A stretch of 64,000 nt of DNA from a virus. Below, piece after piece: positions 1 to 64,000 of this stretch. Both the position numbers and the translations under genes were made by a program. The stretch is taken from IMG/VR virus record IMGVR_UViG_3300036770_003984, positions 1 to 64,000 of that record; one strand, given 5' to 3'. The notes beneath the pieces are model-generated. The model saw nothing but the letters and a program-made list of their open reading frames with translations. It was not told the origin of the DNA and searched no databases. How positions within the stretch are numbered: position 1 is the stretch's first letter; every line of letters starts with the position of its first letter.

Positions 1-1746
1 TATCTCTTCAAAATTTTCAATAGTATAAAATATTTTACCATTGATATAAATTTTTAATCTACCCAATCTATTTTTACCATCAATTAACCATTTTTCATTT
101 AAGTTAATTAATTCAACTTGTAATGCCGATTCTCCTCTTGTATATGGTGGTTTTATTAAAGAAACAGTATTGTTTGTCAAACTTTCCAAATATAGTTTTT
201 TGGTAATGTCACCCAAACCACCCTTCCAAAATAAATCACATTCGTCAAAATAATTATACCTTTCCCAAACTACATTAACTTGAAACCAATGTTCTTCATC
301 TAACCATGCTGGATTAATTTTTTCACAATCTGGATAAATTGGTGGTGTACATATATCAGTTATCGTATAACCTGTCTCATATGTTAAACCAGTTGTACAA
401 GTACCACTAACTTCACATCCTCCAGTAAATCTTAAAAATCTAATACCAATACTTGGATTTTTTGGGTCACCACATAGTTTAAAACCTAAAGCATTACTCA
501 TTGTATCCAATAATGGATTCTTTTCACAAGTATCTTCTATTGACGTAAATCCTGAAGTACAATCATTACAATCCGTACAATTATCACAATTTGTACAAGT
601 TGGTGTACAAGTTGTCTGAGGTGGAAATGGATTACAATATGGTGTTGGTGATGGAGTAGGGGTTGGTGTTGGTGTAGCTTGAATTATTGTACCACAAGTA
701 TGTGTTTGACATTCCCATCCACAACTTTGACAAGGTAAATCATTGCAACCACAACCACAAGATATTTGTGTTTCTTTATTTCCACCACATTTATCACAAC
801 CATAATTTACATGAGGGTCGTGAATATTATTAACTGAACGTGGAGGATAAACATAAATACATCTACTATTTGTAACATTATAATTACAACAAGCACAAGT
901 TGATAATGTGGTTAAACCTGACGTAACTCTAGTATAACCACTTGTACAAATTGGACTTCCATCTGCGTGATGATAAAATTTATTTTCAGCCCTAGTCCCA
1001 ATATAAAAGAAAAAGTTTTTATTATTGGGGTAAATTTCATTAAGTGTTGTTTCGCCAGTTGTACCTGAATATTCATTAACTAATCTAGGTTTTAATATCA
1101 TTTCAACACCCCAACCTTTATTCATCCTTTGAGGAAATATGTCATAATCATATGAGAATAACTTATAAAACCCTTGATAAAACCCACCATATAATTCGTG
1201 ATATTTTCCAATAAATGGACTTTCTTTACTTACAACCTCATACAAAATTGTTTTATTAAAACCTGAAAATTTTATATTAGATGATGTAAATCCAGTTACT
1301 TGATGTAATTTCAATCTTCTATCAAAATATAATCTATTAAATTTTAAATTATTTGGTAATAAACCATTAGTAAAAACAATTGTTTGTCCTGTCATCCCAG
1401 TTACTAAACCATTATCAATTCCAACTAATCCAATATCACAAGAACTACCAGATAATTCACAACTTAATATTTCGTTTTTTGGGTTGTAATAATTTTCAGA
1501 TACAAATATATTATTGAAATTATAGTTTTTATAAGTAAGAGTTATATTTTGTGTTGACGCTGTACTATTGATATCAAAATAAATCGGCAACTTATTCCCA
1601 TATGTTTGAGCAATTAAATATGGGGAAAACACAACTTCTTGATTAAAGTCTTGTTCATCGGAAGTTAATGATATGTCATAAGTTTCCAATGAAAGATGAA
1701 GTAAATTATTTATTGATGTAAATTGTCTTATATTTTGATTTGACAT
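1..1746 (-). CDS. Large Cys-rich putative virion structural protein, 3' end outside the window (at least 582 aa)
   Basis: Missing from the ORF track because it has no stop in the window. ATG at 1746 (MSNQNIRQFTSINNLLHLSLETYDISL...) in an A-rich start context with TATTTAT upstream. Every stretch I translated is open, and the frame matches at position 1 (...RLKIYINGKIFYTIENFEEI). Contains a Cys-rich block and a TPTPTPTPSPTP linker; the LKIYING motif is LamG/ConA-like. Confidence 0.85.
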   Translation of the reverse strand, partial: MSNQNIRQFTSINNLLHLSLETYDISLTSDEQDFNQEVVFSPYLIAQTYGNKLPIYFDINSTASTQNITLTYKNYNFNNIFVSENYYNPKNEILSCELSGSSCDIGLVGIDNGLVTGMTGQTIVFTNGLLPNNLKFNRLYFDRRLKLHQVTGFTSSNIKFSGFNKTILYEVVSKESPFIGKYHELYGGFYQGFYKLFSYDYDIFPQRMNKGWGVEMILKPRLVNEYSGTTGETTLNEIYPNNKNFFFYIGTRAENKFYHHADGSPICTSGYTRVTSGLTTLSTCACCNYNVTNSRCIYVYPPRSVNNIHDPHVNYGCDKCGGNKETQISCGCGCNDLPCQSCGWECQTHTCGTIIQATPTPTPTPSPTPYCNPFPPQTTCTPTCTNCDNCTDCNDCTSGFTSIEDTCEKNPLLDTMSNALGFKLCGDPKNPSIGIRFLRFTGGCEVSGTCTTGLTYETGYTITDICTPPIYPDCEKINPAWLDEEHWFQVNVVWERYNYFDECDLFWKGGLGDITKKLYLESLTNNTVSLIKPPYTRGESALQVELINLNEKWLIDGKNRLGRLKIYINGKIFYTIENFEEI

Positions 1747-1797
1747 TACTTTTTTTAGATAAATACTCTGAAACGAAGTATTTATTAATAAAATTTA

Positions 1798-2628
1798 ATG
1801 ATGAACAATTTAAAAAAAGAATACTTTAATGATTATTGTTACTTTCTAATTGAGGGTGATGATAATGATTTTACATTAAGTTATTCTGTTTATAGTATAA
1901 TATCCGAGTCTGATTCAAATAAAACAAAAAAAAGATTTAACAAAAAAGATTTACCAAAAATTGAAGATAAAATTAAAAAAATAGTTAAATCAAACAAAAA
2001 AGTTTCAAAGAAAGAATTGGATGAATTGGTTGATTCAGATGGTACTATGTTATCATCTAGAATACCTATTTTGAATAAATGGTTAACACCAAAGAAAACA
2101 ATGGATCAGACTATTAAAGCAACAAGAACTCCAGGACTTACATTTATATATGGTGGTGGACGTAGACTTTATGGTGAAAATGAAGATGAACAAGATGAGT
2201 TTATTTATGAAATTGAATTAGATGACGCTTTTGGATATAAAGAAACTAAATTTAAAGATTTCAAAGGAACTATGCAAACCTTGAAAAAAATGGGTATTGA
2301 TGACCCAGAAGAGAGAGTTAAAAGAACTAAGCAATTTGGAAAATTAAGAGGTCAAAAAGTACGTAAAACTAAAGATGGTAAGAAAGTTCTTAAACAAAGA
2401 TTGGTTGAAAAAGAAAAATTGGATGAAATCAAAAAAGAACGAATGATTAAAATGGTTGAGGATATCTTAACTAAAAAAGGTGAAGATAAAGAATTTCTTA
2501 CTAAAGAAAAATCAGAAAATGGATTAAATAAAATATTAACAAAGAATTTAGAAAATATTAAAAAAATAGCAAAAAAAGAAGGTATTAATATAAATAAATT
2601 AATAAACATTCTAAAACAAGGTGAATAA
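1798..2628 (+). CDS. hypothetical protein
   Basis: 276-aa ORF, TATTTAT motif at 1779-1785, overlaps the next gene. Confidence 0.8.
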   Translation: MMNNLKKEYFNDYCYFLIEGDDNDFTLSYSVYSIISESDSNKTKKRFNKKDLPKIEDKIKKIVKSNKKVSKKELDELVDSDGTMLSSRIPILNKWLTPKKTMDQTIKATRTPGLTFIYGGGRRLYGENEDEQDEFIYEIELDDAFGYKETKFKDFKGTMQTLKKMGIDDPEERVKRTKQFGKLRGQKVRKTKDGKKVLKQRLVEKEKLDEIKKERMIKMVEDILTKKGEDKEFLTKEKSENGLNKILTKNLENIKKIAKKEGININKLINILKQGE

Positions 2629-3091
2629 AAATTTATACAATAAAAGGATTGAATTACCTGAAGATGTTGTTGGTTATCTTAAACAATGTTATGATTCTGT
2701 ACCCAATGTTGATGATAGTACTGATGGTTATAGAAGAAACAAAGAATTAAGAAATTCAGGATATGCGACATATCAACAACTCAAAAGGATGAAAAACTTT
2801 TTTGATAATTTTAATGGTAAACAAGATGAACCATCATTCATTTTAAATGGTGCTGACTATGTTAAAGGATGGGTTAATAATACATTAGGTGCTTGGAGAG
2901 ACAATGATGAAAGAAGTAAAGAAATAAAATCAGTAGTACAACAAAATCAATATATTAAACCACATACAAAAGATAACATTAATAATTTAAATAGACCAAG
3001 TAAAAGTCATAATACCGCTTTAGGTTTTTTTGATTTAGAAGTTACTGAAAGTCTTAAAAGAATAAACGAATTAATTAAAAAAATAATTTAA
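2621..3091 (+). CDS. hypothetical protein with C-terminal EVTESLKRINELIKKII helix
   Basis: ORF track; tightly packed with its neighbours. Confidence 0.8.
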   Translation: MNKNLYNKRIELPEDVVGYLKQCYDSVPNVDDSTDGYRRNKELRNSGYATYQQLKRMKNFFDNFNGKQDEPSFILNGADYVKGWVNNTLGAWRDNDERSKEIKSVVQQNQYIKPHTKDNINNLNRPSKSHNTALGFFDLEVTESLKRINELIKKII

Positions 3092-3092
3092 T

Positions 3093-3386
3093 ATGCCACT
3101 AGAACCAATCAATTTATCACAACCTGACAATGATTTGTCAAAGATAGCAGAAAGAGAAAGAAATAAATTATTACCAAAAAATGATTACAAAAAAACTGCA
3201 TTTGAGTATTCAGCAACTAATCCTGATGCTTTAGCTAATGGTGATAATTTAGGGAGGGGAACTGGTAATTTTTTAGATAGGTATAACGATGCAATTGGTA
3301 CTACTACTGATATCAAAGAAAGAAGGAATCAAATTGTTATTAATGAATATAAAGTCAATAACCCATACACAACACCACCTGCGTAA
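3093..3386 (+). CDS. hypothetical protein
   Basis: ORF track; TAATG stop/start coupling with the next gene. Confidence 0.8.
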   Translation: MPLEPINLSQPDNDLSKIAERERNKLLPKNDYKKTAFEYSATNPDALANGDNLGRGTGNFLDRYNDAIGTTTDIKERRNQIVINEYKVNNPYTTPPA

Positions 3387-3775
3387 TGAAACTTTACAAT
3401 GTAGTTAAATCTCTTATATTAGAAACAGCCTCTGTTGACTCAATTATTGATGCAATTAAAAACAGAAGGAAGGTTGTTATTTATTATGATGGTGATGAAC
3501 CAGGAGGTAGAGGTCTTAGAGATATTGAACCAGTTTGTTTAGGTGTAAGTAAAAAAGGAAATTATGTTTTACGCGCTTGGGATAATGAAGGTGCGTCACA
3601 TAGAGGATTTTTAGGAAAAAAACCTTTACCAAGTTGGCGATTATTTAGGGTTGATAGAATAAGTTCATTTAATCCAACTAATGATTTTTTTAGCACTCCA
3701 AGACCTAATTACAACCCAAATGGTGATAGAAGTATGACAAAGGTTTTAATAAACGTAAAATTTGATGAAATTTAA
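3386..3775 (+). CDS. stand-alone WYL-domain protein
   Basis: WYL pattern: VVIYYDG...LRDIEPVCLG...GNYVLRAWD...WRLFRVDRISSF. Confidence 0.8.
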   Translation: MKLYNVVKSLILETASVDSIIDAIKNRRKVVIYYDGDEPGGRGLRDIEPVCLGVSKKGNYVLRAWDNEGASHRGFLGKKPLPSWRLFRVDRISSFNPTNDFFSTPRPNYNPNGDRSMTKVLINVKFDEI

Positions 3776-3787
3776 AAACTATTTAGT

Positions 3788-4396
3788 ATGCCAACAGAAA
3801 ATGATTTAATGCAAAAGTTAATGATATCCAAAAAAATAATGGATAAACATAATACAACACCAAGGAATCCAAACCCTCAAACATACAACTATAATACATC
3901 AGTTCAAGAATTTGATGTACCTCAAGCCAAATTTAATATTCCTCAAGAATATATGATGGAATCACAAACACCAATTAGACAAACTAATGAAGTTCCTACT
4001 AAAGATAGAATAATGTCATCAAAATTACCTGATGAAATTAAACGTCTAATGATTGAGCACCCAATTGCTCAACCAACAAGTATGGGAGGGTCTTCTGTAC
4101 TAAGTAATGATTTAATTGAAAAAGCGTCAAGATTAATGAAAAATGATGTTGCGAATAATGTTGACCCATTTAAAAAACAAAAACAACCAACTCAAGAATA
4201 TACTACACCTCAAAATATTGGTTTAAATGTTGATAAAAATACATTGAAAGATATGATTAGAGAAACTATTGAAGAAGTGTTAGGTGAAAATGGATTATTA
4301 GTTGAAAGCACAAGTAAATCAAATGATTTATTCCAATTTAGAGTTGGAAGTCATATCTTTGAAGGTAAAGTAACTCGTATCAAAAAAGTTAAATAG
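3788..4396 (+). CDS. hypothetical protein
   Basis: ORF track; followed by a terminator. Confidence 0.8.
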   Translation: MPTENDLMQKLMISKKIMDKHNTTPRNPNPQTYNYNTSVQEFDVPQAKFNIPQEYMMESQTPIRQTNEVPTKDRIMSSKLPDEIKRLMIEHPIAQPTSMGGSSVLSNDLIEKASRLMKNDVANNVDPFKKQKQPTQEYTTPQNIGLNVDKNTLKDMIRETIEEVLGENGLLVESTSKSNDLFQFRVGSHIFEGKVTRIKKVK

Positions 4397-4419
4397 AGTT
4401 TTTATTTTTAATTCTTATT

Positions 4420-4462
4420 CCCCACATTCCCTGAAGAAATTCAAAGTGTGGGGTTTCGTTTT
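4420..4462 (+). terminator. intrinsic terminator
   Basis: ccccacatt...agtgtgggg stem followed by tttcgttttt. Confidence 0.55.
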
Positions 4463-4627
4463 TATAGAAGAAAGTTTTTTGTTTTGACTCAAGTCATATT
4501 TTTTTTGGGTTAAGGTCATCTCCAAAATTGATTTTCATCATCGGAAACCGAAGTGTTATAAACTATATATTGTGGTATGAAAAATAATCAAACACAAAAT
4601 ATTTTAAAATTTAAAAAACACTTTATT

Positions 4628-6028
4628 ATGAAAACTTCAATCTTAGTTCAAATCATTTTCTTCTTGTCTTTACAGTTCTCTGTATTTGCACAAATTACTT
4701 CACAATCACTAAACATTAACCCTACTAGAAATTGTCCAACACAAATCGATGGTGACATTATGGGTCAATCACAATTATGTGAGCTTAGTGAATCAACTCC
4801 TATCAAATATGAAGTAAACCCATCTAATAACATAGTTTCATATGTTTGGACAGTACCTCAAGGTATGGCAATATTCAGAGGACAGAATACTAACCAAATT
4901 TTTGTTGATACAGATTACTCATTTATAAATGGTTATGTTACAGTAAAAGGTATCAACACTTGTGGACAATATACTCAAACAGATTCATTCTATGTAGATT
5001 TGTTACCATCAACACCCATATTTCAAACATCTACTGATATGGTTAGAGCTGACCAAATTTACACATATTCTGTAAACCAATTGAATGGAGTTACTTATAC
5101 TTGGACAGCACCTTATGGTTCAGTAATTATGAGTGGTCAAGGTACTGAAACTGTATCAGTTAAGTTTAGCCAAAGTTTCAATGGTGGATTTGTGGAAGTA
5201 TATGGTGAAAATGGTTGTGGTGTTAGTCAACTCAATCAAATTAATGTAACACTTGACAATGGTTCAAACACACAAAGAATTTTATCTCAAACAGATAGAA
5301 ACTACAATAACTCTAAAACTACTTTGGCTGGTGATATTGCATTCCATTCAAACCTAACAAACGCACAATTTAGTGATACTATTAAAAATGGTGATGTTTA
5401 TTACTTTGAAGTTGTTCTTCAAAACTATTCTCAAAACCCAATGGATAGTGTTTATCTAAAATATTTCCTTAGCTCTGACCCAAACAACTATCAATTAGTT
5501 AGAATCAAACGTCTTGAAGCTGGTGAAGAATATACACTACCTGTATTAACAATCCCAACTGATGGATTAAATGGTGACGAAGAATTATCTTTGGAATTAA
5601 ATCCTGACCAAGAAAAACCTGAAACAGATTATACAAATAACTTTTTGAAAGTTCCGTTCTATGTTCAACTTACAACAACAATGGTAACTAAATTTATAAC
5701 AGATAATAGTGTTAATACTTATAATTACCCAAATCCAGTTGTTGACCATACTCAATTCTATGTTAAACTAGGTTCAAACTTTAGCAAAACTGAAAGTGTA
5801 TTAATTAACATCTTTGATTTGAGTGGACAATTTGTTAAAAGAATTACAATTAACAATTCAAATGACCAAGGTGAATTTATCTCTGAAGTTTGGAATGGTG
5901 AAAATGAAAATGGTAATACTTTAGAAAGTGGTGTTTATTTCTACACAATTAACGCAGTTAACAATCAAGGAAATCTTAAAACGTTTGCATCAAATAAACA
6001 CATTAAAATTGTAAAATTGAAGTCTTAA
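4628..6028 (+). CDS. secreted protein with PKD-like/Ig domains and T9SS type A C-terminal sorting domain
   Basis: Likely start is MKTSILVQIIFFLSLQFSVFA|Q (signal peptide plus Gln) rather than 4577. Has PKD-like repeats (TYTWTAPYG...SGQGT...ENGCG), a CARDB-like LELNPDQEKPETDYTNN segment, and a CTD (NYPNPVVD...IFDLSGQFVK...LESGVYFYTI...KIVKLK). Confidence 0.85.
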   Translation: MKTSILVQIIFFLSLQFSVFAQITSQSLNINPTRNCPTQIDGDIMGQSQLCELSESTPIKYEVNPSNNIVSYVWTVPQGMAIFRGQNTNQIFVDTDYSFINGYVTVKGINTCGQYTQTDSFYVDLLPSTPIFQTSTDMVRADQIYTYSVNQLNGVTYTWTAPYGSVIMSGQGTETVSVKFSQSFNGGFVEVYGENGCGVSQLNQINVTLDNGSNTQRILSQTDRNYNNSKTTLAGDIAFHSNLTNAQFSDTIKNGDVYYFEVVLQNYSQNPMDSVYLKYFLSSDPNNYQLVRIKRLEAGEEYTLPVLTIPTDGLNGDEELSLELNPDQEKPETDYTNNFLKVPFYVQLTTTMVTKFITDNSVNTYNYPNPVVDHTQFYVKLGSNFSKTESVLINIFDLSGQFVKRITINNSNDQGEFISEVWNGENENGNTLESGVYFYTINAVNNQGNLKTFASNKHIKIVKLKS

Positions 6029-6048
6029 TAAAAGTTTATTATCAAATT

Positions 6049-6078
6049 AAAATCCTCACATTATTGTGGGGATTTTTT
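6049..6078 (+). terminator. intrinsic terminator
   Basis: aaaatcctcaca-ttat-tgtggggatttt followed by a T-run. Confidence 0.8.
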
Positions 6079-6141
6079 TATTAAAATATATTTCCTTTTG
6101 ATAAAACTGATGTTGGGTATATTTATTATAAAAAGAATAAT

Positions 6142-7047
6142 ATGAACGAACAACTAATAAAAAAAATAATTGCAGAATATAAAAATGGGGTAGGTTCTAC
6201 TACCATTTCTAAAAAACTACGAGTACCTAAAGAAAAAGTTTTAAAAATATTAAAAGAACAAAATCTTACAAGAAAAAGAGATAGATGTTCAAAACTATCT
6301 ATCATACAAGAAAATGAAACTTTTAAAATAGAAAAAAAATGTCCGATGTGTGGTAATATTAGTTTCATCACAACTAAAAATAAAACTACAGCATGTAGAA
6401 ATTATTACAATACTATAAATAAAAAATCAAATTGCAAAAAATGTAGTTTAATTTTACAACAAGGAGAAGGTAATCCTTTCTTTGGGAAAAAACATACAGA
6501 ACAAACAAAAAGTAATATTTCACAAAGTAGAAAAGGAAAGGGTATAGGTTTAGATAACTCTATGTCTAAAATTGAACACAGAAAAAAACTTTCGGAGTCA
6601 TTAAAGAAAAGTTGGAAAAGTGGTAAACTTGAAGAAACAAGAAAAAAAATGTCTGAGGTATTAAAAAAGACGAGAAGACAAGGTAAAATAAAATCAGTTA
6701 TTAAGTCAAAAAAAGAAAATGAGATTTGTAATATAATTAAAAAATTGGGATATGTTGTTATCTCCTCGTTGAGAGTTGATACTAAAATCTGTGATATCTA
6801 TATTCCAAAACTTAATTTAATTATTGAATACTTTGGTGATTATTGGCATTGTAACCCAATTAAATATGATACCGATTATGTTAATGTTAAAAAAAATCTA
6901 ACAGCTAAAGAAATTTGGAAATATGATGAATCCAAACTTGAATTAATAAAAAGTTATGGTTATAATTTAGAGGTAATTTGGGAAAGTGAACTCAAATTAA
7001 ATAACGATAAATTATTAACTATAATTAAAAAATATGATTCAAAATGA
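6142..7047 (+). CDS. free-standing homing endonuclease (HTH, Zn finger, NUMOD3, Vsr/EDxHD-like nuclease)
   Basis: CPMCG and CKKC Cys pairs; NUMOD3 GNPFFGKKHTEQTKSNISQSRKGK; C-terminal CDIYIPKLNLIIEYFGDYWHC nuclease motif. Confidence 0.8.
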   Translation: MNEQLIKKIIAEYKNGVGSTTISKKLRVPKEKVLKILKEQNLTRKRDRCSKLSIIQENETFKIEKKCPMCGNISFITTKNKTTACRNYYNTINKKSNCKKCSLILQQGEGNPFFGKKHTEQTKSNISQSRKGKGIGLDNSMSKIEHRKKLSESLKKSWKSGKLEETRKKMSEVLKKTRRQGKIKSVIKSKKENEICNIIKKLGYVVISSLRVDTKICDIYIPKLNLIIEYFGDYWHCNPIKYDTDYVNVKKNLTAKEIWKYDESKLELIKSYGYNLEVIWESELKLNNDKLLTIIKKYDSK

Positions 7048-8290
7048 TAATCAACCCCGGTTGGATCACAGAGAAAGAATAAGAGTACTTGTTCTGCCCT
7101 CGGATACGACTGGGGTTGGCTGAGGTAAATTCCGAAGTGTAGACCCCCATGTAATGTTACAGAATATGTACCCAACTGATTTTCATGTGGATATAAATTA
7201 TAACCCACCAATGGATGATATTAATTTTTGGAAACAATATCAGATAGTACACGCTCATAGAAGTATTGGTCAAAATTATAATGTTGTGCCTGATTTTATT
7301 AAAAAATTAAAATCGGAAGGAATTGTAGTAATTGTTGATTTGGATGATTATTGGTTGCCTGGTATTGAACACCCAATACACTCATTGATTGTTCAAGACA
7401 AGATACATGAGAAGATTATGGCTAACTTAAAAGTGGCTAGTTACGTTACTACAACAACAAGTATCTTTGCGGATGAGATAAGAAAATTAAATAGAAATGT
7501 TGTTATTTTCCCAAATGCTATAAATCCAGATGAACCACAATTTAAAGAACCAAACGAAAGTTCTGATAGAATCCGTATTGGTTGGTTAGGTGGGTCTTCA
7601 CATCTTCACGATTTAAAATTACTACAAGGATTTGTTCAAAAAAATATAAATCTTAAAGATAAAGTTCAATATGTTCTATGTGGATTTGATACAAGAGGTT
7701 CGGTAACTGAAATCAACCAAACGACTGGAGAAAGAAAACAAAGACCAATTAGACCAAAGGAAACTGTTTGGGCTCGTTATGAGGAAATATTTACATCAAA
7801 CTACCAAATTGTTGACCCAACTTATAAAAACTTTTTAATGGAGTTTAAAGAAGGTGAATATGAAAATATATCATCACAATCATATAGACGTGTTTGGACA
7901 AAACATATTAATACTTATGCCACAAATTATTCCAAGTTTGACATTTCAATGGCACCAATTAAAAACCATATTTTTAATAGGGTTAAATCACAATTGAAAG
8001 TCATTGAGGCAGGATTTTATAAAAAAGCTTTAATTGCTTCTGAAGTAGGTCCTTATACTATTGACTTGAAACATTCGTTAGAATTTGGTAAATTTGTTGA
8101 TGGTAATGCTTTGTTGGTTAAAGAAGAAAGAAATCATAGTGATTGGGCAAAATATATTAAGACTTTAGTTCATAATCCCAATTTAATTACCGACCTTGGG
8201 GAAAGATTGTATGAGAGTGTTAAAGACAAGTATGATTTAAGAAACGTAACCAAGACTAGAGCTGAATGGTACAAAACATTAATAAAATAA
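7034..8290 (+). CDS. GT-B glycosyltransferase interrupted by an in-frame TGA at 7121-7123 (probable recoding site)
   Basis: The frame of ORF 7154-8290 continues upstream to ATG 7034: MIQNDNQPRLDHRERIRVLVLPSDTTGVG*GKFRSVDPHVMLQNM. The downstream part has GT motifs (VDLDDYW, IGWLGGSSH, FNRVKSQLKVIEAG). Confidence 0.7.
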
Positions 8291-8294
8291 AATT

Positions 8295-9005
8295 ATGATT
8301 AAACAACCAATAACCAAGATTCTTTTTATGGACATTGAAACCGTTGGGTGTTGTCCAGATTATGATGTGTGTTCAACATTGAACCCATCTGTTGCCGCCC
8401 AATTTGACAAGTATTTTGATTGGTTTTTAAAAAGATTTCCTGAAGACTCTCATATTCAATACGACAAAAAAAATGATGTCTTTAGAACAAGAACTGGACT
8501 TGTACCTGAGTTTGCTAAAATTATCTGTATAAGTTTTGCATTTGTATTGGATGATGGGTCAGTTAGAAAACAAACATTTTTTGGTGATGACGAACATAAA
8601 CTTTTGTTAGATGTTCAAAAATTATTAATTAAATGTGGAAAACTTGATTTTTGGTTGTGTGGTCATAATCTTAAAAATTTTGATATCCCAATGTTGGCAA
8701 AACGTATGATTATCAATGGTTTAATGCCACCATCAATATTACCTTCTTATGATACCAAACCTTGGGAAATAAAAGCCATTGACACCAAAGAAATTTGGCA
8801 ATATGGTGCTTATACCTCAATAGGTTCTTTGGATTTGTTGTGTTCAAATATTGGAGTCGAAACACCAAAGAATGGTGAAGTAATTGGTCAGAATGTTCAT
8901 AATGAATATTGGGAAAAACAAAACTTAGAAGGAATAAAAGAGTATTGTGAAAAAGATGTAAATGTATTAATAGAAATAATTAAAAAATTAAAGGATTTGA
9001 AATGA
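8295..9005 (+). CDS. PolB-related 3'-5' exonuclease (DEDD)
   Basis: FMDIET (ExoI), GHNLKNFDIP (ExoII), EYCEKDV (ExoIII). Confidence 0.85.
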   Translation: MIKQPITKILFMDIETVGCCPDYDVCSTLNPSVAAQFDKYFDWFLKRFPEDSHIQYDKKNDVFRTRTGLVPEFAKIICISFAFVLDDGSVRKQTFFGDDEHKLLLDVQKLLIKCGKLDFWLCGHNLKNFDIPMLAKRMIINGLMPPSILPSYDTKPWEIKAIDTKEIWQYGAYTSIGSLDLLCSNIGVETPKNGEVIGQNVHNEYWEKQNLEGIKEYCEKDVNVLIEIIKKLKDLK

Positions 9006-9598
9006 AAGATTTAATTGGTTTATATGAACAAGCCTTAAAATTACAAGAATATATAGATAGTCAAGAATCTGAAGATATTGACTATGACCAACTCTTCAAA
9101 GAGTTTGGTTTGGATATGAAAGAAATTGAACAGGAAATGATGGAAAATAAAACCAAATTACCACTTAATTATACAAAATTAAATTCTGATGTTATTGACC
9201 CATTTTATAATTATGAAAGTGATTCAGGATTTGATTTATACTCAACAGAAGATATAACAATTAAACCCTTTGGACGTGCCTTAATACCAACTGGATTATC
9301 ATTTGACATTAAAGATGGTTATGAAATACAAGTTAGGTCTAAAAGTGGATTGGCTATTAATCAAGGATTATTTGTTTTAAATTCCCCTGGAACTGTTGAT
9401 AGTGGATATTTGGGAGAAGTTAAAGTTATTCTATTTAACACGAATTCAGAACCATTTACAATAACTAAAGGAATGAAAGTAGCACAAGCTGTTTTATGTC
9501 CTGTTGTTGGGGGTAAATGGGTCGAATTAATAAACACAGAATCTCTACCAAAAAAAGATAGAGGTGATAATGGATTTGGAAGCACAGGAATTATATGA
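9002..9598 (+). CDS. dut: trimeric dUTPase with acidic N-terminal extension
   Basis: SGFDL, RSKSGLA, NSPGTVDSGYLGE, RGDNGFGSTG motifs. Confidence 0.95.
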   Translation: MKDLIGLYEQALKLQEYIDSQESEDIDYDQLFKEFGLDMKEIEQEMMENKTKLPLNYTKLNSDVIDPFYNYESDSGFDLYSTEDITIKPFGRALIPTGLSFDIKDGYEIQVRSKSGLAINQGLFVLNSPGTVDSGYLGEVKVILFNTNSEPFTITKGMKVAQAVLCPVVGGKWVELINTESLPKKDRGDNGFGSTGII

Positions 9599-10689
9599 TA
9601 ACAATAGGATTCTCAACGAGAAATGTTAGTAATGAATTTATTGATTTACTAAAACAAACATCAGGTATATCAAATTGTGAAATAATACCTATTGAAAATA
9701 ATGGAGAATATTCATTAACCGAGGTGTATAATAAAATAATTGAACAATCACAAAATGATATAATTGTTTTATGTCACGATGACATTTATTTTGATACTAA
9801 AAATTGGGGTATTAAAATATTAAATCATTTTAAACGAAATGGTGGTTTTGGTATTTTGGGTATGGCAGGTTCTGTAAGTTTACCTAAATCTGGAATGTGG
9901 TGGGAAGACTTCTCTAAAATGAGAGGTATTGTAAATCACGAACATAATGGAAAAAAATGGGAATCTAAATATTCTGAAAACAAAGGTGATGGTATTGATG
10001 AAGTTGTTTTAGTTGATGGTGTTTTTATAGTAGTTAATAAAGAAAAAATAAAGACAAAATTCAACGAAGACGTAAAAGGATTTCATTTTTATGATGTAGA
10101 CTTCTCATTTAATAATTTTATAAATGGAGTTAAAATTGGGGTAATTTATGATGTTAGAATTACTCATAAATCAATAGGCCAAACTAATGAAAAGTGGGAA
10201 GAAAATAGAAAATTATTTGTCGATAAAAATTCAGATAAATTACCTCAAAAAATAAAATATGATTTGTTTAAAACAAATAAAGTTAAAGTGATGGTATTTG
10301 ATGATAATCTAAAAACCTTTGATAAAATTTATAGATTGTTATCCAAAACAAAATCAAAAATATCTTTTTGTGGGATATTAAAAAACAAAAGTGATATTTT
10401 AAGATTAAATGCTAGTAATACAAATTATTTTACACTTTATGAACCATATGGTTATAAACTTGGTGATGGTAAATGGGGATTAAATGGTATGAATGGATTT
10501 ACTAAATCTCAACCTAATCAATTATATAAAATAAAAGAGTTTGATTATGATTTAGTTCATTGCGTAAATTCTGATATGTTTAATATGATTAAACAAATTT
10601 ACCCTAATACTTTAATTTATTCTGAAAAAAAAGATTTCAAAAGTTCGGAAGAACTATTAAACGAATATCAAAATTTATTAAATGGTTAA
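9595..10689 (+). CDS. GT-A (family 2-like) glycosyltransferase
   Basis: LCHDDIYF, VVLVDGVFIVV, GFHFYDVDFS motifs. Confidence 0.8.
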   Translation: MITIGFSTRNVSNEFIDLLKQTSGISNCEIIPIENNGEYSLTEVYNKIIEQSQNDIIVLCHDDIYFDTKNWGIKILNHFKRNGGFGILGMAGSVSLPKSGMWWEDFSKMRGIVNHEHNGKKWESKYSENKGDGIDEVVLVDGVFIVVNKEKIKTKFNEDVKGFHFYDVDFSFNNFINGVKIGVIYDVRITHKSIGQTNEKWEENRKLFVDKNSDKLPQKIKYDLFKTNKVKVMVFDDNLKTFDKIYRLLSKTKSKISFCGILKNKSDILRLNASNTNYFTLYEPYGYKLGDGKWGLNGMNGFTKSQPNQLYKIKEFDYDLVHCVNSDMFNMIKQIYPNTLIYSEKKDFKSSEELLNEYQNLLNG

Positions 10690-11473
10690 AATATTATCAG
10701 GATGGAGTAATAAGGGAGGTTCAACTTTTGCTTTTATAAATCTAACAAACGAACTCAATAAAGTTGGTATTGATACTACTTTTTATGGACCACATCAATG
10801 GCATTTGGATAAATGTAAATCAGGTCTTCTAGATAATAATTTTAGATTTACTAAAAATGATATTATTATTTGTCATTTTTTGAATTTAGGTAAGAGACCT
10901 GATGTGAAAAGAATTGTATTATCTTGTCACGAAAAGAATCTTTTTGAAGTTGGTAATATTAAACCATTTTGGGATAGTGTAGTTTTTCTAAATGAAAAAC
11001 ATAGGAATTATCATAGTAAATACAAAGGTAAATTTGAAATTATTCCAAATCTAAAAGAAAACTTGGAGAATAAAGACAAGTCTGAAGAAGTAAAAGGATG
11101 TGTGGGTATTATAGGGTCAATAGACCCAAATAAACAAACACATATATCAATTAAAAGAGCCTTAGAGGATGGTGTTAAAAAAGTATACATATTTGGTAAT
11201 GTAAGTGACCCAAATTATTATAATTCATATGTTAAACCTTTAATTGATAATGATAAAGTTATTGAATATGGATTCATAGGAGATAAACAAAAAATGTACG
11301 ATATGGTAGAGTCTGTTTATCTATCTTCAAATAGTGAGGTTGCTTCTCTAGTTCAAGATGAATGTTATACAACTGGAACTATATTCAAAGGTAATGAAGC
11401 GACAGAACACGATATTATAAATTTAAACAATAAAGAAATAATTGAAAAATGGAAAAAAATACTACGAATTTAA
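10682..11473 (+). CDS. GT-B glycosyltransferase
   Basis: SNKGGSTFA N-terminal loop, VGIIGSIDPNKQTH, SNSEVASLV. Confidence 0.7.
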   Translation: MVKILSGWSNKGGSTFAFINLTNELNKVGIDTTFYGPHQWHLDKCKSGLLDNNFRFTKNDIIICHFLNLGKRPDVKRIVLSCHEKNLFEVGNIKPFWDSVVFLNEKHRNYHSKYKGKFEIIPNLKENLENKDKSEEVKGCVGIIGSIDPNKQTHISIKRALEDGVKKVYIFGNVSDPNYYNSYVKPLIDNDKVIEYGFIGDKQKMYDMVESVYLSSNSEVASLVQDECYTTGTIFKGNEATEHDIINLNNKEIIEKWKKILRI

Positions 11474-12216
11474 AAAAACCTATCATATACGCATACTTTT
11501 TATGTTATAATGAAGCAACAATTCTACCTCATCTTTTAAAATATTATTTAACTTTTTGTGATAAAGTTTTTATATTAGATAATGGGTCAACTGACGATAG
11601 TATAAAAATAGTAAATTCATTCCCAAATACTGAAGTAATTAGATTTAATTCTAATGGTGAATTTAGAGATGATGTTCATATACAAATAAAAAATAACATT
11701 TGGAAAAATCATAAAAATGATGTTGATTATGTTATACTTGGGGATGCTGATGAATTTTTATATCATAATAATATAGTTGATTTCTTGACTGAAAAATTTA
11801 ATCAGGGGTATACTATTTTTAAACCATTTGGGTATCATATGGTAGGTGATGTTGATTTAGAATTAAGTGACAATGATAATATTTTTGAAAAAATTAAAGA
11901 TGGTATTAGAACACCAGTACTTGATAAAATGATGATATTTGATTGTAAAAAAATCAGAGAAATTAATTACTCTTATGGTTGTCACTTTGCTAACCCACAA
12001 GGTGAAGTTAAATTATATAATGGTGAAGACTTAAAAATGGTACATTATAAATTTTTAGGAGTTAAAAATTATGTATATAGAAATAGTATGAGACGAGAAC
12101 GTTTAAGTACATTTAACAAACAAAATGGACTTGGTACATATTATTTGTATTCTGATGATGAAAATGTGAAAGATTATATGGATCATTTTAATAAAAGAAC
12201 TAAAATACTTGATTAA
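11449..12216 (+). CDS. family 2 glycosyltransferase
   Basis: CYNEATIL, ILDNGSTDDS, GDADEFL motifs. Confidence 0.85.
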   Translation: MEKNTTNLKKPIIYAYFLCYNEATILPHLLKYYLTFCDKVFILDNGSTDDSIKIVNSFPNTEVIRFNSNGEFRDDVHIQIKNNIWKNHKNDVDYVILGDADEFLYHNNIVDFLTEKFNQGYTIFKPFGYHMVGDVDLELSDNDNIFEKIKDGIRTPVLDKMMIFDCKKIREINYSYGCHFANPQGEVKLYNGEDLKMVHYKFLGVKNYVYRNSMRRERLSTFNKQNGLGTYYLYSDDENVKDYMDHFNKRTKILD

Positions 12217-12926
12217 TGATAATTTTAACAACTTTTTACAACGTTGGAAACTACATTGAAAGGTGTATTCTCTCAATTAGAAATCAATCTTTAAAAGATT
12301 TCAAATGTTACCTTATTGATGATATGTCAACAGACTCTTCAGTATCTAAAATAAGACCATTAATAAAAAAAGATAAAAGATTTATCTTAATTAAGAATAC
12401 TGAAAAAAAATATAAAACAAAAAATTATGTTGACATATTATCTAATGTTGACATAAGTGACGATGAGATTGTTATTGAGTTGGATGGTGATGATTTTTTT
12501 GCTAATGATAAAGTTTTAGAAAAAGTTAATGAAGTATATAAAGACCAAAATGTATGGATAACAAATGGTAGTTTTATATATTCATCAGGTCAAAGGGGAT
12601 TTTCTTCACCACAAGTTAATTTTGATACATTAAGAACTGATAGATTTACAGCAAGTCATTTAAGAACTTGGAAAACATTTTTATGGAGAAAAATTAAAGA
12701 TGAAGACCATAGAGACAATAATGGAAATTATTTTAGATTAAATGCTGATTTGGCTTATATGTTACCTATGTTAGAAATGGCTGGGAGTTTACACTATAAA
12801 TTTATACCTGATTTAATGGTGGTTTATAACGAACAAAACCCATTAAATGACCATAAAGTTGATATGAGTTTAGTTAATAGTTGTGCAATTGAAATAAGAA
12901 GTAGAAAAAAATACGATAGGTTATGA
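12216..12926 (+). CDS. family 2 glycosyltransferase
   Basis: TTFYNVGNYI, IDDMSTDSS, ELDGDDFF motifs. Confidence 0.85.
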   Translation: MIILTTFYNVGNYIERCILSIRNQSLKDFKCYLIDDMSTDSSVSKIRPLIKKDKRFILIKNTEKKYKTKNYVDILSNVDISDDEIVIELDGDDFFANDKVLEKVNEVYKDQNVWITNGSFIYSSGQRGFSSPQVNFDTLRTDRFTASHLRTWKTFLWRKIKDEDHRDNNGNYFRLNADLAYMLPMLEMAGSLHYKFIPDLMVVYNEQNPLNDHKVDMSLVNSCAIEIRSRKKYDRL

Positions 12927-13699
12927 TAACAACATTTTTACAAGGTGGATTAGGTAATCAAATATTTCAAATTATGGCGGCAATAAGTCATAGTAAAAAA
13001 ATTAATACTGATTGTTATTTTGATTTTTCAAAGTCTAATGTTGAGACTCAAGGTCAAAGAGCAAATAAATATGCTGATAATCTATTTAAAAACTTAAATA
13101 ATACTATTATTAACTTTAATAATCTACAAAGATACATTGAACCTAGATTTAGTTTTACTCCATTACCAATTATTGATAATGTCTGTTTGATAGGTAGTTT
13201 TCAATCTGAAAAATATTTTGACAACATAAAAAATGAAATTTATGATTTATTTTATTTTGATGAAAATAAAATGAGTCAAATACAAAATTACATAAATGAA
13301 AAAACAGGTGGTGATTTAGTTACATCTCTTCATATAAGAAGAGGTGATTATCTTAGAAAACCAAACTTCCATCCAACTCAGGATTTAAATTATTATGTTA
13401 AAGCTATGGAAATTACAAATACCAAAAAATACATAGTAGTTTCTGATGACATACAATGGTGTAAAGAAAATTTTATTGGTGATAAATTTATTTTTTCAGA
13501 TTTTACTGATGAAATTGACGATTTAATGTTGATTATGAATTGTAATCACCATATTATTGCAAATAGTAGTTTTAGTTGGTGGGGAGCTTATTTGTGTAAA
13601 AATCCAAATAAAATAGTTGTTGCACCTAAATTGTGGTTTGGTCTACAAGGTCCTCAAGATACTGAGGACATTTATATAAATAATTGGATAAAAATATAA
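12923..13699 (+). CDS. alpha-1,2-fucosyltransferase (GT11)
   Basis: QGGLGNQIFQ, GSFQSEKYF, SLHIRRGDY, IIANSSFSWWGAYL motifs. Confidence 0.92.
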   Translation: MITTFLQGGLGNQIFQIMAAISHSKKINTDCYFDFSKSNVETQGQRANKYADNLFKNLNNTIINFNNLQRYIEPRFSFTPLPIIDNVCLIGSFQSEKYFDNIKNEIYDLFYFDENKMSQIQNYINEKTGGDLVTSLHIRRGDYLRKPNFHPTQDLNYYVKAMEITNTKKYIVVSDDIQWCKENFIGDKFIFSDFTDEIDDLMLIMNCNHHIIANSSFSWWGAYLCKNPNKIVVAPKLWFGLQGPQDTEDIYINNWIKI

Positions 13700-13703
13700 A
13701 AAT

Positions 13704-14327
13704 ATGTTATTAAATTTTGACCAACTTATAAAAAAATATGATTTAAAAATTAAAGGTATTATTCATATTGGTGCTCACTATGGAGATGAATATTACCTAT
13801 ATGAAAAGAACAATGTTAAAAATTTAATTTTTTTTGAAGCTTCACCGATTAATTTTGAAGTCTTAAAAGAAAGAATTAATGATAAAGCAAACTTAGTGAA
13901 TTATGCGTTAGGTAATGAAAATAAAAAAGTCATTCTAAATATTGAGACAAATAATAAAGGTATGTCTAATTCAATCTTGAAGCCTGGTATTCATTTAACT
14001 CAATATCCACATATAAAATTTGAATCTACAATTGAGGTTGATATGGTAAGATTGGATGACTATATAACACAAAATAATATTAACATAGAGAATTATAATT
14101 TTATTAATATTGATGTTCAAGGATATGAGTTGGAAGTTTTTAAAGGTGGTGAAAAAGTTCTAGAAAGTATTGATTATATTATTACCGAAGTTAATAGAGA
14201 TTATGTCTATGTTGATAACGTTTTAGTTACCGATTTAGATGAATATTTAAATAAATTTGGTTTTGAAAGAGTTGAGACATCTTGGGATGGTTATACTTGG
14301 GGAGACGCTTTTTATATAAAAAAATGA
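13704..14327 (+). CDS. FkbM-family methyltransferase
   Basis: IHIGAHYG, NYALG, NIDVQGYELEVFKG motifs. Confidence 0.9.
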   Translation: MLLNFDQLIKKYDLKIKGIIHIGAHYGDEYYLYEKNNVKNLIFFEASPINFEVLKERINDKANLVNYALGNENKKVILNIETNNKGMSNSILKPGIHLTQYPHIKFESTIEVDMVRLDDYITQNNINIENYNFINIDVQGYELEVFKGGEKVLESIDYIITEVNRDYVYVDNVLVTDLDEYLNKFGFERVETSWDGYTWGDAFYIKK

Positions 14328-15163
14328 TTAATTTATATTTTAATAATAGTGGAAGAGGTCCTGGAAAAGTTTATAGTAATTTAATTAAAGGCCTAGAATT
14401 ATTGAACATTGATTATACAATCAATCAAAATATTAATAATGGATGGAAAAATTTAATCCTACAATCTCATTGGGCATTAAATTCTGAAAAAATAAATGAT
14501 GCTATTATTGGGCCAAATATTTGTGTTTTGCCAATTGACAATCAAGAAGTTATGTCCCAAAAATATAAAAAAATTATTGTACCATCAGAATGGGTACAAA
14601 AATTATATGAAAGATGGTTACCAAAAGAAAAAATAATTGTTTGGCCAGTTGGTATTGATACGGATTATTTTAAAGATTTTTCAAATGAACATAAGACAAA
14701 TGATTGTCTAATATATTTTAAAAGACGAGATGAAAGTGAGTTAAATTTAGTAATTTCATTTTTAAAATCAATTAATCAAACTTATCAAATAGTTAAATAT
14801 GGTAGTTATTCTGAGTCTGATTTTTTAAACCATTTAAAAAGTTCTAAATATGGTATTGTCATTAATAAATGTGAATCACAAGGTATTGCAATCCAAGAAA
14901 TGATGAGTACGAATTTACCATTATTAGTTTGGGATACACCAATATGGGATGATAGAGGTGAAACTTTTAAAATAGAAGCAACATCAGTTCCTTATTGGGA
15001 TAGAAGATGTGGGTATAAATTTACAAAATTTGAAGAAATAGACGATATTTTCAATACTTTTATAGAGAAAAAAAATACTTATTCACCAAGACACTTCATT
15101 TTAGAACATTTATCTTTAGAACATAGTGTTAATAATTTAATTAAAGAATTTTATGGATTATAA
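14324..15163 (+). CDS. GT-B glycosyltransferase
   Basis: Start placed at the ATGA overlap (MINLYFNNSGRGPGKV); WPVGIDTD and ESQGIAIQEMMSTNLPLLV motifs. Confidence 0.75.
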   Translation: MINLYFNNSGRGPGKVYSNLIKGLELLNIDYTINQNINNGWKNLILQSHWALNSEKINDAIIGPNICVLPIDNQEVMSQKYKKIIVPSEWVQKLYERWLPKEKIIVWPVGIDTDYFKDFSNEHKTNDCLIYFKRRDESELNLVISFLKSINQTYQIVKYGSYSESDFLNHLKSSKYGIVINKCESQGIAIQEMMSTNLPLLVWDTPIWDDRGETFKIEATSVPYWDRRCGYKFTKFEEIDDIFNTFIEKKNTYSPRHFILEHLSLEHSVNNLIKEFYGL

Positions 15164-15821
15164 TGAATTTTTAAAATACTATACAATAGAAACTTTATCA
15201 TCAATTGATGTAAACATACATGAAGTGATGTTAAATAAATTTATTTCATTGCAAAAAGAAAAAAAAGAATTTATTTTTTTTGATATAGGTTGTAATGGAG
15301 GTAGTTTTATTAAAACGATTAAAAATAAAGGTATTAATGCTAAAATTCATGCTTTTGAACCACACCCATACCTATTCAAATATTTAACTGAAACTTATCC
15401 TAACGATAAGATAAATTGTGAATGTGTAACAAATATTGATGGAAAATGTAATATAAATATACCATTATATTCTGTTGGTTTAAGTAGTATAATAAAAAGA
15501 CCTATATTTGAGAGTTTAAAAACTACTCAAGAAATTAAATCACTAGAGTGTAATGCCATAAGATTGGATTCATATTGTAAAAAAAATGATATTAGACAAA
15601 TTGATTTTATTAAAATAGATGTTGAAGGTGCTGAGTATTTTGTGTTTGAAGGGGCACAAAAGTTATTAAGTGAAAATAAAATTTTATGTGGACAATTTGA
15701 AGTAGGTATTGAAGAAAGTGGTCATACTACTAATGATATATTAAATATGTTAATAAAATATGGTTATGAAGTTGATAAAACTTTAAAATCTGATTACTTT
15801 TTTTTTTTAAAAAATAAATAA
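15153..15821 (+). CDS. FkbM-family methyltransferase
   Basis: FDIGCNGG, AFEPHP, IKIDVEGAE motifs. Confidence 0.9.
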   Translation: MDYNEFLKYYTIETLSSIDVNIHEVMLNKFISLQKEKKEFIFFDIGCNGGSFIKTIKNKGINAKIHAFEPHPYLFKYLTETYPNDKINCECVTNIDGKCNINIPLYSVGLSSIIKRPIFESLKTTQEIKSLECNAIRLDSYCKKNDIRQIDFIKIDVEGAEYFVFEGAQKLLSENKILCGQFEVGIEESGHTTNDILNMLIKYGYEVDKTLKSDYFFFLKNK

Positions 15822-16435
15822 TGGATAATAACATCATAATAACAATCTCAACAGCAATAATAGACGATAATATTACAAAAGAACAAAGAATTTTAGAATA
15901 TGAAGAGTGTTTTAATATAATTAAAGGTTTTGGGTATTTTGATTTCTATATTGTAGAAACTGTTTTATCCTATTCTGACTTTCTAGAAAAACATTCCAAA
16001 AATGTTTTTTATACAAACGTTAATGGGAAGTATAACAATAGAGGTACTAACTATGTAAATTCATTTAAAAAGTTTTTAAATGAATCTAAATTTAATGATG
16101 ATGATATTATAGTTCATATAACTGGTAGATACCCATTAACTGATGATTCTTTTTTTAAGAATTGTTTAAAATTGGAAAAGGAAAAAATTGGTTGTTTTAA
16201 AAAAGATAGACACAATCAATGTTATTTATTTCTATATGGAATGAGATTTAAGGAGTTAAAAGGGTTATTAAATAGTATAAACGTAGATTATATGGAACGT
16301 AATATGATTAACTTAGAAATGTTATTTTCACAAAACATACCAGAAGATACTATTATGTTATTAGATAATTTAGGAATAATAGGTAGACAAAGTAATGAAA
16401 AAAATCCAAATGTTTATGGAAAATTAAAATTTTAA
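15821..16435 (+). CDS. hypothetical protein in the glycan cluster
   Basis: ORF track; VHITGRY motif; coupled to its neighbours. Confidence 0.7.
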   Translation: MDNNIIITISTAIIDDNITKEQRILEYEECFNIIKGFGYFDFYIVETVLSYSDFLEKHSKNVFYTNVNGKYNNRGTNYVNSFKKFLNESKFNDDDIIVHITGRYPLTDDSFFKNCLKLEKEKIGCFKKDRHNQCYLFLYGMRFKELKGLLNSINVDYMERNMINLEMLFSQNIPEDTIMLLDNLGIIGRQSNEKNPNVYGKLKF

Positions 16436-16438
16436 ATT

Positions 16439-17098
16439 ATGAGTGAAATATTAACATTAAATGAAATAGGTCTTAAAAATAAAAGTGACAAATCATCTGA
16501 ATACCATAATTATCTAAAATTATATGATAAGTATTTTTCTATTTATAGAAATAAAAATATAAATTTTTTAGAAATCGGTATTTTATTTGGTGATTCTCTA
16601 AAAATATTTGATGAATATTTTATAAATGGAAATATAACTGCAATTGATATTGAAGATAAATCATATCTAAGTAAAAGTAATATACAAATTATTAAAGGTG
16701 ACCAATCTGATATAAATTTATTAAATCGTTTTGAGGATAATAAATATGATATTATTTTAGATGATGGCTCTCACAATATGAGTCACCAACAAATATCTTT
16801 AGGTGTTCTTTTTAAAAAATTAAAAAGTGGTGGTCTTTACATCATTGAAGATTTACACACTAGTTGTTATGAATATAGAGAAAATATAATGTACAATAAT
16901 AAATTATTTGGACTAACAAATGATAATAGTACTATTGATTTTCTAAATGGTATAAAAAATAAAACGGATAAAAATAAATATTTAACCACAAAAGAATATG
17001 AGTATCTATGTGAAAATATTGAAAGTATTGAAATTTTTGAAACTAGTAGAAAGAATAACAATGAATTTTCAATCACATCAATAATAAAGAAAAAATAA
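16439..17098 (+). CDS. class I SAM methyltransferase (sugar O-methyltransferase-like)
   Basis: LEIGILFG, IILDDGSH, GGLYIIEDL motifs. Confidence 0.85.
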   Translation: MSEILTLNEIGLKNKSDKSSEYHNYLKLYDKYFSIYRNKNINFLEIGILFGDSLKIFDEYFINGNITAIDIEDKSYLSKSNIQIIKGDQSDINLLNRFEDNKYDIILDDGSHNMSHQQISLGVLFKKLKSGGLYIIEDLHTSCYEYRENIMYNNKLFGLTNDNSTIDFLNGIKNKTDKNKYLTTKEYEYLCENIESIEIFETSRKNNNEFSITSIIKKK

Positions 17099-17106
17099 TA
17101 TACGAT

Positions 17107-17697
17107 ATGCACAAAGAACAAATAAATTATTTAAATAAAATAAAGGATAAATTTCCAGCAGCGTTTAAAAATAAAAAAGTTTTAGATATTGGGTCATTCA
17201 ATGTTAATGGTAATGAAAAACCATGGTTTGAAGATTGTGATTTTATAGGTTTGGATTTATTACCAGGACTTGGTGTAGATGTTGTTTGCCCAGCAAATGA
17301 ATATGATGCCCCAAACAACACTTTTGATACAATCATTTCATGTGAATGTTGGGAACACAATCCATATTACAAAGAAAGTATAATGAACGCTATTAGAATG
17401 TTAAAATCTGGAGGTTATTTTATTTGGACGTGCGCAACAACTGGTAGACCAATTCATGGTACAAAAACACAAGACGAAATAGATAAAAAAAATAATAAAA
17501 CAGCACAAGGAAATAGTACCAATAATTGGATTACTATGCCAAATGTAAAAAAAGAGGGTTGGGATAATGAGTATTACAAAAATTTAACTGAACAAGATAT
17601 TCGTGAATTTTGTGATGTTGACTCTATTTTTTCATCATATAGTTTTGAAATTGAAACTAATCATTGTGATTTATATTTTTGGGGAATAAAAAAATAA
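17107..17697 (+). CDS. class I SAM methyltransferase
   Basis: VLDIGSFNVNG, FDTIISCECWEH, LKSGGYFI motifs. Confidence 0.85.
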   Translation: MHKEQINYLNKIKDKFPAAFKNKKVLDIGSFNVNGNEKPWFEDCDFIGLDLLPGLGVDVVCPANEYDAPNNTFDTIISCECWEHNPYYKESIMNAIRMLKSGGYFIWTCATTGRPIHGTKTQDEIDKKNNKTAQGNSTNNWITMPNVKKEGWDNEYYKNLTEQDIREFCDVDSIFSSYSFEIETNHCDLYFWGIKK

Positions 17698-17749
17698 ATT
17701 TACAATCAATAAAAATATAATATGATTTATAAAAATTAAACATATTTAA

Positions 17750-18475
17750 ATGGCAACAAGAAAAAAACCAACACAACCTCAAAACACTGAGGAAACAAAA
17801 AAAACAAAAAAGGAAATTATTTGTGAAATAATCAAAAAGAAATCCAAAGAAAAGTTCTTATCAGACAATCAAAAATTATATTATGATTTGTTGAAAAAAA
17901 ATCAAATAACAATTTGTTCAGGTCCTGCAGGTGTTGGTAAATCATATATTGCAATGAAAGCAGCACTAGATATTTTATCTGACCCAACCACACCATACGA
18001 AAAAATTATTATTGTAAGACCTGCGGTTGAAGCTGAAGAAAAACTAGGTTCTCTACCTGGAAATGTTGAAGAAAAATTAGATCCTTATATTTTCCCCTCA
18101 TATTACTTAATGAATAAAATCATTGGCAAAGAAACAAGAGAAAAATTGAAAGACATTGATGTTATTGAAGTTTTCGCTTTGGCTTATATGAGAGGTATGA
18201 ATATTGATAACTCCATTCTTATATTTGAGGAAGCTCAAAATTCAACTCCTAACCAAATGAAATTACTCTTGACAAGGATTGGGTTCAATAGTAAATTTTT
18301 TATCAGTGGTGACTTAGAACAGACCGATAGATATAAAGATAAGACACACTCAGGATTGTATGATGCAATCAAGAAGTTCAAAGGTTTGGATGATGTTGGA
18401 GTTTTTGAATTTGATAATAAAGATGTGGTTAGAAATCCATTAATCGGAAAAATATTAAAAAGATACGAAGAATGA
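17750..18475 (+). CDS. phoH: PhoH-family ATPase
   Basis: GPAGVGKS, EKLGSLPG, YMRG, EEAQN, SGDLEQTD motifs. Confidence 0.95.
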   Translation: MATRKKPTQPQNTEETKKTKKEIICEIIKKKSKEKFLSDNQKLYYDLLKKNQITICSGPAGVGKSYIAMKAALDILSDPTTPYEKIIIVRPAVEAEEKLGSLPGNVEEKLDPYIFPSYYLMNKIIGKETREKLKDIDVIEVFALAYMRGMNIDNSILIFEEAQNSTPNQMKLLLTRIGFNSKFFISGDLEQTDRYKDKTHSGLYDAIKKFKGLDDVGVFEFDNKDVVRNPLIGKILKRYEE

Positions 18476-19119
18476 GAATTGCTATAGATGTAAATGGTGT
18501 ATTAAGAGATACAATTGGTAAATTCAAACATTTATATGAAAAACATTTAATTGAGGGATATCAAGAATTTACACCACAAACATATAAAATTGACTTGTCT
18601 GGTAACACTGAATTGGAAACAATTTCAGAACCATTTGAATATAAAATATTATCTCCAGTAACGACTTTAGAATTACAAGACCATTTTTCGTTTCAATCAA
18701 ATGAAGAATTTTATTCATTTATGTATGAAGAATATTGTATGGAGTTATTTGGACATGCCCCATCAACTGAGATGACAACATTTAATGATTTAAATGACAT
18801 TTATGTCAAGAATAGGAAACAATGGGATTTTATAATATTATCCGATGAAATTAAGAAATCAAAACCTGCAACTCTTTTCTTTTTATCAAAATTTGGATGT
18901 GAATTAGAAAAAATAATTTTTTATTCAAATTTTACAATAAATTCAATATGGAATGAATTTGATGTTTTACTTACAGCTAATCCTAACTTATTATTAAATC
19001 ATCCAAATGAAAAAATTTTAATAAAGTTTGAAACAGAATATAATAAGGATATAAACTCAAAATACTCTATACAAAAAATAAAAGAGTTAGATTCAGTAAT
19101 TAAGAAAATATTATGTTAA
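18472..19119 (+). CDS. HAD-family 5'(3')-deoxyribonucleotidase-like protein
   Basis: MRIAIDVNGVLRD (HAD motif I variant). Confidence 0.6.
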   Translation: MRIAIDVNGVLRDTIGKFKHLYEKHLIEGYQEFTPQTYKIDLSGNTELETISEPFEYKILSPVTTLELQDHFSFQSNEEFYSFMYEEYCMELFGHAPSTEMTTFNDLNDIYVKNRKQWDFIILSDEIKKSKPATLFFLSKFGCELEKIIFYSNFTINSIWNEFDVLLTANPNLLLNHPNEKILIKFETEYNKDINSKYSIQKIKELDSVIKKILC

Positions 19120-19382
19120 AAATACTAGGTGAAAATTATTATTTTGATATTGATGCAATTGAAAAATACATCAATGTTGAACCCCCAATTGATTTTACTG
19201 GAGCACCACAAAATCACATAAGTGTAGTTAAATACGAAATGGTTAAAATGATGACAGAAACATTAATTGTTGAAAACGAAGAAGCTGATGAAGCATTAGG
19301 AATGAAAAGTACAGAATTATCAATACCATTTAGATTAGCATTTAATTCATTACTATATAAAAAATTAATAAATAAAATTTAA
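19113..19382 (+). CDS. hypothetical protein
   Basis: ORF track. Confidence 0.75.
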   Translation: MLKILGENYYFDIDAIEKYINVEPPIDFTGAPQNHISVVKYEMVKMMTETLIVENEEADEALGMKSTELSIPFRLAFNSLLYKKLINKI

Positions 19383-19383
19383 T

Positions 19384-20445
19384 ATGACACCGGAACAAAT
19401 TTCAAAGATTGAGAAATCAATAGAAAATTTAAAAAACAAAAAATCAGTTATCTATTTTTTAGTTCAAGACACAAAAGGAAATGCCAAAGCGTCAATCACT
19501 TACATTTACAAAATGGCATATACACTACACAAAAACAATCATAGTGTAGTTATTTTACATGAAAAGAGTGATTATGTTGGAGTTTCTTCTTGGTTAAGTT
19601 CAGAGTATATGGAAATACCACATAAATCTATTGAACAACAGAATCTTAACATTGCACCAGAAGATTTTATTATCATACCTGAATTGTATGGTTTTGTTAT
19701 GCCACAAATTAAAAGTTTACCTTGTGGTAAAATAGTTCTTTGTCAAGCTCACGACTATATGTTGGAAACTTTACAACCAGGACAATCTTGGTCAGATTTG
19801 GGATTCCTTAAATGTATTACCACTTCTGAATTTATGAAAGAACATATATCAAACGTAATGAGGTCAGCATCTATTGATGTTATTGAACCAACAATTTCAG
19901 AAGTATTTAAACCTAATGGATTTCCAGCTAAACCAATCATCGCAGTACATTCTAGAGAACAAAGAGATACTTTAAACTTAATTAAAAATTTCTATCTTAA
20001 ATTCCCACAATATCGTTGGATAACATTTAAAGATATGAGAGGTTTAAGTGAAAAAGAATTTGCTCAGACAATTCAAGATTGTTGTTTGGCAGTTTGGATT
20101 GATGATTCAAGTAGTTATGGAACTTTCCCATTAGAAGCTATAAAATCTAATGTTCCTGTACTAGGATTAGTACCAAATTTATTCCCACATTGGATGAATG
20201 AAGAGAATGGACTTTGGGTAAACAATAAAGTTCAAATTGTAGATTTTGTTGCTGATTACTTACAAAATTGGTTAGAAGATAATGTAAATGAAACTTTATT
20301 CACAGGTATGAAAGAAACAGTTTCAAAACTTCCAAATCAAGAAACATTTGAAAATAAGGTTTTAGAAAGATTTGAATCTTATATGTTAAAGAGACAACAA
20401 TCATTTGAAGAACAATTAAATAAATTACAAACAATAGAAGAATAA
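19384..20445 (+). CDS. GT-B (family 4-like) glycosyltransferase
   Basis: IIIPEL, SSSYGTFPLEAIKSNVPVLG motifs. Confidence 0.8.
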   Translation: MTPEQISKIEKSIENLKNKKSVIYFLVQDTKGNAKASITYIYKMAYTLHKNNHSVVILHEKSDYVGVSSWLSSEYMEIPHKSIEQQNLNIAPEDFIIIPELYGFVMPQIKSLPCGKIVLCQAHDYMLETLQPGQSWSDLGFLKCITTSEFMKEHISNVMRSASIDVIEPTISEVFKPNGFPAKPIIAVHSREQRDTLNLIKNFYLKFPQYRWITFKDMRGLSEKEFAQTIQDCCLAVWIDDSSSYGTFPLEAIKSNVPVLGLVPNLFPHWMNEENGLWVNNKVQIVDFVADYLQNWLEDNVNETLFTGMKETVSKLPNQETFENKVLERFESYMLKRQQSFEEQLNKLQTIEE

Positions 20446-20447
20446 TT

Positions 20448-21242
20448 ATGCAAAAATTTGACGTTTCAGTTATATTACCAATTAAGTCCTCAAGTTCAGT
20501 TGAGTTTGATTCTTATTTTGAAAAAGCAATCAATTCGTTAAAAGAACAAAAAACCCAAATAAATGAATTAATAATTGTTTATTGTGAGGAAACAAACTTA
20601 ATTGAAAAACTTGATACTTATGACTTTGGTGATATACAAGTAAAAAAATTGGCTTGGAAGGAAACCCCAAACTTTGCCAATCAAATTAATTATGGGGTAC
20701 AAAACGCATCTTCTGAGTGGGTTTCAATATTTGAGTTTGATGATGAATATTCCAAGATTTGGTTTGATAATGTAAAAAAGTATAGTGAAGTATATGATAA
20801 AGTTCACGTATTTTTACCAATAGTTGTTGATACTGATGATAAAGGAAAATTTGTTGGTTTTACAAATGAAGCTACCTTCGCATTGAACATTGCTACAGAA
20901 ATGGGAATTCTTACTAATGAAGTTTTACAAGATTTTCAGAATTTCCAAATGTCTGGTATGGTTGTTAAAAAACAAACATTCATTGATTTGGGTATGTTAA
21001 AACCATCATTCAAATTAACCTTTGGTTATGAAATGTTTTTGAGATTAACATATAGTGGTGTAAGAATTATGACCATTCCTAGAATTGGGTACAAACATAC
21101 AAATTTTAGAGAGGGTTCAATATTTTGGAACTACAAAAATGGAGAAAATGTACTAAGTCAAAATGAAATTAAATTTTGGATTGACTCAGCTAAAAACGAA
21201 TACTTCTTTACTACAGATAGAGAAATAAAATTTCAAGACTAA
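20448..21242 (+). CDS. family 2 glycosyltransferase
   Basis: VSVILPI, QINYGV, FEFDDEY motifs. Confidence 0.8.
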   Translation: MQKFDVSVILPIKSSSSVEFDSYFEKAINSLKEQKTQINELIIVYCEETNLIEKLDTYDFGDIQVKKLAWKETPNFANQINYGVQNASSEWVSIFEFDDEYSKIWFDNVKKYSEVYDKVHVFLPIVVDTDDKGKFVGFTNEATFALNIATEMGILTNEVLQDFQNFQMSGMVVKKQTFIDLGMLKPSFKLTFGYEMFLRLTYSGVRIMTIPRIGYKHTNFREGSIFWNYKNGENVLSQNEIKFWIDSAKNEYFFTTDREIKFQD

Positions 21243-21250
21243 ACTTTTAA

Positions 21251-21997
21251 ATGTCAGAAAACATTGAACTAACAGGGTCAACAATTTCAGATAAAAAAAA
21301 GGGGAGGAAACCAAAACAAAAAAATTATTTTGACATTCAAGAGGAAACGGCAGTAGTGAAATACCTATCTGCCGAAACTTTTGAAGAAAAGAATAAAATT
21401 TATAATGAATTCCTAAAAGACCCTTTGGATAAAATGATATCTTCAATTATTAGGAGATATAAATTATATAGGAAAGACATTGACTTTGAAGAAATACACA
21501 TTGATACTCACTCTTTTTTATTAACCAAAATTGATAAATTTAAACCTTCAAAAGAAAAGAAGGCCTATTCATATTTTGGTACTATCTGTAAAAATTATTT
21601 GATGGGTCAAATACTCAAAGACCAAAAAGAAACAAATAGAAAAGTTTCATATGAAGATATTTCAAGTGATTTAGAAAATGATGAAAATCTATCTTATAGT
21701 ATAGATAATGAATCTTTTGACTCAGAAACAATTATCCGTAATTTTTTGGTTGAATTAAAAAAAATCACAAAAGAAAAAAATTTAAATGAAAATGAAATAA
21801 AACTTGGGGAAGCACTTATGGATATATTTGAAAATTATGAAACAATTTTTATTGGAACTAACAATAACAAATATAACAAAAACATAATTCTTTTATCATT
21901 AAGGGAAATGACTAATTTAAATACCAAAGAAATTCGTTCAGCAATAAAGAAATACAAAATGATTTATTTGGATATGATTCAAAAAATGATTAAATAA
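21251..21997 (+). CDS. late-transcription sigma factor-like protein (T4 gp55-like)
   Basis: Sigma region-2-like core: LDKMISSIIRRY...KIDKFKPSKEKKAYSYFGTICKNYL. Confidence 0.6.
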   Translation: MSENIELTGSTISDKKKGRKPKQKNYFDIQEETAVVKYLSAETFEEKNKIYNEFLKDPLDKMISSIIRRYKLYRKDIDFEEIHIDTHSFLLTKIDKFKPSKEKKAYSYFGTICKNYLMGQILKDQKETNRKVSYEDISSDLENDENLSYSIDNESFDSETIIRNFLVELKKITKEKNLNENEIKLGEALMDIFENYETIFIGTNNNKYNKNIILLSLREMTNLNTKEIRSAIKKYKMIYLDMIQKMIK

Positions 21998-22008
21998 TAT
22001 TTAATAGT

Positions 22009-22383
22009 ATGCCAAGACCATTAAAAAAAGAAATTAATTTATCCAAGGAATCAATTTTATCCTTGATGCAAGAAATCTACAATGAACTTGTGGAACAAAG
22101 AAACACAGCAATCAGAATTCAAAATAAAATGTTAACTATGATGAAAGAACCTGAAGATATGACACTAATAGGTCCTGTCATTGAAAAACAACAAAAAATT
22201 ATAAATGATTGTGTTGAGAAAAAATTAAGTCTTTCAAAGTTACAAACATCAATGTGGGACAAAAATAATAATAGTAAAGAAAGTTTCTCTATAGCTGATT
22301 TTGACGTTGATAATGATATTATTAAAGATTTAATGGAAAGAGATATTTCCAAAGTAGATAATACATATAAAATGAAAAAATAA
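22009..22383 (+). CDS. hypothetical coiled-coil protein
   Basis: ORF track. Confidence 0.8.
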   Translation: MPRPLKKEINLSKESILSLMQEIYNELVEQRNTAIRIQNKMLTMMKEPEDMTLIGPVIEKQQKIINDCVEKKLSLSKLQTSMWDKNNNSKESFSIADFDVDNDIIKDLMERDISKVDNTYKMKK

Positions 22384-22387
22384 TTAA

Positions 22388-24325
22388 ATGGGACTAGATT
22401 TAGAAAATGATTACTCAAAAGTTAAAGACCAAATTAGTTCTACTAACGCGTACAAAGATTTAAAAGACCAATACGACCAACAAAGAAAAAAAAGAGGTGA
22501 AACTTTTGAAAAAAATATTAGTGATATTTCATCATCTTTAGATCAATTTAAAAAAGATACTAAAAGATTTCAAAAACAAGCCAAAACACAACTTGAACAA
22601 CTTCTTGATATTAATAATATAACAGGAGGTAAAGGTTCGGGTTCTATTGCGTTAATTAAACGATTGTTCCTTACTACTTTAAAAAATATTGAACCAAAAA
22701 TAGCTGAAATTTTAAATGATGAAGCTATTAAAGTTTTGGGTTGTGACCAACAACAAACTTATAGTGGAGAAACTTCATATTATATTAAGATTGCCAGTAT
22801 AGATTTAGGTTCTCTGTTGAAATATAATCCATTGAGTGACGTTGGACGATTAGCTTATGAAAGAAATCCTATTGATGTTCAGATACCTCCATTTTCTATG
22901 AATCGTGAGTTATTTAATAGGATTCAAAATCCAGATGATTCTTTTTTTGACCAATATGGTGTTTTTTATCGTGGTCAATCTGGACAATTTTTATTTGATA
23001 TTAAATATGAAGAATTTGACGATATTGGAAATCCAGGTCCTTGGTTTAAAGTAACTTTGAAGGATAGAGCAAATGGGGTTAATAAAATAATACCTTTTTT
23101 AATTGATTATTATAAGACAATAAAACTAGTTGATTTTAGAAATATTATAGTTGGAATAATGGATGCCTTAACTGGTTGTGTATCTATAAATGCTAGTTTA
23201 GGGATTGAAGAAACTACAAATAAAACTAAAACCAATCTTTTAATAACACGAATTCTTGGTTTATGTTTTGACAATGTTAAAGAAATTGATGTTTCAGGTA
23301 CGGCTAAATTAGCTGAACTAGATAAAATTGATGAAAGTTTTTTTGAATTTACTGATATAGATTTAATTAATATTGAACAAACCGTAAATAACATTGCAAA
23401 TCGTGTTGTTCAATATCAAAATTGTGGTAATGTTAATTTACCTGTTAATGCAACTCAAATAAATGAGGCTTTAGCTTCTTTGTTTTTTGTTGAAGATGAC
23501 CGATTAGTTGATGCTGGGGCTGACATAACAAAGGTAGTTACAGAAAATGAAGAATGGAAAGGTGCTACAATAGGAGGTAATTTACAAATAGCAGTTGATT
23601 TAAATTTTATTAAATTAATTGTACAAGGAATTATATCGGCTTTATTGACACCAAAAATACTACTACCAATATTCGTTATGTTAAAAGTTTTAGGTAAAAA
23701 TTTTCAAGATACGATAGCTGATTTATTTAATTTTATGAAGCTCTTCAAAAGATTTATGATAGATATGGTATCAAGAATAGGGGCTATATTTGTTCAAGAA
23801 TTATTTGACTTAGTTTCTAAAAACATAAAAGAAATTCTTCAAACAGTTATCAGAGATTTAGCAAAAGAAAAGGCGGATAAAAGAATAATAATAATTCTAA
23901 AATTAATTCAATTGTTAATTGTTGTTGCAGATTTTATCCGTGATTGGAGAAAATGTAAAAGTGTCGTTGATGAATTACTATGGTTACTTAAAATAGCCAC
24001 AACTGGGTGGGGTCCAAACTCTTTATTATCAGGATTTAAAGGTACTATACCTTATCCATTACTATTGGCGGCAAGATTCCTAGATGGTTATTCTGAGACA
24101 AGAGCTTTTATTGGCACAGTCGAAGAACTACAAAAATTAGGTATTCCTACAGGACCTATGCCAGATGGAAGTCCCAATTTAGGTTTATTAGCTATGTTTG
24201 GTCAAATGAAAGCTATGGCCATAGAACAAGCTGAAAATGGTAAAGTAGAAATAGCGGTAGACCCATTATCTTTTACACCTGCGGGATTAACGAATGGTAT
24301 TGTTATTTTTGGTAAATCTATATAA
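22388..24325 (+). CDS. hypothetical virion protein with hydrophobic C-terminal helices
   Basis: 645-aa ORF directly upstream of the spike-like gene. Confidence 0.7.
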   Translation: MGLDLENDYSKVKDQISSTNAYKDLKDQYDQQRKKRGETFEKNISDISSSLDQFKKDTKRFQKQAKTQLEQLLDINNITGGKGSGSIALIKRLFLTTLKNIEPKIAEILNDEAIKVLGCDQQQTYSGETSYYIKIASIDLGSLLKYNPLSDVGRLAYERNPIDVQIPPFSMNRELFNRIQNPDDSFFDQYGVFYRGQSGQFLFDIKYEEFDDIGNPGPWFKVTLKDRANGVNKIIPFLIDYYKTIKLVDFRNIIVGIMDALTGCVSINASLGIEETTNKTKTNLLITRILGLCFDNVKEIDVSGTAKLAELDKIDESFFEFTDIDLINIEQTVNNIANRVVQYQNCGNVNLPVNATQINEALASLFFVEDDRLVDAGADITKVVTENEEWKGATIGGNLQIAVDLNFIKLIVQGIISALLTPKILLPIFVMLKVLGKNFQDTIADLFNFMKLFKRFMIDMVSRIGAIFVQELFDLVSKNIKEILQTVIRDLAKEKADKRIIIILKLIQLLIVVADFIRDWRKCKSVVDELLWLLKIATTGWGPNSLLSGFKGTIPYPLLLAARFLDGYSETRAFIGTVEELQKLGIPTGPMPDGSPNLGLLAMFGQMKAMAIEQAENGKVEIAVDPLSFTPAGLTNGIVIFGKSI

Positions 24326-24327
24326 TT

Positions 24328-24546
24328 ATGGAAAAACGAGAAAAAGCTCAAAAAGCGTTAGAAATTGCTAAAGATTATAAGTCACATTCAAACAAAGATT
24401 TAATTTTTGTTATGGACTTTATACTAGAAGATTTTAATCTTACAAAAGAAACTTTATTTAAACTATCCTCACATTTGGATAAACTTGAACTAACATATAA
24501 TTTAATTTTAAAGGAATACCAATCTAGAAACAATGTTAACAAATGA
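24328..24546 (+). CDS. hypothetical protein
   Basis: ORF track; overlaps the next start. Confidence 0.7.
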   Translation: MEKREKAQKALEIAKDYKSHSNKDLIFVMDFILEDFNLTKETLFKLSSHLDKLELTYNLILKEYQSRNNVNK

Positions 24547-26104
24547 TAAACAAATATTTTTTCCAGGTATTGTTTTGGACAATAAAGACCCAATGGTACT
24601 TGGTAGAATTAGAGCGCAACCTGAAACTGAAGATTTAACATCAATCGAAAACCCTTATTTGGGATTTGATAGGACATATGATACTTGGACTGAAAAAGAT
24701 CCTTTAATATTTTTACCATTATTACCAATCCATTTTTATGATGTACCACTAGAAAACGAATATGTTACTTTAATTTATCAAGATAAAAATTTTAGAAGAG
24801 AAAATCAATTTTATATACCTGGACCAATTTCTAGTCCAATGAATATAAAATTTGAGAATTATTTAGGAGCTAAAAAATTTCTTGGAGCTGGGGCTAAAAA
24901 TACAAAAACTTTATCTTTAAAAGATAATAATAATCAATATAGAAAATTAAAAAGTTTTGGCATATTCCCAGAACCTGGTGATATATCAATAATGGGTAGA
25001 GGTAGCACTGACTTAGTATTGAAAGAAAATGAAGTTCTTATTAGAGCTGGTAAAACACAACCACAAAGTTTAAGTCCAAATACTTTTCCTAATAGTAATC
25101 AATATCGTTCTTTTATACAACTTTCAAATTTTACAACAAGGAAAGTTCTTAAAGAACCACAAAACATTAATGTAACTGAAACAAGTAATGTCAAAGTAAA
25201 AAAAATGATTATGTGGGAAGTCTTAAATTTAGAAAATGAGTTTGATAAATTTGTTGGTAATGTTACACTTAGAAATTTTAAATTATCTTCACAATTGGTA
25301 TTTGCATCAGACTTTAAATTAGATACAATTTTAGATTTACGTATTGGTGATGACTATGGAACTCCTTTAGAAGTTTTCACATTTACTGGAATTACTGCAA
25401 ATGAGTTAGGTCAATTGATTACATCAGTTGCTAATTCTCTTTTTGATGGTGTGATTAATATACCTGGATATGAAATTAAAAATGTAAACAATTTTATTGA
25501 AAATAACTCTAACCCAACAACTCCATTTGTAATTACACCATCAGAAAATACATTTAAAGTTGGTTTAAAAAACCAAGATACTACTAGTGGTTTAATTAAT
25601 AGTGTTGAATTAAATAATTATTTAAATATTTCTAGTAATATTCGAGTTAAAGGTAAAACTTCTATAAGTGGTTTTTTATTAATATCTGGTAGAAGTTCTG
25701 ATGGTCAAAACCCACTTTTTGGTCCAATAACTAAAACAAAAAAACAAACAATAGTAAATGCTGATTATTTTGTCTCACCTATAACTTATAGTACAATTGG
25801 AGCACAAAGAATTTATTTATTATCACACGATTCAGATGGACCTAAAGGTAAAATAAATTTAAAAGATACAATTTATGGTATACCTCAAAGTACTTTTACA
25901 GACACAATTGAACCCTTATCGTATCCAACTGTTAGAGGTGATAAATTAATAGAATTATTAGAAAAAATTGTTCAATATTTAACGAGTCATGTTCATCCTT
26001 TTTTTGGTGTCCCACCAGTACCTTCAGCTCCATTGGAAGATATATTAATACAACTTTCAGATGCTTCAAATACTATTCTAAATCAAAATATTCGAATTAA
26101 TTGA
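24533..26104 (+). CDS. baseplate central spike/hub protein (gp5/VgrG-like)
   Basis: N-terminal OB-fold signature GIVLDNKDPMVLGRIRA; C-terminal RGDKLIELL...SHVHP His-x-His tip motif. Confidence 0.7.
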   Translation: MLTNDKQIFFPGIVLDNKDPMVLGRIRAQPETEDLTSIENPYLGFDRTYDTWTEKDPLIFLPLLPIHFYDVPLENEYVTLIYQDKNFRRENQFYIPGPISSPMNIKFENYLGAKKFLGAGAKNTKTLSLKDNNNQYRKLKSFGIFPEPGDISIMGRGSTDLVLKENEVLIRAGKTQPQSLSPNTFPNSNQYRSFIQLSNFTTRKVLKEPQNINVTETSNVKVKKMIMWEVLNLENEFDKFVGNVTLRNFKLSSQLVFASDFKLDTILDLRIGDDYGTPLEVFTFTGITANELGQLITSVANSLFDGVINIPGYEIKNVNNFIENNSNPTTPFVITPSENTFKVGLKNQDTTSGLINSVELNNYLNISSNIRVKGKTSISGFLLISGRSSDGQNPLFGPITKTKKQTIVNADYFVSPITYSTIGAQRIYLLSHDSDGPKGKINLKDTIYGIPQSTFTDTIEPLSYPTVRGDKLIELLEKIVQYLTSHVHPFFGVPPVPSAPLEDILIQLSDASNTILNQNIRIN

Positions 26105-26126
26105 TATTTATGTAATAAAACACATA

Positions 26127-27593
26127 ATGTCAATTAATAATTCTTATTTCAGTAGAAATAACACTATAATACATAAAAGTTATACAAACACAGGTAGTAA
26201 TCCAGTTACTGAAATATTTTATGGAAAAATATTCAATTCTGATTTGCCATCATCTTATAGTAGGTTTATTTTCAATTTGGATTTAACTTTGTTAAAACAA
26301 AAAATAAAAGATAAAACTATAAGTACCAATTGTACATCTGGGTTAACACATACTTTGAGAATGACAAATACAGGTTCATTTAATAGAGAACTATTAAATA
26401 CCAACACATCTCAAGCAAGAAAAAGAGCAACATCATTTGATTTAATACTATTTAGGATTCCATTTATTGACGATGATACTAGTCAACCACAAATTTGGGA
26501 TGAAGGTGTTGGTTATGATTTTAGTGATTTTGTATACGAATTTAATGAATTAGATAGAAATTTTTCTAATAGACCATCAAATTGGTATCAACGAACAACT
26601 ATTAATAATTGGTCTGAAGAAGGATTATATAATAATCAAAATTTAGGTTCTTACCCATACTCCGCACTCACAATTGTAGATGAACAACATTTTGAATTTG
26701 GGGATGAGAATATTGAATTTGATATGACTAATGAAATAAATGATGTATTAAATGGTTCTTTAAGTGGTGTTACTGGTTGGGGGATTGCATATAAACCACA
26801 ATTAGAACTATTATCTGATTTAGATTCAGCGTATGAAGTTCAATTCTTTACAAGACATACTCAAACATTCTATGAACCTTATTTGGAAACATCGTATAAT
26901 GATTTAATAGAAGATGATAGAAATAATTTTACTTTAGGTAAAGTTAATAAATTATATCTTTATTTATACGAAGATGGTAATCCAATTAATTTAGATAATT
27001 TACCCAAAGTCACAATTCTTGATAATTCAGGAAATATTATACCAAGTTTATCGGCAATAACAAGTTGTCAAAAAACCCAAGGGGTGTATGAAGTAACTAT
27101 TCCACCGCTTATTGGTTATAAAACTCCTTGCACATTTTCAGACAAATGGACTGGATTAACTTATAATGGATTTCCATTACCTAATGTAACAAATGATTTT
27201 ACGTTACAACCATTTAAAAATGGATTCACAATTGGTACAAATTCTCAAGACCCTAAAATATATGGATTTGATTATTATGGAATTAAACAAGATGAAAAGA
27301 TATTTAATACCGATATAAGAAAAGTTGGGGTTATTATCAAACAAGCATACACCACTAATAAATTATTACCAAAAGTTAGTGCTTATTATCGTGTGTATGT
27401 TAGAGAAGGACAAACTGAAGTTCAAGTTCAAGATTGGACTCAAATTAATAGAACTCCTAATGAATACTATTTCATCTTTGATACAAGAGATAAAATTCCA
27501 AATGAATATTATATTGATATTAAAGTTGAAAGTAGTGGGGAAATCAATACATATAAAAGACAAATAAAATTCCAAATCGTGAATTATAAATAA
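26127..27593 (+). CDS. putative virion structural protein
   Basis: 488-aa beta-rich ORF, TATTTAT at 26105-26111. Confidence 0.7.
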   Translation: MSINNSYFSRNNTIIHKSYTNTGSNPVTEIFYGKIFNSDLPSSYSRFIFNLDLTLLKQKIKDKTISTNCTSGLTHTLRMTNTGSFNRELLNTNTSQARKRATSFDLILFRIPFIDDDTSQPQIWDEGVGYDFSDFVYEFNELDRNFSNRPSNWYQRTTINNWSEEGLYNNQNLGSYPYSALTIVDEQHFEFGDENIEFDMTNEINDVLNGSLSGVTGWGIAYKPQLELLSDLDSAYEVQFFTRHTQTFYEPYLETSYNDLIEDDRNNFTLGKVNKLYLYLYEDGNPINLDNLPKVTILDNSGNIIPSLSAITSCQKTQGVYEVTIPPLIGYKTPCTFSDKWTGLTYNGFPLPNVTNDFTLQPFKNGFTIGTNSQDPKIYGFDYYGIKQDEKIFNTDIRKVGVIIKQAYTTNKLLPKVSAYYRVYVREGQTEVQVQDWTQINRTPNEYYFIFDTRDKIPNEYYIDIKVESSGEINTYKRQIKFQIVNYK

Positions 27594-27619
27594 ACTTTTG
27601 ATATTTATAAATAAAAATT

Positions 27620-27805
27620 ATGGCAGAATATACTTACCCAATTAGTGCTACAAGTGCAAATACTGAAGTTATTATGTGTGAACTTTGTGATGGTACTGTA
27701 ACACCAGTTACACCCCCACATCCAATATGGACTGATGCTCAAAATAAACCAGTCATTCAATTAAACGCAATTACATTGGGTGGTGTTAATGGATTAAATA
27801 GTTAA
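27620..27805 (+). CDS. small protein with CxxC
   Basis: ORF track; TATTTAT at 27602-27608. Confidence 0.7.
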   Translation: MAEYTYPISATSANTEVIMCELCDGTVTPVTPPHPIWTDAQNKPVIQLNAITLGGVNGLNS

Positions 27806-27810
27806 ATTAT

Positions 27811-28281
27811 ATGAGAATCACAGAATCACAAATCAACAAACTCGTTAAAAAAATAGTTAACGAAAAAGATTATGGAAAAGTACAAAACTATATGTTTTTC
27901 AGTAATCTAGAACAAATGATAAGACAAGCACAATTGTTACTAGAATTAGACCCAATGGAAGTAGAGAAAATTCTTCAAGGTGGTCACGATTGGGCTGATG
28001 ACCATATCGCAACAGCAAAAGAAAACTTAGACCAAGTGTTTGACTTTCTAATGAACGAAACTCAATATTCTGACGAATTCTATGATGAAGAAGAAGATGT
28101 GGTTATGATGGAAGGAAAAAAGAAAACTGGAACAAAATTATGTTCAAGAGGATATAATGCAGCTAAGAGTAAATTTAAAGTTTTTCCCAGTGCTTATAGT
28201 AATGGTTACGGAGTACAAGTATGTAAAGGTGACAAACCTGGATTAGATGGAAAAAAACGTTGTTCACCACCTTATTGTTAA
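27811..28281 (+). CDS. hypothetical (probable head-associated) protein
   Basis: N-terminal MRITESQINKLVKKIVNE; Cys-containing basic C-terminus. Confidence 0.75.
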   Translation: MRITESQINKLVKKIVNEKDYGKVQNYMFFSNLEQMIRQAQLLLELDPMEVEKILQGGHDWADDHIATAKENLDQVFDFLMNETQYSDEFYDEEEDVVMMEGKKKTGTKLCSRGYNAAKSKFKVFPSAYSNGYGVQVCKGDKPGLDGKKRCSPPYC

Positions 28282-28286
28282 AATAT

Positions 28287-28314
28287 AAAAGAGGACATTA
28301 AGTCCTCTTTTTTT
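28287..28314. terminator. bidirectional terminator
   Basis: aaaagaggac-atta(a)-gtcctctttt between convergent genes. Confidence 0.8.
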
Positions 28315-30886
28315 ATATCTTATGTAAAATTGATTTTGAATTAATACTTTTCATTTCACCCTTGTTATTTCTACATACAATGTTATAGAAATAAACACCT
28401 GATGAAAATTCACTCATACCATCCCATTTCTCAGAAACAAACTTACCAAAACCATCATTGTTATTTAATTTGATTGTTTTAAGAATAGTACCTTTAATAT
28501 CAAACACCTCAATCAACAATTCATCAGCCTCAGAAAATTCATTACCAAGATTCACAACAAATGTTGTATAATCTTTAATTGGGTTTGGATAGTTATAAAT
28601 CTCATTTTTCATTTCAATTTTATTAACTGATGATAACAAAATTTGTTGTGGTATTGTATCTTCATAAATATTTTGATTGTGTACGATTCTTAAAGCAGGA
28701 TCTCCGTGATATATTAAATAATCTGCAGCCAATTCATTTAATAATCCATTATTTGATAAACTACTCATAGCCATTTTTATTAATTCACCATTTGTTTTAT
28801 TTTCAGTTCCAAGTAATCTGTAAAATTCTGTAGTAAAAGAATTAACTGAGAATAAAGAAATTGGTTTTGAAAATCCAAGGAATGCTGAAACTCCTCTGTT
28901 TGGACTTAGAACTAAGGTTTCACTTAAATCTTGTGTGGAGTTAAAAATATTTCCACTTGAGCAACTTAGAGACATAAAAAGGGGGTATTTGTATTTGTTA
29001 TTATATCTTTCGATTTTATTTAATTCAAAATCAATACTAGTTTCAGTTGCATGACCTAAATAAGTCATAATAGATACTCCTTTATTAAGTGTTGAATTTA
29101 AAGTTGAATCATTATTAGAATTTGTAAGATTAAAGTTTTCTTTATAAAACGAATGAACATTAGCATTAAATTCACTATTTTCCAAATTATCACCCAATGT
29201 GTTTATAACATTTGCAAACATTTGTTGTTCCGTTACATTAACACCACCACTTAAATGTAATACGTTTTTATCCCAAGAATTATCAGATGAATTTTTATAA
29301 GTTTCCATCTCAATAATTTTATTCATATAAACTCTAAACTCATCACCATTTGTTACGGATAATCTACCAACTGAAAGACTTGGTGTTGTTTGTCCTTTTT
29401 TTGTAAACAACATATTATCAGACCCAGGATAACCAAATGTTGGAATTTGAACATCGTATGTACTGAAATTTCTAACTTGATTATATTCCTTTGCTTTACC
29501 AATTAAAAATACGTGTTTTGGATTATCCCAATGAGTTAAAATATAATCTGAAAAGTTTCTAATTGATTGTGGGTGCAAATCTATACCATAACCAAATTGG
29601 TCAAAAATTTCTTGGATATTAACAATAATTGGGTTGTGTTCTGATGAACGATATGCCGCCCACTCAATAAGAGGATTGTCACCATATACATCATTAAACA
29701 TTTTACTATGTGCAATCATTACATAATCACCATTATAGTTTTGGTAGTTAGTGAAATTAACCTTATCAACTTTACCAACCAATTTAGTATTAGATAAAGT
29801 AATTAACACCAATTCTCTATCAACAGATGATGCTGGTAAATCAGTTAATACTTTTTGAGTATTAACATCATAAAAACAATGTATTCTAACTCCATTTGTA
29901 ATATCAAAAAGATAAACTTGATTTGACATCCCATTAAAATTATCTATTTCCAAGAATTTTCTTCCACCAGCACCAACATTAAATTGATATACACTTTTAC
30001 CTTCAAAGTTAAAACTTCTTGGGTATGTTACTTTAACATAACTGATTGAATGTTTGTCTAAACTATTATCCAAACCTCTAACTGAAAGTGTTGTTGTTTG
30101 TTGAAGACTTTGAAGTTCAATTTGAGTTGTGATAATTGTGTCGCCATAATACAACATATTAAGTATTGGTTGATTAGATATTGAGTATTCAACATTGTGA
30201 TTAAAACCTTTTGAATACATTCTAACCTCAACACTTGGTTTAATTGTGGTTTGTATAAAGTATGGTGTGTTTAATGTAATTGATTGATTTGTTGATAATT
30301 GACTACCATATCCTTCACCATATTCAAATGAACTTCTTGAGAAATCAATTCCACTAATTGAATATTCTTTCCCTACTGACCATATTAAGTTGGGGAGAAC
30401 CACAACCTCGGAAATGAAATAATTTTCTCTCTGAGGGAGATTTGTGAGGTTTGATGATATGTTTTGATATCTTTTTCCATTGATTGAATTATCCCAAGTT
30501 AAGAAATAAGAAGATGAATCTGTAATAAGACTATATTTAGGATTAAAGTGTCCGTTATTATATAGTTCTTTATCTAAAGTAGATTTATTTTTTTGACCCC
30601 AAAATTCAATGTAGTCAACTGAATCACCATTCATTTTAACATTGATTGGAATTTCTTGACCATTTAAAAATAATTGGATATTTGTTTGTGTTAATTTTGA
30701 TAAATCAACACCTGACATTGTTAGATGTGATGATGGAATACGATAAAGTCCATCCTCGGAAATTTTGAATTTGTAATATGTGTTTTGATAGTTTATCCAT
30801 TCATTACCGAATTTACCATCAGACATTTGTCCAAAAGAAAAACCACCAATTAGAAGAAAGATTAAAGTTAAAAGTATTGTTTTCAT
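28313..30886 (-). CDS. C25-family (gingipain/PorU-like) cysteine peptidase with signal peptide and T9SS CTD
   Basis: Start MKTILLTLIFLLIGGFSFG|Q. N-terminal GNEWINY...YYKFKISEDGLYRI; catalytic-type MTYLGH (His codon 29051-29053) and MSLSC (Cys codon 28961-28963); YHGDPALRI; CTD NYPNPIKD...VFDIKGTILK...SSGVYFYNI. Confidence 0.88.
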   Translation of the reverse strand: MKTILLTLIFLLIGGFSFGQMSDGKFGNEWINYQNTYYKFKISEDGLYRIPSSHLTMSGVDLSKLTQTNIQLFLNGQEIPINVKMNGDSVDYIEFWGQKNKSTLDKELYNNGHFNPKYSLITDSSSYFLTWDNSINGKRYQNISSNLTNLPQRENYFISEVVVLPNLIWSVGKEYSISGIDFSRSSFEYGEGYGSQLSTNQSITLNTPYFIQTTIKPSVEVRMYSKGFNHNVEYSISNQPILNMLYYGDTIITTQIELQSLQQTTTLSVRGLDNSLDKHSISYVKVTYPRSFNFEGKSVYQFNVGAGGRKFLEIDNFNGMSNQVYLFDITNGVRIHCFYDVNTQKVLTDLPASSVDRELVLITLSNTKLVGKVDKVNFTNYQNYNGDYVMIAHSKMFNDVYGDNPLIEWAAYRSSEHNPIIVNIQEIFDQFGYGIDLHPQSIRNFSDYILTHWDNPKHVFLIGKAKEYNQVRNFSTYDVQIPTFGYPGSDNMLFTKKGQTTPSLSVGRLSVTNGDEFRVYMNKIIEMETYKNSSDNSWDKNVLHLSGGVNVTEQQMFANVINTLGDNLENSEFNANVHSFYKENFNLTNSNNDSTLNSTLNKGVSIMTYLGHATETSIDFELNKIERYNNKYKYPLFMSLSCSSGNIFNSTQDLSETLVLSPNRGVSAFLGFSKPISLFSVNSFTTEFYRLLGTENKTNGELIKMAMSSLSNNGLLNELAADYLIYHGDPALRIVHNQNIYEDTIPQQILLSSVNKIEMKNEIYNYPNPIKDYTTFVVNLGNEFSEADELLIEVFDIKGTILKTIKLNNNDGFGKFVSEKWDGMSEFSSGVYFYNIVCRNNKGEMKSINSKSILHKI

Positions 30887-31140
30887 AGTATAAAAATTAT
30901 TTGTTTTAATTAATATACTATATAAGAGACTCAAAGACCCTATATTTCTTGGTGACCTAAATCAAGGTTATTAAACGTCATATCAATAAATGATTTGGGT
31001 TACTCGGTTTTAGATTGATTAATGATTGGGGTCACAATTATTCAAAAAATAAAATATTTTTCAATTTAATAAAACTTTATATTATAATATTACGTTTAGT
31101 ATTGGAAAAGTATTATTTTTACATTTAAATAATTAAACCT

Positions 31141-31482
31141 ATGAAAAAACTATTTTTGTTATTACTTTTACTTTTTAGTTTTGGTGTATTTGCACAATAT
31201 AATATTAACACTGAAATCAAAAATGATACTATTATTTTAGAGTATAAAACAATAGTACTATTTGATAGTAATGATTATATTAACATATTAGGTCAAAAAT
31301 TATTTGACCAAGAAATTTTGATTAAACATATTTTAATATGTCAATCAAATAATACAGCAATTTATAGATATATGTATTTCTTAAAACCTAAAATACAATG
31401 TGAAGAATATTTAAATAATTTATTAGAAAAATGTAAAGAAAAATATCCGAATTCTTTTTTACTAAATTGTTTAGATATATGA
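31141..31482 (+). CDS. secreted protein, SPOR-like C-terminus (paralog 1)
   Basis: Signal peptide ending FGVFA|Q; ends RYMYFLKPK...EEYLNNLLEKCKEKYPNSFLL. Confidence 0.7.
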   Translation: MKKLFLLLLLLFSFGVFAQYNINTEIKNDTIILEYKTIVLFDSNDYINILGQKLFDQEILIKHILICQSNNTAIYRYMYFLKPKIQCEEYLNNLLEKCKEKYPNSFLLNCLDI

Positions 31483-31515
31483 TAATTAATATATTTATGT
31501 ATAAAACGAAAATAT

Positions 31516-32706
31516 ATGACATGTTGTAATAAAAGAATAATAATTACTGAAGAAGATAGAAAACATATTTTAGGTATGTATGGGGTTATTCTAGAAACGG
31601 ATAAAATAAAACCCAATGAACAAGAAAAAGTAATTAAATTAGACCAACTTTATGCTAATGGTTATTATTCTATAACTAATAATAATAAAGCTAAATTTAA
31701 TGCAATTTTAGATGCCCAACTATTACCTACATTAAAACAATATCCTAATGTTAAATTAAATATTGATGTTAGGGCAGGTGAATCTATTTCTCCTAATTAT
31801 GACTATGAGTTAAAGGATAATAAACTTAAACCTGATATGTATCTTGCAAATCTTAGAAGAGATAAAATGATTGCATACCTAAATCAATATCTACAAGATT
31901 CTGGTTTAAAAAACTTACCAAATGTTAGTAATGTGCCAAATACACCAGGAACAAATGTTTGGAGAGGTAGGTCAGGTAAAGCAGATAATGGTATTGATAG
32001 ATTTGTTGAGGTTGTAATAGATTTAAATATTCCAGGTTTATGTTTAACTAATCTAAAAATTGAAGTTATTTATGACAAAAGTCCAGCAACGGCAGAATTT
32101 CCATGTAGAGGAAAACATAAATGTGATAGAGCAATATTTAATGTAAAATTAAATGGGGTTGTAATAGGTGAGGCTAATTTAAATAATGAGAATGATGGTG
32201 GAAGTAGAAACGCGACATTAATAGTTACTTCAGAACAAGCAACAACAATAGGTGGTAATTCTAATCAATTAGTATTAGCATTGGAAGGAATTCATGAAAA
32301 ACCCCACGATGATGTTCCTGAAGTAAGAATAACTGACCCTAAAGGTAATGTTATATTTCATGGATGTTGTGCTATTTTATCAGTTGGTAAAGGTCAAGAT
32401 AGGACTCTATTAATGTTAGACAAATGTGGAACAAAAGTTTTATCAGCATCAAAAGCGGTTGGTGTTGGTGAACCAACAAAGGATCAACTTGGTAGACCTA
32501 CATATGTTATTGGTACTGAAATGCAACTTCGTGACGATATAATACCAATTCTTAGAAAGACTAAAAGTATAACTGAAAATAACGATGGTACTATTACTTT
32601 TATTCAAAATTATTCAACAACTAAATTTAGATTTAATGCGGGTCTAACTATAAATCCACAAAAACCAATTATAATATCACCAAATGGTGAAGTCTCACAA
32701 AGATAA
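31516..32706 (+). CDS. protein with degenerate OmpA-like domain and N-terminal head-protein-type leader
   Basis: Leader IIITEEDRKHILGMYGVILE; LYANG...YPNVKLNIDVRAGES...YLANLRRDKMIAYL...DRFVEVVI follows OmpA C-domain spacing. Confidence 0.6.
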   Translation: MTCCNKRIIITEEDRKHILGMYGVILETDKIKPNEQEKVIKLDQLYANGYYSITNNNKAKFNAILDAQLLPTLKQYPNVKLNIDVRAGESISPNYDYELKDNKLKPDMYLANLRRDKMIAYLNQYLQDSGLKNLPNVSNVPNTPGTNVWRGRSGKADNGIDRFVEVVIDLNIPGLCLTNLKIEVIYDKSPATAEFPCRGKHKCDRAIFNVKLNGVVIGEANLNNENDGGSRNATLIVTSEQATTIGGNSNQLVLALEGIHEKPHDDVPEVRITDPKGNVIFHGCCAILSVGKGQDRTLLMLDKCGTKVLSASKAVGVGEPTKDQLGRPTYVIGTEMQLRDDIIPILRKTKSITENNDGTITFIQNYSTTKFRFNAGLTINPQKPIIISPNGEVSQR

Positions 32707-32731
32707 AAACTACATAAATAGTTTTTTTTTT

Positions 32732-32762
32732 AAAAGGTAGAAAAATATTTCTACCTTTTTTT
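32732..32762. terminator. intrinsic terminator
   Basis: aaaaggtagaaa-aata-tttctaccttttt. Confidence 0.8.
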
Positions 32763-32791
32763 GTTTTATAATTAAAACCTTTTTATCTTTG
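32760..32791 (+). promoter_or_regulatory. Bacteroidota primary-sigma promoter
   Basis: TTTG (32760-63), N20, TATCTTTG (32784-91); matches the TTTG-N19-21-TAnnTTTG consensus. Confidence 0.7.
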
Positions 32792-32817
32792 TGAAGAATC
32801 AAATTAAATTAAACATT

Positions 32818-33165
32818 ATGAAAAAACTACTCGTATTATTCTCAATCGTATTAGGTCTTGGTCTTAATGCACAATCACAAATTGTTTCTGATGTGTTGAC
32901 ATTAGATAATAAAAAAGATTCCACAATTTACGTAAAACATTACATTAAATTGTTTGAACTACAAGATTCCGTTGATGTTAGTGACATTAAATTACTTGAC
33001 GAATCTATTGTTGTGGAAAAACCAATAGATTTTAATTTTAAACCTCGTTATTTTTATGTTATAAGACCAAAATACGAAACTGATGAATATTTGGAAAAAT
33101 TATTGGATAGATGCAAATTTTATTTTCCAAATTCATATATGGTAGCTCAAATCATTAATAATTAA
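32818..33165 (+). CDS. secreted protein, SPOR-like C-terminus (paralog 2)
   Basis: Start MKKLLVLFSIVLGLGLNA|Q; ends RYFYVIRPK...DEYLEKLLDRCKFYFPNSYMV. Confidence 0.75.
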   Translation: MKKLLVLFSIVLGLGLNAQSQIVSDVLTLDNKKDSTIYVKHYIKLFELQDSVDVSDIKLLDESIVVEKPIDFNFKPRYFYVIRPKYETDEYLEKLLDRCKFYFPNSYMVAQIINN

Positions 33166-33183
33166 AAAATTTTAAAAAAAGAT

Positions 33184-33597
33184 ATGAAAAAATTTATTAA
33201 AAGGTTTTTAAAACGTAGTTACGTAAAGTGGGTTCTATTCAATAGAAAAATGAGTAACCCAGACTACAATAAAGTCTCTGAGACACAAAAAAAATGTATG
33301 TCAATTGCAAGATTATTGATTCTACATCCAGATTCTCATTTTCGACTTACTTTCTTAAGTAAAAAAAGATATATTATAAATAAAACTTTGGGTTTATTTC
33401 TAATATTGGATGGAAAATTATTGAGTATAACAAACCATGTTCATCATCATGATATTATTATAAGTGATAGAAATTATGATAGGTTTACCAAAATGTATGA
33501 TGAAAAAGTTGAAACAATACGTCAAAAAGATGAGGATGAAATTATGTCACAAATTGTTCACTCATTGGATGTAATACTTAATAAGATAAAAAGTTAA
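33184..33597 (+). CDS. hypothetical protein
   Basis: ORF track. Confidence 0.75.
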   Translation: MKKFIKRFLKRSYVKWVLFNRKMSNPDYNKVSETQKKCMSIARLLILHPDSHFRLTFLSKKRYIINKTLGLFLILDGKLLSITNHVHHHDIIISDRNYDRFTKMYDEKVETIRQKDEDEIMSQIVHSLDVILNKIKS

Positions 33598-33601
33598 TAT
33601 T

Positions 33602-33970
33602 TTATGTTATCTTAACTAATTTAATATCATTTCCACCATCAGTTTTTCCTAAATCTATTTCTTTTGACCTATTAATTTCTTTCATAATTAAATCAACTTT
33701 ATCTTTTTTAATTATAGATTCAAGTTGTTTCTTATTACTCGGATGTACATATTCCATTTTATAATTCCCATTGGATTGTTTTGTTAAACTTAAAACTTTT
33801 ACATTCCACCACATAAAAGCACCATAAGCTTGCAATTGCCATTTAATTGAATCTATTACAATTTTACCATCTTTATTTACCGAAATACTTGGAGGTGTTT
33901 CCATCTCAACAATTACACGTTTAATTAATCTTGTTAAATCACTTTCTGTTAGTCTAATAATTTTTTTCAT
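33602..33970 (-). CDS. hypothetical head-associated protein
   Basis: True start is likely MKKIIRLTESDLTRLIKRVIVE at 33970; the track's upstream extension overlaps the next gene. Confidence 0.75.
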   Translation of the reverse strand: MKKIIRLTESDLTRLIKRVIVEMETPPSISVNKDGKIVIDSIKWQLQAYGAFMWWNVKVLSLTKQSNGNYKMEYVHPSNKKQLESIIKKDKVDLIMKEINRSKEIDLGKTDGGNDIKLVKIT

Positions 33971-33971
33971 T

Positions 33972-34862
33972 TTATTTTTTATTTTTATATGACACCATTG
34001 TCGGTTTATTTCCAGTTCCAATTTTTGGATTTTTCTTTTCTTCTCTACGTTTTTGAGCACATGCGGATTTCTTTTCAGAATCTGACATCTTACCAGCAAC
34101 TCCTGCAGCCCTACATTTAGGATAACTCTTGGTATCAGCTTCACTCCTCCCACAAGGAGGATGTTTACCATCAACCTTTCTACATATATTAACCCAAGGT
34201 CCTTTTGGTTGTGATGACCCCTTGGGTTTTTTCTTTGTCCCAAACCATACCGCCAAATCTTCAGTAATTATTGGAGCTTCTTCATACCCCCATTCATTAA
34301 TAGTGTGAACATAATGTTTATCTATTTTATAACTTCCATCCTTCCCCTTTTCCCACATTCCAACAGTTCTTCTTATATTATCTTTGGTTGTTGATTTAAC
34401 TTTAATTTTATTTGCTTCAGTATCAACAAAATCTGAAAATGGTTGTAATTCAGGGTTCTTCCATTTTTTCATCCCAATTTCAATTGGTGCGTTATATTCA
34501 CCACCATATCCAAATGTTGCCTCATTTATTTTTTTTGATTTACCCTTTGGGTAGGGGTTAATTAGGTCACCATCGTCATCATTTTGTACTGGATGATTCT
34601 TGGCATAGATTGAAGATTTTTTTGCCTTAGATTCAATTTTTTTAATGTCTTTCTTTGGTGTATCCATTTTACCATCATAACTATCAGTAGCTAATTGTTG
34701 ACTATAATATTTTGATACAGAATCTTGATATGCACCCAATTCTGATTTTTTAAATATTCTTTTTCCTGGTCTAAGAGGAACAACAAATGAACCTCTTGAA
34801 CCAGATTCACTTGTCGCCTCTTTTAATATTTGTTTGACTATATTTTTTATTTTACTTATCAT
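33972..34862 (-). CDS. hypothetical head-associated protein
   Basis: Leader MISKIKNIVKQILKE; C-terminal GPWVNICR...PCGRS...YPKCR motif. Confidence 0.8.
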   Translation of the reverse strand: MISKIKNIVKQILKEATSESGSRGSFVVPLRPGKRIFKKSELGAYQDSVSKYYSQQLATDSYDGKMDTPKKDIKKIESKAKKSSIYAKNHPVQNDDDGDLINPYPKGKSKKINEATFGYGGEYNAPIEIGMKKWKNPELQPFSDFVDTEANKIKVKSTTKDNIRRTVGMWEKGKDGSYKIDKHYVHTINEWGYEEAPIITEDLAVWFGTKKKPKGSSQPKGPWVNICRKVDGKHPPCGRSEADTKSYPKCRAAGVAGKMSDSEKKSACAQKRREEKKNPKIGTGNKPTMVSYKNKK

Positions 34863-34882
34863 TATCTTATAAAATTAATAAT

Positions 34883-35092
34883 ATGGAAGAAAAAGAATTA
34901 TTTGGTAATTTATTTAATACAATTCCTCTTCATACTGAAGAACATTTGGAAACTATCCTAAACACCATTGATAAAGAACAAGCAGTTTTTTTTATAGTTC
35001 AAGCTGTAAAATATGCTTATCATCAAGGTTCTTATTCTATTGGTGAATCTGAAGTAATTTCAAAATGTATTAGACTTTTAAGTAAAGGTTAG
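34883..35092 (+). CDS. hypothetical protein
   Basis: ORF track. Confidence 0.65.
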   Translation: MEEKELFGNLFNTIPLHTEEHLETILNTIDKEQAVFFIVQAVKYAYHQGSYSIGESEVISKCIRLLSKG

Positions 35093-35117
35093 GTTATTTA
35101 TTTCCTTCCTCTTTCTT

Positions 35118-36620
35118 TTACTTGTGTATTATTTCACCATTAGCTCCACATGCAAAATCCTTCATATTACCTAAATCACTTAGATATTCATAAGTATTAT
35201 TAGGAAAGTAATATTTGTTATTTAATTGTACCAGAGCCATTGGTTTTGTTTGTCTATTAACATTACTATTAACAGTTTTAGTATCTATAAAAATATTATA
35301 TGTATTATTTTTTGGATCTTTTTTGTAAGTATCAAGAACACAAGCCAAATTAGGGTGTCCCCAACGTGGTTCTTTTTGAATTAAACAATCTATAGTTCCA
35401 TTACCACTAGGAGCTTCACAATTATCTATAGGAGGTTTTGTTGTTTTTGTATCTGTTGAACCTTTTGCTTCTTTTTCTGTCTCTATCTTAGCTTTACCTA
35501 AATCTACACTCGATTCACCCTTCCAACGCGCAAACTTACTCTCTAACGGAATTGTAACATATACTCTATAATAATTGAATTCCCAATGTGTAGGTGACCA
35601 TCCACCGGCAAAATGATAATTCATAAGTCTAACAAATTTATAACCAATATAACTAGACATATCGGTTAAAATAGCTGGTGCTTTTTTACTAATGGTTAAG
35701 TCTTTATATGAGTACATTGCAAGACAAAAAGTTGTATAGCTATTTAAGTCTGAAATAGCCGCAGCAATTGCATCTTCATCAGTTCCCCATTCCGATGAAG
35801 TAGCACGTTGAATTTTCTCATTAAAAGCTGCAGCCTCTGGAGCAAACAAAGGTGATTGTGCTAATTTGTTATATTGTTCTTCTTTGGGAAATTTTGTAGT
35901 ACAAAAAGTATTTATTGCATTTAGAAAATCTTCACTTGTTTGTTCTGAAGAAGTTTTTACAAGACCTATTTTATGTAATGCTTCGTGCATAGTTGCTATT
36001 GTAGTATAAGCAATTAAAGCTCCCGACATAAATAATGCTGGTCTACCCATACTACTAATTTTTTCAGTAGTTTTTTTAACTATACCATCAGATTTAGGCT
36101 TATTGGTTTCCCACCATTTATTAGTTCTTAACTGTTTTAATTCTTTATTAAGAACATCACTTAAGTTAGTAAGGCCGCCATTTTGATAAATATCTATATT
36201 TGGCAATTGTCTAGTAAATTTGTCTATATCAGCATCAGTTGGTATTTTATCAGGTTTAAAATATTTTTCAATCTCGTTAGCTAACATCTCAATTGTATAA
36301 TAGTAATTTTGAGATGTCATAAATCCACCTTCTTGACCTTGTTTATCTACTTTAAAAGTTTTTACATCAACATTTTTTAAAATATTATCAAGGCCAGTTA
36401 CAACTAAAGGATTATGTTTTTCATATTGTATAAAAGTTGTTAATGGCTTTCCGTGAAATTTTCCTACTGCTAATCTTGGTAAACCTATCATTTTTTGAAT
36501 TATTGGCCAATTTTCATTCAAAATTTTTTTATTAACCAAATATTGTTGTTTTGTTGCTTCAGTATGGAGATTCAAGATTCGTTTTTTTTCTTGTTCATCC
36601 AAAAAATATAGTTTTTTCAT
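35118..36620 (-). CDS. hypothetical head-associated protein
   Basis: Leader MKKLYFLDEQEKKRILNLH; TATTTAT upstream; central hydrophobic helix. Confidence 0.8.
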   Translation of the reverse strand: MKKLYFLDEQEKKRILNLHTEATKQQYLVNKKILNENWPIIQKMIGLPRLAVGKFHGKPLTTFIQYEKHNPLVVTGLDNILKNVDVKTFKVDKQGQEGGFMTSQNYYYTIEMLANEIEKYFKPDKIPTDADIDKFTRQLPNIDIYQNGGLTNLSDVLNKELKQLRTNKWWETNKPKSDGIVKKTTEKISSMGRPALFMSGALIAYTTIATMHEALHKIGLVKTSSEQTSEDFLNAINTFCTTKFPKEEQYNKLAQSPLFAPEAAAFNEKIQRATSSEWGTDEDAIAAAISDLNSYTTFCLAMYSYKDLTISKKAPAILTDMSSYIGYKFVRLMNYHFAGGWSPTHWEFNYYRVYVTIPLESKFARWKGESSVDLGKAKIETEKEAKGSTDTKTTKPPIDNCEAPSGNGTIDCLIQKEPRWGHPNLACVLDTYKKDPKNNTYNIFIDTKTVNSNVNRQTKPMALVQLNNKYYFPNNTYEYLSDLGNMKDFACGANGEIIHK

Positions 36621-36687
36621 ATTTTAAAAAGTTTTTATTATAAATATCAATAAAGAATAAAAAGTATTATTACTTAAATTATAATTG

Positions 36688-36718
36688 AAAAAAAAGAGGG
36701 ACAAAAACTTGTCCCTCT
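36688..36718 (-). terminator. terminator after major capsid gene
   Basis: gagggacaa-aaac-ttgtccctc with a T-run on the minus strand. Confidence 0.8.
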
Positions 36719-36740
36719 CGTCATTTTTTATTAAGATTTA

Positions 36741-38582
36741 CTATCTCAATTCTTGTAAGTCAAATGTTCTAACACCATCAACTGTAATTCTCGCATAGAA
36801 GCGGTTGTTCACCATTTTTTTAGCGTATCTAGTCATAATACCCTTGATAGGAGTAAAGTTGAATGGATTATACATTGTTGGAGTTAATTGAAGTGGAACA
36901 TACGGAGCGTAGATGTAACCAGTATCAAGAAGTGAAGTACCTTTATGTCCGATTAACACTTGGTTAGGTGGGAAGTAAGGGTCACGATATACTTGGTATC
37001 TACCTGCTAATGTACCTACTCTTTCAATACCCATATTGTATTGGTCTTGCTCAGGAGAAGCATTTGATACGTGGAAGTATTCCAAGTCATCAAAGATTGC
37101 AGAAACCTCAGAAGAAACAACAATCCAGTTAGCACCACCTCTAAGAGTTGATTTGTGGATTTGAGCTGAAAGTTGGTTGATAGCTGTGATAAGAGTTTGG
37201 TTCCAGTCTTTTTGAGTGTAAGAAGTGTTATTTTGTAATCTTCTCCATCCGTTGTAGTCCCATCTCAAGTTCCAAGCCGCACCTTTTCTAAGGTCACGTA
37301 GGATTTCTCTATCGATTTCAGCTGCAACTTGTTCAGAAAGAAGGGCAGTTAATTCAGCCTCAGCATCAATGTTATGGAATGCTGCAACGTCTTGAGCAAG
37401 TTCAGGAGACCATTGAGCTCTAAGTTTTCTTTCAGTTACAGAAACAGTTACTGATTCAAGGTCAAAAGAAACTTCACCAATTTTATCTTCAAATTCAAGT
37501 TCTTCGTATCTTCTATATACAACAGTAAATGAAGACGCTGAAGAAGCTGAGAAAATTGTAGTACCAGTGTAACCATCTAAAGATGAAGCGTTACAATCAG
37601 CACATACTGGACAAGATAAGTCAACCTCAATTAACATACAACCATCTTGGATACAAGTGTCATTATATGTACCACCACCATTTGTTGGCCATAAAGTTGA
37701 TGTTGATTTTGAAGTAGGTTGAACAAGACCTTTACCATATTGTTGAGTTACAACTCTAAACAATAAGTTGGGTAAAGTACTAGTACCAATACCCATAGTA
37801 TCACAAGGAGTAGTACTAGCAGAAATACCACCATTATTTCTAATTACTTTAAGGTCAGATAAGAATGTTTCAGTATCAACTTCAGAACCATCAGGTGCAA
37901 TAAGTTTACCTACACCATCATATGCGAAACCACACACTTTGATTAAAAGTTTTCTAACATTTGGTGTTTCTTCAGTTATTTCTAAAGGAACAACTTGACC
38001 ATTTGACCAAGTCATAGTTGTTGCACTAGCTGTAATTGCTGACCAACGACCTTTAGAATAATCAAATAAACCAGCAGGATTTAAACCAGGTTCAGCACCT
38101 TCATAGAATAAATCATAAAGATTTTTTTGATAAGCATTAGAATCCGTACCATAACCAGCATTTGGGTCACCAGGATAATTACCAGGACTACCTATTGGTG
38201 CATGATGATTACCAGAAAAAGTACCTCCATTAGTGTCACCACTATAACCTTGAATTTTAGGTATAAAGTAGAACAATTTACCGATAGGTAAGTTCATAGC
38301 TTGTACAGATACGATGTCATTTGCTAATAATTTAGAGAATACACGTCTAACGATTGGAAATACAACTGTTTCAAATGAACCAGAACTTCCATCAGATGTT
38401 GCTTCGTTGATTAAGAATGATGCTTGATTTTCATATAATTGTGCAACATTTTCTTTTAGATGACCTCTAAGGCCTTCAAGGAATCCTAATCTATCCCATT
38501 TGTTAATAGTATCTTCTTTGATAACTTTAAGGTGTTTCAAACCAATGTTACCAACAAGACCGCTTTCTAATAATGCTCCCAT
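36741..38582 (-). CDS. major capsid protein (T4 gp23-like) with large internal insertion
   Basis: VFPIVRRVF...VSVQAMNLPIGKLFY; RKLRAQWSPELAQD...AFHNIDAEAELT; YIYAPYVPLQ...GIMTRY. Confidence 0.95.
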   Translation of the reverse strand: MGALLESGLVGNIGLKHLKVIKEDTINKWDRLGFLEGLRGHLKENVAQLYENQASFLINEATSDGSSGSFETVVFPIVRRVFSKLLANDIVSVQAMNLPIGKLFYFIPKIQGYSGDTNGGTFSGNHHAPIGSPGNYPGDPNAGYGTDSNAYQKNLYDLFYEGAEPGLNPAGLFDYSKGRWSAITASATTMTWSNGQVVPLEITEETPNVRKLLIKVCGFAYDGVGKLIAPDGSEVDTETFLSDLKVIRNNGGISASTTPCDTMGIGTSTLPNLLFRVVTQQYGKGLVQPTSKSTSTLWPTNGGGTYNDTCIQDGCMLIEVDLSCPVCADCNASSLDGYTGTTIFSASSASSFTVVYRRYEELEFEDKIGEVSFDLESVTVSVTERKLRAQWSPELAQDVAAFHNIDAEAELTALLSEQVAAEIDREILRDLRKGAAWNLRWDYNGWRRLQNNTSYTQKDWNQTLITAINQLSAQIHKSTLRGGANWIVVSSEVSAIFDDLEYFHVSNASPEQDQYNMGIERVGTLAGRYQVYRDPYFPPNQVLIGHKGTSLLDTGYIYAPYVPLQLTPTMYNPFNFTPIKGIMTRYAKKMVNNRFYARITVDGVRTFDLQELR

Positions 38583-38618
38583 TTTGTATTTGATTTTTGT
38601 TTTAGTTTTGTTTATTGT

Positions 38619-40184
38619 TTATTTTAATTTTGACATTAAATCCTTCATTCTCATAAATTGAGGATTTTCATAAGTTTTTGATTCAATTAAGTTAATTGCT
38701 GAACCATTAGTTGGAACTTTATTAATTGTTCTTTCAATTGATTCGTTAACTTGTTGTGGTTTAGATGATGTTAATTCATCTTTAATAATTTTGTAAAGAG
38801 TCTTAGATTCTTTAAGAGATTCTACATCGTCAAATCTTTTAAGGATATTAATTTTTTCTTGTTTTGAAGTTGAATGTTCAGTAAACAATCTAGTTGCGTA
38901 CGCTAGGTTTGAATTGAATACTGCCACTTCATTCAATTTATTTCTGAAAATATTAAGTGCCTTTCTGTATTCTTCGTTTTTCTCTCTTAAAATTTCCATT
39001 TCTTGTAAATCAATAGATTCTTCTCTTAGATGACGAGGAGCTGTTCTTGGTTTTGGAAGACCATCTCTACCCCAATATTTACCATTTCCAAGTGTACGTG
39101 AAGCTTCTTTTGTTTCCACCTTTTTAGGTTTCATTTTCATACTTCCTTTAGTTTCTTTTGATTTGGTTGGTTTTTTAGAGAATTCACCATCAAAACTTGG
39201 AGAATCAGATTTGTAGATATCTTTTTTAACTTTACCCATACCTACACCTCTAGTACCTTGTTTCATATCTTCTTTAAAACCACCTTCTTGATTTGGTTTT
39301 TTAGAATATTTGAATTTTGAAGCTGAACCCATACCCATTCCTTTTGGTTTCATAGATTTTTTAGCTTCGTATAAAGATTCATAAAATTCTTCTTCTTCTT
39401 CTTCTTCTTCCATTTCAATTTCGTAAATAGTATCTTCATCAAATTTACTAAGAATGTCTTTATATTTATCTTCACGTTCAAAATCTTCTTCGTCCATAGT
39501 ACTCATATAATCTTCGTCCATAGTACTCATATAATCTTCGTCCATAGTACTCATATAATCTTCGTCCATAGTACTCATATAATCTTCGTCCATATAGTTT
39601 TCGTCCATTTCGTGATACATACCTTCGTCCATATAGTCACTTTCCATATATTCTTCTTCATCCATATGATAATTTTCTCTGACAATCATATATTCAGTAT
39701 CGTTTTCCTCATCTTTTAAACGAATATTACCAGCTGGGTCTTCTTCAACTTGGACTTTATCTTGAGGTCCCATTGATTTAAATACTTTGAAAAGAACGTC
39801 ACTTTGTTCCTCTTTACTCATACCTGTTTGGTCTAGATTTCTTAAGTCAAGGACTTCCTCATCCTCTTCATCATCTTCTTCTTCATCAGAATATTCATCA
39901 GTATAGTCCCCTTCTTCGTAATCTTCTTCGTAATCTTCTTCGTCATCAACTTCTTCTTCGTCATCAGGGAATTCAACATCAGCAACATCTGAATCCATAT
40001 CAATCTCTTCTTCGTCCTCGACTTCTTCTTCGTCATCTTGTTCGTTAAGAGATTCTTTTACCAATTGTTTGATTTCTTGTTTCATAGTTGAAGCAAGTAT
40101 TCCTTTTGCATTTTCAGCAACCGCTTCCTCCAAATTTTTCATTTGGATGATTGCCTCTTCTAAAATATTATTTTCTTTAGCCAT
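38619..40184 (-). CDS. prohead scaffolding/core protein
   Basis: Highly acidic, lies between protease and capsid genes; C-terminal EVAVFNSNLAYATRLF...KQEKINILKRFD. Confidence 0.75.
   Translation of the reverse strand: MAKENNILEEAIIQMKNLEEAVAENAKGILASTMKQEIKQLVKESLNEQDDEEEVEDEEEIDMDSDVADVEFPDDEEEVDDEEDYEEDYEEGDYTDEYSDEEEDDEEDEEVLDLRNLDQTGMSKEEQSDVLFKVFKSMGPQDKVQVEEDPAGNIRLKDEENDTEYMIVRENYHMDEEEYMESDYMDEGMYHEMDENYMDEDYMSTMDEDYMSTMDEDYMSTMDEDYMSTMDEEDFEREDKYKDILSKFDEDTIYEIEMEEEEEEEEFYESLYEAKKSMKPKGMGMGSASKFKYSKKPNQEGGFKEDMKQGTRGVGMGKVKKDIYKSDSPSFDGEFSKKPTKSKETKGSMKMKPKKVETKEASRTLGNGKYWGRDGLPKPRTAPRHLREESIDLQEMEILREKNEEYRKALNIFRNKLNEVAVFNSNLAYATRLFTEHSTSKQEKINILKRFDDVESLKESKTLYKIIKDELTSSKPQQVNESIERTINKVPTNGSAINLIESKTYENPQFMRMKDLMSKLK
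39487..39594 (-). repeat. 24-nt tandem repeat, about 4.5 copies (DEDYMSTM)
   Basis: Unit tcttcgtccatagtactcatataa repeated exactly. Confidence 0.95.
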
Positions 40185-40297
40185 TTTCTTGGTTTTTTGT
40201 TTATTTTATTATATAAATATATACGATGTTAAAAAAAGTTAGTTAAATTAATTTTTAACCAAATATTTTTAACAATTATAAATATTTGAATAATGGC

Positions 40298-40324
40298 AAA
40301 AAAAAAGGGAGACATATGTCTCCC
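40298..40324 (-). terminator. intrinsic terminator
   Basis: gggagaca-t-atgtctccc hairpin with A-run on the plus strand. Confidence 0.7.
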
Positions 40325-40342
40325 AAAATAATTTGTGATTTT

Positions 40343-40558
40343 TTATTCAATCACTTCATCAATTTTACTTTCTACTATTGCGGTAATTCTCCAATCAAAA
40401 GTATAGTGTTCATAAATTTTAGTTATTTTTGTCTCAACATCTGTTGGTGAGTAACCCATAACTAATTTTTCTAATTTTAACTTTTTTTTCTTTCCAGTTT
40501 CTTCGTCAACAAACTCTTCAGAGATTTTTGCAATAAAATATTTTTGTCCTTCTTCCAT
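40343..40558 (-). CDS. DUF4494-like protein (Bacteroidota family)
   Basis: KYFIAKI...ETGKKKK...LVMGYSPTDVETKI...ITAIVESKIDEV. Confidence 0.7.
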   Translation of the reverse strand: MEEGQKYFIAKISEEFVDEETGKKKKLKLEKLVMGYSPTDVETKITKIYEHYTFDWRITAIVESKIDEVIE

Positions 40559-40617
40559 TTTATTTAAATTTTTTAATTAATTAATTAAAAAAATAATAAG
40601 AAGATTAAATATAAAAA

Positions 40618-41337
40618 TCAATATCCGTATAAAGATAATTTTTTCATTAGTTCTAAAGATTTATTTCCACTTTCTCCAACATTCCTTTCTACTGCCATTT
40701 TCCTATCATCATCTAAATTTTCTTCAAACATATGTTTATCATCTTTGTTTAAGAAAAGATAAGCACCAGGTGTTGATGGTGATGAAACTAAATCAAAACA
40801 TATTAATTCAAAATCATCTTGTACTTCATTTTGTTCTCCAACTTTTTTTAATGAACCAACACCACGAGAAGATATACCAAGAGTAACACCTTGTCTTAAA
40901 TAATTTGCGGCCATATCACCCTTAGTTGATACTATACCTCTTTCGTGGAATCCTGGGGATGTTAACAATTTGAGTTTACCCATTAAAACTGGTCCTTCCC
41001 ACCAAACTTCATTTATAATATGAGATACTCTATCAAGGTCAATTAAAGATGATTCAGGATGATTTAATTCTGATAATGATGTTCCTTTTTGAATCATCTT
41101 TTTATAATTCTCAGCTTCCCTTTTTAATATCTTTTCTGGGTAGATTCTACCATTTCTATTTGGTGTATTGTATTTTTGTAATACAGCATAGAATTCAAAT
41201 GGTTTTGAATGGTCTAACATTTGTTTGGATTCTTGTAACATTTTAGAGTTAAATCCATCTGTTGGGGAAACCCACCCATCATTTTCAATTAAAATACCTC
41301 TACCTAACTCACCAGGGTTTAAAATTTTTAAGCTCAT
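40618..41337 (-). CDS. prohead protease (T4 gp21-like)
   Basis: NRNGRIYP, SELNHPE (His), LGISSRGVGS (Ser), FDLVSSPSTPGA. Confidence 0.93.
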   Translation of the reverse strand: MSLKILNPGELGRGILIENDGWVSPTDGFNSKMLQESKQMLDHSKPFEFYAVLQKYNTPNRNGRIYPEKILKREAENYKKMIQKGTSLSELNHPESSLIDLDRVSHIINEVWWEGPVLMGKLKLLTSPGFHERGIVSTKGDMAANYLRQGVTLGISSRGVGSLKKVGEQNEVQDDFELICFDLVSSPSTPGAYLFLNKDDKHMFEENLDDDRKMAVERNVGESGNKSLELMKKLSLYGY

Positions 41338-41375
41338 TGTATGATTTTATTATATAAATATTTAAAAATATATAT

Positions 41376-41831
41376 TTATATTTTGACATTAGTTTTTTTG
41401 TCGTTTTTTGTTAAAAAAAAACTAAAATGTTCATTCCTTAAAAAATTATAATGTAATATATTTTTGGTAAGTTCTTTGAGACTTTCTTTTAATTTTGAAG
41501 ATTTAAAATCTATTTGTGTTGGATTAAGATATAAATTTATTTCTAAATTTAGGAATGATTTTTTACCTAATGTTATTCCACTTGAACGTAAATCCAAATC
41601 AGATATAAAATTTTCTTTAAAAATAACCTTGTCTAAATTTTGATAAATTGTGTGTTTTATTGACCTAGATAAGTTTAAAATAATTCGATTCCAATTTTCT
41701 TCTTCCTCTTTTGGTTCAACCCAAGTTTGTATGTTTAAGTAAATTGATTTTAATTCAAAAGAATCTGTTGTACCATATATTACTTTTATAGTCTTAAAAC
41801 CTTGGATTTTAGAGGTTTTGCCTTTTTTCAT
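41376..41831 (-). CDS. hypothetical protein
   Basis: ORF track. Confidence 0.75.
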   Translation of the reverse strand: MKKGKTSKIQGFKTIKVIYGTTDSFELKSIYLNIQTWVEPKEEEENWNRIILNLSRSIKHTIYQNLDKVIFKENFISDLDLRSSGITLGKKSFLNLEINLYLNPTQIDFKSSKLKESLKELTKNILHYNFLRNEHFSFFLTKNDKKTNVKI

Positions 41832-41906
41832 TAATTTTAATAGTTTATCAGTTTATTTTTTATAAAAAGTAACTGATATTTTAATAAATGTCAAAAAAAT
41901 AAAATT

Positions 41907-42098
41907 ATGTTGATTGTAAAAGTTGATCAAAACACAAACATTGAGAAAGCCTTAAAACTCTTTAAAAGTAAGGTAATTAAAACTAAACTAATGAGTGAAT
42001 TACGAAATCGAAAAGAATTCACAAAAAAATCAGTAACAAGACGAACTACTGTTAATAAAGCAAAATATGTGCAACAAATAAAATCAAAAGAAGATTAG
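41907..42098 (+). CDS. rpsU: ribosomal protein bS21
   Basis: MLIVKV...IEKALKLFKSKV...ELRNRKEFTKKSVTRR, the bS21 pattern. Confidence 0.92.
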   Translation: MLIVKVDQNTNIEKALKLFKSKVIKTKLMSELRNRKEFTKKSVTRRTTVNKAKYVQQIKSKED

Positions 42099-42811
42099 AG
42101 ATTTTCTTTTAGATTTTTTAACTTGAAATAAGTTAATTTATCATATTTTTCTGTGGTTATTTTTTCAATTGATTCATCAATTCTTTTTGATGTTTCAATG
42201 TCAGATGTTTTTTTAATTTCATTTAATTTTGAAATTATATCTATTTTCAATATATCAAACTCACTATTTAATTTATTATCGTCTTCTTTTAATAAACTAA
42301 TTAAACTTTTCTTATCCGATTCGTTTAACTCTGAGATATATTTGTTAATTGTTTGGTTTGCTATATTAACCATTGTTGAAATGGGTAAATTAATAACATC
42401 ACTATTTTCATCTTTTGATTTTTTAATCAAAGATTCTGAAATTATTTTTCTACTTTTTATTTTGTTTTCTAATGTCAGAATATTTGTTGAAAATAAATTA
42501 TCAATATCATCATATTGATTTTCACTCTTAACATCATCAACCCATAATTCTAACACTTTTAAATCTTTTGGATTTATTTTGTTAATAGTATTTTCATATA
42601 TTGTAATACATTCATTTATGAATTGGTCTGCAATATCTTTAGTGTACCCTTTATTTGTATTCAATTCATCGTAGACAAAAAACAATTTTTTCAAATTTTT
42701 GTTTTCCAAAACAAGTTTTTTGAATATCTTTAACTCATCCTTAAATAAATTTCTACCATAGGATTCTAACAAGTATTTTTCTATTTTTGATTTTAAAAGT
42801 CCAAATTTCAT
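42095..42811 (-). CDS. hypothetical head-module protein
   Basis: Likely start MKFGLLKSKIEKYLLE at 42811, with TATTTAT at 42824-42830. Confidence 0.75.
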   Translation of the reverse strand: MKFGLLKSKIEKYLLESYGRNLFKDELKIFKKLVLENKNLKKLFFVYDELNTNKGYTKDIADQFINECITIYENTINKINPKDLKVLELWVDDVKSENQYDDIDNLFSTNILTLENKIKSRKIISESLIKKSKDENSDVINLPISTMVNIANQTINKYISELNESDKKSLISLLKEDDNKLNSEFDILKIDIISKLNEIKKTSDIETSKRIDESIEKITTEKYDKLTYFKLKNLKENL

Positions 42812-42830
42812 AGTTTTTTTATTATAAATA

Positions 42831-44642
42831 TCAATCATCTAAAAGTTTTTTCAGATGTACTTCCATTTCACCCAAATAATTTCTTACTTTTGACAAATCA
42901 ATATAAGAATCATCCTCAGTTAATGAATCACTTTCCAATAGAATATTTAAATTATTTTTATTAATTGATTCTGGTGCTAAACCTGGAGGTGGGGGTGATT
43001 CTTCACCTCCAGGAGGTGGTGGTGGCATTCCTCCACTTTCTTCTCCTCCTCCACCGGGTGGTGGTGGTGCTCCACCTTCAGTTGTACCTGACTTAGTTCC
43101 ATAAAGTTTATCAATATTATCAAATAAACCAGTATGTGTTATAATTGTCGCAGTATTTGTTAATTCAGCACCAACAGCCTTTTCAATCCTTTGTTGTTGT
43201 AAATCAAGTTTAATTTCCTCTTCAGAGAATCCCATAATATGTTTCTTAGCCCATGTAACTGATGTTGGTGAAATACCTTCAATTGCCGTAACACATTCTT
43301 TATAAAGTGCGACTTTCTCTTTCCATATATCAATTTTAAGTAAATCAGCCTGACTTGATGGATTTGTCAAACCTAAAGTGAAGTTACCTAACTCATCTTC
43401 AAAACCTAAAAGGAATAAATGTATAATGGCGATTTTATTTAATTCGGCAACCATACATTTTTGTATTCTATTGATTGTTCTAGCAAATCTTATATCAATC
43501 AAAGAAAGATTTTTACCATCACCAACAGGTTCTTCAAAACCTAAGAATGCTTTAGGTACACGTAGAGCGGTTAATAATTTCTTTTGGATATATTCAATAT
43601 CGGCAATTTCACCTAAATTCGCACCACCAGGTAATGTTTCAATTGGCATAGTTTGAGCTGGGTCTCTAACAGGAATAAAATAATCTTGGTCAACAGCCAT
43701 TTGATTAAATCTCATATCAACATTACCAGTCTGAGAATCAACAACTTGACTACGTTTAAACTTATTTGCAACACGTTGTACATAAGCTTCAACATCTTTA
43801 TCATCCATATTTCCAACAAAGACTTTGAACACCCTTCTTTCTGGTGCTCTTGAAGTTCTATATATCAACATTGCATCCTCAGATAATAATAATTGTTTCC
43901 AAATACGTCTTGCCTTTTCCAACATTGATGTACCATATGGAAGTTTTCTATCATCACCAAATAAACGGAAATGAGCAATTTCCCAAGAATTAAACTCCAT
44001 GTCTTTAACTTTCCATTTGAATCTTAAACCTTTGTTTTCAACGGGGTCTTCAACATTTTGTCTACCAGCTTGCGTAGGAGCACCTCGTTCCAAACGTTCA
44101 ATTTCAATGTTTGGTAGTTGCATACAACCAACAATACCTTTTTCTGGATCAAGTTTAAGGTAAACAAAATTATCACCATACTTACAAGTATTTCTTGTCC
44201 ACATTGGTAAGTTTGTGTTAATATCCAAAATATTATTAAATAAATCAGCTAAAATAGATTTAATCCTTTTTGACTCTGAATATATCTGTAACATATTACC
44301 ATTTTGGTCAACAGTTGTTGATTCCTCACCATAAATGTCTAGTGCTGCAGATATTTCTGGTGTATACTCCATAGATTCGTAATCGTAAAATGAGGCCAAT
44401 CTAGTTGGTTCGTAATATACTGCTTGGGTATATAGATTACTTTCAATTTTAGTCCATTGATTAGCTAAATAATATGTTTGTTGAGCTTGTAATAACTCTT
44501 TATCATATTCTTGTTTGGATGTTGTACGTAATAATTCTTTTCTATCAAACTTATATGTTGGATAGTCTTGATTTAAAAGTTCATTAGGTCCGAAGGCTTG
44601 AGATAATCTTTGCCATACGGTATATTTGTTATTATTTTCCAT
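42831..44642 (-). CDS. portal protein (T4 gp20-like)
   Basis: MEYTPEISAALDIYGEE, LLSEDAMLIYRTSRAPERRVF, QDYFIPVR; Pro/Gly-rich tail. Confidence 0.95.
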   Translation of the reverse strand: MENNNKYTVWQRLSQAFGPNELLNQDYPTYKFDRKELLRTTSKQEYDKELLQAQQTYYLANQWTKIESNLYTQAVYYEPTRLASFYDYESMEYTPEISAALDIYGEESTTVDQNGNMLQIYSESKRIKSILADLFNNILDINTNLPMWTRNTCKYGDNFVYLKLDPEKGIVGCMQLPNIEIERLERGAPTQAGRQNVEDPVENKGLRFKWKVKDMEFNSWEIAHFRLFGDDRKLPYGTSMLEKARRIWKQLLLSEDAMLIYRTSRAPERRVFKVFVGNMDDKDVEAYVQRVANKFKRSQVVDSQTGNVDMRFNQMAVDQDYFIPVRDPAQTMPIETLPGGANLGEIADIEYIQKKLLTALRVPKAFLGFEEPVGDGKNLSLIDIRFARTINRIQKCMVAELNKIAIIHLFLLGFEDELGNFTLGLTNPSSQADLLKIDIWKEKVALYKECVTAIEGISPTSVTWAKKHIMGFSEEEIKLDLQQQRIEKAVGAELTNTATIITHTGLFDNIDKLYGTKSGTTEGGAPPPPGGGGEESGGMPPPPPGGEESPPPPGLAPESINKNNLNILLESDSLTEDDSYIDLSKVRNYLGEMEVHLKKLLDD

Positions 44643-44680
44643 AAATTAAATCTAAATTTATTTGATAAAAATTAAATACT

Positions 44681-44830
44681 TTACTGTTTAGTACCATTAT
44701 TAGTGTTACCTTTTTTTTGATTAATATCAGTGTTTCCACCAGGATTAACCATTATTGGTTTTTGACCGGGTACTATCAATCTTCCATTAGCATTTATTTT
44801 ACCAGATGTTTTTCTTTTTTCAAATCCCAT
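44681..44830 (-). CDS. 49-aa basic protein between terminase and portal
   Basis: MGFEKRKTSGKINANGRLIVPGQKPIMVNPGG...GTKQ*; TATTTAT at 44844-44850; below the ORF-track size cutoff. Confidence 0.7.
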   Translation of the reverse strand: MGFEKRKTSGKINANGRLIVPGQKPIMVNPGGNTDINQKKGNTNNGTKQ

Positions 44831-44850
44831 AATCTTTTATTTAATAAATA

Positions 44851-46620
44851 TTATCTTCTTTGATTTCCAAATAACCAAGAGTATTTCATATAATCTTCCT
44901 TTGAAACATTTTGATTTCTTTGTTGTAATCTATCATGCCCATATGGTATTACTGGATTAAATTCTAATTGTTTTCCCATATTTTCATTATTACTTACAGC
45001 CCAAGATTCCAACATTGCCTTTGTTTGTTCAGTGACTTTTTCCAAACTGCTGAAAGATGATTCAGCAATATAAGTCGCCATTGCAATTGACATTATTAAG
45101 TCATCGTGTTGTCCCTTTTGGTGGTCTGGTCTTCCATTGACATAAATAAAGGTGTTCATCTCATCAAATAACCTTGAACTATATATCTTAAATTCATGTC
45201 TCATTGCTTCCTCAAATGATGCAATTATCTGAACACGTTTATTATTAAAATTAAGTCCAGGAATTTTATCCAATGCCTTGGGGTCATATTTCCATTTGTT
45301 TGCCAAATCTACCCCATCCACATATAAATTTTTATAACCCAACTCTTGTAACTTCCTTGAGGTTGAAACCCCCATACCACCAGTTATATCTATCACAATA
45401 AAACAATTATACATATTACCCCACTTATAACATATTTCAGCCATTGTATCTGGAGGTAACTTTCCAACATATTCTGCAACTTGTTCTCTTGTATCAAAAT
45501 CAATAATTTGGAATGAACTAAAGTCTTCACTATCCCCTCTACTGACATCCACACCCATAACGTATTTATGTCCCATAATAGGTTCTTTCCATATCCATAG
45601 AGAATTACCTATCATTTTATTTTGGGGTTCTTTAATCATATTTTCTTTAACTCTTTGCATTAAAAGAGAATCAAATACGTTATCACCAGAACCCAAGAAG
45701 TTACACTCTAACTCTTGTGAAACTTTTCTCTTATCATATTTAAGTTTCTTTACCATTCCCTCAAACCAAGATGAACAAGGTTTGTACCCTGAATTCATCA
45801 TTAATTTAAGTTCCTCGTAATTTCTTTCATCAAATGGAATATGTCCCCAACTTATAATATCATTACTACTATATTCTGTTTTATTAAGGAGATAATGAAT
45901 AACATCTTGTGTTTTGACTAAAAATAAATCTTTGGTATATCTTGGGTCTCTAAACCAAAACATCTCAGATATTTTAAAGTCATTCATTCCCCTATTTGCT
46001 TGATTATATATTTCATAATAAATTGGGTCATAACCATTTGGTGTTGACACTACAATAACTTTACCCCCAGTTGATAGTGAGGCCATACAAGCCGCCCAAA
46101 AGTCTGAATCCGCGTCAATAAATGCCGCCTCGTCAAATACTAGGATTGTTGGTGTAAAACCACGTAGAGCATCCTTTGAGGTTGCCACAGCTTTTACTTC
46201 ACATCCATTGTTTGTCTTATAATGTTTTTGTGAATTTTTATCAACAGAAAAATCAATTCCAACCCAACTTGGCCATTGACCAATAAACATTCTTATTTTA
46301 TTTGCCATCTCTTGTGATGTATCTAATTTGTTGGCAATGATTAGAATCTTTTCAGGTTTTGTCTTTTTGGCAAAAGCTATTTTTAATGATACCCAAGCCG
46401 CAGTTACTGTTGATACACCAGCTTGTCTGTACTTTAATGCAATGTTTTCATTGTAATTTTCATAGTCATTAAGTAATGAAATTTGGTCTGGAAATAACTC
46501 TAATGGGACATATTTTGATACAGTATTATCATAGGTTTCCAGATATGTTCTTAACGCGTATGGGGTATCTTTCATACACTTAAGATATTCAATCATTACT
46601 TGTTCTTTTGTTAAACTCAT
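44851..46620 (-). CDS. terminase large subunit (T4 gp17-like)
   Basis: KYRQAGVST, LVFDEAAF, VSTPNG, MGVDVSRG, HDDLIM. Confidence 0.95.
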   Translation of the reverse strand: MSLTKEQVMIEYLKCMKDTPYALRTYLETYDNTVSKYVPLELFPDQISLLNDYENYNENIALKYRQAGVSTVTAAWVSLKIAFAKKTKPEKILIIANKLDTSQEMANKIRMFIGQWPSWVGIDFSVDKNSQKHYKTNNGCEVKAVATSKDALRGFTPTILVFDEAAFIDADSDFWAACMASLSTGGKVIVVSTPNGYDPIYYEIYNQANRGMNDFKISEMFWFRDPRYTKDLFLVKTQDVIHYLLNKTEYSSNDIISWGHIPFDERNYEELKLMMNSGYKPCSSWFEGMVKKLKYDKRKVSQELECNFLGSGDNVFDSLLMQRVKENMIKEPQNKMIGNSLWIWKEPIMGHKYVMGVDVSRGDSEDFSSFQIIDFDTREQVAEYVGKLPPDTMAEICYKWGNMYNCFIVIDITGGMGVSTSRKLQELGYKNLYVDGVDLANKWKYDPKALDKIPGLNFNNKRVQIIASFEEAMRHEFKIYSSRLFDEMNTFIYVNGRPDHQKGQHDDLIMSIAMATYIAESSFSSLEKVTEQTKAMLESWAVSNNENMGKQLEFNPVIPYGHDRLQQRNQNVSKEDYMKYSWLFGNQRR

Positions 46621-46642
46621 ATAATCTTTTTATATAAATATA

Positions 46643-46677
46643 AAAACCCCCACTTATTTCTAAATGGGGGTTTTTAT
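46643..46677 (-). terminator. intrinsic terminator
   Basis: aaaaacccccac...atgggggttttt. Confidence 0.8.
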
Positions 46678-46678
46678 T

Positions 46679-48298
46679 TTAATCTTCAACATCTAACCAA
46701 CCTAAATCAATTGGTCCATCATCTGTTGACTTTTGGTCGTATTTTTTCTTTGAATATGATGGGAAATCCTTTTTTAAATTTGTTGTCATCTCTCTTGCCT
46801 TTTCAATTATTTCTTCAACAAATGACTCTGCGTATGGGTCTAAATCTTTACCAATAGTTAAAGATTGAACTAATTTTTTTAATTTACCTTTATTTGCAAT
46901 ATCTTCATCTTCTACTTCTGAGAAGTATTTTAAAACCCCTGGAATTAATTCTCTCTGTTCGTCTTCATTAGGTACAATTTCATTAAATATTTCATAAAAT
47001 CTTTTGAAGAAAACTTCAGAGAATACTAAATCATATGCTTCAATTTCAAGTGAAGTTGCCGCACGTTTAGCTAAAGCTCTTTGTTCGTCACTAGTAGTTC
47101 CTCCACCAGCGGCAGAAGTGAAAAACATTATTGTACCTTTAACTAATTCGTGTACTAAAAGAGGTAAAGTAGATGCTCTTGCTCTTACTGTGAATGCACC
47201 CCCAAAATCAAGTTCTTCTTCATCTTCTTCATCTTCATAATCACCACCCATATCACCACCTGTTTCACCAGTTTCTTCAGGAGATAATACCTCAACTTGT
47301 CCTATTTGTCCACCACCTGATGTACCTATTCCCCCAATGTCATCAAATAACCAATACATATGTAACATAATTGGTTGTATTACGTTAGAAATTTCTAATA
47401 TTCTTTCACCTCCAGGTAATTCTTGTATTTTTCTCATACAAATTTTGTATGCGTCAGCGTAATACAATGCCATACCTCTTCTAAAATAATTTATTATCAT
47501 TCTGTTTGTTACGGCATCAGAAAATTCTTCTTTTGCTTTTTCTAATGTTTCAGGTGAAATTTTGAATGTGGATTGTATTGCTTCTTTAGCTTTTTCTTCA
47601 TCAAACTCAATACCCATTGATTCAAAATCATTTTTTAAATCTTCTAATTTTTGAGTTTTTTCAGCATCAATATCTGCGAATTTGTCTAAAATTTCTTCAT
47701 CACTTATTTTATCAGCTTTAGCTTTCATACTTGAAAGTTTTGGCAGGAATCCATAACTTAATTCCCCATCCAATTGTATCATTTTTGTAAAAAACTTGTT
47801 ATCAATACCCATAGCTTTTTCAACAGATTCCATAGCTATTTGTTCAAGTTCTTCTTTGTTTCCCATTTGTAACCTTGTTAATTCACCCATAAGTTTTTGT
47901 ACAATAGTCATAAGAGTTCTAAACGCGGTTACAGAATCAGATTTAAAATTAGGATTTGAAATATTCAAACGTCTTGCGATATCAGAATCACGACCAATTA
48001 ATTCTTCTAGTCGTTGTATTGAAAACTTAAAAGCTTCTGAGGTAAAAAAATCAACTTGAGGTTGAGTAAGACCAAATTTATTCAAAGGTAATTCACCCCT
48101 TTCAATTTTTGATTGTAAAGTTCTACTTGGACGTGCACCACCAACTTCAGGTCCAAATGTCATTTCATCTTCTTTAATTAAAGATTCAATTTCATTTAAA
48201 ATTTGATTTTCTTTTTTTGTTAAACCTTCACTTAAAAGTTTATATTTTAAACCTTGTCTGGTTTCTTTTAAAAGAGATATTTTATTTTTTAAGCTCAT
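46679..48298 (-). CDS. hypothetical head-associated protein
   Basis: Leader MSLKNKISLLKE; LLVHELVKG motif. Confidence 0.8.
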   Translation of the reverse strand: MSLKNKISLLKETRQGLKYKLLSEGLTKKENQILNEIESLIKEDEMTFGPEVGGARPSRTLQSKIERGELPLNKFGLTQPQVDFFTSEAFKFSIQRLEELIGRDSDIARRLNISNPNFKSDSVTAFRTLMTIVQKLMGELTRLQMGNKEELEQIAMESVEKAMGIDNKFFTKMIQLDGELSYGFLPKLSSMKAKADKISDEEILDKFADIDAEKTQKLEDLKNDFESMGIEFDEEKAKEAIQSTFKISPETLEKAKEEFSDAVTNRMIINYFRRGMALYYADAYKICMRKIQELPGGERILEISNVIQPIMLHMYWLFDDIGGIGTSGGGQIGQVEVLSPEETGETGGDMGGDYEDEEDEEELDFGGAFTVRARASTLPLLVHELVKGTIMFFTSAAGGGTTSDEQRALAKRAATSLEIEAYDLVFSEVFFKRFYEIFNEIVPNEDEQRELIPGVLKYFSEVEDEDIANKGKLKKLVQSLTIGKDLDPYAESFVEEIIEKAREMTTNLKKDFPSYSKKKYDQKSTDDGPIDLGWLDVED

Positions 48299-48307
48299 AT
48301 TTTTTTT

Positions 48308-49255
48308 TTAGATTAAACGATGTTTTTTAACTTGTGACATAAAATAGTCTAAACCTTCAGATTGTTCACCTTTTCTTTTTGCTTCAGCTGGGTCTTTATC
48401 TGGTTTTTTAAAAGGATTACCAGTTTTTTTCTTTTCTTCCTTTTCTGTTTCAGTTTCCTTTTCAGTTTCTGTTTCAGTATTACCTTTATATTTTTTTCTT
48501 CTTGCTTCAGCTGGGTCTTTATCTGGTTTTTTAAAAGGATTACCAGTTTTTTTCTTTTCTTCCTTTTCTGTTTCAGTCTCAGTTTCTTTTTCTTTGGTAT
48601 CACCCATTGTTGTTTCAATCAATCGGATTAAATCTCTCTTAGTCATAGTTGGTTTTAAATTTTTTTCGATTATATTTTCTAAATGATTACGAAGTTTTGA
48701 TTCACTAGTCAACTTAGGATTTAATAAACTACCCATATTTGATTTCATTTGACCTGTTATTGCTGCTGTAAGTGCTTTATTATAATCAACAACTTCATTT
48801 GTTTCTTTCTTCTTATATTTTACAGTCTTTTCAGGATGTTTTTTTTCTGGCATTTTTTCATATTGTTTTTTTGATGTACTCTTTGAAAATTCTTTTGCCA
48901 TTTTACACCATTTACAATCGTCATCTTTACACTTATTACATCTAGCCCAAAATAATCCTTGTTGAGCCTTAGACTCAAATTTTTCTTTTATTTCAGATTC
49001 CATAGGAGTTATTGTTGTTTTTCCACCTGTAGTATCTACTTCCATATTACCAATCGTAGTTTTAGAATTATCTTTTACAACATAACCTGTTTTAGTAACT
49101 GGTGTTGTATTTGGTGGTGTTGTTGTCTGTTCGGTTGTTTCCTTCCTTGACATTTTTTCAAACAACAAATTTATTTTACCCTCATTAAGGGTTGATATAA
49201 ATTGGGGATTTAATCCTCTATCCAACAAAAATCCAATTTTTTTATTTAGATTCAT
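48308..49255 (-). CDS. hypothetical protein with internal duplication and CxxC motifs
   Basis: WARCNKCKDDDCKWC; duplicated ETEKEEKKKTGNPFKKPDKDPAEA. Confidence 0.8.
   Translation of the reverse strand: MNLNKKIGFLLDRGLNPQFISTLNEGKINLLFEKMSRKETTEQTTTPPNTTPVTKTGYVVKDNSKTTIGNMEVDTTGGKTTITPMESEIKEKFESKAQQGLFWARCNKCKDDDCKWCKMAKEFSKSTSKKQYEKMPEKKHPEKTVKYKKKETNEVVDYNKALTAAITGQMKSNMGSLLNPKLTSESKLRNHLENIIEKNLKPTMTKRDLIRLIETTMGDTKEKETETETEKEEKKKTGNPFKKPDKDPAEARRKKYKGNTETETEKETETEKEEKKKTGNPFKKPDKDPAEAKRKGEQSEGLDYFMSQVKKHRLI
48381..48577 (-). repeat. direct repeat of about 74 nt, period 123 nt
   Basis: gcttcagctgggtctttatctgg... at 48381 and 48504. Confidence 0.9.
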
Positions 49256-49655
49256 AACTCAATTTTTTTTCGTATTCAAGGACAATGTCCCTCGCGTATA
49301 ACTTATTTTTTATAGATTCTTCACTCTCACCAAATCTAAATACCAATCTTTTAACCAAATCAAAATTTATATATTCACTTTCATTCTCCCAAGCCAAAGC
49401 AATAACATCATCAATTGAATCTTGCATTGAAAAATAATCAGACTTTTGAATTACAGAAAAAGAAATTTCATCATTTTTCAAAACTCCAACTTTTTTTATA
49501 TGTAAAATATCTGGGGGTAAAGGATAACCATTAGCTGGTTTTGATTCCCAATATTCCCCCCAAATATCATCAACTTTATCTGAAAAAATAAATTCGTAAA
49601 TATTATCACCTTTATAATTTGGTCCTAATTCATTAACAAAAATTAAAAACATCAT
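49242..49655 (-). CDS. hypothetical protein
   Basis: ORF track; coupled to both neighbours. Confidence 0.8.
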   Translation of the reverse strand: MMFLIFVNELGPNYKGDNIYEFIFSDKVDDIWGEYWESKPANGYPLPPDILHIKKVGVLKNDEISFSVIQKSDYFSMQDSIDDVIALAWENESEYINFDLVKRLVFRFGESEESIKNKLYARDIVLEYEKKLSYESK

Positions 49656-50917
49656 TTTACATTACCATTTGGAGAAATATAAAATCTTTCATTGTACATT
49701 TCAAATACTAATTGACCTTTTGTATCCTTACCCAATAATTTAGCTTTTGGATACTTGTTCAAAAATCTATGAGCAGAATCTTCTTGTTCATAACTCTCAC
49801 TTATTTTTTGAATTGTATTTGATTTTTTATTTGTTGTTTTTGGAATAAAATAATTACTCAAAACTTTATCAATTTTAGATTCAGAATATAATGATTGTCT
49901 ATTGAATGATTGTCTATTTTTCATACTTCTAGCATCTCTTCCCATTGGAAAATCTTCGCCCATTTCACCTTGAGGTTGTCTTGGCGGTGTTTGTGGTGCT
50001 GATTGTCCACCCATCATACCTTCTTCATCCCCCATCATTCCTTCTTCATCACCCATCATTCCTTCTTCATCACCCATCATTCCTTGTTCGTCATCTACTT
50101 CCAATTCGTATTCAGTTTCACCACCTTCAAACTTAGACATTACTTTTTCTTTATCTTCAGCCTCAAGATTATCTATAGGTAGTGCTGAAATAACTGAATT
50201 CAAAATATAAAGAACATCTTGTGATGTTAATTGATTTTCTTCATCTTGCAAGAATTGTCTTACTTTTTGAGCTAATTTACCAGTGTATTTTTGTAAAACC
50301 TTAATTGTGACTTGTTCATCGTCATCTTCTGGATTTTCGTCCATTCCCATATCATCCATTGGCATATCTTCATCACCCATATCATCCATTGGCATATCAT
50401 CCATTCCCATATCTTCACCACCCATATCACCTTCAGGTGAGCCTTGTGGTGCTTGAGCTGGTTGTGGCGCGGGTGCTGGTTGTTGTGGTGCTGGTTGTGG
50501 AGCGGGTCTTTGTTGTTGCTGTTGTGGTTGTTCATCCAAAGTTAAATAATATTTTTCTTCAGAATCACCTTCAAACAAAGATATGTTATGTTCGTACCCT
50601 TCAATAGAATTTACTTCTTTAGTTATAATATTTAATCTTTTTAGGGCTTGTGAATATGATGGATAAAATTTCCTATTTTTCATAGGGTCAATATATTCAC
50701 TTGTTGATTCATTTAAACCTTTTTTGATTACATATCCAACTTTCTCTTTAACAATAAAATATGTTTCGTTATCTGCTAAAGTTTTTTTATAATCAAAAGA
50801 ATGTGTTTCATTTATTGGTTTTGGAATGTTCAAATTATAGTTTGAAATTTCAATCATACGTCTGATTGCATCCATTCCTTGTAACTTTTCACTACCTATT
50901 GGTCTTAATTTTCCCAT
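49652..50917 (-). CDS. hypothetical protein with low-complexity Q/P and DDMG/DEEGMMG repeats
   Basis: ORF track; TATTTAT at 50939-50945. Confidence 0.8.
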   Translation of the reverse strand: MGKLRPIGSEKLQGMDAIRRMIEISNYNLNIPKPINETHSFDYKKTLADNETYFIVKEKVGYVIKKGLNESTSEYIDPMKNRKFYPSYSQALKRLNIITKEVNSIEGYEHNISLFEGDSEEKYYLTLDEQPQQQQQRPAPQPAPQQPAPAPQPAQAPQGSPEGDMGGEDMGMDDMPMDDMGDEDMPMDDMGMDENPEDDDEQVTIKVLQKYTGKLAQKVRQFLQDEENQLTSQDVLYILNSVISALPIDNLEAEDKEKVMSKFEGGETEYELEVDDEQGMMGDEEGMMGDEEGMMGDEEGMMGGQSAPQTPPRQPQGEMGEDFPMGRDARSMKNRQSFNRQSLYSESKIDKVLSNYFIPKTTNKKSNTIQKISESYEQEDSAHRFLNKYPKAKLLGKDTKGQLVFEMYNERFYISPNGNVK

Positions 50918-50952
50918 AATATTTTTTGTTTTTATAATATAAATATACAGAA

Positions 50953-51699
50953 TTATTTAATTCTTAATTTTTCATCCAAAGAAAGTTTTTTATCAATAAG
51001 TTTTGTTGGTATATTATATAATTTCTCAATATAACCATTACGTCTCAAAACTTTAAAGACTAAATTTTCTAATCCCAATTCACCAGATTTATCTAAACCA
51101 CTTATTCTATATTTTTTTAATTTATCTTTAATCACTTTTACACCATTACGAATTGTTTCAATATCTTCACCTTCCAAATGTTTAATTAAATTATCAATAA
51201 TTCGCATCCATTTTTTAACGTTAATTGTAATGTCTTCATTACTAGCTTTCATTTTTTCTTTGATTGGTTTTTTAATCCATTCATCATTTAGAATAGAATA
51301 AATACCACCACTAACACCTTTATCATCAATACCCTCAACATATGCTTCAACATCATAACCAAAAATTTTTATGTTTCTTTTTTGATTAAAAACTATTTTT
51401 TTTAAATCAAAATATTCAACATACATATCTTTAAGTTTATCTGAAAATTGTTTGTAATCTACTAATATGTGTAAATCAACATCCGAATATTCTGACCAAT
51501 TATAATTCGCAATTGAACCTTTAACAATAATATCATCAATTACAACATCCACCCCAAAAGAATCAATGAATTGATTTGCAATTTCTAGTAAATGCTTTCT
51601 AACATTTGGATTCATTATTGAACCACCATCAACCCAAATTTTTGGTTGTAATGTTGAATTTAATTTAAAACTAGATATAACTTTATTTAAACTTTCCAT
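50953..51699 (-). CDS. Pol-beta-superfamily nucleotidyltransferase
   Basis: GSIANYNWSEYSDVDLHI (GS...DxD motif). Confidence 0.75.
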   Translation of the reverse strand: MESLNKVISSFKLNSTLQPKIWVDGGSIMNPNVRKHLLEIANQFIDSFGVDVVIDDIIVKGSIANYNWSEYSDVDLHILVDYKQFSDKLKDMYVEYFDLKKIVFNQKRNIKIFGYDVEAYVEGIDDKGVSGGIYSILNDEWIKKPIKEKMKASNEDITINVKKWMRIIDNLIKHLEGEDIETIRNGVKVIKDKLKKYRISGLDKSGELGLENLVFKVLRRNGYIEKLYNIPTKLIDKKLSLDEKLRIK

Positions 51700-51731
51700 A
51701 AATGATAAATATTAGTGCACCACTATAATTA

Positions 51732-51974
51732 TCACAATTTTCTATATTGGTATGATTTTGCTATTTTGGAATTAAAAAACTTACCTTGAGATTCCGACAT
51801 CCTAAATTGGGTATACACTTGATGGGGGACATTTTCATAGGAGTATCTGAGTCCGTTGTTAAATTCCACAACTAACTCTTTTGTTTCTGTATCAAATTCT
51901 GTCTTTTTAATATTACTTGACTGAATTTCATTAATAATTTTTGTACCTCTGATTTCTTCTCTTAAAATTGCCAT
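51732..51974 (-). CDS. KTSC-domain protein
   Basis: SSNIKKTEFD...LVVEFNNG..YSYENVP..VY..F..SESQGKFFN. Confidence 0.88.
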   Translation of the reverse strand: MAILREEIRGTKIINEIQSSNIKKTEFDTETKELVVEFNNGLRYSYENVPHQVYTQFRMSESQGKFFNSKIAKSYQYRKL

Positions 51975-51988
51975 AATATTTTAAATTT

Positions 51989-52013
51989 AAAAACCCCTCT
52001 AAACTGAGGGGTT
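51989..52013 (-). terminator. intrinsic terminator
   Basis: aaaaacccctc-taaact-gaggggtt. Confidence 0.75.
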
Positions 52014-52017
52014 ATAA

Positions 52018-52452
52018 TTAGTTTATTTTTTTTAATTCATCTCGGATTTCAATCGCTCTTTCAAAATTTTGTTCTTTAATCGCGACATCCAACTCTTTTT
52101 TCAAATCTTTAACCTTAGATGAGTTATTCTCAAGTTCTTTAATTTTATCTCTTAATCTTGCAGCTTCCTCAAAATCTTGATTTGATACACATTCATCTAG
52201 TTTAGATTTCAACTCATTAACTTCACTCTTATCATTAAATGGTGGATTAGTAAAAATGAAACTAATAGTTGTGAATAATCCATCATTTGATTCTTTAATT
52301 GACTTTCTATATTTTTTAATTTCTTTTGAAATGTCATCTGGGTTTAACCCTTTTAAAAATCCATCCATAGGAGTATTAAATTTCTGATTGTCTTGATTGA
52401 AAATTTCATTTAAAATTTCCTCAAATCTTTTATAAAAATCTTTACTGTTCAT
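52018..52452 (-). CDS. tandem UVR (UvrB/C) motif protein
   Basis: QDFEEAARLRDKIKEL and QNFERAIEIRDELKKI; likely start MNSKDFY at 52452. Confidence 0.8.
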   Translation of the reverse strand: MNSKDFYKRFEEILNEIFNQDNQKFNTPMDGFLKGLNPDDISKEIKKYRKSIKESNDGLFTTISFIFTNPPFNDKSEVNELKSKLDECVSNQDFEEAARLRDKIKELENNSSKVKDLKKELDVAIKEQNFERAIEIRDELKKIN

Positions 52453-52537
52453 AATATTATATTTTTTAAAGTTTATTTTCATTTTTATAATCCAATTATA
52501 TACCAATTAAATTAACTAGTCAAGAATTAAAAAAAAT

Positions 52538-52554
52538 ACTGACAATTTGTCAGT
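52538..52554. promoter_or_regulatory. inverted-repeat operator candidate ACTGACA-N3-TGTCAGT
   Basis: Perfect 7-bp arms in the divergent UVR/clpC intergenic region. Confidence 0.55.
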
Positions 52555-52608
52555 TTAACATAGTTGAAAATGTAAAAATAAATATTATAATTAGTTAAAA
52601 ACAAAAAT

Positions 52609-54639
52609 ATGATAGAATCAAAAGATGGAGATTACTCAACAAAAGGTAAAGGTGATACCCCAGTGTTAAATAATTTTGCAAAAGATTTAATCAAACTTGC
52701 CGAAGAAGGAAAATTAGACCCTGTTGTAGGTAGAGATAGAGAAATAACAAGAATCGCCCAAATATTATCAAGAAGAAAAAAGAATAACCCAATCATAATA
52801 GGTGAACCTGGTTGTGGTAAAACTGCCATAGTAGAAGGTTTGGCCTTAAAAATATTGAATGGTGAATGTCCAAGAAATCTAATGGATAAAAGAATTATGT
52901 CCTTGGATATGACATCAATTGTTGCGGGAACAAAATATCGTGGACAATTTGAGGAAAGAATGAAAGTTATTATTGAAGAACTTCAATCAGCCCCAAATAT
53001 AATTCTTTTCATTGATGAAATACACCAAATCGTTGGTGCTGGAAATTCATCAGGTTCATTGGATGCGTCAAACATTTTTAAACCAGCTTTGGCAAGGGGT
53101 GAAATACAATGTATTGGTGCAACAACATTAGATGAATATAGAAAGAATTTTGAAAAAGATGGGGCATTAGAAAGACGTTTCCAAAAAGTAATTGTTGACC
53201 CTTCTTCAAAAGAAGAAACCTTACAGATTTTAATCAATGTTAAAGACAAATATGAAAATTATCATAAAGTAAGTTATAGTGATGATATTCTAAAACTTTG
53301 TGTTGATTTGGCTGAAAGATATATTACAGATAGAGAATTCCCAGATAAAGCATTTGATATTATTGATGAGGTTGGAGCTAGAAGTCAAGTTGACACTAAG
53401 ATGCCACAAATCATTGAAGACTTGAAACAAAAAGCTCAAGATATCAAACAACAAAAGATTGAAGTTGTTAAAAGTCAGAACTATGAATTAGCCGCAGATT
53501 TACGTGATAAAGAAACAAAAATATTGGATAAATTAGAATCTGAAAAGAAAAAATTTGAATCTGACTTATTAACCAAAAAGAAAGAAATTTCAGTTGAATT
53601 GGTATATGAAGTGGTATCTAATATGACCAAAATACCAGTATCAAAAATGAACTCAGATGAAACAAATAAACTTTCATCATTAGCTGATAATCTTTCATCT
53701 AAAGTCATTGGTCAATCTGAAGCGGTATCCAAAATTGCTAAATCAATCCGTAGAAACAGACTTGGTATTAAAGACCCAAGTAAACCTATAGGTTCATTTA
53801 TTTTCTTAGGTTCAACTGGTGTTGGTAAAACATATTTAGCAAAACAATTGGCAAAAGAAATATTTGGTAGTGAAGATAATCTTATCCGAGTTGATATGTC
53901 AGAATTCCAAGAAAAACATTCAATATCAAGATTGATTGGTTCTCCTCCAGGTTATGTTGGTTATGATGAGGGTGGGCAATTAACTGAACAAGTTAAAAAT
54001 AAACCATATTCGGTTATTCTATTTGACGAAATTGAAAAGGCTAATAAAGATGTATTCTCGACATTACTTCAGGTATTAGATGATGGACATCTTACTGATG
54101 GATTGGGAAGAAAAATTAACTTCAAAAATTGTATCATAATTATGACCTCCAATCTTGGGGTTAAAAAATTCCAAGAATTTGGAACTGGTGTTGGATTCAA
54201 AACAAGTACAAATTCTTATATTGAGGAAGAAGAAAAAAGAGATATTCTCAAGAAAGAACTTAAAAAGTTTTTTGCTCCTGAGTTCTTAAATCGTATTGAT
54301 GAAATTATTGTATTTAATACATTGAAAGAAGAAGAAGTTAAACAAATTGTAAAACTTGAAATTGAAAAATTAATGAATAGATTAAATGGATTAAATTACA
54401 ATATAACTTGTGATGAATCTGTTTACGATTTAATTTCAAAAGTTGGGTTTGATGAAACATATGGTGCAAGACCAATAAAACGAGCCATACAAGACAAAAT
54501 TGAAGATTTCATATCAGAGGAAGTACTTAACGGAAATGTTGTTGAGAATCAAAATTATGAACTCACAACCAATGAAGAAAACATAGTGTTTAAAGAAAAA
54601 GAAGTTAAAAAATCAAAAAAGAAAAAAGGGACTGAATAG
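52609..54639 (+). CDS. clpC: ClpC-type AAA+ ATPase lacking the N-terminal repeat domain
   Basis: Walker A GEPGCGKT and GSTGVGKT, UVR-like M-domain NYELAADLRD, GSPPGYVGY, VGF loop. Confidence 0.9.
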   Translation: MIESKDGDYSTKGKGDTPVLNNFAKDLIKLAEEGKLDPVVGRDREITRIAQILSRRKKNNPIIIGEPGCGKTAIVEGLALKILNGECPRNLMDKRIMSLDMTSIVAGTKYRGQFEERMKVIIEELQSAPNIILFIDEIHQIVGAGNSSGSLDASNIFKPALARGEIQCIGATTLDEYRKNFEKDGALERRFQKVIVDPSSKEETLQILINVKDKYENYHKVSYSDDILKLCVDLAERYITDREFPDKAFDIIDEVGARSQVDTKMPQIIEDLKQKAQDIKQQKIEVVKSQNYELAADLRDKETKILDKLESEKKKFESDLLTKKKEISVELVYEVVSNMTKIPVSKMNSDETNKLSSLADNLSSKVIGQSEAVSKIAKSIRRNRLGIKDPSKPIGSFIFLGSTGVGKTYLAKQLAKEIFGSEDNLIRVDMSEFQEKHSISRLIGSPPGYVGYDEGGQLTEQVKNKPYSVILFDEIEKANKDVFSTLLQVLDDGHLTDGLGRKINFKNCIIIMTSNLGVKKFQEFGTGVGFKTSTNSYIEEEEKRDILKKELKKFFAPEFLNRIDEIIVFNTLKEEEVKQIVKLEIEKLMNRLNGLNYNITCDESVYDLISKVGFDETYGARPIKRAIQDKIEDFISEEVLNGNVVENQNYELTTNEENIVFKEKEVKKSKKKKGTE

Positions 54640-54650
54640 TCCCTTTTTTT
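54622..54650. terminator. bidirectional terminator
   Basis: aaaaaagggact-gaat-agtccctttttt between convergent genes. Confidence 0.85.
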
Positions 54651-55464
54651 ATAGTAAAAATTTACTTGGTTTAACCTCTTCAAAATATTTCACATTCCCC
54701 AAATCATTAATCATTTTCTTTGCAATTTCCAATGTATTAAAAACATCCTCAACAATTACATATTCGTGTTTTGTGTGGTAGTTATAATACCCTACAGCAA
54801 AATTTATACAAGAGAAATCAAATTGGTTTTTAAGTGCATAAACATCAGTATAAGGGTGTGATTGATATTTGTTTCGGTTATCAAATCCCTCAGTTAACAC
54901 CTTATCACATTTGCTGAAGAATTCTGACTTCTTATCAAATAATTTTGTCCCCATACAATATTCACTAACCATCCAATTACCTGGGGCATCAAATTGAATA
55001 ACATATCCAACATTTGAGAAAAACTCTTTATCAGCATTCTTTGAACCATGACAACCAGTTTCTTCAGAGACAAAAAATGCCGCTTTAACATTTGGTAAAT
55101 TTTTTAATAATTCCAAACATACATAAACACCACATTTGTCATCCCCACCTATCCCTGTTGGTTGATTGTTATCGTTATATGCCTTTAATGCCAATTTTAA
55201 TTCCTTTTGGTCATTGGGTAACATCATTTCTTTAATGTTGATTGTATCCAATTCGTGGACTGTGTCGGTATGTGCAACAACACAAGGGAAATATTCAATA
55301 TCATCCGTTTGTTTGGTTGCATAAACATTACCCATCTTATCAACTTGATAAGGGATATTGTTTTCAGTTAACCATTCACATAGGAATTGAATCATTAAGT
55401 CCTCTTTGTATGTCTTGGTAGGTATGGACAAAACCTTTTTGAGTAAATCGTAATTGTGTTTCAT
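54649..55464 (-). CDS. M28/M20-family metallopeptidase
   Basis: AHTDTVH, GGDDKCG, SEETG, QFD, YHTKHE metal ligands. Confidence 0.85.
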   Translation of the reverse strand: MKHNYDLLKKVLSIPTKTYKEDLMIQFLCEWLTENNIPYQVDKMGNVYATKQTDDIEYFPCVVAHTDTVHELDTINIKEMMLPNDQKELKLALKAYNDNNQPTGIGGDDKCGVYVCLELLKNLPNVKAAFFVSEETGCHGSKNADKEFFSNVGYVIQFDAPGNWMVSEYCMGTKLFDKKSEFFSKCDKVLTEGFDNRNKYQSHPYTDVYALKNQFDFSCINFAVGYYNYHTKHEYVIVEDVFNTLEIAKKMINDLGNVKYFEEVKPSKFLL

Positions 55465-55473
55465 GACACAATA

Positions 55474-56844
55474 TTACAACATTCTTTTTAATTTTCTAAC
55501 TAAATGTTCAAATAATTCACCCATTGATAAAAAATTATTAAATTCTTCAAAACTGAAACTCTTATATATTGTTTCACCACTCTTTTTAATGTGTGTTACA
55601 AGAAGTTTTCCATCTTTAATTCCTGTGATAATAAATGAACCTCTTTCATCATCAATTTTGACAGGAGTATTCAATTGATACTTTTTAAGTAATCCCATTA
55701 ATTTTAAATTCTCACTAATATTCTTGGAATATTTTTCAGGATTTTCTTCAATCTTATCAATTATTTTTTCAAATTCGTATTCAACTTCTCTGTTAAAAGA
55801 TTCTGTGTCAAATTGACCACGATATGGATACTCGTAAATCTCAGATTTTAAACCACCACCAACGAACTCAGATAATTTTGTCATCAACTCTTCAATAGTG
55901 TTTGTTTTAGTCGCTATTAATAAATCTTTTAATTGTGAAACCCAAGTGCGATATTCATAAAAACATCTATCTATATTACTTCTTTTAACTACATGTATTT
56001 GATATCTTTCAAATGGATTACAAAAATCACTATATAATTCTTCTTTTAGTGCATTAATCCCAGCTTGTTCATTATGATTATCATAATCGTCTAGTATTCT
56101 ACTTATTTCATTATCAAATTGATTATATAATAATTCACATAATTTACCCTTTATATTATAATCATCCCTCCAATTAAAAAATTCAGGTTTAATATATGAA
56201 ACAATTTTATCCAAAAGTTTATTACTACCATCATTAAAATAATTTAATAAATTACCTTCTAGCCAATCGTAATTTGTATCTCCTTCCCATAAATTAGAAC
56301 TATATCCGTATGTACTTAAAACGGCCTCAATATAATAAAGATCGTTACTATCAAAATCCATTAAACTCAAAACACCTGCGTTACCCCCAAATTCTAAATA
56401 AATTTTACTATTACCTGGTACTTTTTTATTATATTGTATATAATCAATATTAGAATCTATCCTCTGTAATTTATATTTATCAAATTCTTTTCCATTCTCA
56501 ATCAAGACTAATGTTGTTATTAAATCAATATTACCGACTATGTCTGTAATTGTTTTATCTAAATCTGGAAAATAATAGAAAGCATCCGTTAAATGAATAT
56601 CATCACCATAATTATCATAGACTTCAAAATATTCTCCATATGCTAGAGTTATAATTCCATATCTAGTATCTTTTTCTTCTTTATTAATGAAAAAGTATAC
56701 AGTTCTATTATTATAGACATTTTTACCATGTCTTGTTGTAGTCAAGAATTCTGGACCTACTTTTAAACCCTCTTCCATATTTGGAGATTTAATGGCCAAG
56801 TATTTGTCATTTTCAAACAATATATCGTTATTAGAATAATCCAT
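55474..56844 (-). CDS. hypothetical protein
   Basis: ORF track; likely start MDYSNND at 56844. Confidence 0.75.
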   Translation of the reverse strand: MDYSNNDILFENDKYLAIKSPNMEEGLKVGPEFLTTTRHGKNVYNNRTVYFFINKEEKDTRYGIITLAYGEYFEVYDNYGDDIHLTDAFYYFPDLDKTITDIVGNIDLITTLVLIENGKEFDKYKLQRIDSNIDYIQYNKKVPGNSKIYLEFGGNAGVLSLMDFDSNDLYYIEAVLSTYGYSSNLWEGDTNYDWLEGNLLNYFNDGSNKLLDKIVSYIKPEFFNWRDDYNIKGKLCELLYNQFDNEISRILDDYDNHNEQAGINALKEELYSDFCNPFERYQIHVVKRSNIDRCFYEYRTWVSQLKDLLIATKTNTIEELMTKLSEFVGGGLKSEIYEYPYRGQFDTESFNREVEYEFEKIIDKIEENPEKYSKNISENLKLMGLLKKYQLNTPVKIDDERGSFIITGIKDGKLLVTHIKKSGETIYKSFSFEEFNNFLSMGELFEHLVRKLKRML

Positions 56845-56923
56845 ACATTTTTTTATTAAAATAAATATAATCAAAACTTGGAATTATCAATCATTATATT
56901 TATTATTGTATTACTTTACAAAA

Positions 56924-57304
56924 GGGGAGTAACTGGTATCGATTGACATTGTTGGTTATTAGGGGCATGTCAGACCTAAACTAAGTCTGTTAAACTGGTT
57001 TGAAACGATAGACGGCAACGTTATCAACAAACTTTCTGCAGTAGGTTTAATCCGTGCTGAAGAAGCAGTAGTAGCCTAGTCAATAGGGTATTACTTTCGA
57101 GTCGGGGTGCATTAACTCAGGAACAGGAGCACTATAGGGTTGTCTAATCAATTCTCATCCCTAAAAATGAATTGACCGATTTTGTTGATTTTGGGTGTAT
57201 AAAAATCAAATAGCTCGGAACATTGCGAATAATGTTGTCCTAAGCATGTAGTCCTTAGTAATTGAGATGGGCAAGAATTGGGTTCGATTCCCAAACTCTC
57301 CACC
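56924..57304 (+). ncRNA. ssrA: tmRNA
   Basis: 5' GGGGAGT pairs with 3' ACTCTCC-A-CC, giving the G3:U70 Ala identity pair; T-arm ttggg-ttcgatt-cccaa; gcatgt segments at both ends; tag ORF 57014-57079 GNVINKLSAVGLIRAEEAVVA*. Confidence 0.92.
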
Positions 57305-57314
57305 TTTAAAAAAG

Positions 57315-57343
57315 AAAACCCCTCCGTTAAGAAGGGGTTTTTT
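57315..57343. terminator. bidirectional terminator
   Basis: aaaacccctcc-gttaa-gaaggggtttt. Confidence 0.8.
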
Positions 57344-57346
57344 GTT

Positions 57347-57661
57347 TTACTGAATTTCTTTTTGATTTAATGCTTTATCAATTCTTTTGTCGGTATAACG
57401 TATTGATTCATCAAACTTGGTAGTAATATCTCTCCACAAGTTGTCCATAGCCTTATTTGAATCATCTCTTTGGTCACCAATAGTTCTATACACATTATCA
57501 AATTGACGTTGAACATTATCAACATCAAATCTTTGATTTTCTTTTATGGCAACAATCTGCCTTTCAATTCTTAATACCTTAACCAAACCCCAAACAATAA
57601 CTCCAACAAATACTAGAGCCAACATCGAGAGCATACCTAAAGCGAAATAAGTAATTCCCAT
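57347..57661 (-). CDS. membrane-anchored coiled-coil protein
   Basis: N-terminal TM segment followed by heptads. Confidence 0.75.
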   Translation of the reverse strand: MGITYFALGMLSMLALVFVGVIVWGLVKVLRIERQIVAIKENQRFDVDNVQRQFDNVYRTIGDQRDDSNKAMDNLWRDITTKFDESIRYTDKRIDKALNQKEIQ

Positions 57662-57714
57662 AATAATAAATTATTTAAATTTTATGTCATATAGACATAC
57701 TAATTTTAAATTAC

Positions 57715-58206
57715 TTATTTTAAAAGTAAAAGGATGATTGAAGTAAACCCCACTGAAACACCTCCAATGGTTAATCCTGTTAACCATTTATTCCTATTTT
57801 TTACTTTACGGAATTCAGTATTCAAATCTGTAATAATCTTTTTTTGGGACTCTTCAATTGTCTTATATCCTTGAACAATTTGGTCTTTGGTTTCAGCCTC
57901 TCTTTTTAACATATTTGTAATATCCATTGATTTATCAAAGGCTACCTTATATTGGTCTTTTACTTTAACACAATCATCTAATACAATTTTATACTCAGAT
58001 AGTCTAGTAGTTACAATTTTCAATGAATCATATTGTATAGCAATTTTCTCAGCAAATTTTCTATTGATAATAAAAGAGGTATCACCATTGACAACTATTA
58101 AGTCAATTTTGGGTTTAATTGTGTCTGTGTTATTGGTTAAACCTTGTGCGTAAACCATCCAAGAGCTGGTCATTAGAACTATTAATAATAGCGTCAATCT
58201 TAACAT
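57715..58206 (-). CDS. exported coiled-coil protein with C-terminal TM (spanin-like candidate)
   Basis: Signal peptide ending MVYA|Q, coiled coil, C-terminal hydrophobic tail; overlaps the upstream gene by 77 nt. Confidence 0.6.
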   Translation of the reverse strand: MLRLTLLLIVLMTSSWMVYAQGLTNNTDTIKPKIDLIVVNGDTSFIINRKFAEKIAIQYDSLKIVTTRLSEYKIVLDDCVKVKDQYKVAFDKSMDITNMLKREAETKDQIVQGYKTIEESQKKIITDLNTEFRKVKNRNKWLTGLTIGGVSVGFTSIILLLLK

Positions 58207-58483
58207 TGTTTTGAATTTTTAATTGGTTTATTTTTGATGTTAGATTACTTTCACTTATTTGAATGCTTGTAGTTAAGATATCCAACTGTGATTCCATTTT
58301 TTCTCTCTCAGATTTCATTACATCCAATTTTTTATATAGAGAATCTATGGCTTTCTTTTCAGCATCAATAATTTGTTGTTGTAATTTCTTGTTATCTTGA
58401 TGATTTGTATTCATCATATAACCCAAAATAATCCCAATCAATAATATTGATACCACGATAATTAGGGTGTGTTTCCAATTCAT
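58130..58483 (-). CDS. N-terminal TM coiled-coil protein (i-spanin-like candidate)
   Basis: TM segment LIIVVSILLIGIILGYMM followed by heptads. Confidence 0.6.
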   Translation of the reverse strand: MNWKHTLIIVVSILLIGIILGYMMNTNHQDNKKLQQQIIDAEKKAIDSLYKKLDVMKSEREKMESQLDILTTSIQISESNLTSKINQLKIQNNVKIDAIINSSNDQLLDGLRTRFNQ

Positions 58484-58617
58484 ATTTTATGTTTTATTTA
58501 TAATTATATTTTTTTTTAAAAAAATGTTAAAACCATTTGACTTCTCTGAAAATATTGCCTATTTATTGTTTATAAAAAATAACAAATCAATTTTAAAACA
58601 TTTAAAAACAACAAAAA

Positions 58618-58803
58618 ATGAAAAAAGTAATTTTTGGAGCAGCATTGGTACTTGGTACTATTTTCACATCTTGTGATTCACAATCTAAACCTGATGAAGT
58701 TAAACCAACTGAAGATTCTACTAAGGTTGAAACAACTACAGTAACAACACCATCTGTTGATTCCGCAAAAGTAGAAGAAACAAAACCTGAAGGTAAAAAA
58801 TAG
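58618..58803 (+). CDS. small lipoprotein
   Basis: Lipobox IFTS|C followed by a Thr/Glu/Lys low-complexity tail; own terminator. Confidence 0.8.
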   Translation: MKKVIFGAALVLGTIFTSCDSQSKPDEVKPTEDSTKVETTTVTTPSVDSAKVEETKPEGKK

Positions 58804-58820
58804 TATTTAGGTTAAAAATT

Positions 58821-58856
58821 AAAATCCCCACTCTTAATTGAAATGGGGATTTTTTT
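58821..58856. terminator. bidirectional terminator
   Basis: aaaatccccac...atggggatttt. Confidence 0.8.
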
Positions 58857-59487
58857 ATTTCATTAATTTTTTAATTCTATTAACTTCTTCTTTTAATGCT
58901 CCTTGGATTACATCTGGTATTAGTGTAAATGGTGTCGCAAAAAGAAATTTACTTTGTGATGTTATTTTTCCACTTGTTGGTGTTGTTGAATCACTTTTAA
59001 GACTTGATGGTTCTTTTTTATTTTCTTTCTTGTTTTCTTTTTTATTTTCTTTTTTATTTTCTTTCTTGTCTTCTTTTTTATCTTCTTTTTTATCTTCTTT
59101 TTTATTGGTAGTTGTTGAGGGTTTAAATCCTCTAAAGAACGAATTAATATCTTGTTTTTCTTTTTTTTTATTTGTAATCCAATATTCTAAGTGTTCTGTA
59201 GTTGTCTCACCAATTTTATTATTTTGTTTAACTAATTGACCAACAGAATATTTTTGTTTTTGCAAGTTACAAAAATTAGAATAAAAAATTTCAATATTAC
59301 CATCACGAGAAATTTCATGTTTAATCTTATAACTACCATTGCAATTTAACCCATAAGAATCAACAACCTCACCATCATAAGGACAAAGTACATTTGTTGA
59401 GTTTTGTACAATATATTTTCCTTTTTGCACACTTATATCATCAATTTTTATCCTTTCTCCTTCAATAGGACTAATAAATCTATCCAT
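58855..59487 (-). CDS. degenerate M23 (LytM)-like protein with KKE(D/N) repeats
   Basis: CPYDGEVV...IKH...VGQLVKQNNKIG...HLEYW; the canonical Zn ligands are missing. Confidence 0.55.
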   Translation of the reverse strand: MDRFISPIEGERIKIDDISVQKGKYIVQNSTNVLCPYDGEVVDSYGLNCNGSYKIKHEISRDGNIEIFYSNFCNLQKQKYSVGQLVKQNNKIGETTTEHLEYWITNKKKEKQDINSFFRGFKPSTTTNKKEDKKEDKKEDKKENKKENKKENKKENKKEPSSLKSDSTTPTSGKITSQSKFLFATPFTLIPDVIQGALKEEVNRIKKLMK

Positions 59488-60022
59488 TACTCATAATTTC
59501 TTTAATTCTATTTATTTCTTCTAATATAAGATTTGAATCAATTTCATTAGATTCTGCAACCGCCAAAGGTTGTAAATCTTTTGTACCAGTTTTTATTGAA
59601 GGATTAGTAAAAAAAGTTGTTTTTTTCCAAAGAGCGTTAGCAATTGCTTGTTTTCTACTTTCAGTATTTTGTGAATTTGAAGATATTGATTCCAAAGTCA
59701 TTTCCAATGTATTAGTACTTATTTTTTTTGCCTTATTTGAAGTTCCGTATAATTTTATCATATTGTCAATCAAATTATCTGCGTGATTCAGATTACCTGC
59801 AGTATTAGTAATATTTATTGATACAATATCCCTAATTTTTTTTAAATCACTTAATTTTATATTTTCATATTTGTGATTAGTTAAATAATAATCAATCCCA
59901 TCTAATAATAGACCATATTGTTCGCTGTCATTACCTCCAAGACTTGTGAAATCAACTTTTGATGTAGCATTTGGTTTATTTAGGTTATCTTTAAATTCTT
60001 TTAAAGTTAAATGATTTGGCAT
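59480..60022 (-). CDS. hypothetical protein with C-terminal LILEEINRIKEIM helix
   Basis: Likely start MPNHLT at 60022, with TATTTAT at 60039-60045. Confidence 0.75.
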   Translation of the reverse strand: MPNHLTLKEFKDNLNKPNATSKVDFTSLGGNDSEQYGLLLDGIDYYLTNHKYENIKLSDLKKIRDIVSINITNTAGNLNHADNLIDNMIKLYGTSNKAKKISTNTLEMTLESISSNSQNTESRKQAIANALWKKTTFFTNPSIKTGTKDLQPLAVAESNEIDSNLILEEINRIKEIMSNG

Positions 60023-60071
60023 TGTTTTATTTTTATTAATAAATACCACAATAAAATAAAAAAAGTACAAC

Positions 60072-60365
60072 TTAGGTTGTACTTTTTTTATTTTCAAATT
60101 TCAAACCCCAATTAGCACCAATCATTGACATTTGTCTTTCGGCATAAACATCAGTATAATTAAGTTTTTTCTTGATTTGTTTAGTACCCCATTCTTTCCA
60201 TTTGTCATATTGTTCTTCAGTAATTGTCCAATCATTGTACCAAGCATCCTTACGGTCTTTGATATCCTCATATGTAACCTTATGACCAGCAAATTCAAAC
60301 ATTTTATTCAATATTTCAATTACTAGTTTGTCTCTTTTTTCTTGATATGAAAGTCTCTTAGCCAT
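60072..60365 (-). CDS. hypothetical protein
   Basis: ORF track. Confidence 0.75.
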   Translation of the reverse strand: MAKRLSYQEKRDKLVIEILNKMFEFAGHKVTYEDIKDRKDAWYNDWTITEEQYDKWKEWGTKQIKKKLNYTDVYAERQMSMIGANWGLKFENKKSTT

Positions 60366-60373
60366 AATTTTAT

Positions 60374-61384
60374 TTATTTTTCGTTTAACAAAAATTTGTT
60401 TGATATAACTTTGAATGATATTGTTCTATCATATGCTCTTATAACAACACCTTCCCTATCAAAGTTCCCATTAAGTTGAGATTTATCTTCAGCAAATAAC
60501 AATAATTCATCAATTGATTTTGGAAGTACAAATCCGTAATCTAATATTGGAACAGTTTTTAAACCCAAATCTTCCATTAACATTAGGAATTTAGTAAATG
60601 GGATATTTTTTTGTTCATCAATATTAAATGCGTTGAAGAATTTAACTGTTTGACCTTTTATCTTGTATGGGTTACCCTGGATTCCTTCTCCGATGATTTC
60701 ACCTTGAACACACATATTATAACCCAATTTAGATAAAGATTCCTCCAGATTCAATTCTCTTGCAACTTTCCAAAAGGAGTTACCCTCAGTCTCCAATAGC
60801 TCAAGATTTCTTGAACACACCCCAAATACACCATCCTTGTAATAGAATGTAGCACTTGATCCATCCAACTTCTCAGTGACATAAAATGCCTTACCAGACA
60901 ACCTAATATTTTCGTATTCACTTGATAAGTTTTGAATACGTTCTTCATCTGTTTTTCTTATAAAAGATGGAAACATACCTTTAACTTTACCTTGAAGTTC
61001 CGCTGGAATTGGGGGTTCGTATTTAAATATACCCAACATTTCAGTAACATCTTCTCCTTCAGTTATTTCCATAACAATTGGAAGAACACTTATTGGTAAT
61101 AATAGACCTTGACTTAATTGTCCTCTTAATCTTATTGTTTTCAATCTAAATCCTTCACTACCATCAGACATTTTTTTGTATGATGTTTTTCTTAAGAATT
61201 CAAATTCTTCTTTGATTGGTAAGAAGGAGTCAATCTCACAATAGATACAAAAGTCCCCAACTTTGTATTCTCCTTTTTTGGATACAACATCCCAGTTGTT
61301 TATTCTAACAACTTCTATAACGTCAGCCCCAACTATAGGTCTAACTTCTTTTACTATTTGTATACTCGCTAATTTTCTTTCCAT
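60374..61384 (-). CDS. ATP-dependent RNA ligase (DRB0094/Rnl5-like)
   Basis: MERKLASIQ N-terminal OB-like part; TEKLDGSS (motif I), QGEIIG, REGVVIR, FKVISNKFL. Confidence 0.88.
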   Translation of the reverse strand: MERKLASIQIVKEVRPIVGADVIEVVRINNWDVVSKKGEYKVGDFCIYCEIDSFLPIKEEFEFLRKTSYKKMSDGSEGFRLKTIRLRGQLSQGLLLPISVLPIVMEITEGEDVTEMLGIFKYEPPIPAELQGKVKGMFPSFIRKTDEERIQNLSSEYENIRLSGKAFYVTEKLDGSSATFYYKDGVFGVCSRNLELLETEGNSFWKVARELNLEESLSKLGYNMCVQGEIIGEGIQGNPYKIKGQTVKFFNAFNIDEQKNIPFTKFLMLMEDLGLKTVPILDYGFVLPKSIDELLLFAEDKSQLNGNFDREGVVIRAYDRTISFKVISNKFLLNEK

Positions 61385-61385
61385 A

Positions 61386-61832
61386 TTAACTAAATTCATT
61401 ATTTGGTGAAACTCTTAATCCATCTATATATTCTTCTTTTACTTCAAAATCGTAGTGGTACTGACGTGGATGTTCTCTACGATATTTTTCATGATCATAA
61501 CCATCAGGTTGTCCCCATACTAACGCCATTGTAATAAACTCCTCAACATCCATTTCTTTACCATACTCATCTATAACTCTACCTGTTCTTATAAAGTTCA
61601 ATAATTCTTCTTTATTTGAATAAAATTTTTTGTCATTGAAATTCCATAAAAACTTCCAACCACTACTACGTTTACCTAAATGAATGTTTGTTCCATCAGT
61701 AAACAAATCCCAAATTGAATTACTTTCAATTGAAAGTTGTGAAATATCAATAGAATTAATATTATTAATCAATTCTTGTTTTCTTTTCTCCATTTCTTCC
61801 ACACTTGGAATTCTGTAGTAGTTTGTTCCCAT
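61386..61832 (-). CDS. hypothetical protein
   Basis: MGTNYY...HLGKRSSGWKFLW. Confidence 0.75.
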   Translation of the reverse strand: MGTNYYRIPSVEEMEKRKQELINNINSIDISQLSIESNSIWDLFTDGTNIHLGKRSSGWKFLWNFNDKKFYSNKEELLNFIRTGRVIDEYGKEMDVEEFITMALVWGQPDGYDHEKYRREHPRQYHYDFEVKEEYIDGLRVSPNNEFS

Positions 61833-61857
61833 TGTTTTATTAGTTTTAATTGTTTCA

Positions 61858-61888
61858 CAAAATTAAGAAATCCCCACCTAATATCAAA
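61858..61888 (-). promoter_or_regulatory. Bacteroidota primary-sigma promoter
   Basis: Minus strand TTTG (61888-85), N19, TAATTTTG (61865-58), upstream of the 61832 gene. Confidence 0.65.
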
Positions 61889-61909
61889 ATTAAATGGGGA
61901 TTTTTTTTT
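61867..61909 (-). terminator. intrinsic terminator overlapping the promoter
   Basis: aaatccccac...atggggattttt. Confidence 0.7.
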
Positions 61910-62213
61910 AAGGATTTAATCTAAATGACCAATCTATTTCCCAGTCTCGTTGGACTTTACCAAACCTAGTATCAAAATAAATCCCAACCATTTTACACAG
62001 ATTTTCCATATCGTGAATTTTCTTTACATCACTTTCATTTTCCAAGTTGAATGCGATATTAACCCACTTATCAACTGGTAATCTGTTTGGTTTATCATAT
62101 TTCTCAATCAATATTGGAGTTTTAATTGATTCATTCATCGTGTAATCAATCCCCTCATTTTTCAATCTTTCAAGTTTGTTTAGTACAAACTCATACGCTT
62201 CATTAATGGTCAT
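61908..62213 (-). CDS. hypothetical protein
   Basis: ORF track. Confidence 0.7.
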   Translation of the reverse strand: MTINEAYEFVLNKLERLKNEGIDYTMNESIKTPILIEKYDKPNRLPVDKWVNIAFNLENESDVKKIHDMENLCKMVGIYFDTRFGKVQRDWEIDWSFRLNP

Positions 62214-62217
62214 TTTT

Positions 62218-62457
62218 TTAATTTAAATTTTCTAAAAATTTTACGAATTCAGTTATATTTTTTTCCTCAAAAATTATTGTATTGTCTTGTGTTATTGAAA
62301 CTTCTTTTTTGGGAAAAATTTTAATTGTAAATTTAGAATCTCTGGTTATTACAAATTCGTCATCAAATGTCAAATTAACTTGATAAGATTCTTTTTTAAT
62401 TATTGGTTCAATTGTTTGCCAAACCTTAGTTTGAAACTTTGTTAATTTTTCTTTCAT
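62218..62457 (-). CDS. hypothetical protein
   Basis: ORF track. Confidence 0.7.
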   Translation of the reverse strand: MKEKLTKFQTKVWQTIEPIIKKESYQVNLTFDDEFVITRDSKFTIKIFPKKEVSITQDNTIIFEEKNITEFVKFLENLN

Positions 62458-62543
62458 GCCTTCCTCCTTTTTCTAATTGTAAATAAAAATAGAAGAAATA
62501 GTATAAACCAAATTCCTGTCATTATTTTATTGAATATATTCAT
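62454..62543 (-). CDS. 29-aa single-TM peptide
   Basis: MNIFNKIMTGIWFILFLLFLFTIRKRRKA*; ATGA-coupled to the next gene and fills the intergenic gap. Confidence 0.6.
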   Translation of the reverse strand: MNIFNKIMTGIWFILFLLFLFTIRKRRKA

Positions 62544-62547
62544 AGTT

Positions 62548-62808
62548 TTATTTTTTTTCAAATTCTTCCTTTAAAACAGATAATTCATCTTGTACATTTT
62601 TTCTTTCAGTTTCTAAAACTGATTTAATTAAATCATCCCCACCTATATATAAAAATCTTGATATTTTAAACTTACAATCAGACATCCCCGTAATTTTCAT
62701 ATCTAAATTATTATATTTCAGTAGAGAATCAATAATATGGAGTCTCATTTCCATATTTTCAATTTTATCCATAAAGGATTTTAACTCAAAAAATTTTTCT
62801 TCTGTCAT
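62548..62808 (-). CDS. hypothetical protein
   Basis: ORF track. Confidence 0.7.
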   Translation of the reverse strand: MTEEKFFELKSFMDKIENMEMRLHIIDSLLKYNNLDMKITGMSDCKFKISRFLYIGGDDLIKSVLETERKNVQDELSVLKEEFEKK

Positions 62809-62814
62809 AATTTT

Positions 62815-63306
62815 TTATACCAATTCTAAGTGATTTTCTTCACAAAACCAATAGGGAACATCACGATTTTTCCAAGAAACAAAATCTTTTTTTGCCCAAA
62901 TGTAATAGTTTCTATAAGATTGGATAACATCTTTAACCTTATATTCATCAGGCATTGCTTTGGGTGGTTCAGTGAAACCTTTGTCACAAATATTGACAAA
63001 ATTTGTTACGCACCACTCAATAACATCTTGGGACTTATGACGTTTTCCATATCTATAAGTATACTCCTTACACAATTCCAATCCAAGTTCACATAGATAT
63101 AAATAGTTAGATAATGATTCTCTAACCCATATTGAACAAGGGTGATTTTTGTGGGATAATTTATAAGGGATATCCAATTTGGAATTTGTTACGTGGTGGG
63201 CAGAACATAATAGTTGAGCCGTTTCCAATATCATCTTAACAACGTGTTTGTCACAATGGTATTTAGCACATTTGACAACATCATAATCCAAAAAGAAAAT
63301 GTTCAT
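62815..63306 (-). CDS. pyrimidine-dimer DNA glycosylase / DenV-like protein
   Basis: MNIFFLD...HCDKHVVKMILETAQLL...HKNHPCSIW...YRNYY. Confidence 0.8.
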   Translation of the reverse strand: MNIFFLDYDVVKCAKYHCDKHVVKMILETAQLLCSAHHVTNSKLDIPYKLSHKNHPCSIWVRESLSNYLYLCELGLELCKEYTYRYGKRHKSQDVIEWCVTNFVNICDKGFTEPPKAMPDEYKVKDVIQSYRNYYIWAKKDFVSWKNRDVPYWFCEENHLELV

Positions 63307-63365
63307 TTTTATTTATGTTGAATGGTGAAAGGTTCTACTTTGGGTAATAAGGAATTTCATCAAAA

Positions 63366-63953
63366 TCATTTTCCTCCCTCAAGAGTTTTTAAAGCTTCCA
63401 AATAAACTTCTATTGCTTTCAAGTAAAGATTAAAATTTCCACCCCTCATATTCTTAAGTAACTCTTTTTTCTCTTGAAGATAAGTAACAGCGAAAGATTT
63501 ATCATACTCAACAATAGATGAAATGTTCTCAATCAAGTCAGCATATTTAACTGTTTGACAATAAGCAGGAATTCTACCAAGTCTTTCAACTTCCATAGCT
63601 TTTCTTTTGGCTCTATTGACTTTAGGATAAGCTTCTTTGGTGTAGGTGTCGGTTAAATGACCAATACCTGAAACAATCATCTCAGTACTTAAATAGGGAT
63701 AACCAATCTCACTTAATTTTTTTCTTAAAGTTTCAATAGTACAAGGAGTATCTTCCAATAAATCATGACCTAACGATATTTCTATTGCAAATACTTCACC
63801 ATTACTAAAAGAATCTGATTTATATTTATTTACTAATTCTGCGACAGCCAATGGATGAGTCCAATAAGGTTCGCCCGTATATTTTCTCACTTGAGTGCCA
63901 TGTTGTTCTTTGACAAACTCAAGAAATTTTTCTTGTTGTTCTGTTAATACCAT
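63366..63953 (-). CDS. HD-domain (p)ppGpp hydrolase-like protein (SpoT/Mesh1 HD)
   Basis: RKYTGEPYWTHPLAVA, GHDLLEDT, HLTD, VKYADLIEN. Confidence 0.85.
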   Translation of the reverse strand: MVLTEQQEKFLEFVKEQHGTQVRKYTGEPYWTHPLAVAELVNKYKSDSFSNGEVFAIEISLGHDLLEDTPCTIETLRKKLSEIGYPYLSTEMIVSGIGHLTDTYTKEAYPKVNRAKRKAMEVERLGRIPAYCQTVKYADLIENISSIVEYDKSFAVTYLQEKKELLKNMRGGNFNLYLKAIEVYLEALKTLEGGK

Positions 63954-64000
63954 AATTCTTTTTTGCTTTTATTTTTACGTGAATATTGTTTTGAACTTTT
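63944..64000 (-). CDS. 3' fragment of an upstream small gene
   Basis: ...KSSKQYSRKNKSKKELWY* overlapping the HD gene start. Confidence 0.4.
   Translation of the reverse strand, partial: KSSKQYSRKNKSKKELWY

What the first reader, a model, noticed from the sequence alone, without database searches (positions are those of the whole stretch)
6120..7150. Homing endonuclease plus recoding element as a mobile cassette (T4 mobA/gene 60 parallel)
Seen: a free-standing NUMOD3/Vsr-like endonuclease with its own TATTTAT motif (6120-6126) overlaps the GT start, directly upstream of the recoded, stop-containing segment. No group I intron exon is evident upstream. Established: in T4, the mobA endonuclease and the gene 60 bypass insertion travel together, and the insertion protects against cleavage. 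Inference: the 6-nt insertion and synonymous GC-rich recoding destroy this nuclease's own target site, making this an independently evolved endonuclease-plus-bypass cassette.
Basis: partly seen in the sequence, partly recalled or inferred. Interest (0 to 1): 0.82.

Follow-up and report, generated by a model that had tools for sequence, protein, structure and literature searches.

The report
Homing endonuclease with ribosome-hop cassette
A selfish endonuclease gene in a T4-like freshwater phage travels with a tiny stop-containing insert in the neighbouring glycosyltransferase gene, and comparison of 45 variants indicates that ribosomes hop over the insert, which would be the first natural family of short "stop-hops" and a second, independent counterpart of phage T4 gene 60.

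Summary
ORF 6142-7047 is a free-standing NUMOD3 + Vsr/I-Bth0305I-like homing endonuclease (HE). Its stop overlaps the start (7034) of a GT-B glycosyltransferase (GT). The GT frame is broken by TGA at 7121-7123, inside a GC-rich patch.

- **The gap.** Relatives without the HE read ...GVGKFRS... uninterrupted. All 45 distinct alleles with this HE type, or a remnant of it, carry a gap exactly there. The gap is 5 to 13 nt, covering every length in that range, and always begins with a stop (TGA, TAA or TAG).
- **Matched codons.** The codons on either side are synonymous in 42 of 45 alleles (Gly/Gly or Ser/Ser).
- **Extension and hairpin.** Every gapped allele also has a 9-13-codon N-terminal extension. 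With the conserved 5' coding sequence it forms a ~70-nt hairpin ending at the take-off codon: -30 kcal/mol against -8 in ungapped alleles, with covariation.
- **Selection.** Both sides of the gap are under purifying selection.
- **Inheritance.** The gap follows the HE tree (5 changes), not the GT tree (22 changes).

Readthrough, selenocysteine, a single frameshift type and pseudogenisation do not fit. A peptidyl-tRNA hop does.

Still untested: the protein product, and the idea that the gap shields the locus from the HE. The GC-richness is explained by the hairpin rather than by target-site recoding.

The parts
6049..6076 (+). Intrinsic terminator of the upstream PKD-domain gene (4577-6028); left neighbour of the cassette
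   Evidence: 12-bp stem followed by a T run. The terminator is shared by the HE-free allele L003 and the HE-bearing allele L017; the two sequences diverge just after it. The upstream protein matches PKD_6, and Por_Secre_tail weakly.
6142..7047 (+). Free-standing homing endonuclease: N-terminal helix-turn-helix, Zn-ribbon (CPxC...CxxC), NUMOD3 / I-TevI-like DNA-binding module, C-terminal Vsr/I-Bth0305I-like PD-(D/E)XK nuclease
   Evidence: Pfam NUMOD3 32.2 bits. 1i3j E 4e-4. Fold match to 3r3p and 1vsr. 13 relatives at 50-90% identity are intact, with invariant D218, E229 and the GDYWHCNP motif.
7034..7120 (+). Glycosyltransferase ORF1: start codon to take-off codon, 29 codons
   Evidence: Translation. 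The last 15 codons align with the N-terminus of ungapped relatives. dN/dS 0.17.
7037..7075 (+). N-terminal extension (13 codons in place of one Ser codon); supplies the 5' arm of the hairpin
   Evidence: An extension is present in all 45 gapped alleles. It is absent from all HE-free and sister-group HE alleles.
7051..7119 (+). Long imperfect mRNA hairpin whose 3' arm ends inside the take-off codon
   Evidence: -34.3 kcal/mol. Covariance model R1 hits 7046-7120. Covariation is shown. Gapped alleles average -29.9 kcal/mol and ungapped alleles -8.2, with no overlap. Apart from a Pro/Gly-linker artefact, it is the only such structure in the 128-kb genome.
7118..7120 (+). Proposed take-off codon GGC (Gly)
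   Evidence: Last sense codon before the stop. It is always Gly or Ser and co-varies with the landing codon.
7121..7123 (+). Coding gap: TGA stop, proposed to sit in the A site at take-off
   Evidence: The gap begins with a stop in 45 of 45 alleles (TGA 25, TAA 18, TAG 2).
7124..7126 (+). Proposed landing codon GGT (Gly)
   Evidence: In 42 of 45 alleles it is the first triplet of the take-off codon family downstream of take-off, in any frame.
7127..8290 (+). Glycosyltransferase ORF2: resume codon AAA to stop; GT-B / GT4-like fold
   Evidence: Open frame. dN/dS of the first 19 codons is 0.22. The model of an ungapped relative has pLDDT 91 and matches GlgM, MshA, BshA and PimA. PHROG glycosyltransferase 8e-44.

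Best explanation
A mobile cassette sits at the 5' end of a phage GT-B glycosyltransferase gene. It has three parts:
1. a free-standing Vsr-like homing endonuclease;
2. a 9-13-codon N-terminal extension of the glycosyltransferase;
3. a 5-13 nt coding gap (6 nt, TGA GGT, in this window).

**Proposed mechanism (inferred).** The glycosyltransferase is made as one polypeptide by programmed translational bypassing.
- With peptidyl-tRNA-Gly on GGC (7118-7120) in the P site and TGA in the A site, the tRNA lets go.
- The mRNA slips forward.
- The same tRNA re-pairs with the next Gly codon, GGT (7124-7126).
- Decoding resumes at AAA (7127).
- The product has the same ...GVGKFRS... sequence as phages without the cassette.

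**Role of the hairpin (inferred).** The extension and the conserved 5' coding region form a long hairpin that ends at the take-off codon. As it re-zips behind the stalled ribosome, it is proposed to pull the mRNA forward and to hide the take-off codon.

**What is shown and what is not.**
- Shown by comparison: the parts, their strict co-occurrence, and the cassette's movement between glycosyltransferase backgrounds.
- Inferred: the hop itself and the driving role of the hairpin.
- Inferred, at about even odds: that the gap protects the locus from its own endonuclease.
For: **Gap structure.**
- The gap lies at one fixed place, G17|K18, in all 45 distinct gapped alleles. Its lengths are 5, 6, 7, 8, 9, 10, 11, 12 and 13 nt.
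- It begins with a stop in 45 of 45 alleles, using all three stop codons.
[quoted passage not shown] Five alleles changed both to Ser AGY.
- In 42 of 45 alleles the landing codon is the first cognate triplet downstream. The gap interior has 1 G in 44 nt.
- Close relatives differ by frame-changing indels inside the gap while the downstream ORF stays intact. L264 has 11 nt and L265 has 12 nt, with flanks 93% identical.

**Both sides are translated.**
- dN/dS is 0.17 upstream and 0.22 downstream, with dS above 1.
- 22 of 44 alleles have no Met within 19 codons after landing.

**Hairpin.**
- MFE is -29.9±2.9 kcal/mol (n=44) in gapped alleles against -8.2±2.6 (n=60) in ungapped ones, with no overlap. 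Synonymous resampling gives z of -4.4 to -9.4.
- 83% of cells are paired against 30-45% in slid controls. 17 of 22 pairs show double changes, and 0 of 500 shuffles reach the observed values.
- The stem ends -2 to +1 nt from the take-off codon in all alleles.

**Cassette behaviour.**
- The gap always occurs with the extension and with an HE or HE remnant. No HE-free locus (0 of 53) has it.
- The gap needs 22 changes on the GT tree and 5 on the HE tree.
- The recombination edge lies 15-45 nt 3' of the gap.

**Other support.**
- No suppressor tRNA is among the genome's 24 tRNAs, and TGA ends 20 of 79 long ORFs.
- The gap is present in independent DNA runs and in two contigs from RNA libraries.
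- The gap sits at the N-cap of helix α1 after the Gly loop of a GT4-like fold, where extra residues would be expected to be harmful.
- The 5' stem-loop and pairing of exiting mRNA as a forward driver are documented for gene 60 (10.1101/2024.12.09.627546). Synthetic 'stop-hops' are known (PMC5009743).
Against: - No protein or ribosome data exist. Everything is comparative.
- Three alleles (L281, L171, L182) have only 2-of-3 matching take-off and landing codons.
- Gene-60 hallmarks are missing: there is no room for a take-off or A-site stem-loop in the gap, and there is no consistent mini-SD.
- A nascent-peptide signal cannot be separated from the RNA constraint on the extension.
- The structural alignment used for the covariation test was fitted to the model and includes a few off-target rows.
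- For target-site protection: two loci (L163, L167) have this HE type and the extension but no gap, and a sister HE group (51 loci) persists with an uninterrupted GT.
- The contigs from RNA libraries could derive from carried-over DNA.
Confidence: 0.74

Rival explanations
1. Mixed conventional recoding. The stop is read through where the gap is a multiple of 3. Ribosomes shift +1 or +2 where it is not. Each allele then makes a glycosyltransferase with 1-4 extra residues in the Gly loop.
For: In every allele some frame is open across the gap interior after the stop. For example, GGC [T] GAA TTT AAA GGA is open in the 13-nt gap. Stops are known +1 shift sites.
Against: - It needs three different mechanisms within one homologous element.
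- It does not explain why the last gap codon always matches the take-off codon family, including five Ser/Ser alleles, nor why it is the first such triplet downstream.
- Close relatives change gap length and frame.
- All three stop codons are used and there is no suppressor tRNA.
- The inserted residues would sit at the helix N-cap of the conserved Gly loop.
Confidence: 0.1
2. Fractured or split gene. Translation ends at the stop. The remainder is made separately by re-initiation, and the 29-residue peptide and the large fragment assemble, or the peptide is dispensable.
For: Homing endonucleases do split genes whose halves reassemble (MobA/Topo2L and MobE/nrdA, discussed in 10.1101/2022.08.31.505936). 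The window has an in-frame ATG at 7154.
Against: - 22 of 44 alleles have no in-frame Met within 19 codons after the gap.
- The codons between the gap and any Met are under purifying selection (dN/dS 0.22).
- No start codon abuts the gap.
- The matched flanking codons and the hairpin would have no role.
Confidence: 0.06
3. The glycosyltransferase is inactivated by invasion of the endonuclease, and the stop marks a pseudogene.
For: There is an in-frame stop 29 codons into the gene. Homing endonucleases can damage host genes.
Against: - 40 distinct gapped alleles keep an intact frame of 330 aa or more downstream, across GT divergence down to about 40% identity.
- Purifying selection acts on both sides of the gap.
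- The stop is kept as a stop while its identity changes.
- The gap persists with an intact GT after the HE has decayed (L024, L046, L185, L321).
Confidence: 0.04
4. The gap is removed from the RNA by editing or splicing, or is an assembly or population artefact.
For: None specific. This possibility was raised historically for gene 60.
Against: - The same gap appears in many independent metagenomes.
- DNA runs X3 and X4 and RNA-library contigs from X15 and X16 span 7121-7126 with no deletion or joint.
- A 5-13 nt segment has no known splicing mechanism.
Confidence: 0.02

Closest known systems
Phage T4 gene 60 / mobA bypass cassette (Huang 1988; Bonocora 2011, from my own knowledge; Manning & Atkins 2022, 10.1101/2022.08.31.505936)
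   Same: - A homing endonuclease and a coding gap in the adjacent essential-motif coding sequence move as one element.
- Take-off is on Gly with a stop in the A site, and the landing codon is matched.
- An N-terminal extension is added by the element.
- There is a 5' stem-loop.
- The endonuclease decays while the bypass is kept.
- The host phage is T4-like (gp20-type portal).
   Different: - The target gene differs: a GT-B glycosyltransferase, not topoisomerase Topo2L.
- The nuclease family differs: Vsr/I-Bth0305I-like, not HNH MobA.
- The gap is 5-13 nt, not about 50 nt.
- There is no take-off or A-site stem-loop and no consistent mini-SD.
- The hairpin is much longer and abuts the take-off codon, rather than ending 9 nt 5' of it.
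- The gene is not split into two ORFs on either side of the nuclease.
- There is no sequence homology, so this is an analogue and not a member.
Synthetic 'stop-hops' in E. coli (Weiss et al. 1987, as reviewed in PMC5009743)
   Same: Matched codons flank a stop, so that 9 nt specify one amino acid. This is exactly the layout of the 6-nt class (GGC TGA GGT). The +5 and +6 distances match.
   Different: Those hops were low-level events in artificial constructs with no stimulator. Here the layout is natural, conserved, under selection, and coupled to a dedicated hairpin. The review states that no natural in-frame stop hop was known.
Mitochondrial 'byp' elements of Magnusiomyces (Lang 2014 and Nosek 2015, cited in PMC5009743)
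   Same: Short mobile inserts in coding sequence are skipped by ribosomes. They have matched or near-matched take-off and landing codons and an A/U-rich interior.
   Different: The byps are 27-55 nt, number in the dozens per genome, are not linked to an endonuclease, and use the mitochondrial translation system.
I-Bth0305I / Vsr-like (EDxHD) homing endonucleases, and free-standing Seg/Mob endonucleases of T4-like phages
   Same: The catalytic fold matches. A modular DNA-binding region with NUMOD3 is present. The gene sits between conserved genes, has a patchy distribution, and shows co-conversion of flanks.
   Different: I-Bth0305I is intron-encoded, whereas this enzyme is free-standing and overlaps its target gene's start. 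Its cleavage site is unknown.

Membership tests
Programmed translational bypassing (functional class) | Take-off and landing codons readable by one tRNA | tested here: met
   42 of 45 distinct alleles are synonymous (37 Gly/Gly, 5 Ser AGY/AGY). The other 3 match at 2 of 3 positions.
Programmed translational bypassing (functional class) | Slow-to-decode A-site codon directly 3' of the take-off codon | tested here: met
   A stop codon is present in 45 of 45 alleles: TGA 25, TAA 18, TAG 2.
Programmed translational bypassing (functional class) | The gap is not decoded; the conserved protein resumes right after the landing codon in whatever frame | tested here: met
   Gaps cover every length from 5 to 13 nt, including lengths that are not multiples of 3. 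KFRS/YFRS resumes directly after landing. Close relatives differ by frame-changing indels in the gap.
Programmed translational bypassing (functional class) | A single polypeptide spanning the gap is demonstrated | not testable with these tools
   This needs mass spectrometry or a reporter assay. The only indirect support is purifying selection on both sides.
Gene 60-type cassette (T4 mobA/gene 60 family) | Inserted in the Toprim domain of Topo2L with a MobA (HNH) endonuclease; homologous bypass sequence | tested here: not met
   The host gene has a GT-B/GT4 fold. The nuclease is Vsr-like. The defining features are as described in 10.1101/2022.08.31.505936.
Gene 60-type cassette (T4 mobA/gene 60 family) | Take-off (A-site) stem-loop within the gap and a mini-SD 6 nt 5' of the landing codon | tested here: not met
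   The gap is only 5-13 nt and G-poor. GAGG occurs only in the TGA GGT subclass.
Gene 60-type cassette (T4 mobA/gene 60 family) | 5' stem-loop formed by mRNA leaving the ribosome | tested here: met
   A conserved hairpin with covariation is present in all gapped alleles and absent from ungapped ones.
Gene 60-type cassette (T4 mobA/gene 60 family) | Nascent-peptide signal in the N-terminal extension | tested here: inconclusive
   The extension is always present with a P-x-N-G-R-like motif. However, its codons are constrained by pairing with the 3' arm, so selection at the peptide level cannot be separated from the RNA constraint.
Vsr-like / I-Bth0305I-type PD-(D/E)XK homing endonuclease | Vsr-like catalytic fold with conserved acidic residues | tested here: met
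   Foldseek: 3r3p at E 9e-4, TM 0.71, 23% identity; 1vsr at E 8e-3. D218 and E229 are invariant in 13 relatives. Pfam MTES_1575 reaches only E 0.01, below its cut-off.
Vsr-like / I-Bth0305I-type PD-(D/E)XK homing endonuclease | Mobility: patchy distribution at one genomic site, incongruent with the host gene | tested here: met
   At least 14 forced changes on the GT tree. HE remnants occur in HE-free alleles. A recombination edge is visible.
Vsr-like / I-Bth0305I-type PD-(D/E)XK homing endonuclease | Site-specific cleavage of the HE-free allele and immunity of the HE-bearing allele | not testable with these tools
   This requires purified enzyme and both substrates.
GT-B (GT4-like) glycosyltransferase | Two Rossmann-like domains; β1 - Gly loop - α1 at the N-terminus | tested here: met
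   The model has pLDDT 91, with β1 at residues 4-9 and α1 from residue 16. Foldseek matches GlgM, MshA, BshA, PglA and PimA at E 1e-12 to 1e-9. Pfam Glyco_trans_1_4 is below its cut-off.

The most novel reading that the evidence does not exclude
This is a natural, widespread and evolvable minimal bypass module. It consists of a stop codon, a matched landing codon 5-13 nt downstream, and one long 5' hairpin that zips up to and over the take-off codon. With no A-site stem-loop and no SD, these three parts are enough to make ribosomes hop efficiently. The module arose independently of gene 60 as the immunity half of a homing-endonuclease cassette, so short stop-hops may be hidden in other 'interrupted' phage genes.
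Probability: 0.55. Interest if true: 0.93.

Novelty: new variant of a known kind. Interest (0 to 1): 0.88.

Why it matters
Programmed translational bypassing in phages has rested on a single family. In 2022 the gene 60 cassette was still described as unique (10.1101/2022.08.31.505936). A 2016 review states that no natural in-frame stop hop is known (PMC5009743).

This locus offers 45 natural variants of a much simpler element. They cover every gap length from 5 to 13 nt, all three stop codons, and two take-off codon families. All share a covarying hairpin that abuts the take-off codon.

That is a ready-made mutational series for testing whether pairing of mRNA leaving the ribosome can drive forward slippage, which is the current open question for gene 60. 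It also shows a second, independent coupling of a selfish nuclease with a recoding signal. Such 'interrupted' genes should therefore not be annotated as pseudogenes in phage metagenomes.

Tried and rejected
- **Rfam.** A scan of 5900-7400 found no intron, riboswitch or known frameshift element. The only hits were sub-threshold leader-peptide matches to the terminator.
- **GenBank phages.** No DNA match.
- **Alternative genetic code.** TGA as a sense codon was rejected because TGA ends 20 of 79 long ORFs, and because the stop is TAA or TAG in other alleles.
- **Suppressor tRNA or selenocysteine.** Rejected: there are 24 tRNAs and none is a suppressor, and the stop identity varies.
- **TATTTAT as a recurring promoter motif.** Not above chance.
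- **RNAalifold on a plain MAFFT alignment.** It recovered only 6 pairs because the 5' arm shifts register between groups. A covariance-model alignment was needed.
- **A second strong 'structure' at 42952-43086.** It is a Pro/Gly-rich linker of the portal protein, not a recoding site.
- **Blanket synonymous GC recoding downstream of the gap.** Not found. GAC CCC after the landing site also occurs in ungapped alleles.
- **Earlier scan notes.** None exist for this genome.
- **Contig depth.** Depth from Logan contigs cannot be used for expression. Parts of the stretch without cover in X3, X15 and X16 say nothing.
Full report
**What is in the window**

The window is the first 64 kb of a 128.5-kb virus contig with 28% GC. 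The contig carries a T4-type portal gene, 24 tRNA genes and a tmRNA gene.

A terminator at 6049-6076 closes a PKD-domain gene. After it, ORF 6142-7047 encodes a 301-aa protein. The evidence for its identity is:
- Pfam NUMOD3 at 32.2 bits, above the cut-off;
- a match to the I-TevI DNA-binding domain;
- a modelled C-terminal domain that superposes on the I-Bth0305I catalytic domain and on Vsr.

No intron or other Rfam family matches the region.

Its stop overlaps ATG 7034. The frame opened there reads 29 codons, meets TGA at 7121-7123, and then stays open to 8290. GC rises to 48-55% over 7060-7150. The TATTTAT motif exists but is not above chance.

**Comparison with relatives**

Four scans were run: two with the glycosyltransferase (GT) and HE proteins, and two with an HE alignment. 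Together they returned 320 loci from virus and metagenome contigs. Taking in the window as well, they yielded 105 distinct alleles of the GT 5' end.

- Sixty alleles read M-S-K-I-K-V-L-V-L-P-S-D-x-x-G-V-G-K-F-R-S without interruption and are AT-rich.
- Forty-five alleles, including the window, carry a 9-13-codon N-terminal extension and an insertion between GV(G/S) and (K/Y)FRS.
- The insertion is 6 nt in the window (TGA GGT). Elsewhere it is 5, 7, 8, 9, 10, 11, 12 or 13 nt.
- It always starts with a stop: TGA 25, TAA 18, TAG 2.
- In the 5-nt forms the stop overlaps the following codon (GGT TA GGT; AGC TG AGC).
- The codon before the insertion and the codon before the resumed KFRS are synonymous in 42 of 45 alleles. 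Five alleles changed both to Ser AGY. The three exceptions match at two of three positions.
- In those 42 alleles the second codon is the first triplet of that family downstream, in any frame. The gap interior contains 1 G in 44 nt.
- Close relatives differ by frame-changing indels within the gap. L264 has 11 nt and L265 has 12 nt, with flanks 93% identical. L247 has 6 nt and L279 has 5 nt.

**What this excludes**

- Gaps that are not multiples of three rule out readthrough.
- Three different stops, the normal use of TGA as a stop and the absence of a suppressor tRNA rule out a codon reassignment, selenocysteine or suppression.
- No single frameshift direction fits all gap lengths.
- A pseudogene does not fit. 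Forty gapped alleles keep an intact downstream frame of 330 aa or more. dN/dS is 0.17 for the 15 codons before the gap and 0.22 for the 19 after it, with dS above 1.
- Re-initiation does not fit. Half of the alleles have no Met within 19 codons after the gap.
- The insertion is not an assembly error. Independent DNA runs and two contigs from metatranscriptome libraries cover it without a deletion. The RNA-library result is weak because DNA carry-over is possible.

One mechanism accounts for every allele: peptidyl-tRNA detaches from the last sense codon and re-pairs at the next cognate codon, that is, translational bypassing. It returns exactly the uninterrupted protein sequence.

**The hairpin**

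- In every gapped allele the extension pairs with the conserved coding sequence for ...IRVLVLPSDxxGV... to give a ~70-nt imperfect hairpin.
- The 72 nt before the gap fold at -29.9±2.9 kcal/mol (n=44), against -8.2±2.6 (n=60) in ungapped alleles. The two distributions do not overlap.
- Resampling synonymous codons with the genome's codon usage gives z of -4.4 to -9.4.
- A covariance model built from eight alleles finds all the others. On that alignment:
  - 83% of cells pair, against 30-45% when partners are slid;
  - 17 of 22 pairs show changes on both sides;
  - none of 500 shuffles reaches the observed values;
  - the basal helix is 91% paired, with five pair types at one position.
- Caveat: the alignment was fitted to the model and holds a few off-target rows.
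- The Gly codon two codons before take-off is GGG or GGC in 100% of gapped alleles and 11% of ungapped ones. It changes together with CCC, GCC or TCC in the 5' arm.
- The stem ends -2 to +1 nt from the take-off codon in all alleles.
- The hairpin is the only comparably stable 72-nt window in the 128-kb genome, apart from a Pro/Gly-rich linker in the portal gene.
- Two loci (L163, L167) carry the extension but no gap. Only L163 was folded (-12 kcal/mol); its 5' arm has decayed, and both loci are AT-rich there.

The GC-rich patch is therefore chiefly the two arms of a structure tied to the gap.

For gene 60, a 5' stem-loop and pairing of mRNA leaving the ribosome have been proposed to drive forward movement (10.1101/2024.12.09.627546). 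By analogy I infer the following for this locus:
- the apical part of the hairpin has already re-formed behind a ribosome stalled at the stop;
- zipping of the GC-rich basal stem pulls the mRNA forward;
- the closed stem then sequesters the take-off codon.

**The cassette**

- Across loci, the gap always occurs with the extension and with an HE (73 loci) or an HE remnant (9 loci). It never occurs in 53 HE-free loci. It never occurs in 51 loci where a sister HE group overlaps the normal GT start.
- The unbiased GT-based scan gives the gap in 8 of 80 loci.
- On the GT tree the gapped state needs 22 changes, at least 14 of them forced by well-supported branches. On the HE tree it needs 5.
- One pair shows the recombination edge directly:
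  - L017 (gapped; HE 90% identical to the window's) is 95-100% identical to HE-free L003 from 15-45 nt past the gap onward, but only 67-80% identical in the 45 nt before it;
  - L017 is 83-90% identical to the window around the gap and 57-78% further into the gene.
- The cassette therefore ends just 3' of the gap. This is where a double-strand break and a short co-conversion tract would be expected if the nuclease cuts near GVG|KFRS.
- HE-free alleles L002, L003 and L018 keep a 31-nt remnant of the HE 3' end; it is 100% identical in L002 and L003. This shows the usual cycle of invasion, decay and loss.

**Where the gap sits in the protein**

A model of an ungapped relative (pLDDT 91) has a GT-B, GT4-like fold, matching GlgM, MshA, BshA and PimA. 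The gap falls between the Gly loop after β1 and the first turn of α1. S11, D12, G15, V16 and R20 are invariant. An insertion would be expected to be costly there, and a homing endonuclease would find a conserved target.

**What remains inference**

- The hop itself and its efficiency.
- The driving role of the hairpin.
- Any nascent-peptide contribution.
- Above all, whether the gap protects against the nuclease. The HE persists without a gap in L163, L167 and the sister HE group, so protection can be achieved in other ways, or the nucleases differ in target.

**Comparison with the literature**

Searches of the held library found no description of this element.
- Manning and Atkins (10.1101/2022.08.31.505936) found gene-60-type cassettes only in Topo2L and call the cassette unique.
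- Atkins et al. (PMC5009743) note that synthetic stop-hops exist but that no natural in-frame stop hop is known.

This element works like gene 60. It is not a member of that family, because the target gene, the nuclease family, the gap length and the stimulators all differ.

Noticed in passing
window 56924-57305 (+): The phage contig encodes a full-length tmRNA. Rfam RF00023 scores 87 bits against a gathering score of 47. ARAGORN gives the tag peptide GNVINKLSAVGLIRAEEAVVA.
   Followed up: partly
genome G000:C1 66331-82127 (beyond the window): A cluster of 24 tRNA genes on the minus strand includes Gly(TCC) and Ser(GCT), the two take-off codon families. There is no suppressor tRNA. Whether the phage tRNA-Gly(UCC) reads the GGC/GGT take-off codons is unknown.
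   Followed up: partly
window 42952-43086 (gene 42831-44642, minus strand): This is the only other very stable 72-nt fold in the genome (-36 kcal/mol). It is a Pro/Gly-rich linker (…GGAPPPPGGGGEE…PPPPPGG…) near the C-terminus of a T4 gp20-type portal protein. It is a CCN/GGN codon artefact, not a recoding site.
   Followed up: yes
L005-L014, L043/L097, L059/L060, L273-L275, L282-L309: A sister group of the same endonuclease family (39-49% identity, about 250 aa) sits at the same place. Its stop overlaps the normal GT start (…AAAAAATATGTCAAAAAT…). It has no N-terminal extension, hairpin or gap. How these loci avoid self-cleavage is unknown.
   Followed up: partly
L163:2393-2490 and L167:2387-2490: Two loci have an intact endonuclease (57% and 51% identity) and an N-terminal extension of the GT but no gap. 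In L163 the Gly codon is replaced by Ser TCA and the hairpin arms have decayed to AT-rich sequence (-12 kcal/mol; L167 was not folded). These may be a loss, or a pre-gap stage.
   Followed up: partly
L002/L003:3873-3903, L018: [quoted passage not shown] In L002 and L003 it is 100% identical to the window's sequence. This is a footprint of an earlier invasion and deletion.
   Followed up: yes
window 4577-6028 (+): The gene upstream of the cassette encodes a secreted-looking protein with two PKD-like domains. It has a weak, below-cut-off match to the type IX secretion C-terminal sorting domain. This hints at a Bacteroidota host.
   Followed up: no
window 8295-10689 (+): Downstream of the GT lie a PolB-exonuclease-like 3'-5' exonuclease, a dUTPase and a second (GT2-like) glycosyltransferase. 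The substrate of either glycosyltransferase is unknown.
   Followed up: no

Follow-up and report, generated by a model that had tools for sequence, protein, structure and literature searches.

How does a phage express a glycosyltransferase (GT) whose reading frame is closed by a stop codon after only 29 codons? The question is raised by the window analysed here, a 64,000-nt stretch of phage DNA in which an original prediction, made from the letters alone, had noticed that an ATG at 7034 is in frame with the called GT ORF at 7154-8290 (378 aa), the frame that joins them passing through the codons GGC TGA GGT. We find this arrangement exactly as described, in sequence and in translation. The prediction had further suggested that the ribosome hops from GGC over UGA onto GGU to give GVGKFRS, and the comparative evidence presented below favours such a hop, which we infer from related sequences, over all of the alternatives listed with it. 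Our reading is that the GT is likely expressed by programmed translational hopping within a mobile endonuclease cassette, in a manner analogous, not homologous, to T4 mobA/gene 60. The source phage is an uncultured jumbo phage, with Bacteroidota as its likely host phylum.

Architecture of the interrupted gene

Across the junction the GT codons read TCG GAT ACG ACT GGG GTT GGC TGA GGT AAA TTC CGA AGT, and translation through the stop gives ...RIRVLVLPSDTTGVGXGKFRSVDPHVMLQNM (features in Table 1). Thirteen aligned full-length homologues (404-406 aa) read ..TG(V/C)-GKFRS.. without the two extra codons, in keeping with the GVGKFRS motif that the prediction had expected of homologous phage enzymes. 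Since uninterrupted homologues read TGV-G-KFRS, the window has six extra bases, and the alignment identifies these as precisely the bases that had been proposed as an untranslated gap. When the pieces on either side of the gap are joined they encode a 416-aa GT-B enzyme. An assembly error, one of the explanations originally entertained, is excluded because the same break recurs in independent assemblies: the junction GGCTGAGGT is identical in 20 distinct sequence contexts from independent metagenomes. A megablast search of GenBank phages with the 5 kb surrounding the site returned no match.

Table 1. Features at the GT locus, in window coordinates
Feature	Position	Strand	Description
Terminator-like hairpin	6049..6076	+	closes the upstream T9SS/PKD-domain gene; 12-pair stem, then T run
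Free-standing homing endonuclease gene (cleavage putative)	6142..7047	+	301 aa; NUMOD3; PHROG homing/HNH endonuclease families
GT 5' coding piece	7034..7120	+	29 codons; ATG inside the last endonuclease codons; 13-residue extension MIQNDNQPRLDHR, then ERIRVLVLPSDTTGVG
5' stem-loop	7051..7119	+	13-bp basal stem, 7051-7063 with 7107-7119; MFE -35.2 kcal/mol
Weak alternative hairpin	7112..7147	+	GGGGUU 7112-7117 with GACCCC 7142-7147, three more inner pairs; -14.6 kcal/mol, z -2.4
Take-off codon GGC (Gly29)	7118..7120	+	proposed final codon decoded ahead of the gap
6-nt coding gap	7121..7126	+	stop TGA 7121-7123 and landing codon GGT 7124-7126 (re-paired, proposed undecoded)
GT 3' coding piece	7127..8290	+	KFRSVDPH... 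to stop, 387 codons; predicted GT-B/GT4-like fold

The gene product is predicted to be a GT-B (GT4-like) glycosyltransferase, on the strength of a two-Rossmann-domain fold in the AF2 model of an intact homologue (P0003). This model, built on an 81-sequence alignment, has a pLDDT of 97.2 (a single-sequence run reached pLDDT 35 only), and its Foldseek matches are GlgM, PglA, MshA, BshA and PimA (E 1e-13 to 1e-9, TM about 0.6). At the sequence level the GT matches PHROG 7162 (E 1e-45); its match to Pfam Glyco_trans_1_4 is below the cut-off for that family, and a search of PDB sequences with the GT profile gave a spurious partial match only. The model places strand beta1 at residues 4-9 and a helix at residues 15-31. 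The gap site would lie immediately past beta1, at the helix alpha1 N-cap, within a motif (G15, R20, P24) that shows almost no variation in the GT family.

Natural variants at a single codon

We compared the GT gene across 107 distinct sequence contexts, 60 of them interrupted and 47 intact, with the intact homologues reading GV(G/S)KFRS. All 60 interrupted contexts are broken at the same GT codon, by gaps of 5, 6, 7, 8, 9, 11, 12, 43, 44 or 45 nt that occupy all three frames and include every length from 5 to 12 nt except 10; the 60 sequences share a phylogeny, and counts drawn from them therefore overstate independence. Relatives of the window vary in the length of the gap and not in its site.

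Two features of the junction are common to nearly the whole series. First, the gap always ends in a codon with the first two bases of the take-off codon (60/60). Glycine take-off and landing codons are paired as GGC>GGT (21 alleles), GGT>GGT (21), GGT>GGC (8), GGT>GGA (7) and GGC>GGA (1), and the serine alleles have both codons changed jointly, to AGC>AGC and AGC>AGA. [quoted passage not shown] Whether related phages share the stop was a point that the prediction had raised, and these counts answer it. With lengths spanning 5-45 nt in all frames, only take-off followed by landing restores the reading frame at every gap length.

The claim that one tRNA-Gly(GCC) reads both codons holds in part. 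In 51 of the 60 variants the two codons are identical or Y/Y wobble partners; the other nine are NNY>NNA pairs that one GCC- or GCU-anticodon tRNA would not read by standard wobble.

An endonuclease cassette and its stem-loop

The prediction made no mention of the gene upstream, a homing endonuclease that forms a mobile unit with the elements around the break. Its DNA-binding motifs and sporadic distribution identify this gene as a free-standing homing endonuclease, with cleavage putative. The protein appears to have a helix-turn-helix at its N-terminus and a PD-(D/E)xK-like nuclease domain (EYFGDYWHCNP) at its C-terminus, together with Cys4 zinc ribbon(s) and a NUMOD3 motif; the motif D..EY.GDYWHCNP is invariant in the endonuclease family. 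Pfam NUMOD3 is matched above its cut-off (E 1e-7) and is seen in 11/11 family members; REase_MTES_1575 matches 10/11 and DUF559 2/11 members, all below curated cut-offs. The endonuclease profile also matches the DNA-binding domain of I-TevI (1i3j, E 1.7e-4).

The association between endonuclease and interruption is strong. An endonuclease gene, whole or as a remnant, lies upstream of 60/60 interrupted alleles against 12/45 intact ones (Fisher p 1.4e-17), a comparison that is biased because sampling was partly via the endonuclease. The start codon, N-terminal extension, hairpin and gap move with the endonuclease as one cassette, and the GT 5' piece, sitting between the endonuclease gene and the gap, moves with it. 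The extension is missing from alleles without the endonuclease; across cassette-bearing alleles it is 10-14 aa long with conserved Pro and basic residues, a candidate nascent-peptide signal, although its Pro codon is also within the stem, so that protein and RNA constraint are inseparable there. The terminator-like hairpin forms the left edge of the intergenic space holding the cassette, an equivalent hairpin lies directly 5' of the GT start in alleles without the endonuclease (L008), and gene order around the interrupted and intact forms is conserved. As the cassette brought the stop, the upstream homing endonuclease explains why the GT gene is broken. A sigma-70 promoter scan was uninformative in this DNA of 29% GC. 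That the endonuclease might reside in a group I intron or an intein was considered and rejected, as the GT 5' piece follows the endonuclease gene instead of preceding it and there was no Rfam match.

At the RNA level, the 3' arm of the 5' stem-loop takes in the first two bases of the take-off codon, and none of 200 shuffled sequences was as stable (z -5.4). An equivalent long-range stem ending at the take-off codon is present in 60/60 interrupted and 4/47 intact alleles, with a median MFE of -29.2 in the former versus -9.5 in the latter (Mann-Whitney U = 0, p 9e-19). Pairing is kept across at least seven stem sequence variants, a co-variation seen by alignment-free folding of each sequence and a best-stem search with shuffles. 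On a MAFFT alignment of the 36 alleles with six-nt gaps, RNAalifold failed to recover the long-range stem, since subfamilies differ in the register of their 5' arms. The weak alternative hairpin encloses the take-off, stop and landing codons and is mutually exclusive with the 5' stem-loop; one subclade (L190, L201, L213, L019, L196 and L026) has a 12-13-bp form of it (-20 to -24 kcal/mol, z -4 to -6). In the 43-45-nt variants (L206, L174 and L175) the gap holds a GC hairpin, then a G-rich and then an AU-rich stretch, followed by the landing codon. An Rfam scan of 5900-8400 found no SECIS, intron or ribozyme, and gave only chance sub-threshold matches at the upstream terminator.

The proposed programmed hopping, its rivals and its precedents

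We propose that translation starts at ATG 7034, within the 3' end of the endonuclease gene, and that 29 codons are decoded. While UGA, which is decoded slowly, occupies the A site, the anticodon of the peptidyl-tRNA-Gly on GGC 7118 would release, the mRNA would slide by six bases and the same tRNA would re-pair with GGU 7124. Decoding would restart at AAA 7127 and give ...TTGVG-KFRS..., as in the uninterrupted homologues, and the hop would leave the tryptic junction peptide ...VLVLPSDTTGVGK. Several hallmarks of hopping can be recognised in the sequences, namely re-pairable codons, a presumably slow A-site codon, a non-coding gap and apparent selection on both flanks. The cassette would then consist of the endonuclease gene, a new GT start with its extension, a stem-loop of roughly 70 nt abutting the take-off codon, and the gap. 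By analogy with T4 mobA/gene 60, the gap may disrupt the endonuclease's own target, which would be the N-terminal motif that the GT conserves best, and so protect the carrier genome. As a point against the hop, unstimulated stop-hops in E. coli are only about 1% efficient. By the same T4 analogy, the 5' stem-loop, re-folding behind the ribosome, may pull the mRNA forward, although a 6-nt slide frees only part of the stem-loop and a pulling role is accordingly uncertain.

The rival that survives best, and which we nevertheless regard as improbable, is that the cassette, spread by homing of the endonuclease, inactivated a dispensable GT, the pieces of which look intact through recent invasion or recombination with intact alleles. 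The GT tree is in keeping with this, as the interrupted state was gained or lost at least 13 times, the cassette turns up here and there among intact relatives that are otherwise nearly the same, and some GT bodies with it are almost identical to others without it (L013 versus L266 and L010; L315 within an intact clade). Every complete interrupted locus has an intact downstream ORF (385-423 codons), but many insertions are recent and this ORF alone is weak evidence. Against inactivation, the endonuclease is a stub or gone in four of these loci, so that the gap and the intact ORF outlast its loss. The 5' piece, moreover, keeps its synonymous excess despite cassette endonucleases that are only 34-59% identical to reference sequences (34-48% to that of L026, about 50% to that of the window). 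Across 53 interrupted alleles, synonymous and non-synonymous codon differences number 8748:3480 in frame versus 867:11566 and 444:11521 in the wrong frames, and the entropy of codon positions 1/2/3 in the 14 codons before take-off is 0.45/0.32/1.39. These patterns indicate that the 5' piece is under protein-level purifying selection, matching that in intact alleles in strength. Decay would keep neither the ATG, a frame open exactly to the stop, the matched codons and the AGC/AGC co-change, nor a co-varying hairpin in 60/60 alleles. The suggestion in the original prediction that the window carries a pseudogene allele is contradicted by the same purifying selection and co-varying hairpin.

Read-through or local recoding of the UGA (as Trp, Cys, Sec or Gly), the first three of which were foreseen at the outset, would yield GVG-x-GKFRS with two extra loop residues, and the peptide VLVLPSDTTGVG(W/C/U)GK in place of the hop product. 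UGA is the leakiest stop in bacteria, the window's own gap is in frame, and the loop might accommodate two added residues. This reading is very unlikely when the relatives are considered, for the site holds TAA in 25 alleles and TAG in 5, and the frame is broken by gaps of 5, 7, 8, 11, 43 and 44 nt. The predicted position of the site, at the helix alpha1 N-cap in a nearly invariant motif, also speaks against it, as does the lack of a SECIS or other Rfam family in the scanned region. TGA is an ordinary stop in this genome, as the prediction had maintained: among ORFs of at least 120 aa in the phage the stops are TAA 91, TGA 21 and TAG 7, and the 128.5-kb record has no suppressor tRNA. Selenocysteine and genome-wide stop reassignment were rejected on the same grounds. 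Reassignment of TGA under code 4 or code 25 was rejected in view of TAA and TAG at the site and the interchange of TGA and TAA as the endonuclease stop (TGA in the window, TAA in L002). Frameshifting by -1 or +2 as an account of the 5-, 8- and 11-nt gaps was rejected as well, as no slippery site is present and a frameshift would forfeit the conserved PSD..GV peptide.

We see a slimmer chance still that the stop is real and the protein split, with a 29-aa peptide (beta1 and the loop) joining a separately initiated C-terminal fragment in trans. Gene-splitting endonuclease insertions that add terminal extensions are known (bioRxiv 10.1101/2022.08.31.505936; compare NrdA and T4 gp39/gp60), and gene callers do start the GT at 7154 (MLQNM) or 7166, which gives the 378- and 374-aa forms often met in public databases. 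On the other hand, the alleles share no restart codon 3' of the gap. Counting in codons, 26 alleles have their first in-frame ATG at +9, 7 at +13 and 18 somewhere between +19 and +82, and nine alleles are without an ATG within 100 codons. A product initiated at 7154 would, judging from the model, be without beta1 and most of helix alpha1. Least credible of all is removal of the gap from the RNA by unknown editing, slippage or mini-splicing, for which the strong stem-loop beside the gap could in principle be a processing signal. Transcriptional slippage would need a homopolymer run, which is absent here; Rfam gave no match to an intron or ribozyme, and no mechanism is known that excises 5-12 nt. 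The matched codons and adjacent stop, signatures of ribosomal re-pairing, would be superfluous for removal from the RNA.

The programmed hop proposed for the GT has a counterpart in T4 gene 60, where a 50-nt bypass is carried by a MobA homing-endonuclease element (Manning & Atkins 2022, bioRxiv 10.1101/2022.08.31.505936; Bonocora et al. 2011 cited there). The two have in common an upstream endonuclease, a cassette-borne N-terminal extension and a phage enzyme gene with a non-coding insert in a highly conserved motif, and the 43-45-nt GT variants are alike in their in-gap GC hairpin. They differ in the endonuclease, which is of the NUMOD3 and PD-(D/E)xK-like type instead of MobA; in the interrupted enzyme, a GT-B glycosyltransferase here and topoisomerase II there; and in the target gene, which for the GT is not in two parts. 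The GT cassette is without sequence similarity to that of gene 60, and 9/60 of its variants violate the same-tRNA wobble rule of the gene 60 cassettes. Most GT gaps, at 5-12 nt, leave no room for a take-off hairpin or an internal Shine-Dalgarno site within the gap; the structure common to all interrupted alleles is a long stem-loop on the 5' side, the 3' arm of which has the take-off codon at its base. Homologous membership of the MobA/gene 60 family was rejected on the different endonuclease domains, the GT-B target and the lack of gap similarity.

Other precedents share single aspects. The synthetic stop-hops in E. coli (1987, reviewed in Atkins et al. 2016, PMC5009743) have a geometry identical to that of the window, with a codon, a stop and a matched codon and one amino acid inserted; they are artificial, whereas the GT arrangement is natural, conserved and equipped with a dedicated stem-loop. 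The byp elements of Magnusiomyces capitatus mitochondria, bypassed inserts of 27-55 nt at 81 sites in many genes (PMC5009743), are likewise mobile inserts neutralised by bypassing, with the match between take-off and landing relaxed to two of three bases; unlike the GT cassette they are mitochondrial, have no endonuclease, use an A-site unused sense codon and are seemingly context-independent. Short hops have also been proposed for the Streptomyces phage Hau3 terminase and, over 29 nt, for plaA of Prevotella loescheii (PMC5009743; PMC10732093), a genus within Bacteroidota, the likely host phylum of the GT phage. In contrast to the 60 natural GT variants, these cases comprise single or few sequences with no endonuclease link, and their status is unresolved.

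The gene 60 cassette has been called 'unique' (bioRxiv 10.1101/2022.08.31.505936), and no natural in-frame stop-hop was known at the time of review (PMC5009743); our literature search found no paper describing a GT stop-hop cassette. We consider it probable that the GT cassettes constitute a second, evolutionarily independent natural family of phage bypassing and the first stop-hop known from nature, in which a 5' stem-loop that re-folds behind the ribosome would be the main driver and the endonuclease would have built the cassette as self-immunity. For more than 35 years phage programmed bypassing rested on T4 gene 60 and its direct homologues. The variant series, whose members differ in gap length, in which of the three stops they use, in a Gly or Ser take-off codon and in stem sequence, is a ready mutational set for defining the minimal needs of a hop. 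If the reading is true, a phage gene that looks 'truncated' downstream of an endonuclease gene can in fact be complete, a warning for annotation. Homing endonucleases would then have turned to bypassing on at least two occasions to shield the site they themselves target, and the coupling of endonuclease and bypass would be a recurrent evolutionary solution, not a T4 oddity.

The interrupted frame, its phage and the enzyme fold

The upstream ATG frame was found to run unbroken, apart from the TGA, into the called glycosyltransferase (GT) ORF, as the original prediction had claimed. It reads ...AGA ATA AGA GTA CTT GTT CTG CCC TCG GAT ACG ACT GGG GTT GGC TGA GGT AAA TTC CGA AGT.... The source IMG/VR record, of which the window is the first half, spans 128.5 kb at 28.9% GC with a CheckV completeness of 43%, so the virus is probably a jumbo phage whose genome is near 300 kb. 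Because long ORFs in the record end in TAA (91), TGA (21) or TAG (7), TGA is an ordinary stop in this phage, as had been proposed; no suppressor tRNA was found among the 24 tRNA genes of the record, whose array lies at 66-82 kb, outside the window. The window also encodes a tmRNA with tag peptide GNVINKLSAVGLIRAEEAVVA, and a secreted protein that has two PKD-like domains and, at its C-terminus, a sorting domain for type IX secretion (Por_Secre_tail/CHU_C), which indicates a host among the Bacteroidota.

Coordinates of features in the window and in the long-gap loci
Feature	Position	Detail
Secreted-protein gene	4577-6028 (+)	
Homing endonuclease gene	6142-7047	Pfam NUMOD3 and PHROG homing/HNH endonuclease family matches
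Start of full GT frame	7034	ATG
5' stem-loop	7051-7119	MFE -35.2 kcal/mol, z -5.4
Take-off codon	7118	GGC
Stop	7121	TGA
Landing codon	7124	GGT
Called GT ORF	7154-8290	378 aa
tmRNA gene	56924-57304 (+)	
Long-gap variant, locus L206	1040-1140	43-45-nt gap, same codon
Long-gap variant, locus L174	2271-2372	43-45-nt gap, same codon
Long-gap variant, locus L175	1167-1269	43-45-nt gap, same codon

Searching the GT protein against 5.8 billion proteins returned thousands of relatives, the best 120 listed sharing 75-86% identity with the window protein (one is identical). Homologues of 404-406 aa read ...(V/I)L(V/I)(L/A)(P/A)SD..TG(V/C)-GKFRS(V/T)DPH... without the two extra codons, so the window carries six extra bases, and the uninterrupted GVGKFRS reading that the original prediction gave for homologues proves correct. 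Many other homologues have called lengths of 378 or 374 aa with starts MLQNM or MYP, the same as the window's called ORF; such 'truncated' calls are thus common. An AF2 model of an intact homologue (P0003; 81-sequence alignment, pLDDT 97.2, pTM 0.94) has strand beta1 at residues 4-9, a loop at 10-14 and helix alpha1 at 15-31, in a GT-B/GT4-like fold with Foldseek matches to GlgM, PglA, MshA, BshA and PimA. G15, R20 and P24 show little or no variation across relatives down to 30% identity. The gap thus falls where alpha1 has its N-cap, within the best-conserved motif of the N-terminal part, the kind of site that homing endonucleases typically target. Translation begun at the called start would give a protein lacking beta1 and most of alpha1. 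More distantly, a 735-kb 'uncultured phage' record (L001; LR756501.1, 540613-541806) holds an uninterrupted homologue at 33% identity, and Phi92-like Escherichia phages have relatives at 27-30%.

Coding of the two pieces and the series of junctions

We gathered loci through the endonuclease protein (IMG/VR, JGI metagenomes) and the GT protein, and classified each by what separates the valine codon of ..GV from the lysine codon of KFRS. This yielded 107 distinct junction contexts, 60 interrupted and 47 intact, the latter with GGN at the gap codon or, in five, TCR (Ser). Every interrupted allele has an ATG within the last endonuclease codons (consensus AAATATGAC) and a 10-14-residue extension absent from endonuclease-less alleles, followed by (K/R)I(R/K)VLVLPSD..GV in a frame open to the stop directly after the take-off codon. 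Over the 14 codons before take-off in 53 interrupted alleles, entropy at codon positions 1/2/3 is 0.45/0.32/1.39, against 0.45/0.31/1.28 in intact alleles, and synonymous to non-synonymous codon differences number 8748:3480, where the two wrong frames give 867:11566 and 444:11521. Both TCN and AGY encode Ser at -6, and all six codons Leu at -10. Lying between endonuclease gene and gap, this 5' piece moves along with the cassette (endonuclease gene, new start, extension, hairpin and gap). Beyond the gap, all complete interrupted loci, L289, L165, L315 and L316 included, keep an unbroken ORF of 385-423 codons. The interrupted alleles share no conserved restart codon after the gap, which counts against a split protein.

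Interrupted junctions (take-off codon, intervening bases, landing codon) by length skipped
Skipped	Junction	Example loci
5 nt	GGT-TA-GGT, GGT-TA-GGC, AGC-TG-AGC	L027, L177, L026
6 nt	GGC TGA GGT (20 contexts including window); GGC TGA GGA; GGT TAA GGA/GGC/GGT; GGT TGA GGT/GGC	window, L194, L017
7 nt	GGC-TGAA-GGT	L240
8 nt	AGC-TGATA-AGA	L228
9 nt	GGT-TAACCA-GGC	L204, L218
11 nt	three versions, seven contexts	L021, L165, L198
12 nt	GGT-TAACAAAAC-GGT, GGT-TAACCAACA-GGT	L020, L022
43-45 nt	in-gap GC hairpin CCCCCAC...GTGGGGG	L206, L174, L175

Take-off is followed by TGA (27), TAA (25), TAG (5) or GCR and then a stop (3). Read-through, selenocysteine and code reassignment are ruled out as a general mechanism because gaps break the frame and all three stops occur. 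In 60/60 contexts the landing codon begins with the same two bases as the take-off codon; in the Ser-residue alleles both are AGC (L026), or AGC and AGA (L228), and in nine of the 60 variants an NNY take-off codon goes with an NNA landing codon. The long-gap variants run GGT GCR TRA, a 10-11-bp GC hairpin and an A/U-rich tail leading up to GGT or GGA, so that one codon separates take-off from the stop. Judged from these sequences, a peptidyl-tRNA that detaches at the take-off codon and pairs anew with the landing codon would be the single mechanism fitting every variant.

A stem-loop upstream of the gap

The 13-bp basal stem of the window's stem-loop, UCAACCCCGGUUG with CGACUGGGGUUGG, takes in the first two take-off bases. 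When a 78-nt stretch up to and including the take-off codon was folded for all 107 contexts, median MFE was -29.2 kcal/mol (median z -4.4) in interrupted and -9.5 kcal/mol (z -0.2) in intact alleles, with zero overlap in energies (Mann-Whitney U = 0, p 9e-19); a long-range stem is present in 60/60 and 4/47, respectively. Pairing is kept through varied sequences: AACCCCGGTT/GACTGGGGTT, GCCCCTGA/TCAGGGGT, AACCCCA/TGGGGTT, ACTCCGG/CCGGAGT, AACGCCC/GGGCGTT, CACCCCAGTC/GACTGGGGTG and GACACCT/GGGTGTC. The 12 intact alleles retaining an endonuclease gene mostly lack the stem, which therefore tracks the gap, not the endonuclease. A second, mutually exclusive hairpin, in which GGGGUUGGCUGA pairs with downstream UCAGUUGACCCC, is strong in one subclade, at -20 to -24 kcal/mol (z -4 to -6), whereas the window's version is weak (-14.6, z -2.4). 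If the gene 60 5' stem-loop is a guide (bioRxiv 10.1101/2022.08.31.505936, 10.1101/2024.12.09.627546), the 5' stem-loop of the GT cassette may re-fold behind the ribosome and favour forward sliding; its role is uncertain, as a 6-nt slide would free the 3' arm only partly.

A mobile endonuclease cassette and the closest known systems

The endonuclease family profile matches the I-TevI DNA-binding domain, and 10/11 members match REase_MTES_1575 (PD-(D/E)xK family), below threshold, around an invariant EYxGDYWHCNP motif. A 301-aa endonuclease gene precedes the GT in every locus fetched for truncated calls (P0087, P0022, P0088), 107 nt from the called start (119 nt for the 374-aa call), and the readable-DNA loci L002-L007 carry the identical GGCTGAGGT junction; intact loci have no such gene (L008, L009, L012) or a shorter relative (L010, L011). 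The upstream homing endonuclease thus explains the break. The gene or a remnant accompanies 60/60 interrupted contexts and 12/45 intact ones with enough upstream sequence (Fisher p 1.4e-17, a value biased by sampling partly via the endonuclease). Cassette endonucleases share 34-48% identity with that of L026 and about 50% with the window's. Only a C-terminal stub (last 36-66 codons) persists in L289, L165 and L315, and none is detectable in L316; all four keep the new start with its extension, the hairpin, the gap and the whole GT ORF.

Twelve uninterrupted alleles with a related endonuclease upstream (e.g. L010, L029, L155, L156, L189, L191, L195, L243, L244, L248, L253) often encode an endonuclease of 254-259 aa from which about 48 internal residues are deleted. 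Ser (TCG or TCA) replaces Gly at the gap codon in L155, L156, L189 and L191, and L029 shows GC-rich recoding (CGG TTT CGG TCG GTC); these may be an alternative, substitution-based escape from self-cleavage. The gap itself, on the T4 MobA precedent, would shield its carrier from its own endonuclease.

On a GT-body tree built with junction-proximal codons removed, the interrupted state shows at least 13 well-supported changes (parsimony 23; shuffled-label mean 28). Interrupted and intact alleles are in some cases almost the same, and gene order on either side is conserved, as would be expected of a homing cassette with short co-conversion tracts; given such scatter among near-identical alleles, the intact downstream ORF alone is weak support for function.

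The closest system is T4 gene 60/MobA. There, too, the endonuclease gene lies upstream, an N-terminal extension has been added, a stop comes directly after the Gly take-off codon, the landing codon matches, the 5' mRNA is structured and the arrangement outlasts decay of the endonuclease; the four loci that lost the endonuclease and kept the putative bypass are in the same state as T4 itself. The GT cassette is not a member of that family, as endonuclease type, host gene and gap sequence differ. Unlike gene 60, most GT gaps leave no room for an in-gap hairpin or internal Shine-Dalgarno site, although the 43-45-nt gaps come far closer to its layout, and the NNY-to-NNA landings also set the cassette apart; we speculate that the phage's own tRNA-Gly(UCC) could matter for these nine. 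The synthetic E. coli stop-hop has the same geometry as the window junction. Of natural in-frame stop hopping, Atkins et al. 2016 wrote that 'no occurences are known' (PMC5009743), and Manning and Atkins described the gene 60 cassette as unique and found solely in topoisomerase genes (bioRxiv 10.1101/2022.08.31.505936). Our full-text literature search found no published description of the GT cassette.

The proposed hop from GGC over TGA to GGT is thus supported at the sequence level, and extended, by 60 interrupted contexts, matched codons, a conserved 5' piece and the stem. The best explanation, and a highly probable one, is programmed translational hopping that takes place inside a mobile homing-endonuclease cassette. 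In more distant GT homologues (P0123, 801 aa; P0126, 800 aa; P0127, P0128, P0132), inteins that carry LAGLIDADG endonuclease domains sit near residues 170 and 306; the GT family is thus a repeated target of different selfish elements.

Follow-up and report, generated by a model that had tools for sequence, protein, structure and literature searches.

Programmed translational bypassing in bacteria and phages is, to our knowledge, represented by essentially one case, gene 60 of bacteriophage T4 and its homologues. In gene 60, the bypass is carried by the MobA homing-endonuclease element (Manning & Atkins, bioRxiv 10.1101/2022.08.31.505936). The take-off codon lies in the 5′ side of a take-off stem-loop, and a 5′ stem-loop that forms on ribosome exit has been proposed to propel bypassing (10.1101/2022.08.31.505936; 10.1101/2024.12.09.627546). 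Synthetic stop-hops, in which 9 nt are decoded as one amino acid, were obtained in E. coli by Weiss et al. (1987), as related in a 2016 review (PMC5009743), according to which no natural in-frame stop-hop is known. Mitochondria of Magnusiomyces capitatus contain 81 Byp elements of 27–55 nt spread across many genes, and the account of them in 10.1101/2022.08.31.505936 mentions no associated endonuclease gene. Full-text literature searches returned no report of bypassing in a phage glycosyltransferase gene.

The DNA analysed here, referred to as the window, is a stretch of 64,000 nt that constitutes the first 64 kb of a 128.5-kb phage contig from IMG/VR with a GC content of 28–29%. The phage carries a T4-like portal protein, a tmRNA gene and 24 tRNA genes, none of which is a suppressor, and its genes start without SD sequences. 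One phage protein has a T9SS (type IX secretion) tail, which suggests that the host may be a member of the Bacteroidota. On the + strand, an ATG at position 7034 opens a frame that extends to position 8290, is interrupted by a TGA at 7121–7123 and encodes a glycosyltransferase (GT; PHROG glycosyltransferase family, E 1e-45); the part downstream of the interruption (7127–8290, + strand) is open and also belongs to the PHROG glycosyltransferase match. The gene in front of it (6142–7047, + strand) encodes a protein of 301 aa, and the GT start codon falls within its last codons. Its product matches Pfam NUMOD3 (E 1e-7) and the PHROG homing endonuclease and HNH endonuclease families, with a weak match to the DNA-binding domain of I-TevI (1i3j), and is like a homing endonuclease, i.e., a putative nuclease. 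Relatives of this protein with 56–90% identity occupy the same place in other loci that bear the cassette. A nucleotide search of a phage collection with the sequence between positions 6000 and 8300 gave no matches; a tblastn-confirmed scan located 80 related loci, and GT relatives with 64–83% identity occur in more than 80 phage contigs.

Among these relatives, 42 distinct cassette-free alleles begin with MSKIKVLV... and read MSKIKVLVLPSDxxGVG-KFRSVDPH unbroken. The window and a minority of relatives have a longer N-terminus, followed by GVG-stop-G-KFRS. The additional N-terminal extension (MIQNDNQPRLDHRE, positions 7034–7075, + strand) is specific to cassette-bearing alleles and missing in the 42 cassette-free ones. 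In the window, 29 residues precede a GGC glycine codon (7118–7120, + strand), which is rare in this phage (1.9% of Gly codons). It is followed by the in-frame UGA (7121–7123), which is the entire coding gap of this allele, and by a GGU glycine codon (7124–7126), after which decoding would resume at AAA 7127. A hop from GGC (the take-off codon) to GGU (the landing codon) would yield GVG-KFRS, identical to the cassette-free relatives.

We propose, with a probability of roughly two-thirds (0.68), that a mobile homing-endonuclease cassette rebuilt the 5′ end of the GT gene and that ribosomes stop-hop from GGC to GGU, aided by RNA hairpins. The hop itself and the part that the structures would play in it we infer from their association and from the likeness of the locus to T4 gene 60. 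As in gene 60, the take-off and landing codons are matched Gly codons and a stop directly follows take-off; the take-off codon is on the 5′ side of a stem-loop, and a second stem-loop located 5′ can re-form behind the ribosome. As with MobA, a homing-endonuclease gene is directly upstream, and the element supplies a new start to the host gene. Unlike gene 60, where the gap is 50 nt, the window has an in-frame gap of 3 nt and its relatives have gaps of 2–41 nt, and the host gene codes for a GT rather than a topoisomerase. The endonuclease, in which NUMOD3 and I-TevI-like DNA-binding motifs were found, shows no detected likeness to MobA. Given the GT host gene and the non-MobA endonuclease, membership of the locus in the MobA/gene 60 element was rejected, and we regard it as an analogue and not a homologue. 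A further difference from gene 60 is that the two hairpins of the GT cassette use a common strand and are mutually exclusive. In addition, no element here is better conserved than the 5′ hairpin, whereas the 5′ stem-loop of the gene 60 family is not conserved between clades; since the latter varies, the gene 60 analogy for the role of the 5′ hairpin is not firm.

The sequence GGC UGA GGU corresponds exactly in form to the synthetic stop-hops obtained by Weiss et al. (1987), as these are presented in PMC5009743. The synthetic events are described there as inefficient and without dedicated stimulators, whereas the site considered here is natural and is found in a conserved gene together with conserved RNA structure. 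It is most likely the natural counterpart of an event, the stop-hop, of which only synthetic examples have been known. With the mitochondrial Byp elements, as far as they are characterized in 10.1101/2022.08.31.505936, the locus shares a GC-rich insert in an AT-rich genome, a mobile-element-like character, matched codons and a slow codon after take-off; unlike them, it is confined to one site in one gene, has a shorter gap, and its GC-rich part is mostly translated.

Scanning viral and metagenome contigs for sequence patterns yielded 50 distinct Gly-stop-Gly alleles, including that of the window, which fall into four length classes (117, 120, 123 and 126 nt). All 50 have GGC or GGU at take-off, in a scan whose pattern fixed GGGG and, at that codon, GGN; cassette-free alleles mostly have GGU or GGA. 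The stop is UGA or UAA in the 50 alleles. When the stop position was left free in the scan, no family member with a sense codon there was found, and leaving the Gly codons free retrieved one more allele, L198, in which take-off and landing codons are unmatched (AGU-UAA-GGC). Landing codons are GGU, GGC or GGA throughout, also in L198. Gaps of other lengths sit at the same codon: 2 nt in L207 (GGU-UA-GGU, with a UAG that overlaps the landing codon), 8 nt in three alleles (L127–L129; GGU-UAACUAAA-GGU) and 41 nt in L028, where two GGU codons flank a segment that contains a 10-bp hairpin and one sense codon precedes the UAA. All three gaps shift the frame, so that the frames on the two sides, which are the same in the window, differ in these alleles, and no start codon follows the gap. 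Contigs from three metatranscriptome studies span positions 7118–7126 with the stop kept and no indel; since DNA carry-over is possible, these RNA-library contigs demonstrate the presence of the stop-containing form alone.

The first alternative to a hop is stop-codon readthrough, in which a near-cognate tRNA would decode the UGA under stimulation by the structures to give GVG-X-G-KFRS. RNA structures located 3′ of a stop codon stimulate readthrough in several viruses, the in-frame gap of this allele would allow a full-length protein to be made in this way, and the hop and readthrough products would differ by two residues only. However, the stop varies between UGA, UAA and UAG among alleles and is never replaced by a sense codon, and readthrough cannot serve the alleles with gaps of 2, 8 and 41 nt, which are out of frame. 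The stop is, moreover, flanked by Gly codons in such a way that skipping it restores the ancestral spacing of the Gly-rich loop, unbroken in the 42 cassette-free alleles. We therefore consider readthrough improbable. The varied stops and out-of-frame gaps favor a translational hop over an alternative genetic code as well. An alternative code (code 4, with TGA read as Trp or Gly), selenocysteine and a suppressor tRNA were rejected: TGA ends 21 of the 119 long ORFs and thus is an ordinary stop in this phage, none of the 24 tRNAs is a suppressor, and relatives have UAA or UAG. A group I intron or an intein was rejected as well, the insert measuring merely 6 nt even with the repeated Gly codon counted and its flanks being translated.

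The initial annotation had singled out the region around the stop as a GC-rich stretch with codons atypical for the genome, selected for RNA structure. The compositional part of this claim is correct. GC content at positions 7050–7149, which correspond to roughly the first 40 codons of the GT gene, is 0.50, against a mean of 0.282 (sd 0.060) for 100-nt segments across the window, a deviation of ca. +3.6 sd in a phage with 28% GC. The codons concerned are rare, at 0.3–6% of their families: CGG is used for 3 of 1039 Arg residues (0.3%) in phage ORFs, CTG for 24 of 2661 Leu (0.9%), GGC for 35 of 1866 Gly (1.9%), CCC for 61 of 1055 Pro (5.8%), TCG for 63 of 1972 Ser and ACG for 63 of 1759 Thr. The stretch at 7050–7150 is translated sequence conserved at the protein level; no Rfam family or tRNA was found in it, and the only Rfam match that passed in the window was the tmRNA at 56924. 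Another GC-rich island, at 42949–43124, is the Pro/Gly-rich linker of the portal protein, and the other GC islands of the window are unrelated.

The minimum free energy (MFE) of the RNA between positions 7034 and 7160 is −38.6 kcal/mol on the + strand (z −3.09 against dinucleotide shuffles, 2 of 200 being as good), while the − strand gives z −0.80. A comparison with synonymous-codon shuffles, which had been suggested as a check, was also carried out, and the native sequence is far more stable. The segment from the AUG to the take-off codon folds at −34.3, compared with −12.7 for shuffles drawn from genome codon usage (z −7.3), −19.7 for permutations of its own codons (z −4.4) and −15.8 for GC-matched synonymous sampling (z −5.9), and under each of these null models the native energy was reached by none of 1000 shuffles. 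For the full 126 nt, z ranged from −3.3 to −4.8. The same segment has a mean MFE of −30.8 (z −4.46) in the 50 cassette alleles and of −13.5 (z −1.19) in the 42 cassette-free ones, in which the equivalent 87 nt were folded.

All four pairings that had been listed for the region exist, at the positions specified here and below. The largest structure is a compound 5′ hairpin of ca. 25–27 bp (7051–7119, + strand), defined by the MFE fold, the synonymous-shuffle z-scores and covariation, which begins 17 nt after the GT start codon. Its outer stem pairs 7052–7063 with 7107–7118, plus U7051 with G7119; the core of this stem, 7052–7060 with 7110–7118, has 9 bp with one G-U pair and extends to 12–13 bp. 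Middle pairs connect 7066–7073 with 7099–7104, and an apical hairpin of 8 bp (7076–7083 with 7088–7095) closes on the loop AGUA. Every allele has one such compound hairpin, of 60–69 nt and ca. 25 bp, which runs from shortly past the AUG to the take-off codon and is seen in cassette-bearing alleles only. The initial annotation had the first stem closing at the take-off codon, and indeed the last paired base falls within −1 to +2 nt of the first base of that codon in 54 of 54 alleles with gaps of 3, 8 or 41 nt; L207, with a 2-nt gap, was folded separately and has the same hairpin geometry.

Because the 5′ arm occupies three different registers in three length classes, the outer stem was counted per sequence and per class; RNAalifold on a mixed MAFFT alignment recovered only the second, take-off hairpin described below. 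The outer stem has at least 7 bp in 50 of 50 alleles, a count slightly biased toward pairing by the choice of register for each sequence. The pair adjoining the CCCC:GGGG core is standard in 49 of 50 alleles, with AU, UA, UG, GU, GC and CG all in use. In the 117-nt class, 98.5% of cells of the 5′ hairpin are paired, compared with 29–52% in slid controls, and the covariation score is 0.160 against 0.090 for shuffled alignments, none of 500 of which scored as high. The covariation that had been asked of homologues is thus present in the 117-nt class and at the adjoining pair; the window's own class (9 alleles, 96% identical, with little variation) is too uniform for it, 123 of 500 shuffles being as good. 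In L028 the outer stem is kept through two compensatory double changes (AACCCC/GGGGUU to GACGCC/GGCGUC). We conclude that the GC-rich patch forms a genuine RNA structure and that this structure is conserved through compensating base changes, although part of this conservation reflects shared ancestry, since all alleles descend from one mobile cassette. The z-scores against synonymous shuffles, together with strand-specific folding, covariation and the confinement to stop-insert alleles, bear out the earlier proposal of selection for RNA structure.

The N-terminal extension encodes the 5′ arm of this hairpin. Its sequence varies between lineages, yet in each of them it pairs with the codons immediately ahead of take-off. 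In the 117-nt class its pN/pS is relaxed, at 0.54, and its pS is as low as 0.19, compared with 0.50–0.62 in neighbouring codons. In line with the earlier suggestion that it may exist mainly to encode this arm, the pairing of which is kept in all lineages, the extension looks, from these substitution patterns, to be selected mainly in that capacity.

The position of the hairpin bears on a second alternative, namely that the structure regulates expression without recoding, as an attenuator, an RNase site or a stability element, and that the GT is truncated, split or dead. Free-standing phage endonuclease genes are often under the control of RNA structures, and the hairpin begins as close as 17 nt past the GT start codon. 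Nevertheless, the GT frame is open and 64–83% conserved across ca. 400 codons in all cassette alleles, and purifying selection acts on the codons that flank the stop on either side, with pN/pS of 0.26 before the stop and 0.11 in the 8 codons after the landing codon. Many of the Gly-stop-Gly alleles have no AUG after the stop. Locking of the 3′ end of the hairpin to the take-off codon, whatever the gap length, would be needless for a general regulator. This alternative is likewise improbable in our estimation; purifying selection on both sides and the many alleles without a later AUG hint indirectly that a single protein may be made from both sides of the gap.

The second structure, the take-off hairpin (7112–7147, + strand), spans the site from the take-off codon, which lies on its 5′ side, through the stop to the landing codon. 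It is formed by pairing of GGGGUUGGYUGAG with the downstream Ser-Val-Asp-Pro codons and is 12–14 bp long in most relatives. The lineage of the window has AGU or AGC for Ser, and its hairpin is reduced to 6 bp (GGGGUU at 7112–7117 with GACCCC at 7142–7147) plus weak inner pairs. In the 117-nt class, 97.9% of cells are paired, and the last base of the take-off codon engages in C-G, U-G or U-A pairs. The 36-nt take-off segment folds at −13.8 (z −2.9) here and at −15.6 (z −3.25) on average in the family, compared with −5.9 (z −0.27) in cassette-free alleles. Near-invariance of the codons involved follows the cassette as well: GGG is present in 18 of 18 cassette alleles and 3 of 42 cassette-free ones, and CCC in 17 of 18 and 8 of 42, respectively.

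Since GGGGUU(GG) is common to both, the 5′ hairpin and the take-off hairpin exclude each other. The initial annotation took the region to be a switchable, multi-conformation RNA. Of this, the conservation and mutual exclusion of the first and fourth stems hold. The two conformers are within ca. 2 kcal/mol of each other in the 117-nt class only; in the window, the 5′-hairpin conformer is favored by ca. 6.8 kcal/mol, and with this bias and the weak take-off hairpin, a true switch in this allele is doubtful. The same annotation had CCUCGG (7098–7103) pairing with CUGAGG (7120–7125) to sequester the UGA. This third pairing (7098–7125, + strand, 6 bp), which is incompatible with the full outer stem, is present in the window and is 98% paired in the 126-nt class (9 alleles), but drops to 37–52% in the other classes.

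The following course of events would account for these features. The GC-rich stretch would be the RNA part of a homing-endonuclease cassette in the GT gene of a T4-like jumbo phage, and the cassette would leave a stop between matching Gly codons (GGC UGA GGU). Peptidyl-tRNA-Gly would leave GGC while UGA idles in the A site and re-pair at GGU, a hop of 6 nt, after which the P site would hold GGU and the A site AAA, with GVG-KFRS restored. Ca. 12–15 nt of mRNA 5′ of the P-site codon are inside the ribosome, as known from footprints. While GGC occupies the P site, the outer stem's 3′ arm (7107–7119) would therefore lie in the exit channel, and everything 5′ of 7105 would already be outside the ribosome and could have re-formed. 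Each base that slides out would pair with the waiting 5′ arm, so that zipping of the outer stem would pull the mRNA forward and drive the hop. The take-off hairpin may hinder release-factor access, like the A-site stem-loop of T4 gene 60. We lean, on balance and with some reserve, toward this fuller version: an efficient, natural, in-frame stop-hop with the re-forming hairpin as its motor and the take-off hairpin tuning it, carried as an immunity/repair module of an endonuclease cassette, with variants that hop 5, 6, 11 and 44 nt.

If this is true, programmed translational bypassing would have a second family in the GT cassettes, one that is independent and far simpler, and they would be, given the hop, a second instance of a selfish endonuclease that brings along an RNA device to repair, at translation, the damage done to its host gene. 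Dozens of natural alleles are available in which gap lengths, stops and arm sequences vary while the hairpin geometry stays the same. A minimal system of ca. 120 nt makes it testable what drives the forward movement of the ribosome off its codon. Genome annotation will list genes of this kind as split or truncated, or as pseudogenes.

By analogy with MobA, a further effect of the insert and the recoded codons may be to shield the DNA from the endonuclease of the cassette itself. Taken as the sole explanation, in which recoding and the 6-nt insert destroy the endonuclease target and the RNA fold is a by-product, such immunity has in its favor that the T4 bypass insert protects DNA from MobA (bioRxiv 10.1101/2022.08.31.505936) and that the recoded patch adjoins the endonuclease gene and is absent from cassette-free alleles. 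It leaves the fold unexplained, however: the stems contain many G-U pairs and are strand-specific (z −3.09 versus −0.80), compensatory changes affect both arms, synonymous sites of the extension are constrained, and GC-matched synonymous shuffles fold far worse. Immunity alone is thus very unlikely, while immunity in addition to an RNA role may well hold.

The GGGG located 2 nt before the take-off codon could, in principle, act as an internal SD-like element that pushes the ribosome, without any contribution of the stems. Such an element operates in prfB (RF2), where a programmed +1 frameshift onto an overlapping codon needs SD:anti-SD pairing. The arrangement GGGG-UU-GGC-UGA does resemble prfB in having a G-rich element a few nucleotides 5′ of the P-site codon, followed by UGA; the move here would be one of 5–44 nt to a non-overlapping matched codon, unlike in prfB, and the G run is within covarying stems. 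We consider this the least probable of the alternatives: the fixed GGG codon of cassette alleles (18/18 versus 3/42) fits it, but genes of this phage start without SD sequences, SD pairing is little used in Bacteroidota, to which the host may belong, both partner CCCC runs are conserved while the adjoining pair covaries, and L028 has GGCGUC in place of GGGGUU, together with a matching 5′ arm.

A remnant of the homing-endonuclease-like gene was found in two related loci, L006 and L019, directly 5' of the start of an uninterrupted glycosyltransferase gene. The remnant is 31 nt long in both (L006:2945-2975 and L019:1647-1677) and shares 100% (L006) and 90% (L019) identity with window positions 6938-6968. 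Both glycosyltransferase alleles are cassette-free. The arrangement suggests that the cassette was lost and the glycosyltransferase gene restored ("hit and run").

In L007-L018, L054, L069 and L070, genes more distantly related to the endonuclease (41-49% identity) occupy the same place, ca. 750 nt before the glycosyltransferase start. Insert, extension and hairpin are all absent from the glycosyltransferase genes of these loci.

Two loci carry variant alleles. In L028 (positions 1309-1355), the gap is 41 nt long and contains a 10-bp G/C hairpin, a single sense codon, GCU, separates the take-off codon GGU from UAA, and the endonuclease gene upstream is reduced to a 45-codon remnant. In L198 (a minus-strand match, oriented position ca. 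2289), the take-off codon is AGU (Ser), followed by UAA and then GGC; AGU and GGC are unmatched, except if tRNA-Ser(GCU) re-pairs on GGC via a first-position U-G pair.

The gene just upstream of the endonuclease gene (4577-6028, plus strand) encodes a protein that has a PKD domain and carries a type IX secretion (Por/CHU_C) sorting tail. Since this gene is missing in the closest relatives, L004, L006 and L022, it is a separate insertion. The sorting tail hints at a Bacteroidota host.

The phage has its own full-length tmRNA gene (56924-57304, plus strand; Rfam, 87 bits), whose tag peptide ends in ...EEAVVA at the C-terminus. A cluster of 24 tRNA genes, located beyond the window on the minus strand of the same contig (66331-82127), includes tRNA-Gly(UCC) and tRNA-Trp(CCA) and no tRNA that reads a stop codon.

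Contigs from three RNA libraries match window positions 6987-7273. They are short (161-290 nt) and all are centred on the structured stretch around the stop, which may reflect a stable RNA fragment, conserved sequence or the way in which the runs were found.

No GC island in the window is stronger than the one at 42949-43124 (minus strand; GC 0.61). It encodes a low-complexity linker, rich in Pro and Gly, close to the C-terminus of the T4-like portal protein, and is unrelated to the stop and its hairpins.

Follow-up and report, generated by a model that had tools for sequence, protein, structure and literature searches.

The PorU2-like gene and its product

The window analysed here comprises 64,000 nucleotides, positions 1 to 64,000 of the viral record IMGVR_UViG_3300036770_003984. 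On its minus strand lies a gene whose 857-residue product combines a putative signal peptide, the N-terminal region of PorU2 with a C25 peptidase, and a type A C-terminal sorting domain (CTD) of the T9SS (type IX secretion system) (Table 1). The length refers to the ATG start; a TTG start would extend the frame to 30934.

Table 1. Features of the PorU2-like locus and of a candidate partner gene (window positions).
Feature	Position	Strand	Remarks
PKD_6 protein with PorU2-type Ig-like domain and type A CTD	4577..6028	+	candidate phage cargo/partner
Two-sided terminator-like hairpin	28287..28311	.	10-pair stem with 4 G-C pairs; runs of T on either strand
PorU2-like gene	28313..30886	-	857 aa (ATG start); putative signal peptide, C25 peptidase within PorU2 N-terminal region, type A CTD
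Type A T9SS C-terminal sorting domain	28361..28591	-	residues 766-842; TIGR04183
Peptidase_C25 catalytic domain	28685..29725	-	residues 388-734; Pfam E 8e-58
Cys642 codon	28961-28963	-	within Peptidase_C25 domain
His612 codon	29051-29053	-	within Peptidase_C25 domain
Putative Sec-type signal peptide and Gln20	30827..30886	-	residues 1-19 plus Gln20; by eye from translation

The N-terminus of the protein is hydrophobic (M-K-T-I-L-L...F-S-F-G) and is followed by Q20, a position occupied by Gln in 113 of 121 aligned homologues; the signal peptide was assigned by eye. Within the peptidase domain, His612 lies in a YLGH motif and Cys642 in an LSC motif, and a profile alignment placed both on the segments of PorU (6za2) and RgpB (1cvr) that hold the catalytic His and Cys. 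Of the 121 homologues, 117 keep the His and 116 the Cys. Moreover, an HGDP motif at residues 727-730 is invariant in alignment A1 and in the phage-clade alignment A2. Against TIGR04183 (cut-off 23), the CTD scored 26.8 bits for the protein itself and 32.8 bits when the genome was searched in six frames. The Pfam model Por_Secre_tail (PF18962) gave 24 bits on the protein, below its gathering score of 27, and 29.3 bits, above that score, in the six-frame search. Full-length bacterial PorU2 carries a homologous CTD. A first-pass annotation, made from the letters alone, had called the Sec signal with its Gln, the catalytic His and Cys of a C25 protein, the closing GDP motif and the type A CTD; every motif it named was found.

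An AF2 model of the protein (pLDDT 81) had PorU (6za2) as its top Foldseek match, over the whole length and with an E value of 2.8e-26; RgpB and Kgp were the next-best matches. The phage copy of PorU2 is shortened and apparently catalytically competent. A C25 domain with an intact dyad, joined to a type A CTD, makes routing through the host T9SS the natural prediction.

The gene runs antisense to both of its flanking genes, 27811-28281 (+) and 31141-31482 (+). The first-pass annotation had likened it to a moron with its own terminator. The antisense orientation and the hairpin were found as described, but the hairpin is not private to the PorU2-like gene, because it is common to the convergent plus-strand gene 27811-28281. 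A scan for sigma-70-type promoters found 26 sites against 32 expected, which is not above chance, and inspection by eye of the sequence upstream of the gene revealed no clear promoter of the Bacteroidota or T4-late type. Family searches gave no matches for the immediate neighbours, and PHROGs held no family for the PorU2-like gene or for most of the genes around it, the only match being phrog_27331 to the C-terminus of 27811-28281.

Genomic context in a T4-like phage

The source contig is a viral record of 128.5 kb with 24 tRNAs and a tmRNA. To the right of the PorU2-like gene, Pfam searches identified Gp23 (1.5e-72), Portal_T4 (4.4e-77), Peptidase_S77 (1e-22) and Terminase_6N (2e-12); the hallmarks of a T4-like (gp23-type) phage, namely the gp23 major capsid protein, the gp20 portal, a gp21-type prohead protease and a T4-type terminase, are thus present. 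To its left lie genes for a dUTPase, PhoH, a homing endonuclease and glycosyltransferases. The genome is that of a large, tRNA-rich T4-like phage, presumably of Bacteroidota.

An independent NCBI contig (L104), 88-93% identical to the phage record at the nucleotide level, shows an identical gene order from gp23 through the PorU2-like gene to a GT2 gene, and the gene table of a further contig (P0003) lists the same neighbours around the PorU2-like gene. Both ends of the gene are bridged by contigs of a second study, and the region is uniform in GC content. A chimeric assembly can be rejected because the order in L104 matches and the second-study contigs bridge both gene ends; the contig is viral across both junctions, a point that the first-pass annotation had listed for checking. 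The location of the gene is the same in L104 and differs in a related phage (L002).

The same phage encodes two further CTD proteins. One, the product of 4577-6028, matches Pfam PKD_6 (1.5e-30) as well as FlgD_ig and has a CTD that scores 29.6 bits against TIGR04183; the other is an LTD-CTD protein. In three related phage-like contigs (L002, L009/L010 and P0023, the last known from its gene table), the gene immediately after the PorU2-like one encodes a PKD_6-CTD protein. The 4577-6028 protein is 51% identical to the neighbour in L002 and 41% to that in L009, and by these comparisons its gene is the orthologue of the PKD_6-CTD gene that adjoins the PorU2-like gene in the related contigs, here placed 22 kb away from it instead of adjacent. 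The CTDs of the two proteins are 42% identical, and the 4577-6028 protein, in its C-terminal half, aligns colinearly with the C-terminal end of bacterial PorU2. CTD genes occupy differing locations among related phages.

Family membership and phylogeny

The protein scores 550 bits against the NCBIfam model of PorU2 (NF052324; cut-off 450), covering model positions 3-769 of 879, and 167.7 bits against the PorU model NF033707, whose cut-off is 420. On these profile scores it is a member of the separate PorU2 family, of half length, and not a PorU in the strict sense. The designation gingipain/PorU-like in the first-pass annotation needs correction, since the protein is neither a gingipain nor a strict PorU. 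A gingipain identity is ruled out: PorU is the best match by both sequence profile and fold, whereas the gingipains match the catalytic domain only (profile E about 1e-8 to 1e-9). The phage protein shares with RgpB and Kgp the fold of this domain and its dyad, but its long N-terminal beta-rich region is of the PorU type. A single-sequence phmmer search of PDB returned no match, and a profile was required to detect these relationships.

With PorU (PG0026) of Porphyromonas gingivalis (6ZA2), the protein has in common the fold over its whole length, the aligned His and Cys, and a CTD carried on the enzyme itself. It differs in scoring below the PorU cut-off, in an identity of only ~22% and in its position in the tree, where PorU is the outgroup. 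The resemblance to PorU2 of Saprospiraceae/Chitinophagales is closer and extends to the N-terminal 740 residues, the His, Cys and HGDP motifs, the Gln after the signal and the homologous CTD, although identity to the nearest bacterial copies is at most 41%. In contrast to these, the protein is phage-encoded, is half the size and has no PorV2 (NF052325) gene upstream. Bacterial PorU2 typically measures about 1,650-1,750 aa, and across all the bacterial genomes examined its open frames are 1,625-1,890 aa long. Some 800 internal and C-terminal residues of the bacterial form are missing from the phage protein, including the C-terminal Ig-like domains that precede the CTD in the full-length architecture, while the PorU2-type CTD is kept. 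A PorV2 gene lies directly upstream of PorU2 at three bacterial loci (L004, L011 and L012; 447-540 bits); a family search found no barrel of the PorV2/PorV family in the 128.5-kb phage record, which is itself estimated to be ~43% complete. Bacteria with PorU2 usually also carry a true PorU, which scored over the cut-off in four of the five genomes searched.

A quick LG+G4 search on 57 rows, several of them with skewed composition, was rooted on PorU; it omitted P0007, which nearly duplicates P0006, as well as short fragments and the more remote hits. All four homologues with a checked phage-like context fall into one clade (SH-aLRT 100), which is nested in PorU2 of Saprospiraceae/Chitinophagales. 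This clade numbers 22 sequences, 4 of them with such a context; two other members, of higher GC content (L014 and L015; 0.41-0.43), are of unclear origin. By its placement in the tree, the phage clade is derived from PorU2 of the Saprospiraceae/Chitinophagales type.

The ratio dN/dS between the PorU2-like gene and its copy in L104 is 0.14 overall and lowest, 0.09, in the C25 domain; by this measure the gene is under purifying selection. None of 50,697 GenBank phage records was matched in a tblastn search with the protein. IMG/VR contig scans with the single protein, alignment A1 and the phage-clade alignment A2 yielded no further viral contig, and are weak evidence of rarity because few peptide patterns were used and records close to the one analysed may not have been covered.

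Proposed role at the surface of the infected cell

In P. gingivalis, PorU is at once a cargo of the T9SS and its sortase, and retains its CTD (PMC4560394, PMC8545088, PMC5445135). Cleavage of CTDs and transfer of cargo to an anionic LPS anchor are known only for this PorU (PMC4560394, PMC8545088).

To our knowledge, no member of the PorU2 family (NF052324, 'putative type IX secretion system sortase PorU2') has been studied experimentally, and a sortase function is therefore borrowed from PorU at ~22% identity. We consider it probable that the phage gene encodes a shortened PorU2 that, as a T9SS-exported peptidase or sortase, acts on CTD proteins at the infected cell's surface. During infection, the protein would be exported by Sec, after which its N-terminal Gln may be cyclised, and the CTD would carry it through the host T9SS. 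Like PorU, it would sit at the outside of the outer membrane, and the anchor would probably be a barrel of the PorV/PorV2 type; since the search of the phage record yielded no such barrel, one of the host is proposed. In this position it would cleave the CTDs of T9SS substrates and possibly transfer these substrates to a surface glycolipid. The phage PKD_6-CTD and LTD-CTD proteins would be the likeliest substrates, perhaps joined by cargo of the host. The net effect would be a re-tailored cell surface, for example a coat of phage proteins or altered T9SS-dependent receptors; the presence of matching secreted cargo genes in the same phage suggests such re-tailoring. Receptor shaving, superinfection exclusion and matrix degradation, as put forward in the first-pass annotation, would be conceivable effects. 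A component of the virion was also considered and rejected, as a signal peptide and a T9SS CTD are out of keeping with cytoplasmic assembly.

A simpler reading, which we regard as unlikely, is that the protein is a secreted or surface cysteine protease that travels as gingipain-like T9SS cargo and digests receptors, matrix or prey proteins, with no role as a CTD peptidase or sortase. An intact dyad in a C25 domain and a CTD such as any cargo bears are in line with this, RgpB and Kgp rank second among the structural matches, and the phage form has neither the C-terminal half of bacterial PorU2 nor a PorV2 partner. However, the match to the PorU2 model and the PorU structure extends beyond the peptidase domain to the entire N-terminal 740 residues, and the protein nests within PorU2 in the tree. 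The repeated adjacency to a CTD gene with a PorU2-like tail also fits a processing enzyme better.

In Flavobacterium, sensitivity to phages has been tied to surface proteins of the T9SS and of gliding (10.1101/2020.10.02.323337, PMC9804748), which lends some appeal to the idea that the shortened protein is a decoy or competitor. It would fill the docking site on host PorV2/PorV and block or divert the sorting of adhesins, gliding proteins or receptors, with catalysis being secondary. A half-size protein that keeps a PorU2-type CTD and comes with no barrel of its own is consistent with this role, but conservation is strongest in the C25 domain (dN/dS 0.09) and at the catalytic His and Cys, which a pure decoy would not need, so we judge this improbable. 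That the gene is host DNA misassembled into a phage contig, or a recent capture with no role in the phage, is hardly credible: its lack of matches in INPHARED phages and the IMG/VR scans and its neighbours without family matches might suggest as much, but L104 and P0003 share these neighbours, second-study contigs bridge both ends, GC is even, and a deep clade under purifying selection holds all copies in phage context.

Bellas et al. (2020, PMC7468147) described genes ending in type A CTDs in 'Cryophage' genomes; these genes lie in variable islands, and hijacking of the host T9SS is presumed. These genes encode cargo enzymes (an endoglucanase, a GH39 protein and a PA14 protein), and no component of the T9SS machinery or of sorting was reported (PMC7468147). 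The phage studied here resembles them in its type A CTD genes and in the differing locations of these among related phages, but encodes a homologue of a sorting enzyme and not cargo alone. The first-pass annotation knew of no such protein in phages, and the searched literature likewise holds no description of a phage-encoded PorU-like protein or sorting enzyme. Phage-encoded T9SS cargo, however, is already published (PMC7468147); as far as the searched literature shows, it is the phage copy of the sorting enzyme itself that appears to be new.

If a processing role at the cell surface is correct, phages of Bacteroidota would manipulate protein processing and surface fixation and not the content of secretion alone, and they would do so at the surface on which phage sensitivity is governed by T9SS and gliding proteins. 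The phage protein may be viewed as a natural minimal PorU2, about half the usual size, which retains the catalytic core and the CTD and is under purifying selection. As such, it would offer a handle on the role of the uncharacterised PorU2/PorV2 branch of the T9SS.

An extended version of the processing role, in which the phage carries a self-contained kit for coating the cell, seems to us rather doubtful. Here, glycosyltransferases and FkbM-type enzymes would build or modify a glycolipid anchor and the minimal sortase would ligate the PKD_6-CTD and LTD-CTD proteins to it, re-coating the cell with glycoprotein specified by the phage; such a coat could exclude other phages or stop progeny from binding to debris. 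At least five to six glycosyltransferases are clustered with FkbM-type methyltransferases at ~9.6-17.1 kb and 20.4-21.2 kb of the window. In a relative with 66% identity (L105), the PorU2-like gene stands directly after sugar-nucleotide and methyltransferase genes.

Family assignment of the phage protein

The protein encoded by the phage gene belongs to the PorU2 family and is neither a gingipain nor PorU proper. The first-pass annotation had called it gingipain/PorU-like; however, the true PorU model of NCBIfam (NF033707) gave 168 bits, below its cut-off of 420, whereas at 550 bits the protein exceeds the curated cut-off (450) of the PorU2 model (NF052324, PorU_rel_Nterm, "putative type IX secretion system sortase PorU2"). 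The sequence features listed in that annotation are all real: the putative signal with its Gln, the C25 domain, the His of YLGH, the Cys of LSC, the GDP motif and the C-terminal sorting domain (CTD). HMM searches matched Peptidase_C25 at residues 388-734 (Pfam, E 8e-58) and the type A CTD model TIGR04183 at 26.8 bits (NCBIfam cut-off, 23). The Por_Secre_tail match was borderline in the protein-level Pfam search, and the CTD passed both model cut-offs in a six-frame genome search. Translation likely starts at the ATG at 30886, yielding an 857-aa product with the N-terminus M-K-T-I-L-L and a beta-rich tail.

A profile made from 28 homologues retrieved Porphyromonas gingivalis PorU (6za2) from the PDB at 1.3e-10, together with gingipains R and K, and aligned YLGH (His612) and SLSC (Cys642) to the catalytic His and Cys segments of PorU and RgpB. 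Of 121 homologues, 117 retain His612, 116 retain Cys642 and 113 retain the Gln20 that follows the signal; HGDP (727-730) is invariant in two homologue alignments, A1 and A2, the latter covering the phage clade. The AlphaFold2 model (pLDDT 81, pTM 0.78; CTD at low confidence) matched PorU best in the PDB over its whole length (E 2.8e-26), with RgpB and Kgp ranking below.

The gene had also been described as antisense to its neighbours and equipped with its own terminator. Both adjoining genes do run in the opposite direction, and a terminator-like hairpin is present; however, it sits between convergent genes and is able to serve both strands, so it is not private.

Features of the phage record (window positions unless stated)
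Feature	Coordinates	Strand	Remarks
PorU2-like frame	28313-30934	-	opens with TTG
PorU2-like gene	28313-30886	-	type A CTD
Terminator-like hairpin	28287-28311	both	10-pair stem; between PorU2-like gene and convergent gene 27811-28281
PKD_6 gene	4577-6028	+	483 aa; type A CTD
LTD-domain gene	record 75326-76663 (11326-12663 of L005, a later stretch of the record)	-	445 aa; weak lamin-tail-domain match, strong type A CTD (50 bits)
NUMOD3 homing-endonuclease-like gene (directly 3' of PKD_6 gene); also PolB-exonuclease-like, dUTPase, PhoH	6142-7047, 8295-9598, 17750-18475	+	
Sugar-modifying gene run	9595-17098, 20448-21242	+	dense
488-aa gene	26127-27593		
Variable insertion	31062-32782		1.7 kb; 113-aa and 396-aa ORFs without known family
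ClpB/Hsp104-type double AAA+ ATPase	52609-54639	+	AAA_2 1e-67, ClpB_D2-small
tmRNA gene	56924-57305	+	full length; ARAGORN tag peptide predicted; Rfam RF00023 87 bits (gathering score 47)
24-tRNA array	record ~66.3-82.1 kb (L005 2331-18127)	-	tRNA-Leu x4 (anticodon taa in two), tRNA-Val x2 (tac)

Phage setting and assembly soundness

The source is an IMG/VR virus record (128,541 bp, estimated 43% complete; the window is its first 64 kb). Rightward of the PorU2-like gene it encodes a T4-type gp23 capsid, a prohead protease, a gp20 portal and a terminase. To its left lie dUTPase, PolB-exonuclease-like, PhoH and NUMOD3 endonuclease genes and numerous glycosyltransferases and methyltransferases; GC is even across the region (0.24-0.33). 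Chimeric assembly was excluded because three independent lines agree. L104, a 33.5-kb NCBI metagenome contig with 88-93% nucleotide identity, repeats the gene order (S77 protease, gp23 and so on to the PorU2-like gene, then genes of 488, 519, 72, 649, 124, 248, 264 and 353 aa). The contig of an 82%-identical homologue has the same neighbours. Finally, both gene ends are bridged. Contigs span the 3' end at 27520-28603 and 27996-28514; they come from a further sample of the same study and from a marine metagenome generated in a different one. The 5' end is spanned at 29997-31049 by a contig of that marine study. The contig is thus viral across the gene junctions, and an artefactual presence of the gene is effectively excluded.

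Adjoining the 5' side of the gene is a variable insertion, identified as such because the otherwise colinear L104 lacks it. The 488-aa gene drew very many partial short-contig matches from four metagenomes at 26500-27600, with skips and loose ends and a summed depth far above the surroundings, which suggests a repeated or mosaic motif common to many phages; it is possibly a tail-fibre-like gene. The record also encodes a tmRNA, a ClpB-type ATPase and, outside the window, a 24-tRNA array; large tRNA arrays are typical of very large phages.

Bacterial relatives and descent of the phage copy

Bacterial PorU2 frames are 1,625-1,890 aa at full length; the 968-aa homologue P0019 and the next ORF (720 aa) are two pieces of one 1,662-aa protein. 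The gene before PorU2 in bacterial contigs encodes 370-378 aa and matches NF052325 "PorV2" at 447-540 bits. Within the best 80 loci, the named genomes are almost all Saprospiraceae, Chitinophagaceae, Lewinellaceae and other Chitinophagales, and the few other labels are probably mis-binned. The PorU2 cut-off was passed by 32 of 251 sampled Bacteroidota genomes. Since bona fide PorU also exceeded its own cut-off in four of five PorU2-bearing genomes, PorU2 appears to be a second, parallel sorting enzyme rather than a replacement of PorU. Our literature search found no publication on PorU2.

The nearest relatives of the phage protein are metagenome proteins (36-91% identity), and the readable contexts of close ones are phage-like. 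The 140-kb contig L002/L003 has at least ten genes in common with the phage in the same order (42-87% identity, most 53-87%); L009/L010 carries DNA methylase, UvdE and ART-PolyVal genes, and the contig of homologue P0023 carries holin, HNH/NUMOD4, GIY-YIG and PolB-exonuclease genes. The proposed phylogeny against PorU, a quick search rooted on PorU, placed the phage copy inside PorU2, with PorU as the root group. A clade of 22 rows (SH-aLRT 100), with context read for four, takes in all four phage-context sequences. Its successive sisters are P0026 and then a bacterial group whose genes adjoin PorV2 (P0018, P0019; 41% identity), all nested within Saprospiraceae/Chitinophagales PorU2. Judged from the tree, this is compatible with a single acquisition and a long subsequent stay in phages.

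Two clade members, L014 and L015 (GC 0.41-0.43), have nothing in common with the phage beyond the PorU2-like and CTD-protein genes. L015, a contig of 4.2 kb assigned to a Saprospira sp. MAG, has a 57%-identical copy that is cut by the contig end; it is either a phage fragment binned with its host, hinting at a Saprospiraceae host, or a bacterial clade member.

The phage protein corresponds to bacterial PorU2 without roughly residues 740-1545, and its retained CTD is homologous to that of bacterial PorU2. dN/dS against the L104 copy was low (whole gene, 0.14; C25 domain, 0.09; CTD, 0.35); therefore, the gene is maintained by selection in phage genomes.

Companion genes and putative function

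Type A CTDs were matched at exactly three places in the phage record. A PKD_6/SprB-type gene lies directly 3' of the PorU2-like gene on the same strand in L002, in L009/L010 and in the P0023 contig, with a type A CTD detected in the first two and none on record for the third. The window PKD_6 protein is the orthologue of the L002 (51% identity) and L009/L010 (41%) neighbours. The C-terminal half of this protein is colinear with the final ~400 residues of bacterial PorU2 at full length (Ig-like domain and CTD), and the CTDs of the PKD_6 and PorU2-like phage proteins are 42% identical. Enzyme and companion thus end in a tail of PorU2 type, and their genes keep company across these phages, although in this one they are 22 kb apart. 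The L002 pair occupies a slot near the position of the LTD-CTD gene in the window phage. These genes behave like mobile accessory modules and in this resemble the variable islands of T9SS cargo in "Cryophage" (PMC7468147).

The PorU2 family is already catalogued in NCBIfam and phage-borne T9SS cargo has been published. What is new is that a phage carries a homologue of the T9SS sorting enzyme, that this homologue is of half size, that a deep clade of copies includes all four phage-like contexts checked, and that the gene is repeatedly paired with one for a PKD_6 protein having a PorU2-type tail. The gene, whose function is putative, should clearly interest those who study the T9SS or phage-host relations.

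In P. gingivalis, PorU leaves the cell through the T9SS with its CTD retained, is surface-located and bound to the PorV barrel, cuts off cargo CTDs and joins cargo to anionic LPS brought by PorZ (PMC4560394, PMC8545088, PMC5562754, PMC5445135). By analogy, the phage protein would undergo Sec export and then T9SS translocation. As no PorV2/PorV-family barrel was found in the 128,541-bp record (estimated 43% complete), we propose that a host barrel would serve as its docking site and that CTD proteins would be its targets, the phage-encoded ones being obvious candidate substrates. Alternatively, it may be a plain surface protease, or a docking-site decoy. In Flavobacterium, sensitivity to phages is governed by genes of the T9SS and of gliding (10.1101/2020.10.02.323337, PMC9804748), and we therefore speculate that altered surface display could exclude competitors or spare progeny.

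The sugar-modifying gene run, which may be linked to a glycan anchor, holds Glyco_tranf_2_5, two GT2, a GT11 (fucosyltransferase-like) and a weak GT4 match, as well as two FkbM-type methyltransferases, another methyltransferase and a further GT2. In the related contig L105, the PorU2-like gene is immediately preceded by sugar-nucleotide and methyltransferase genes.
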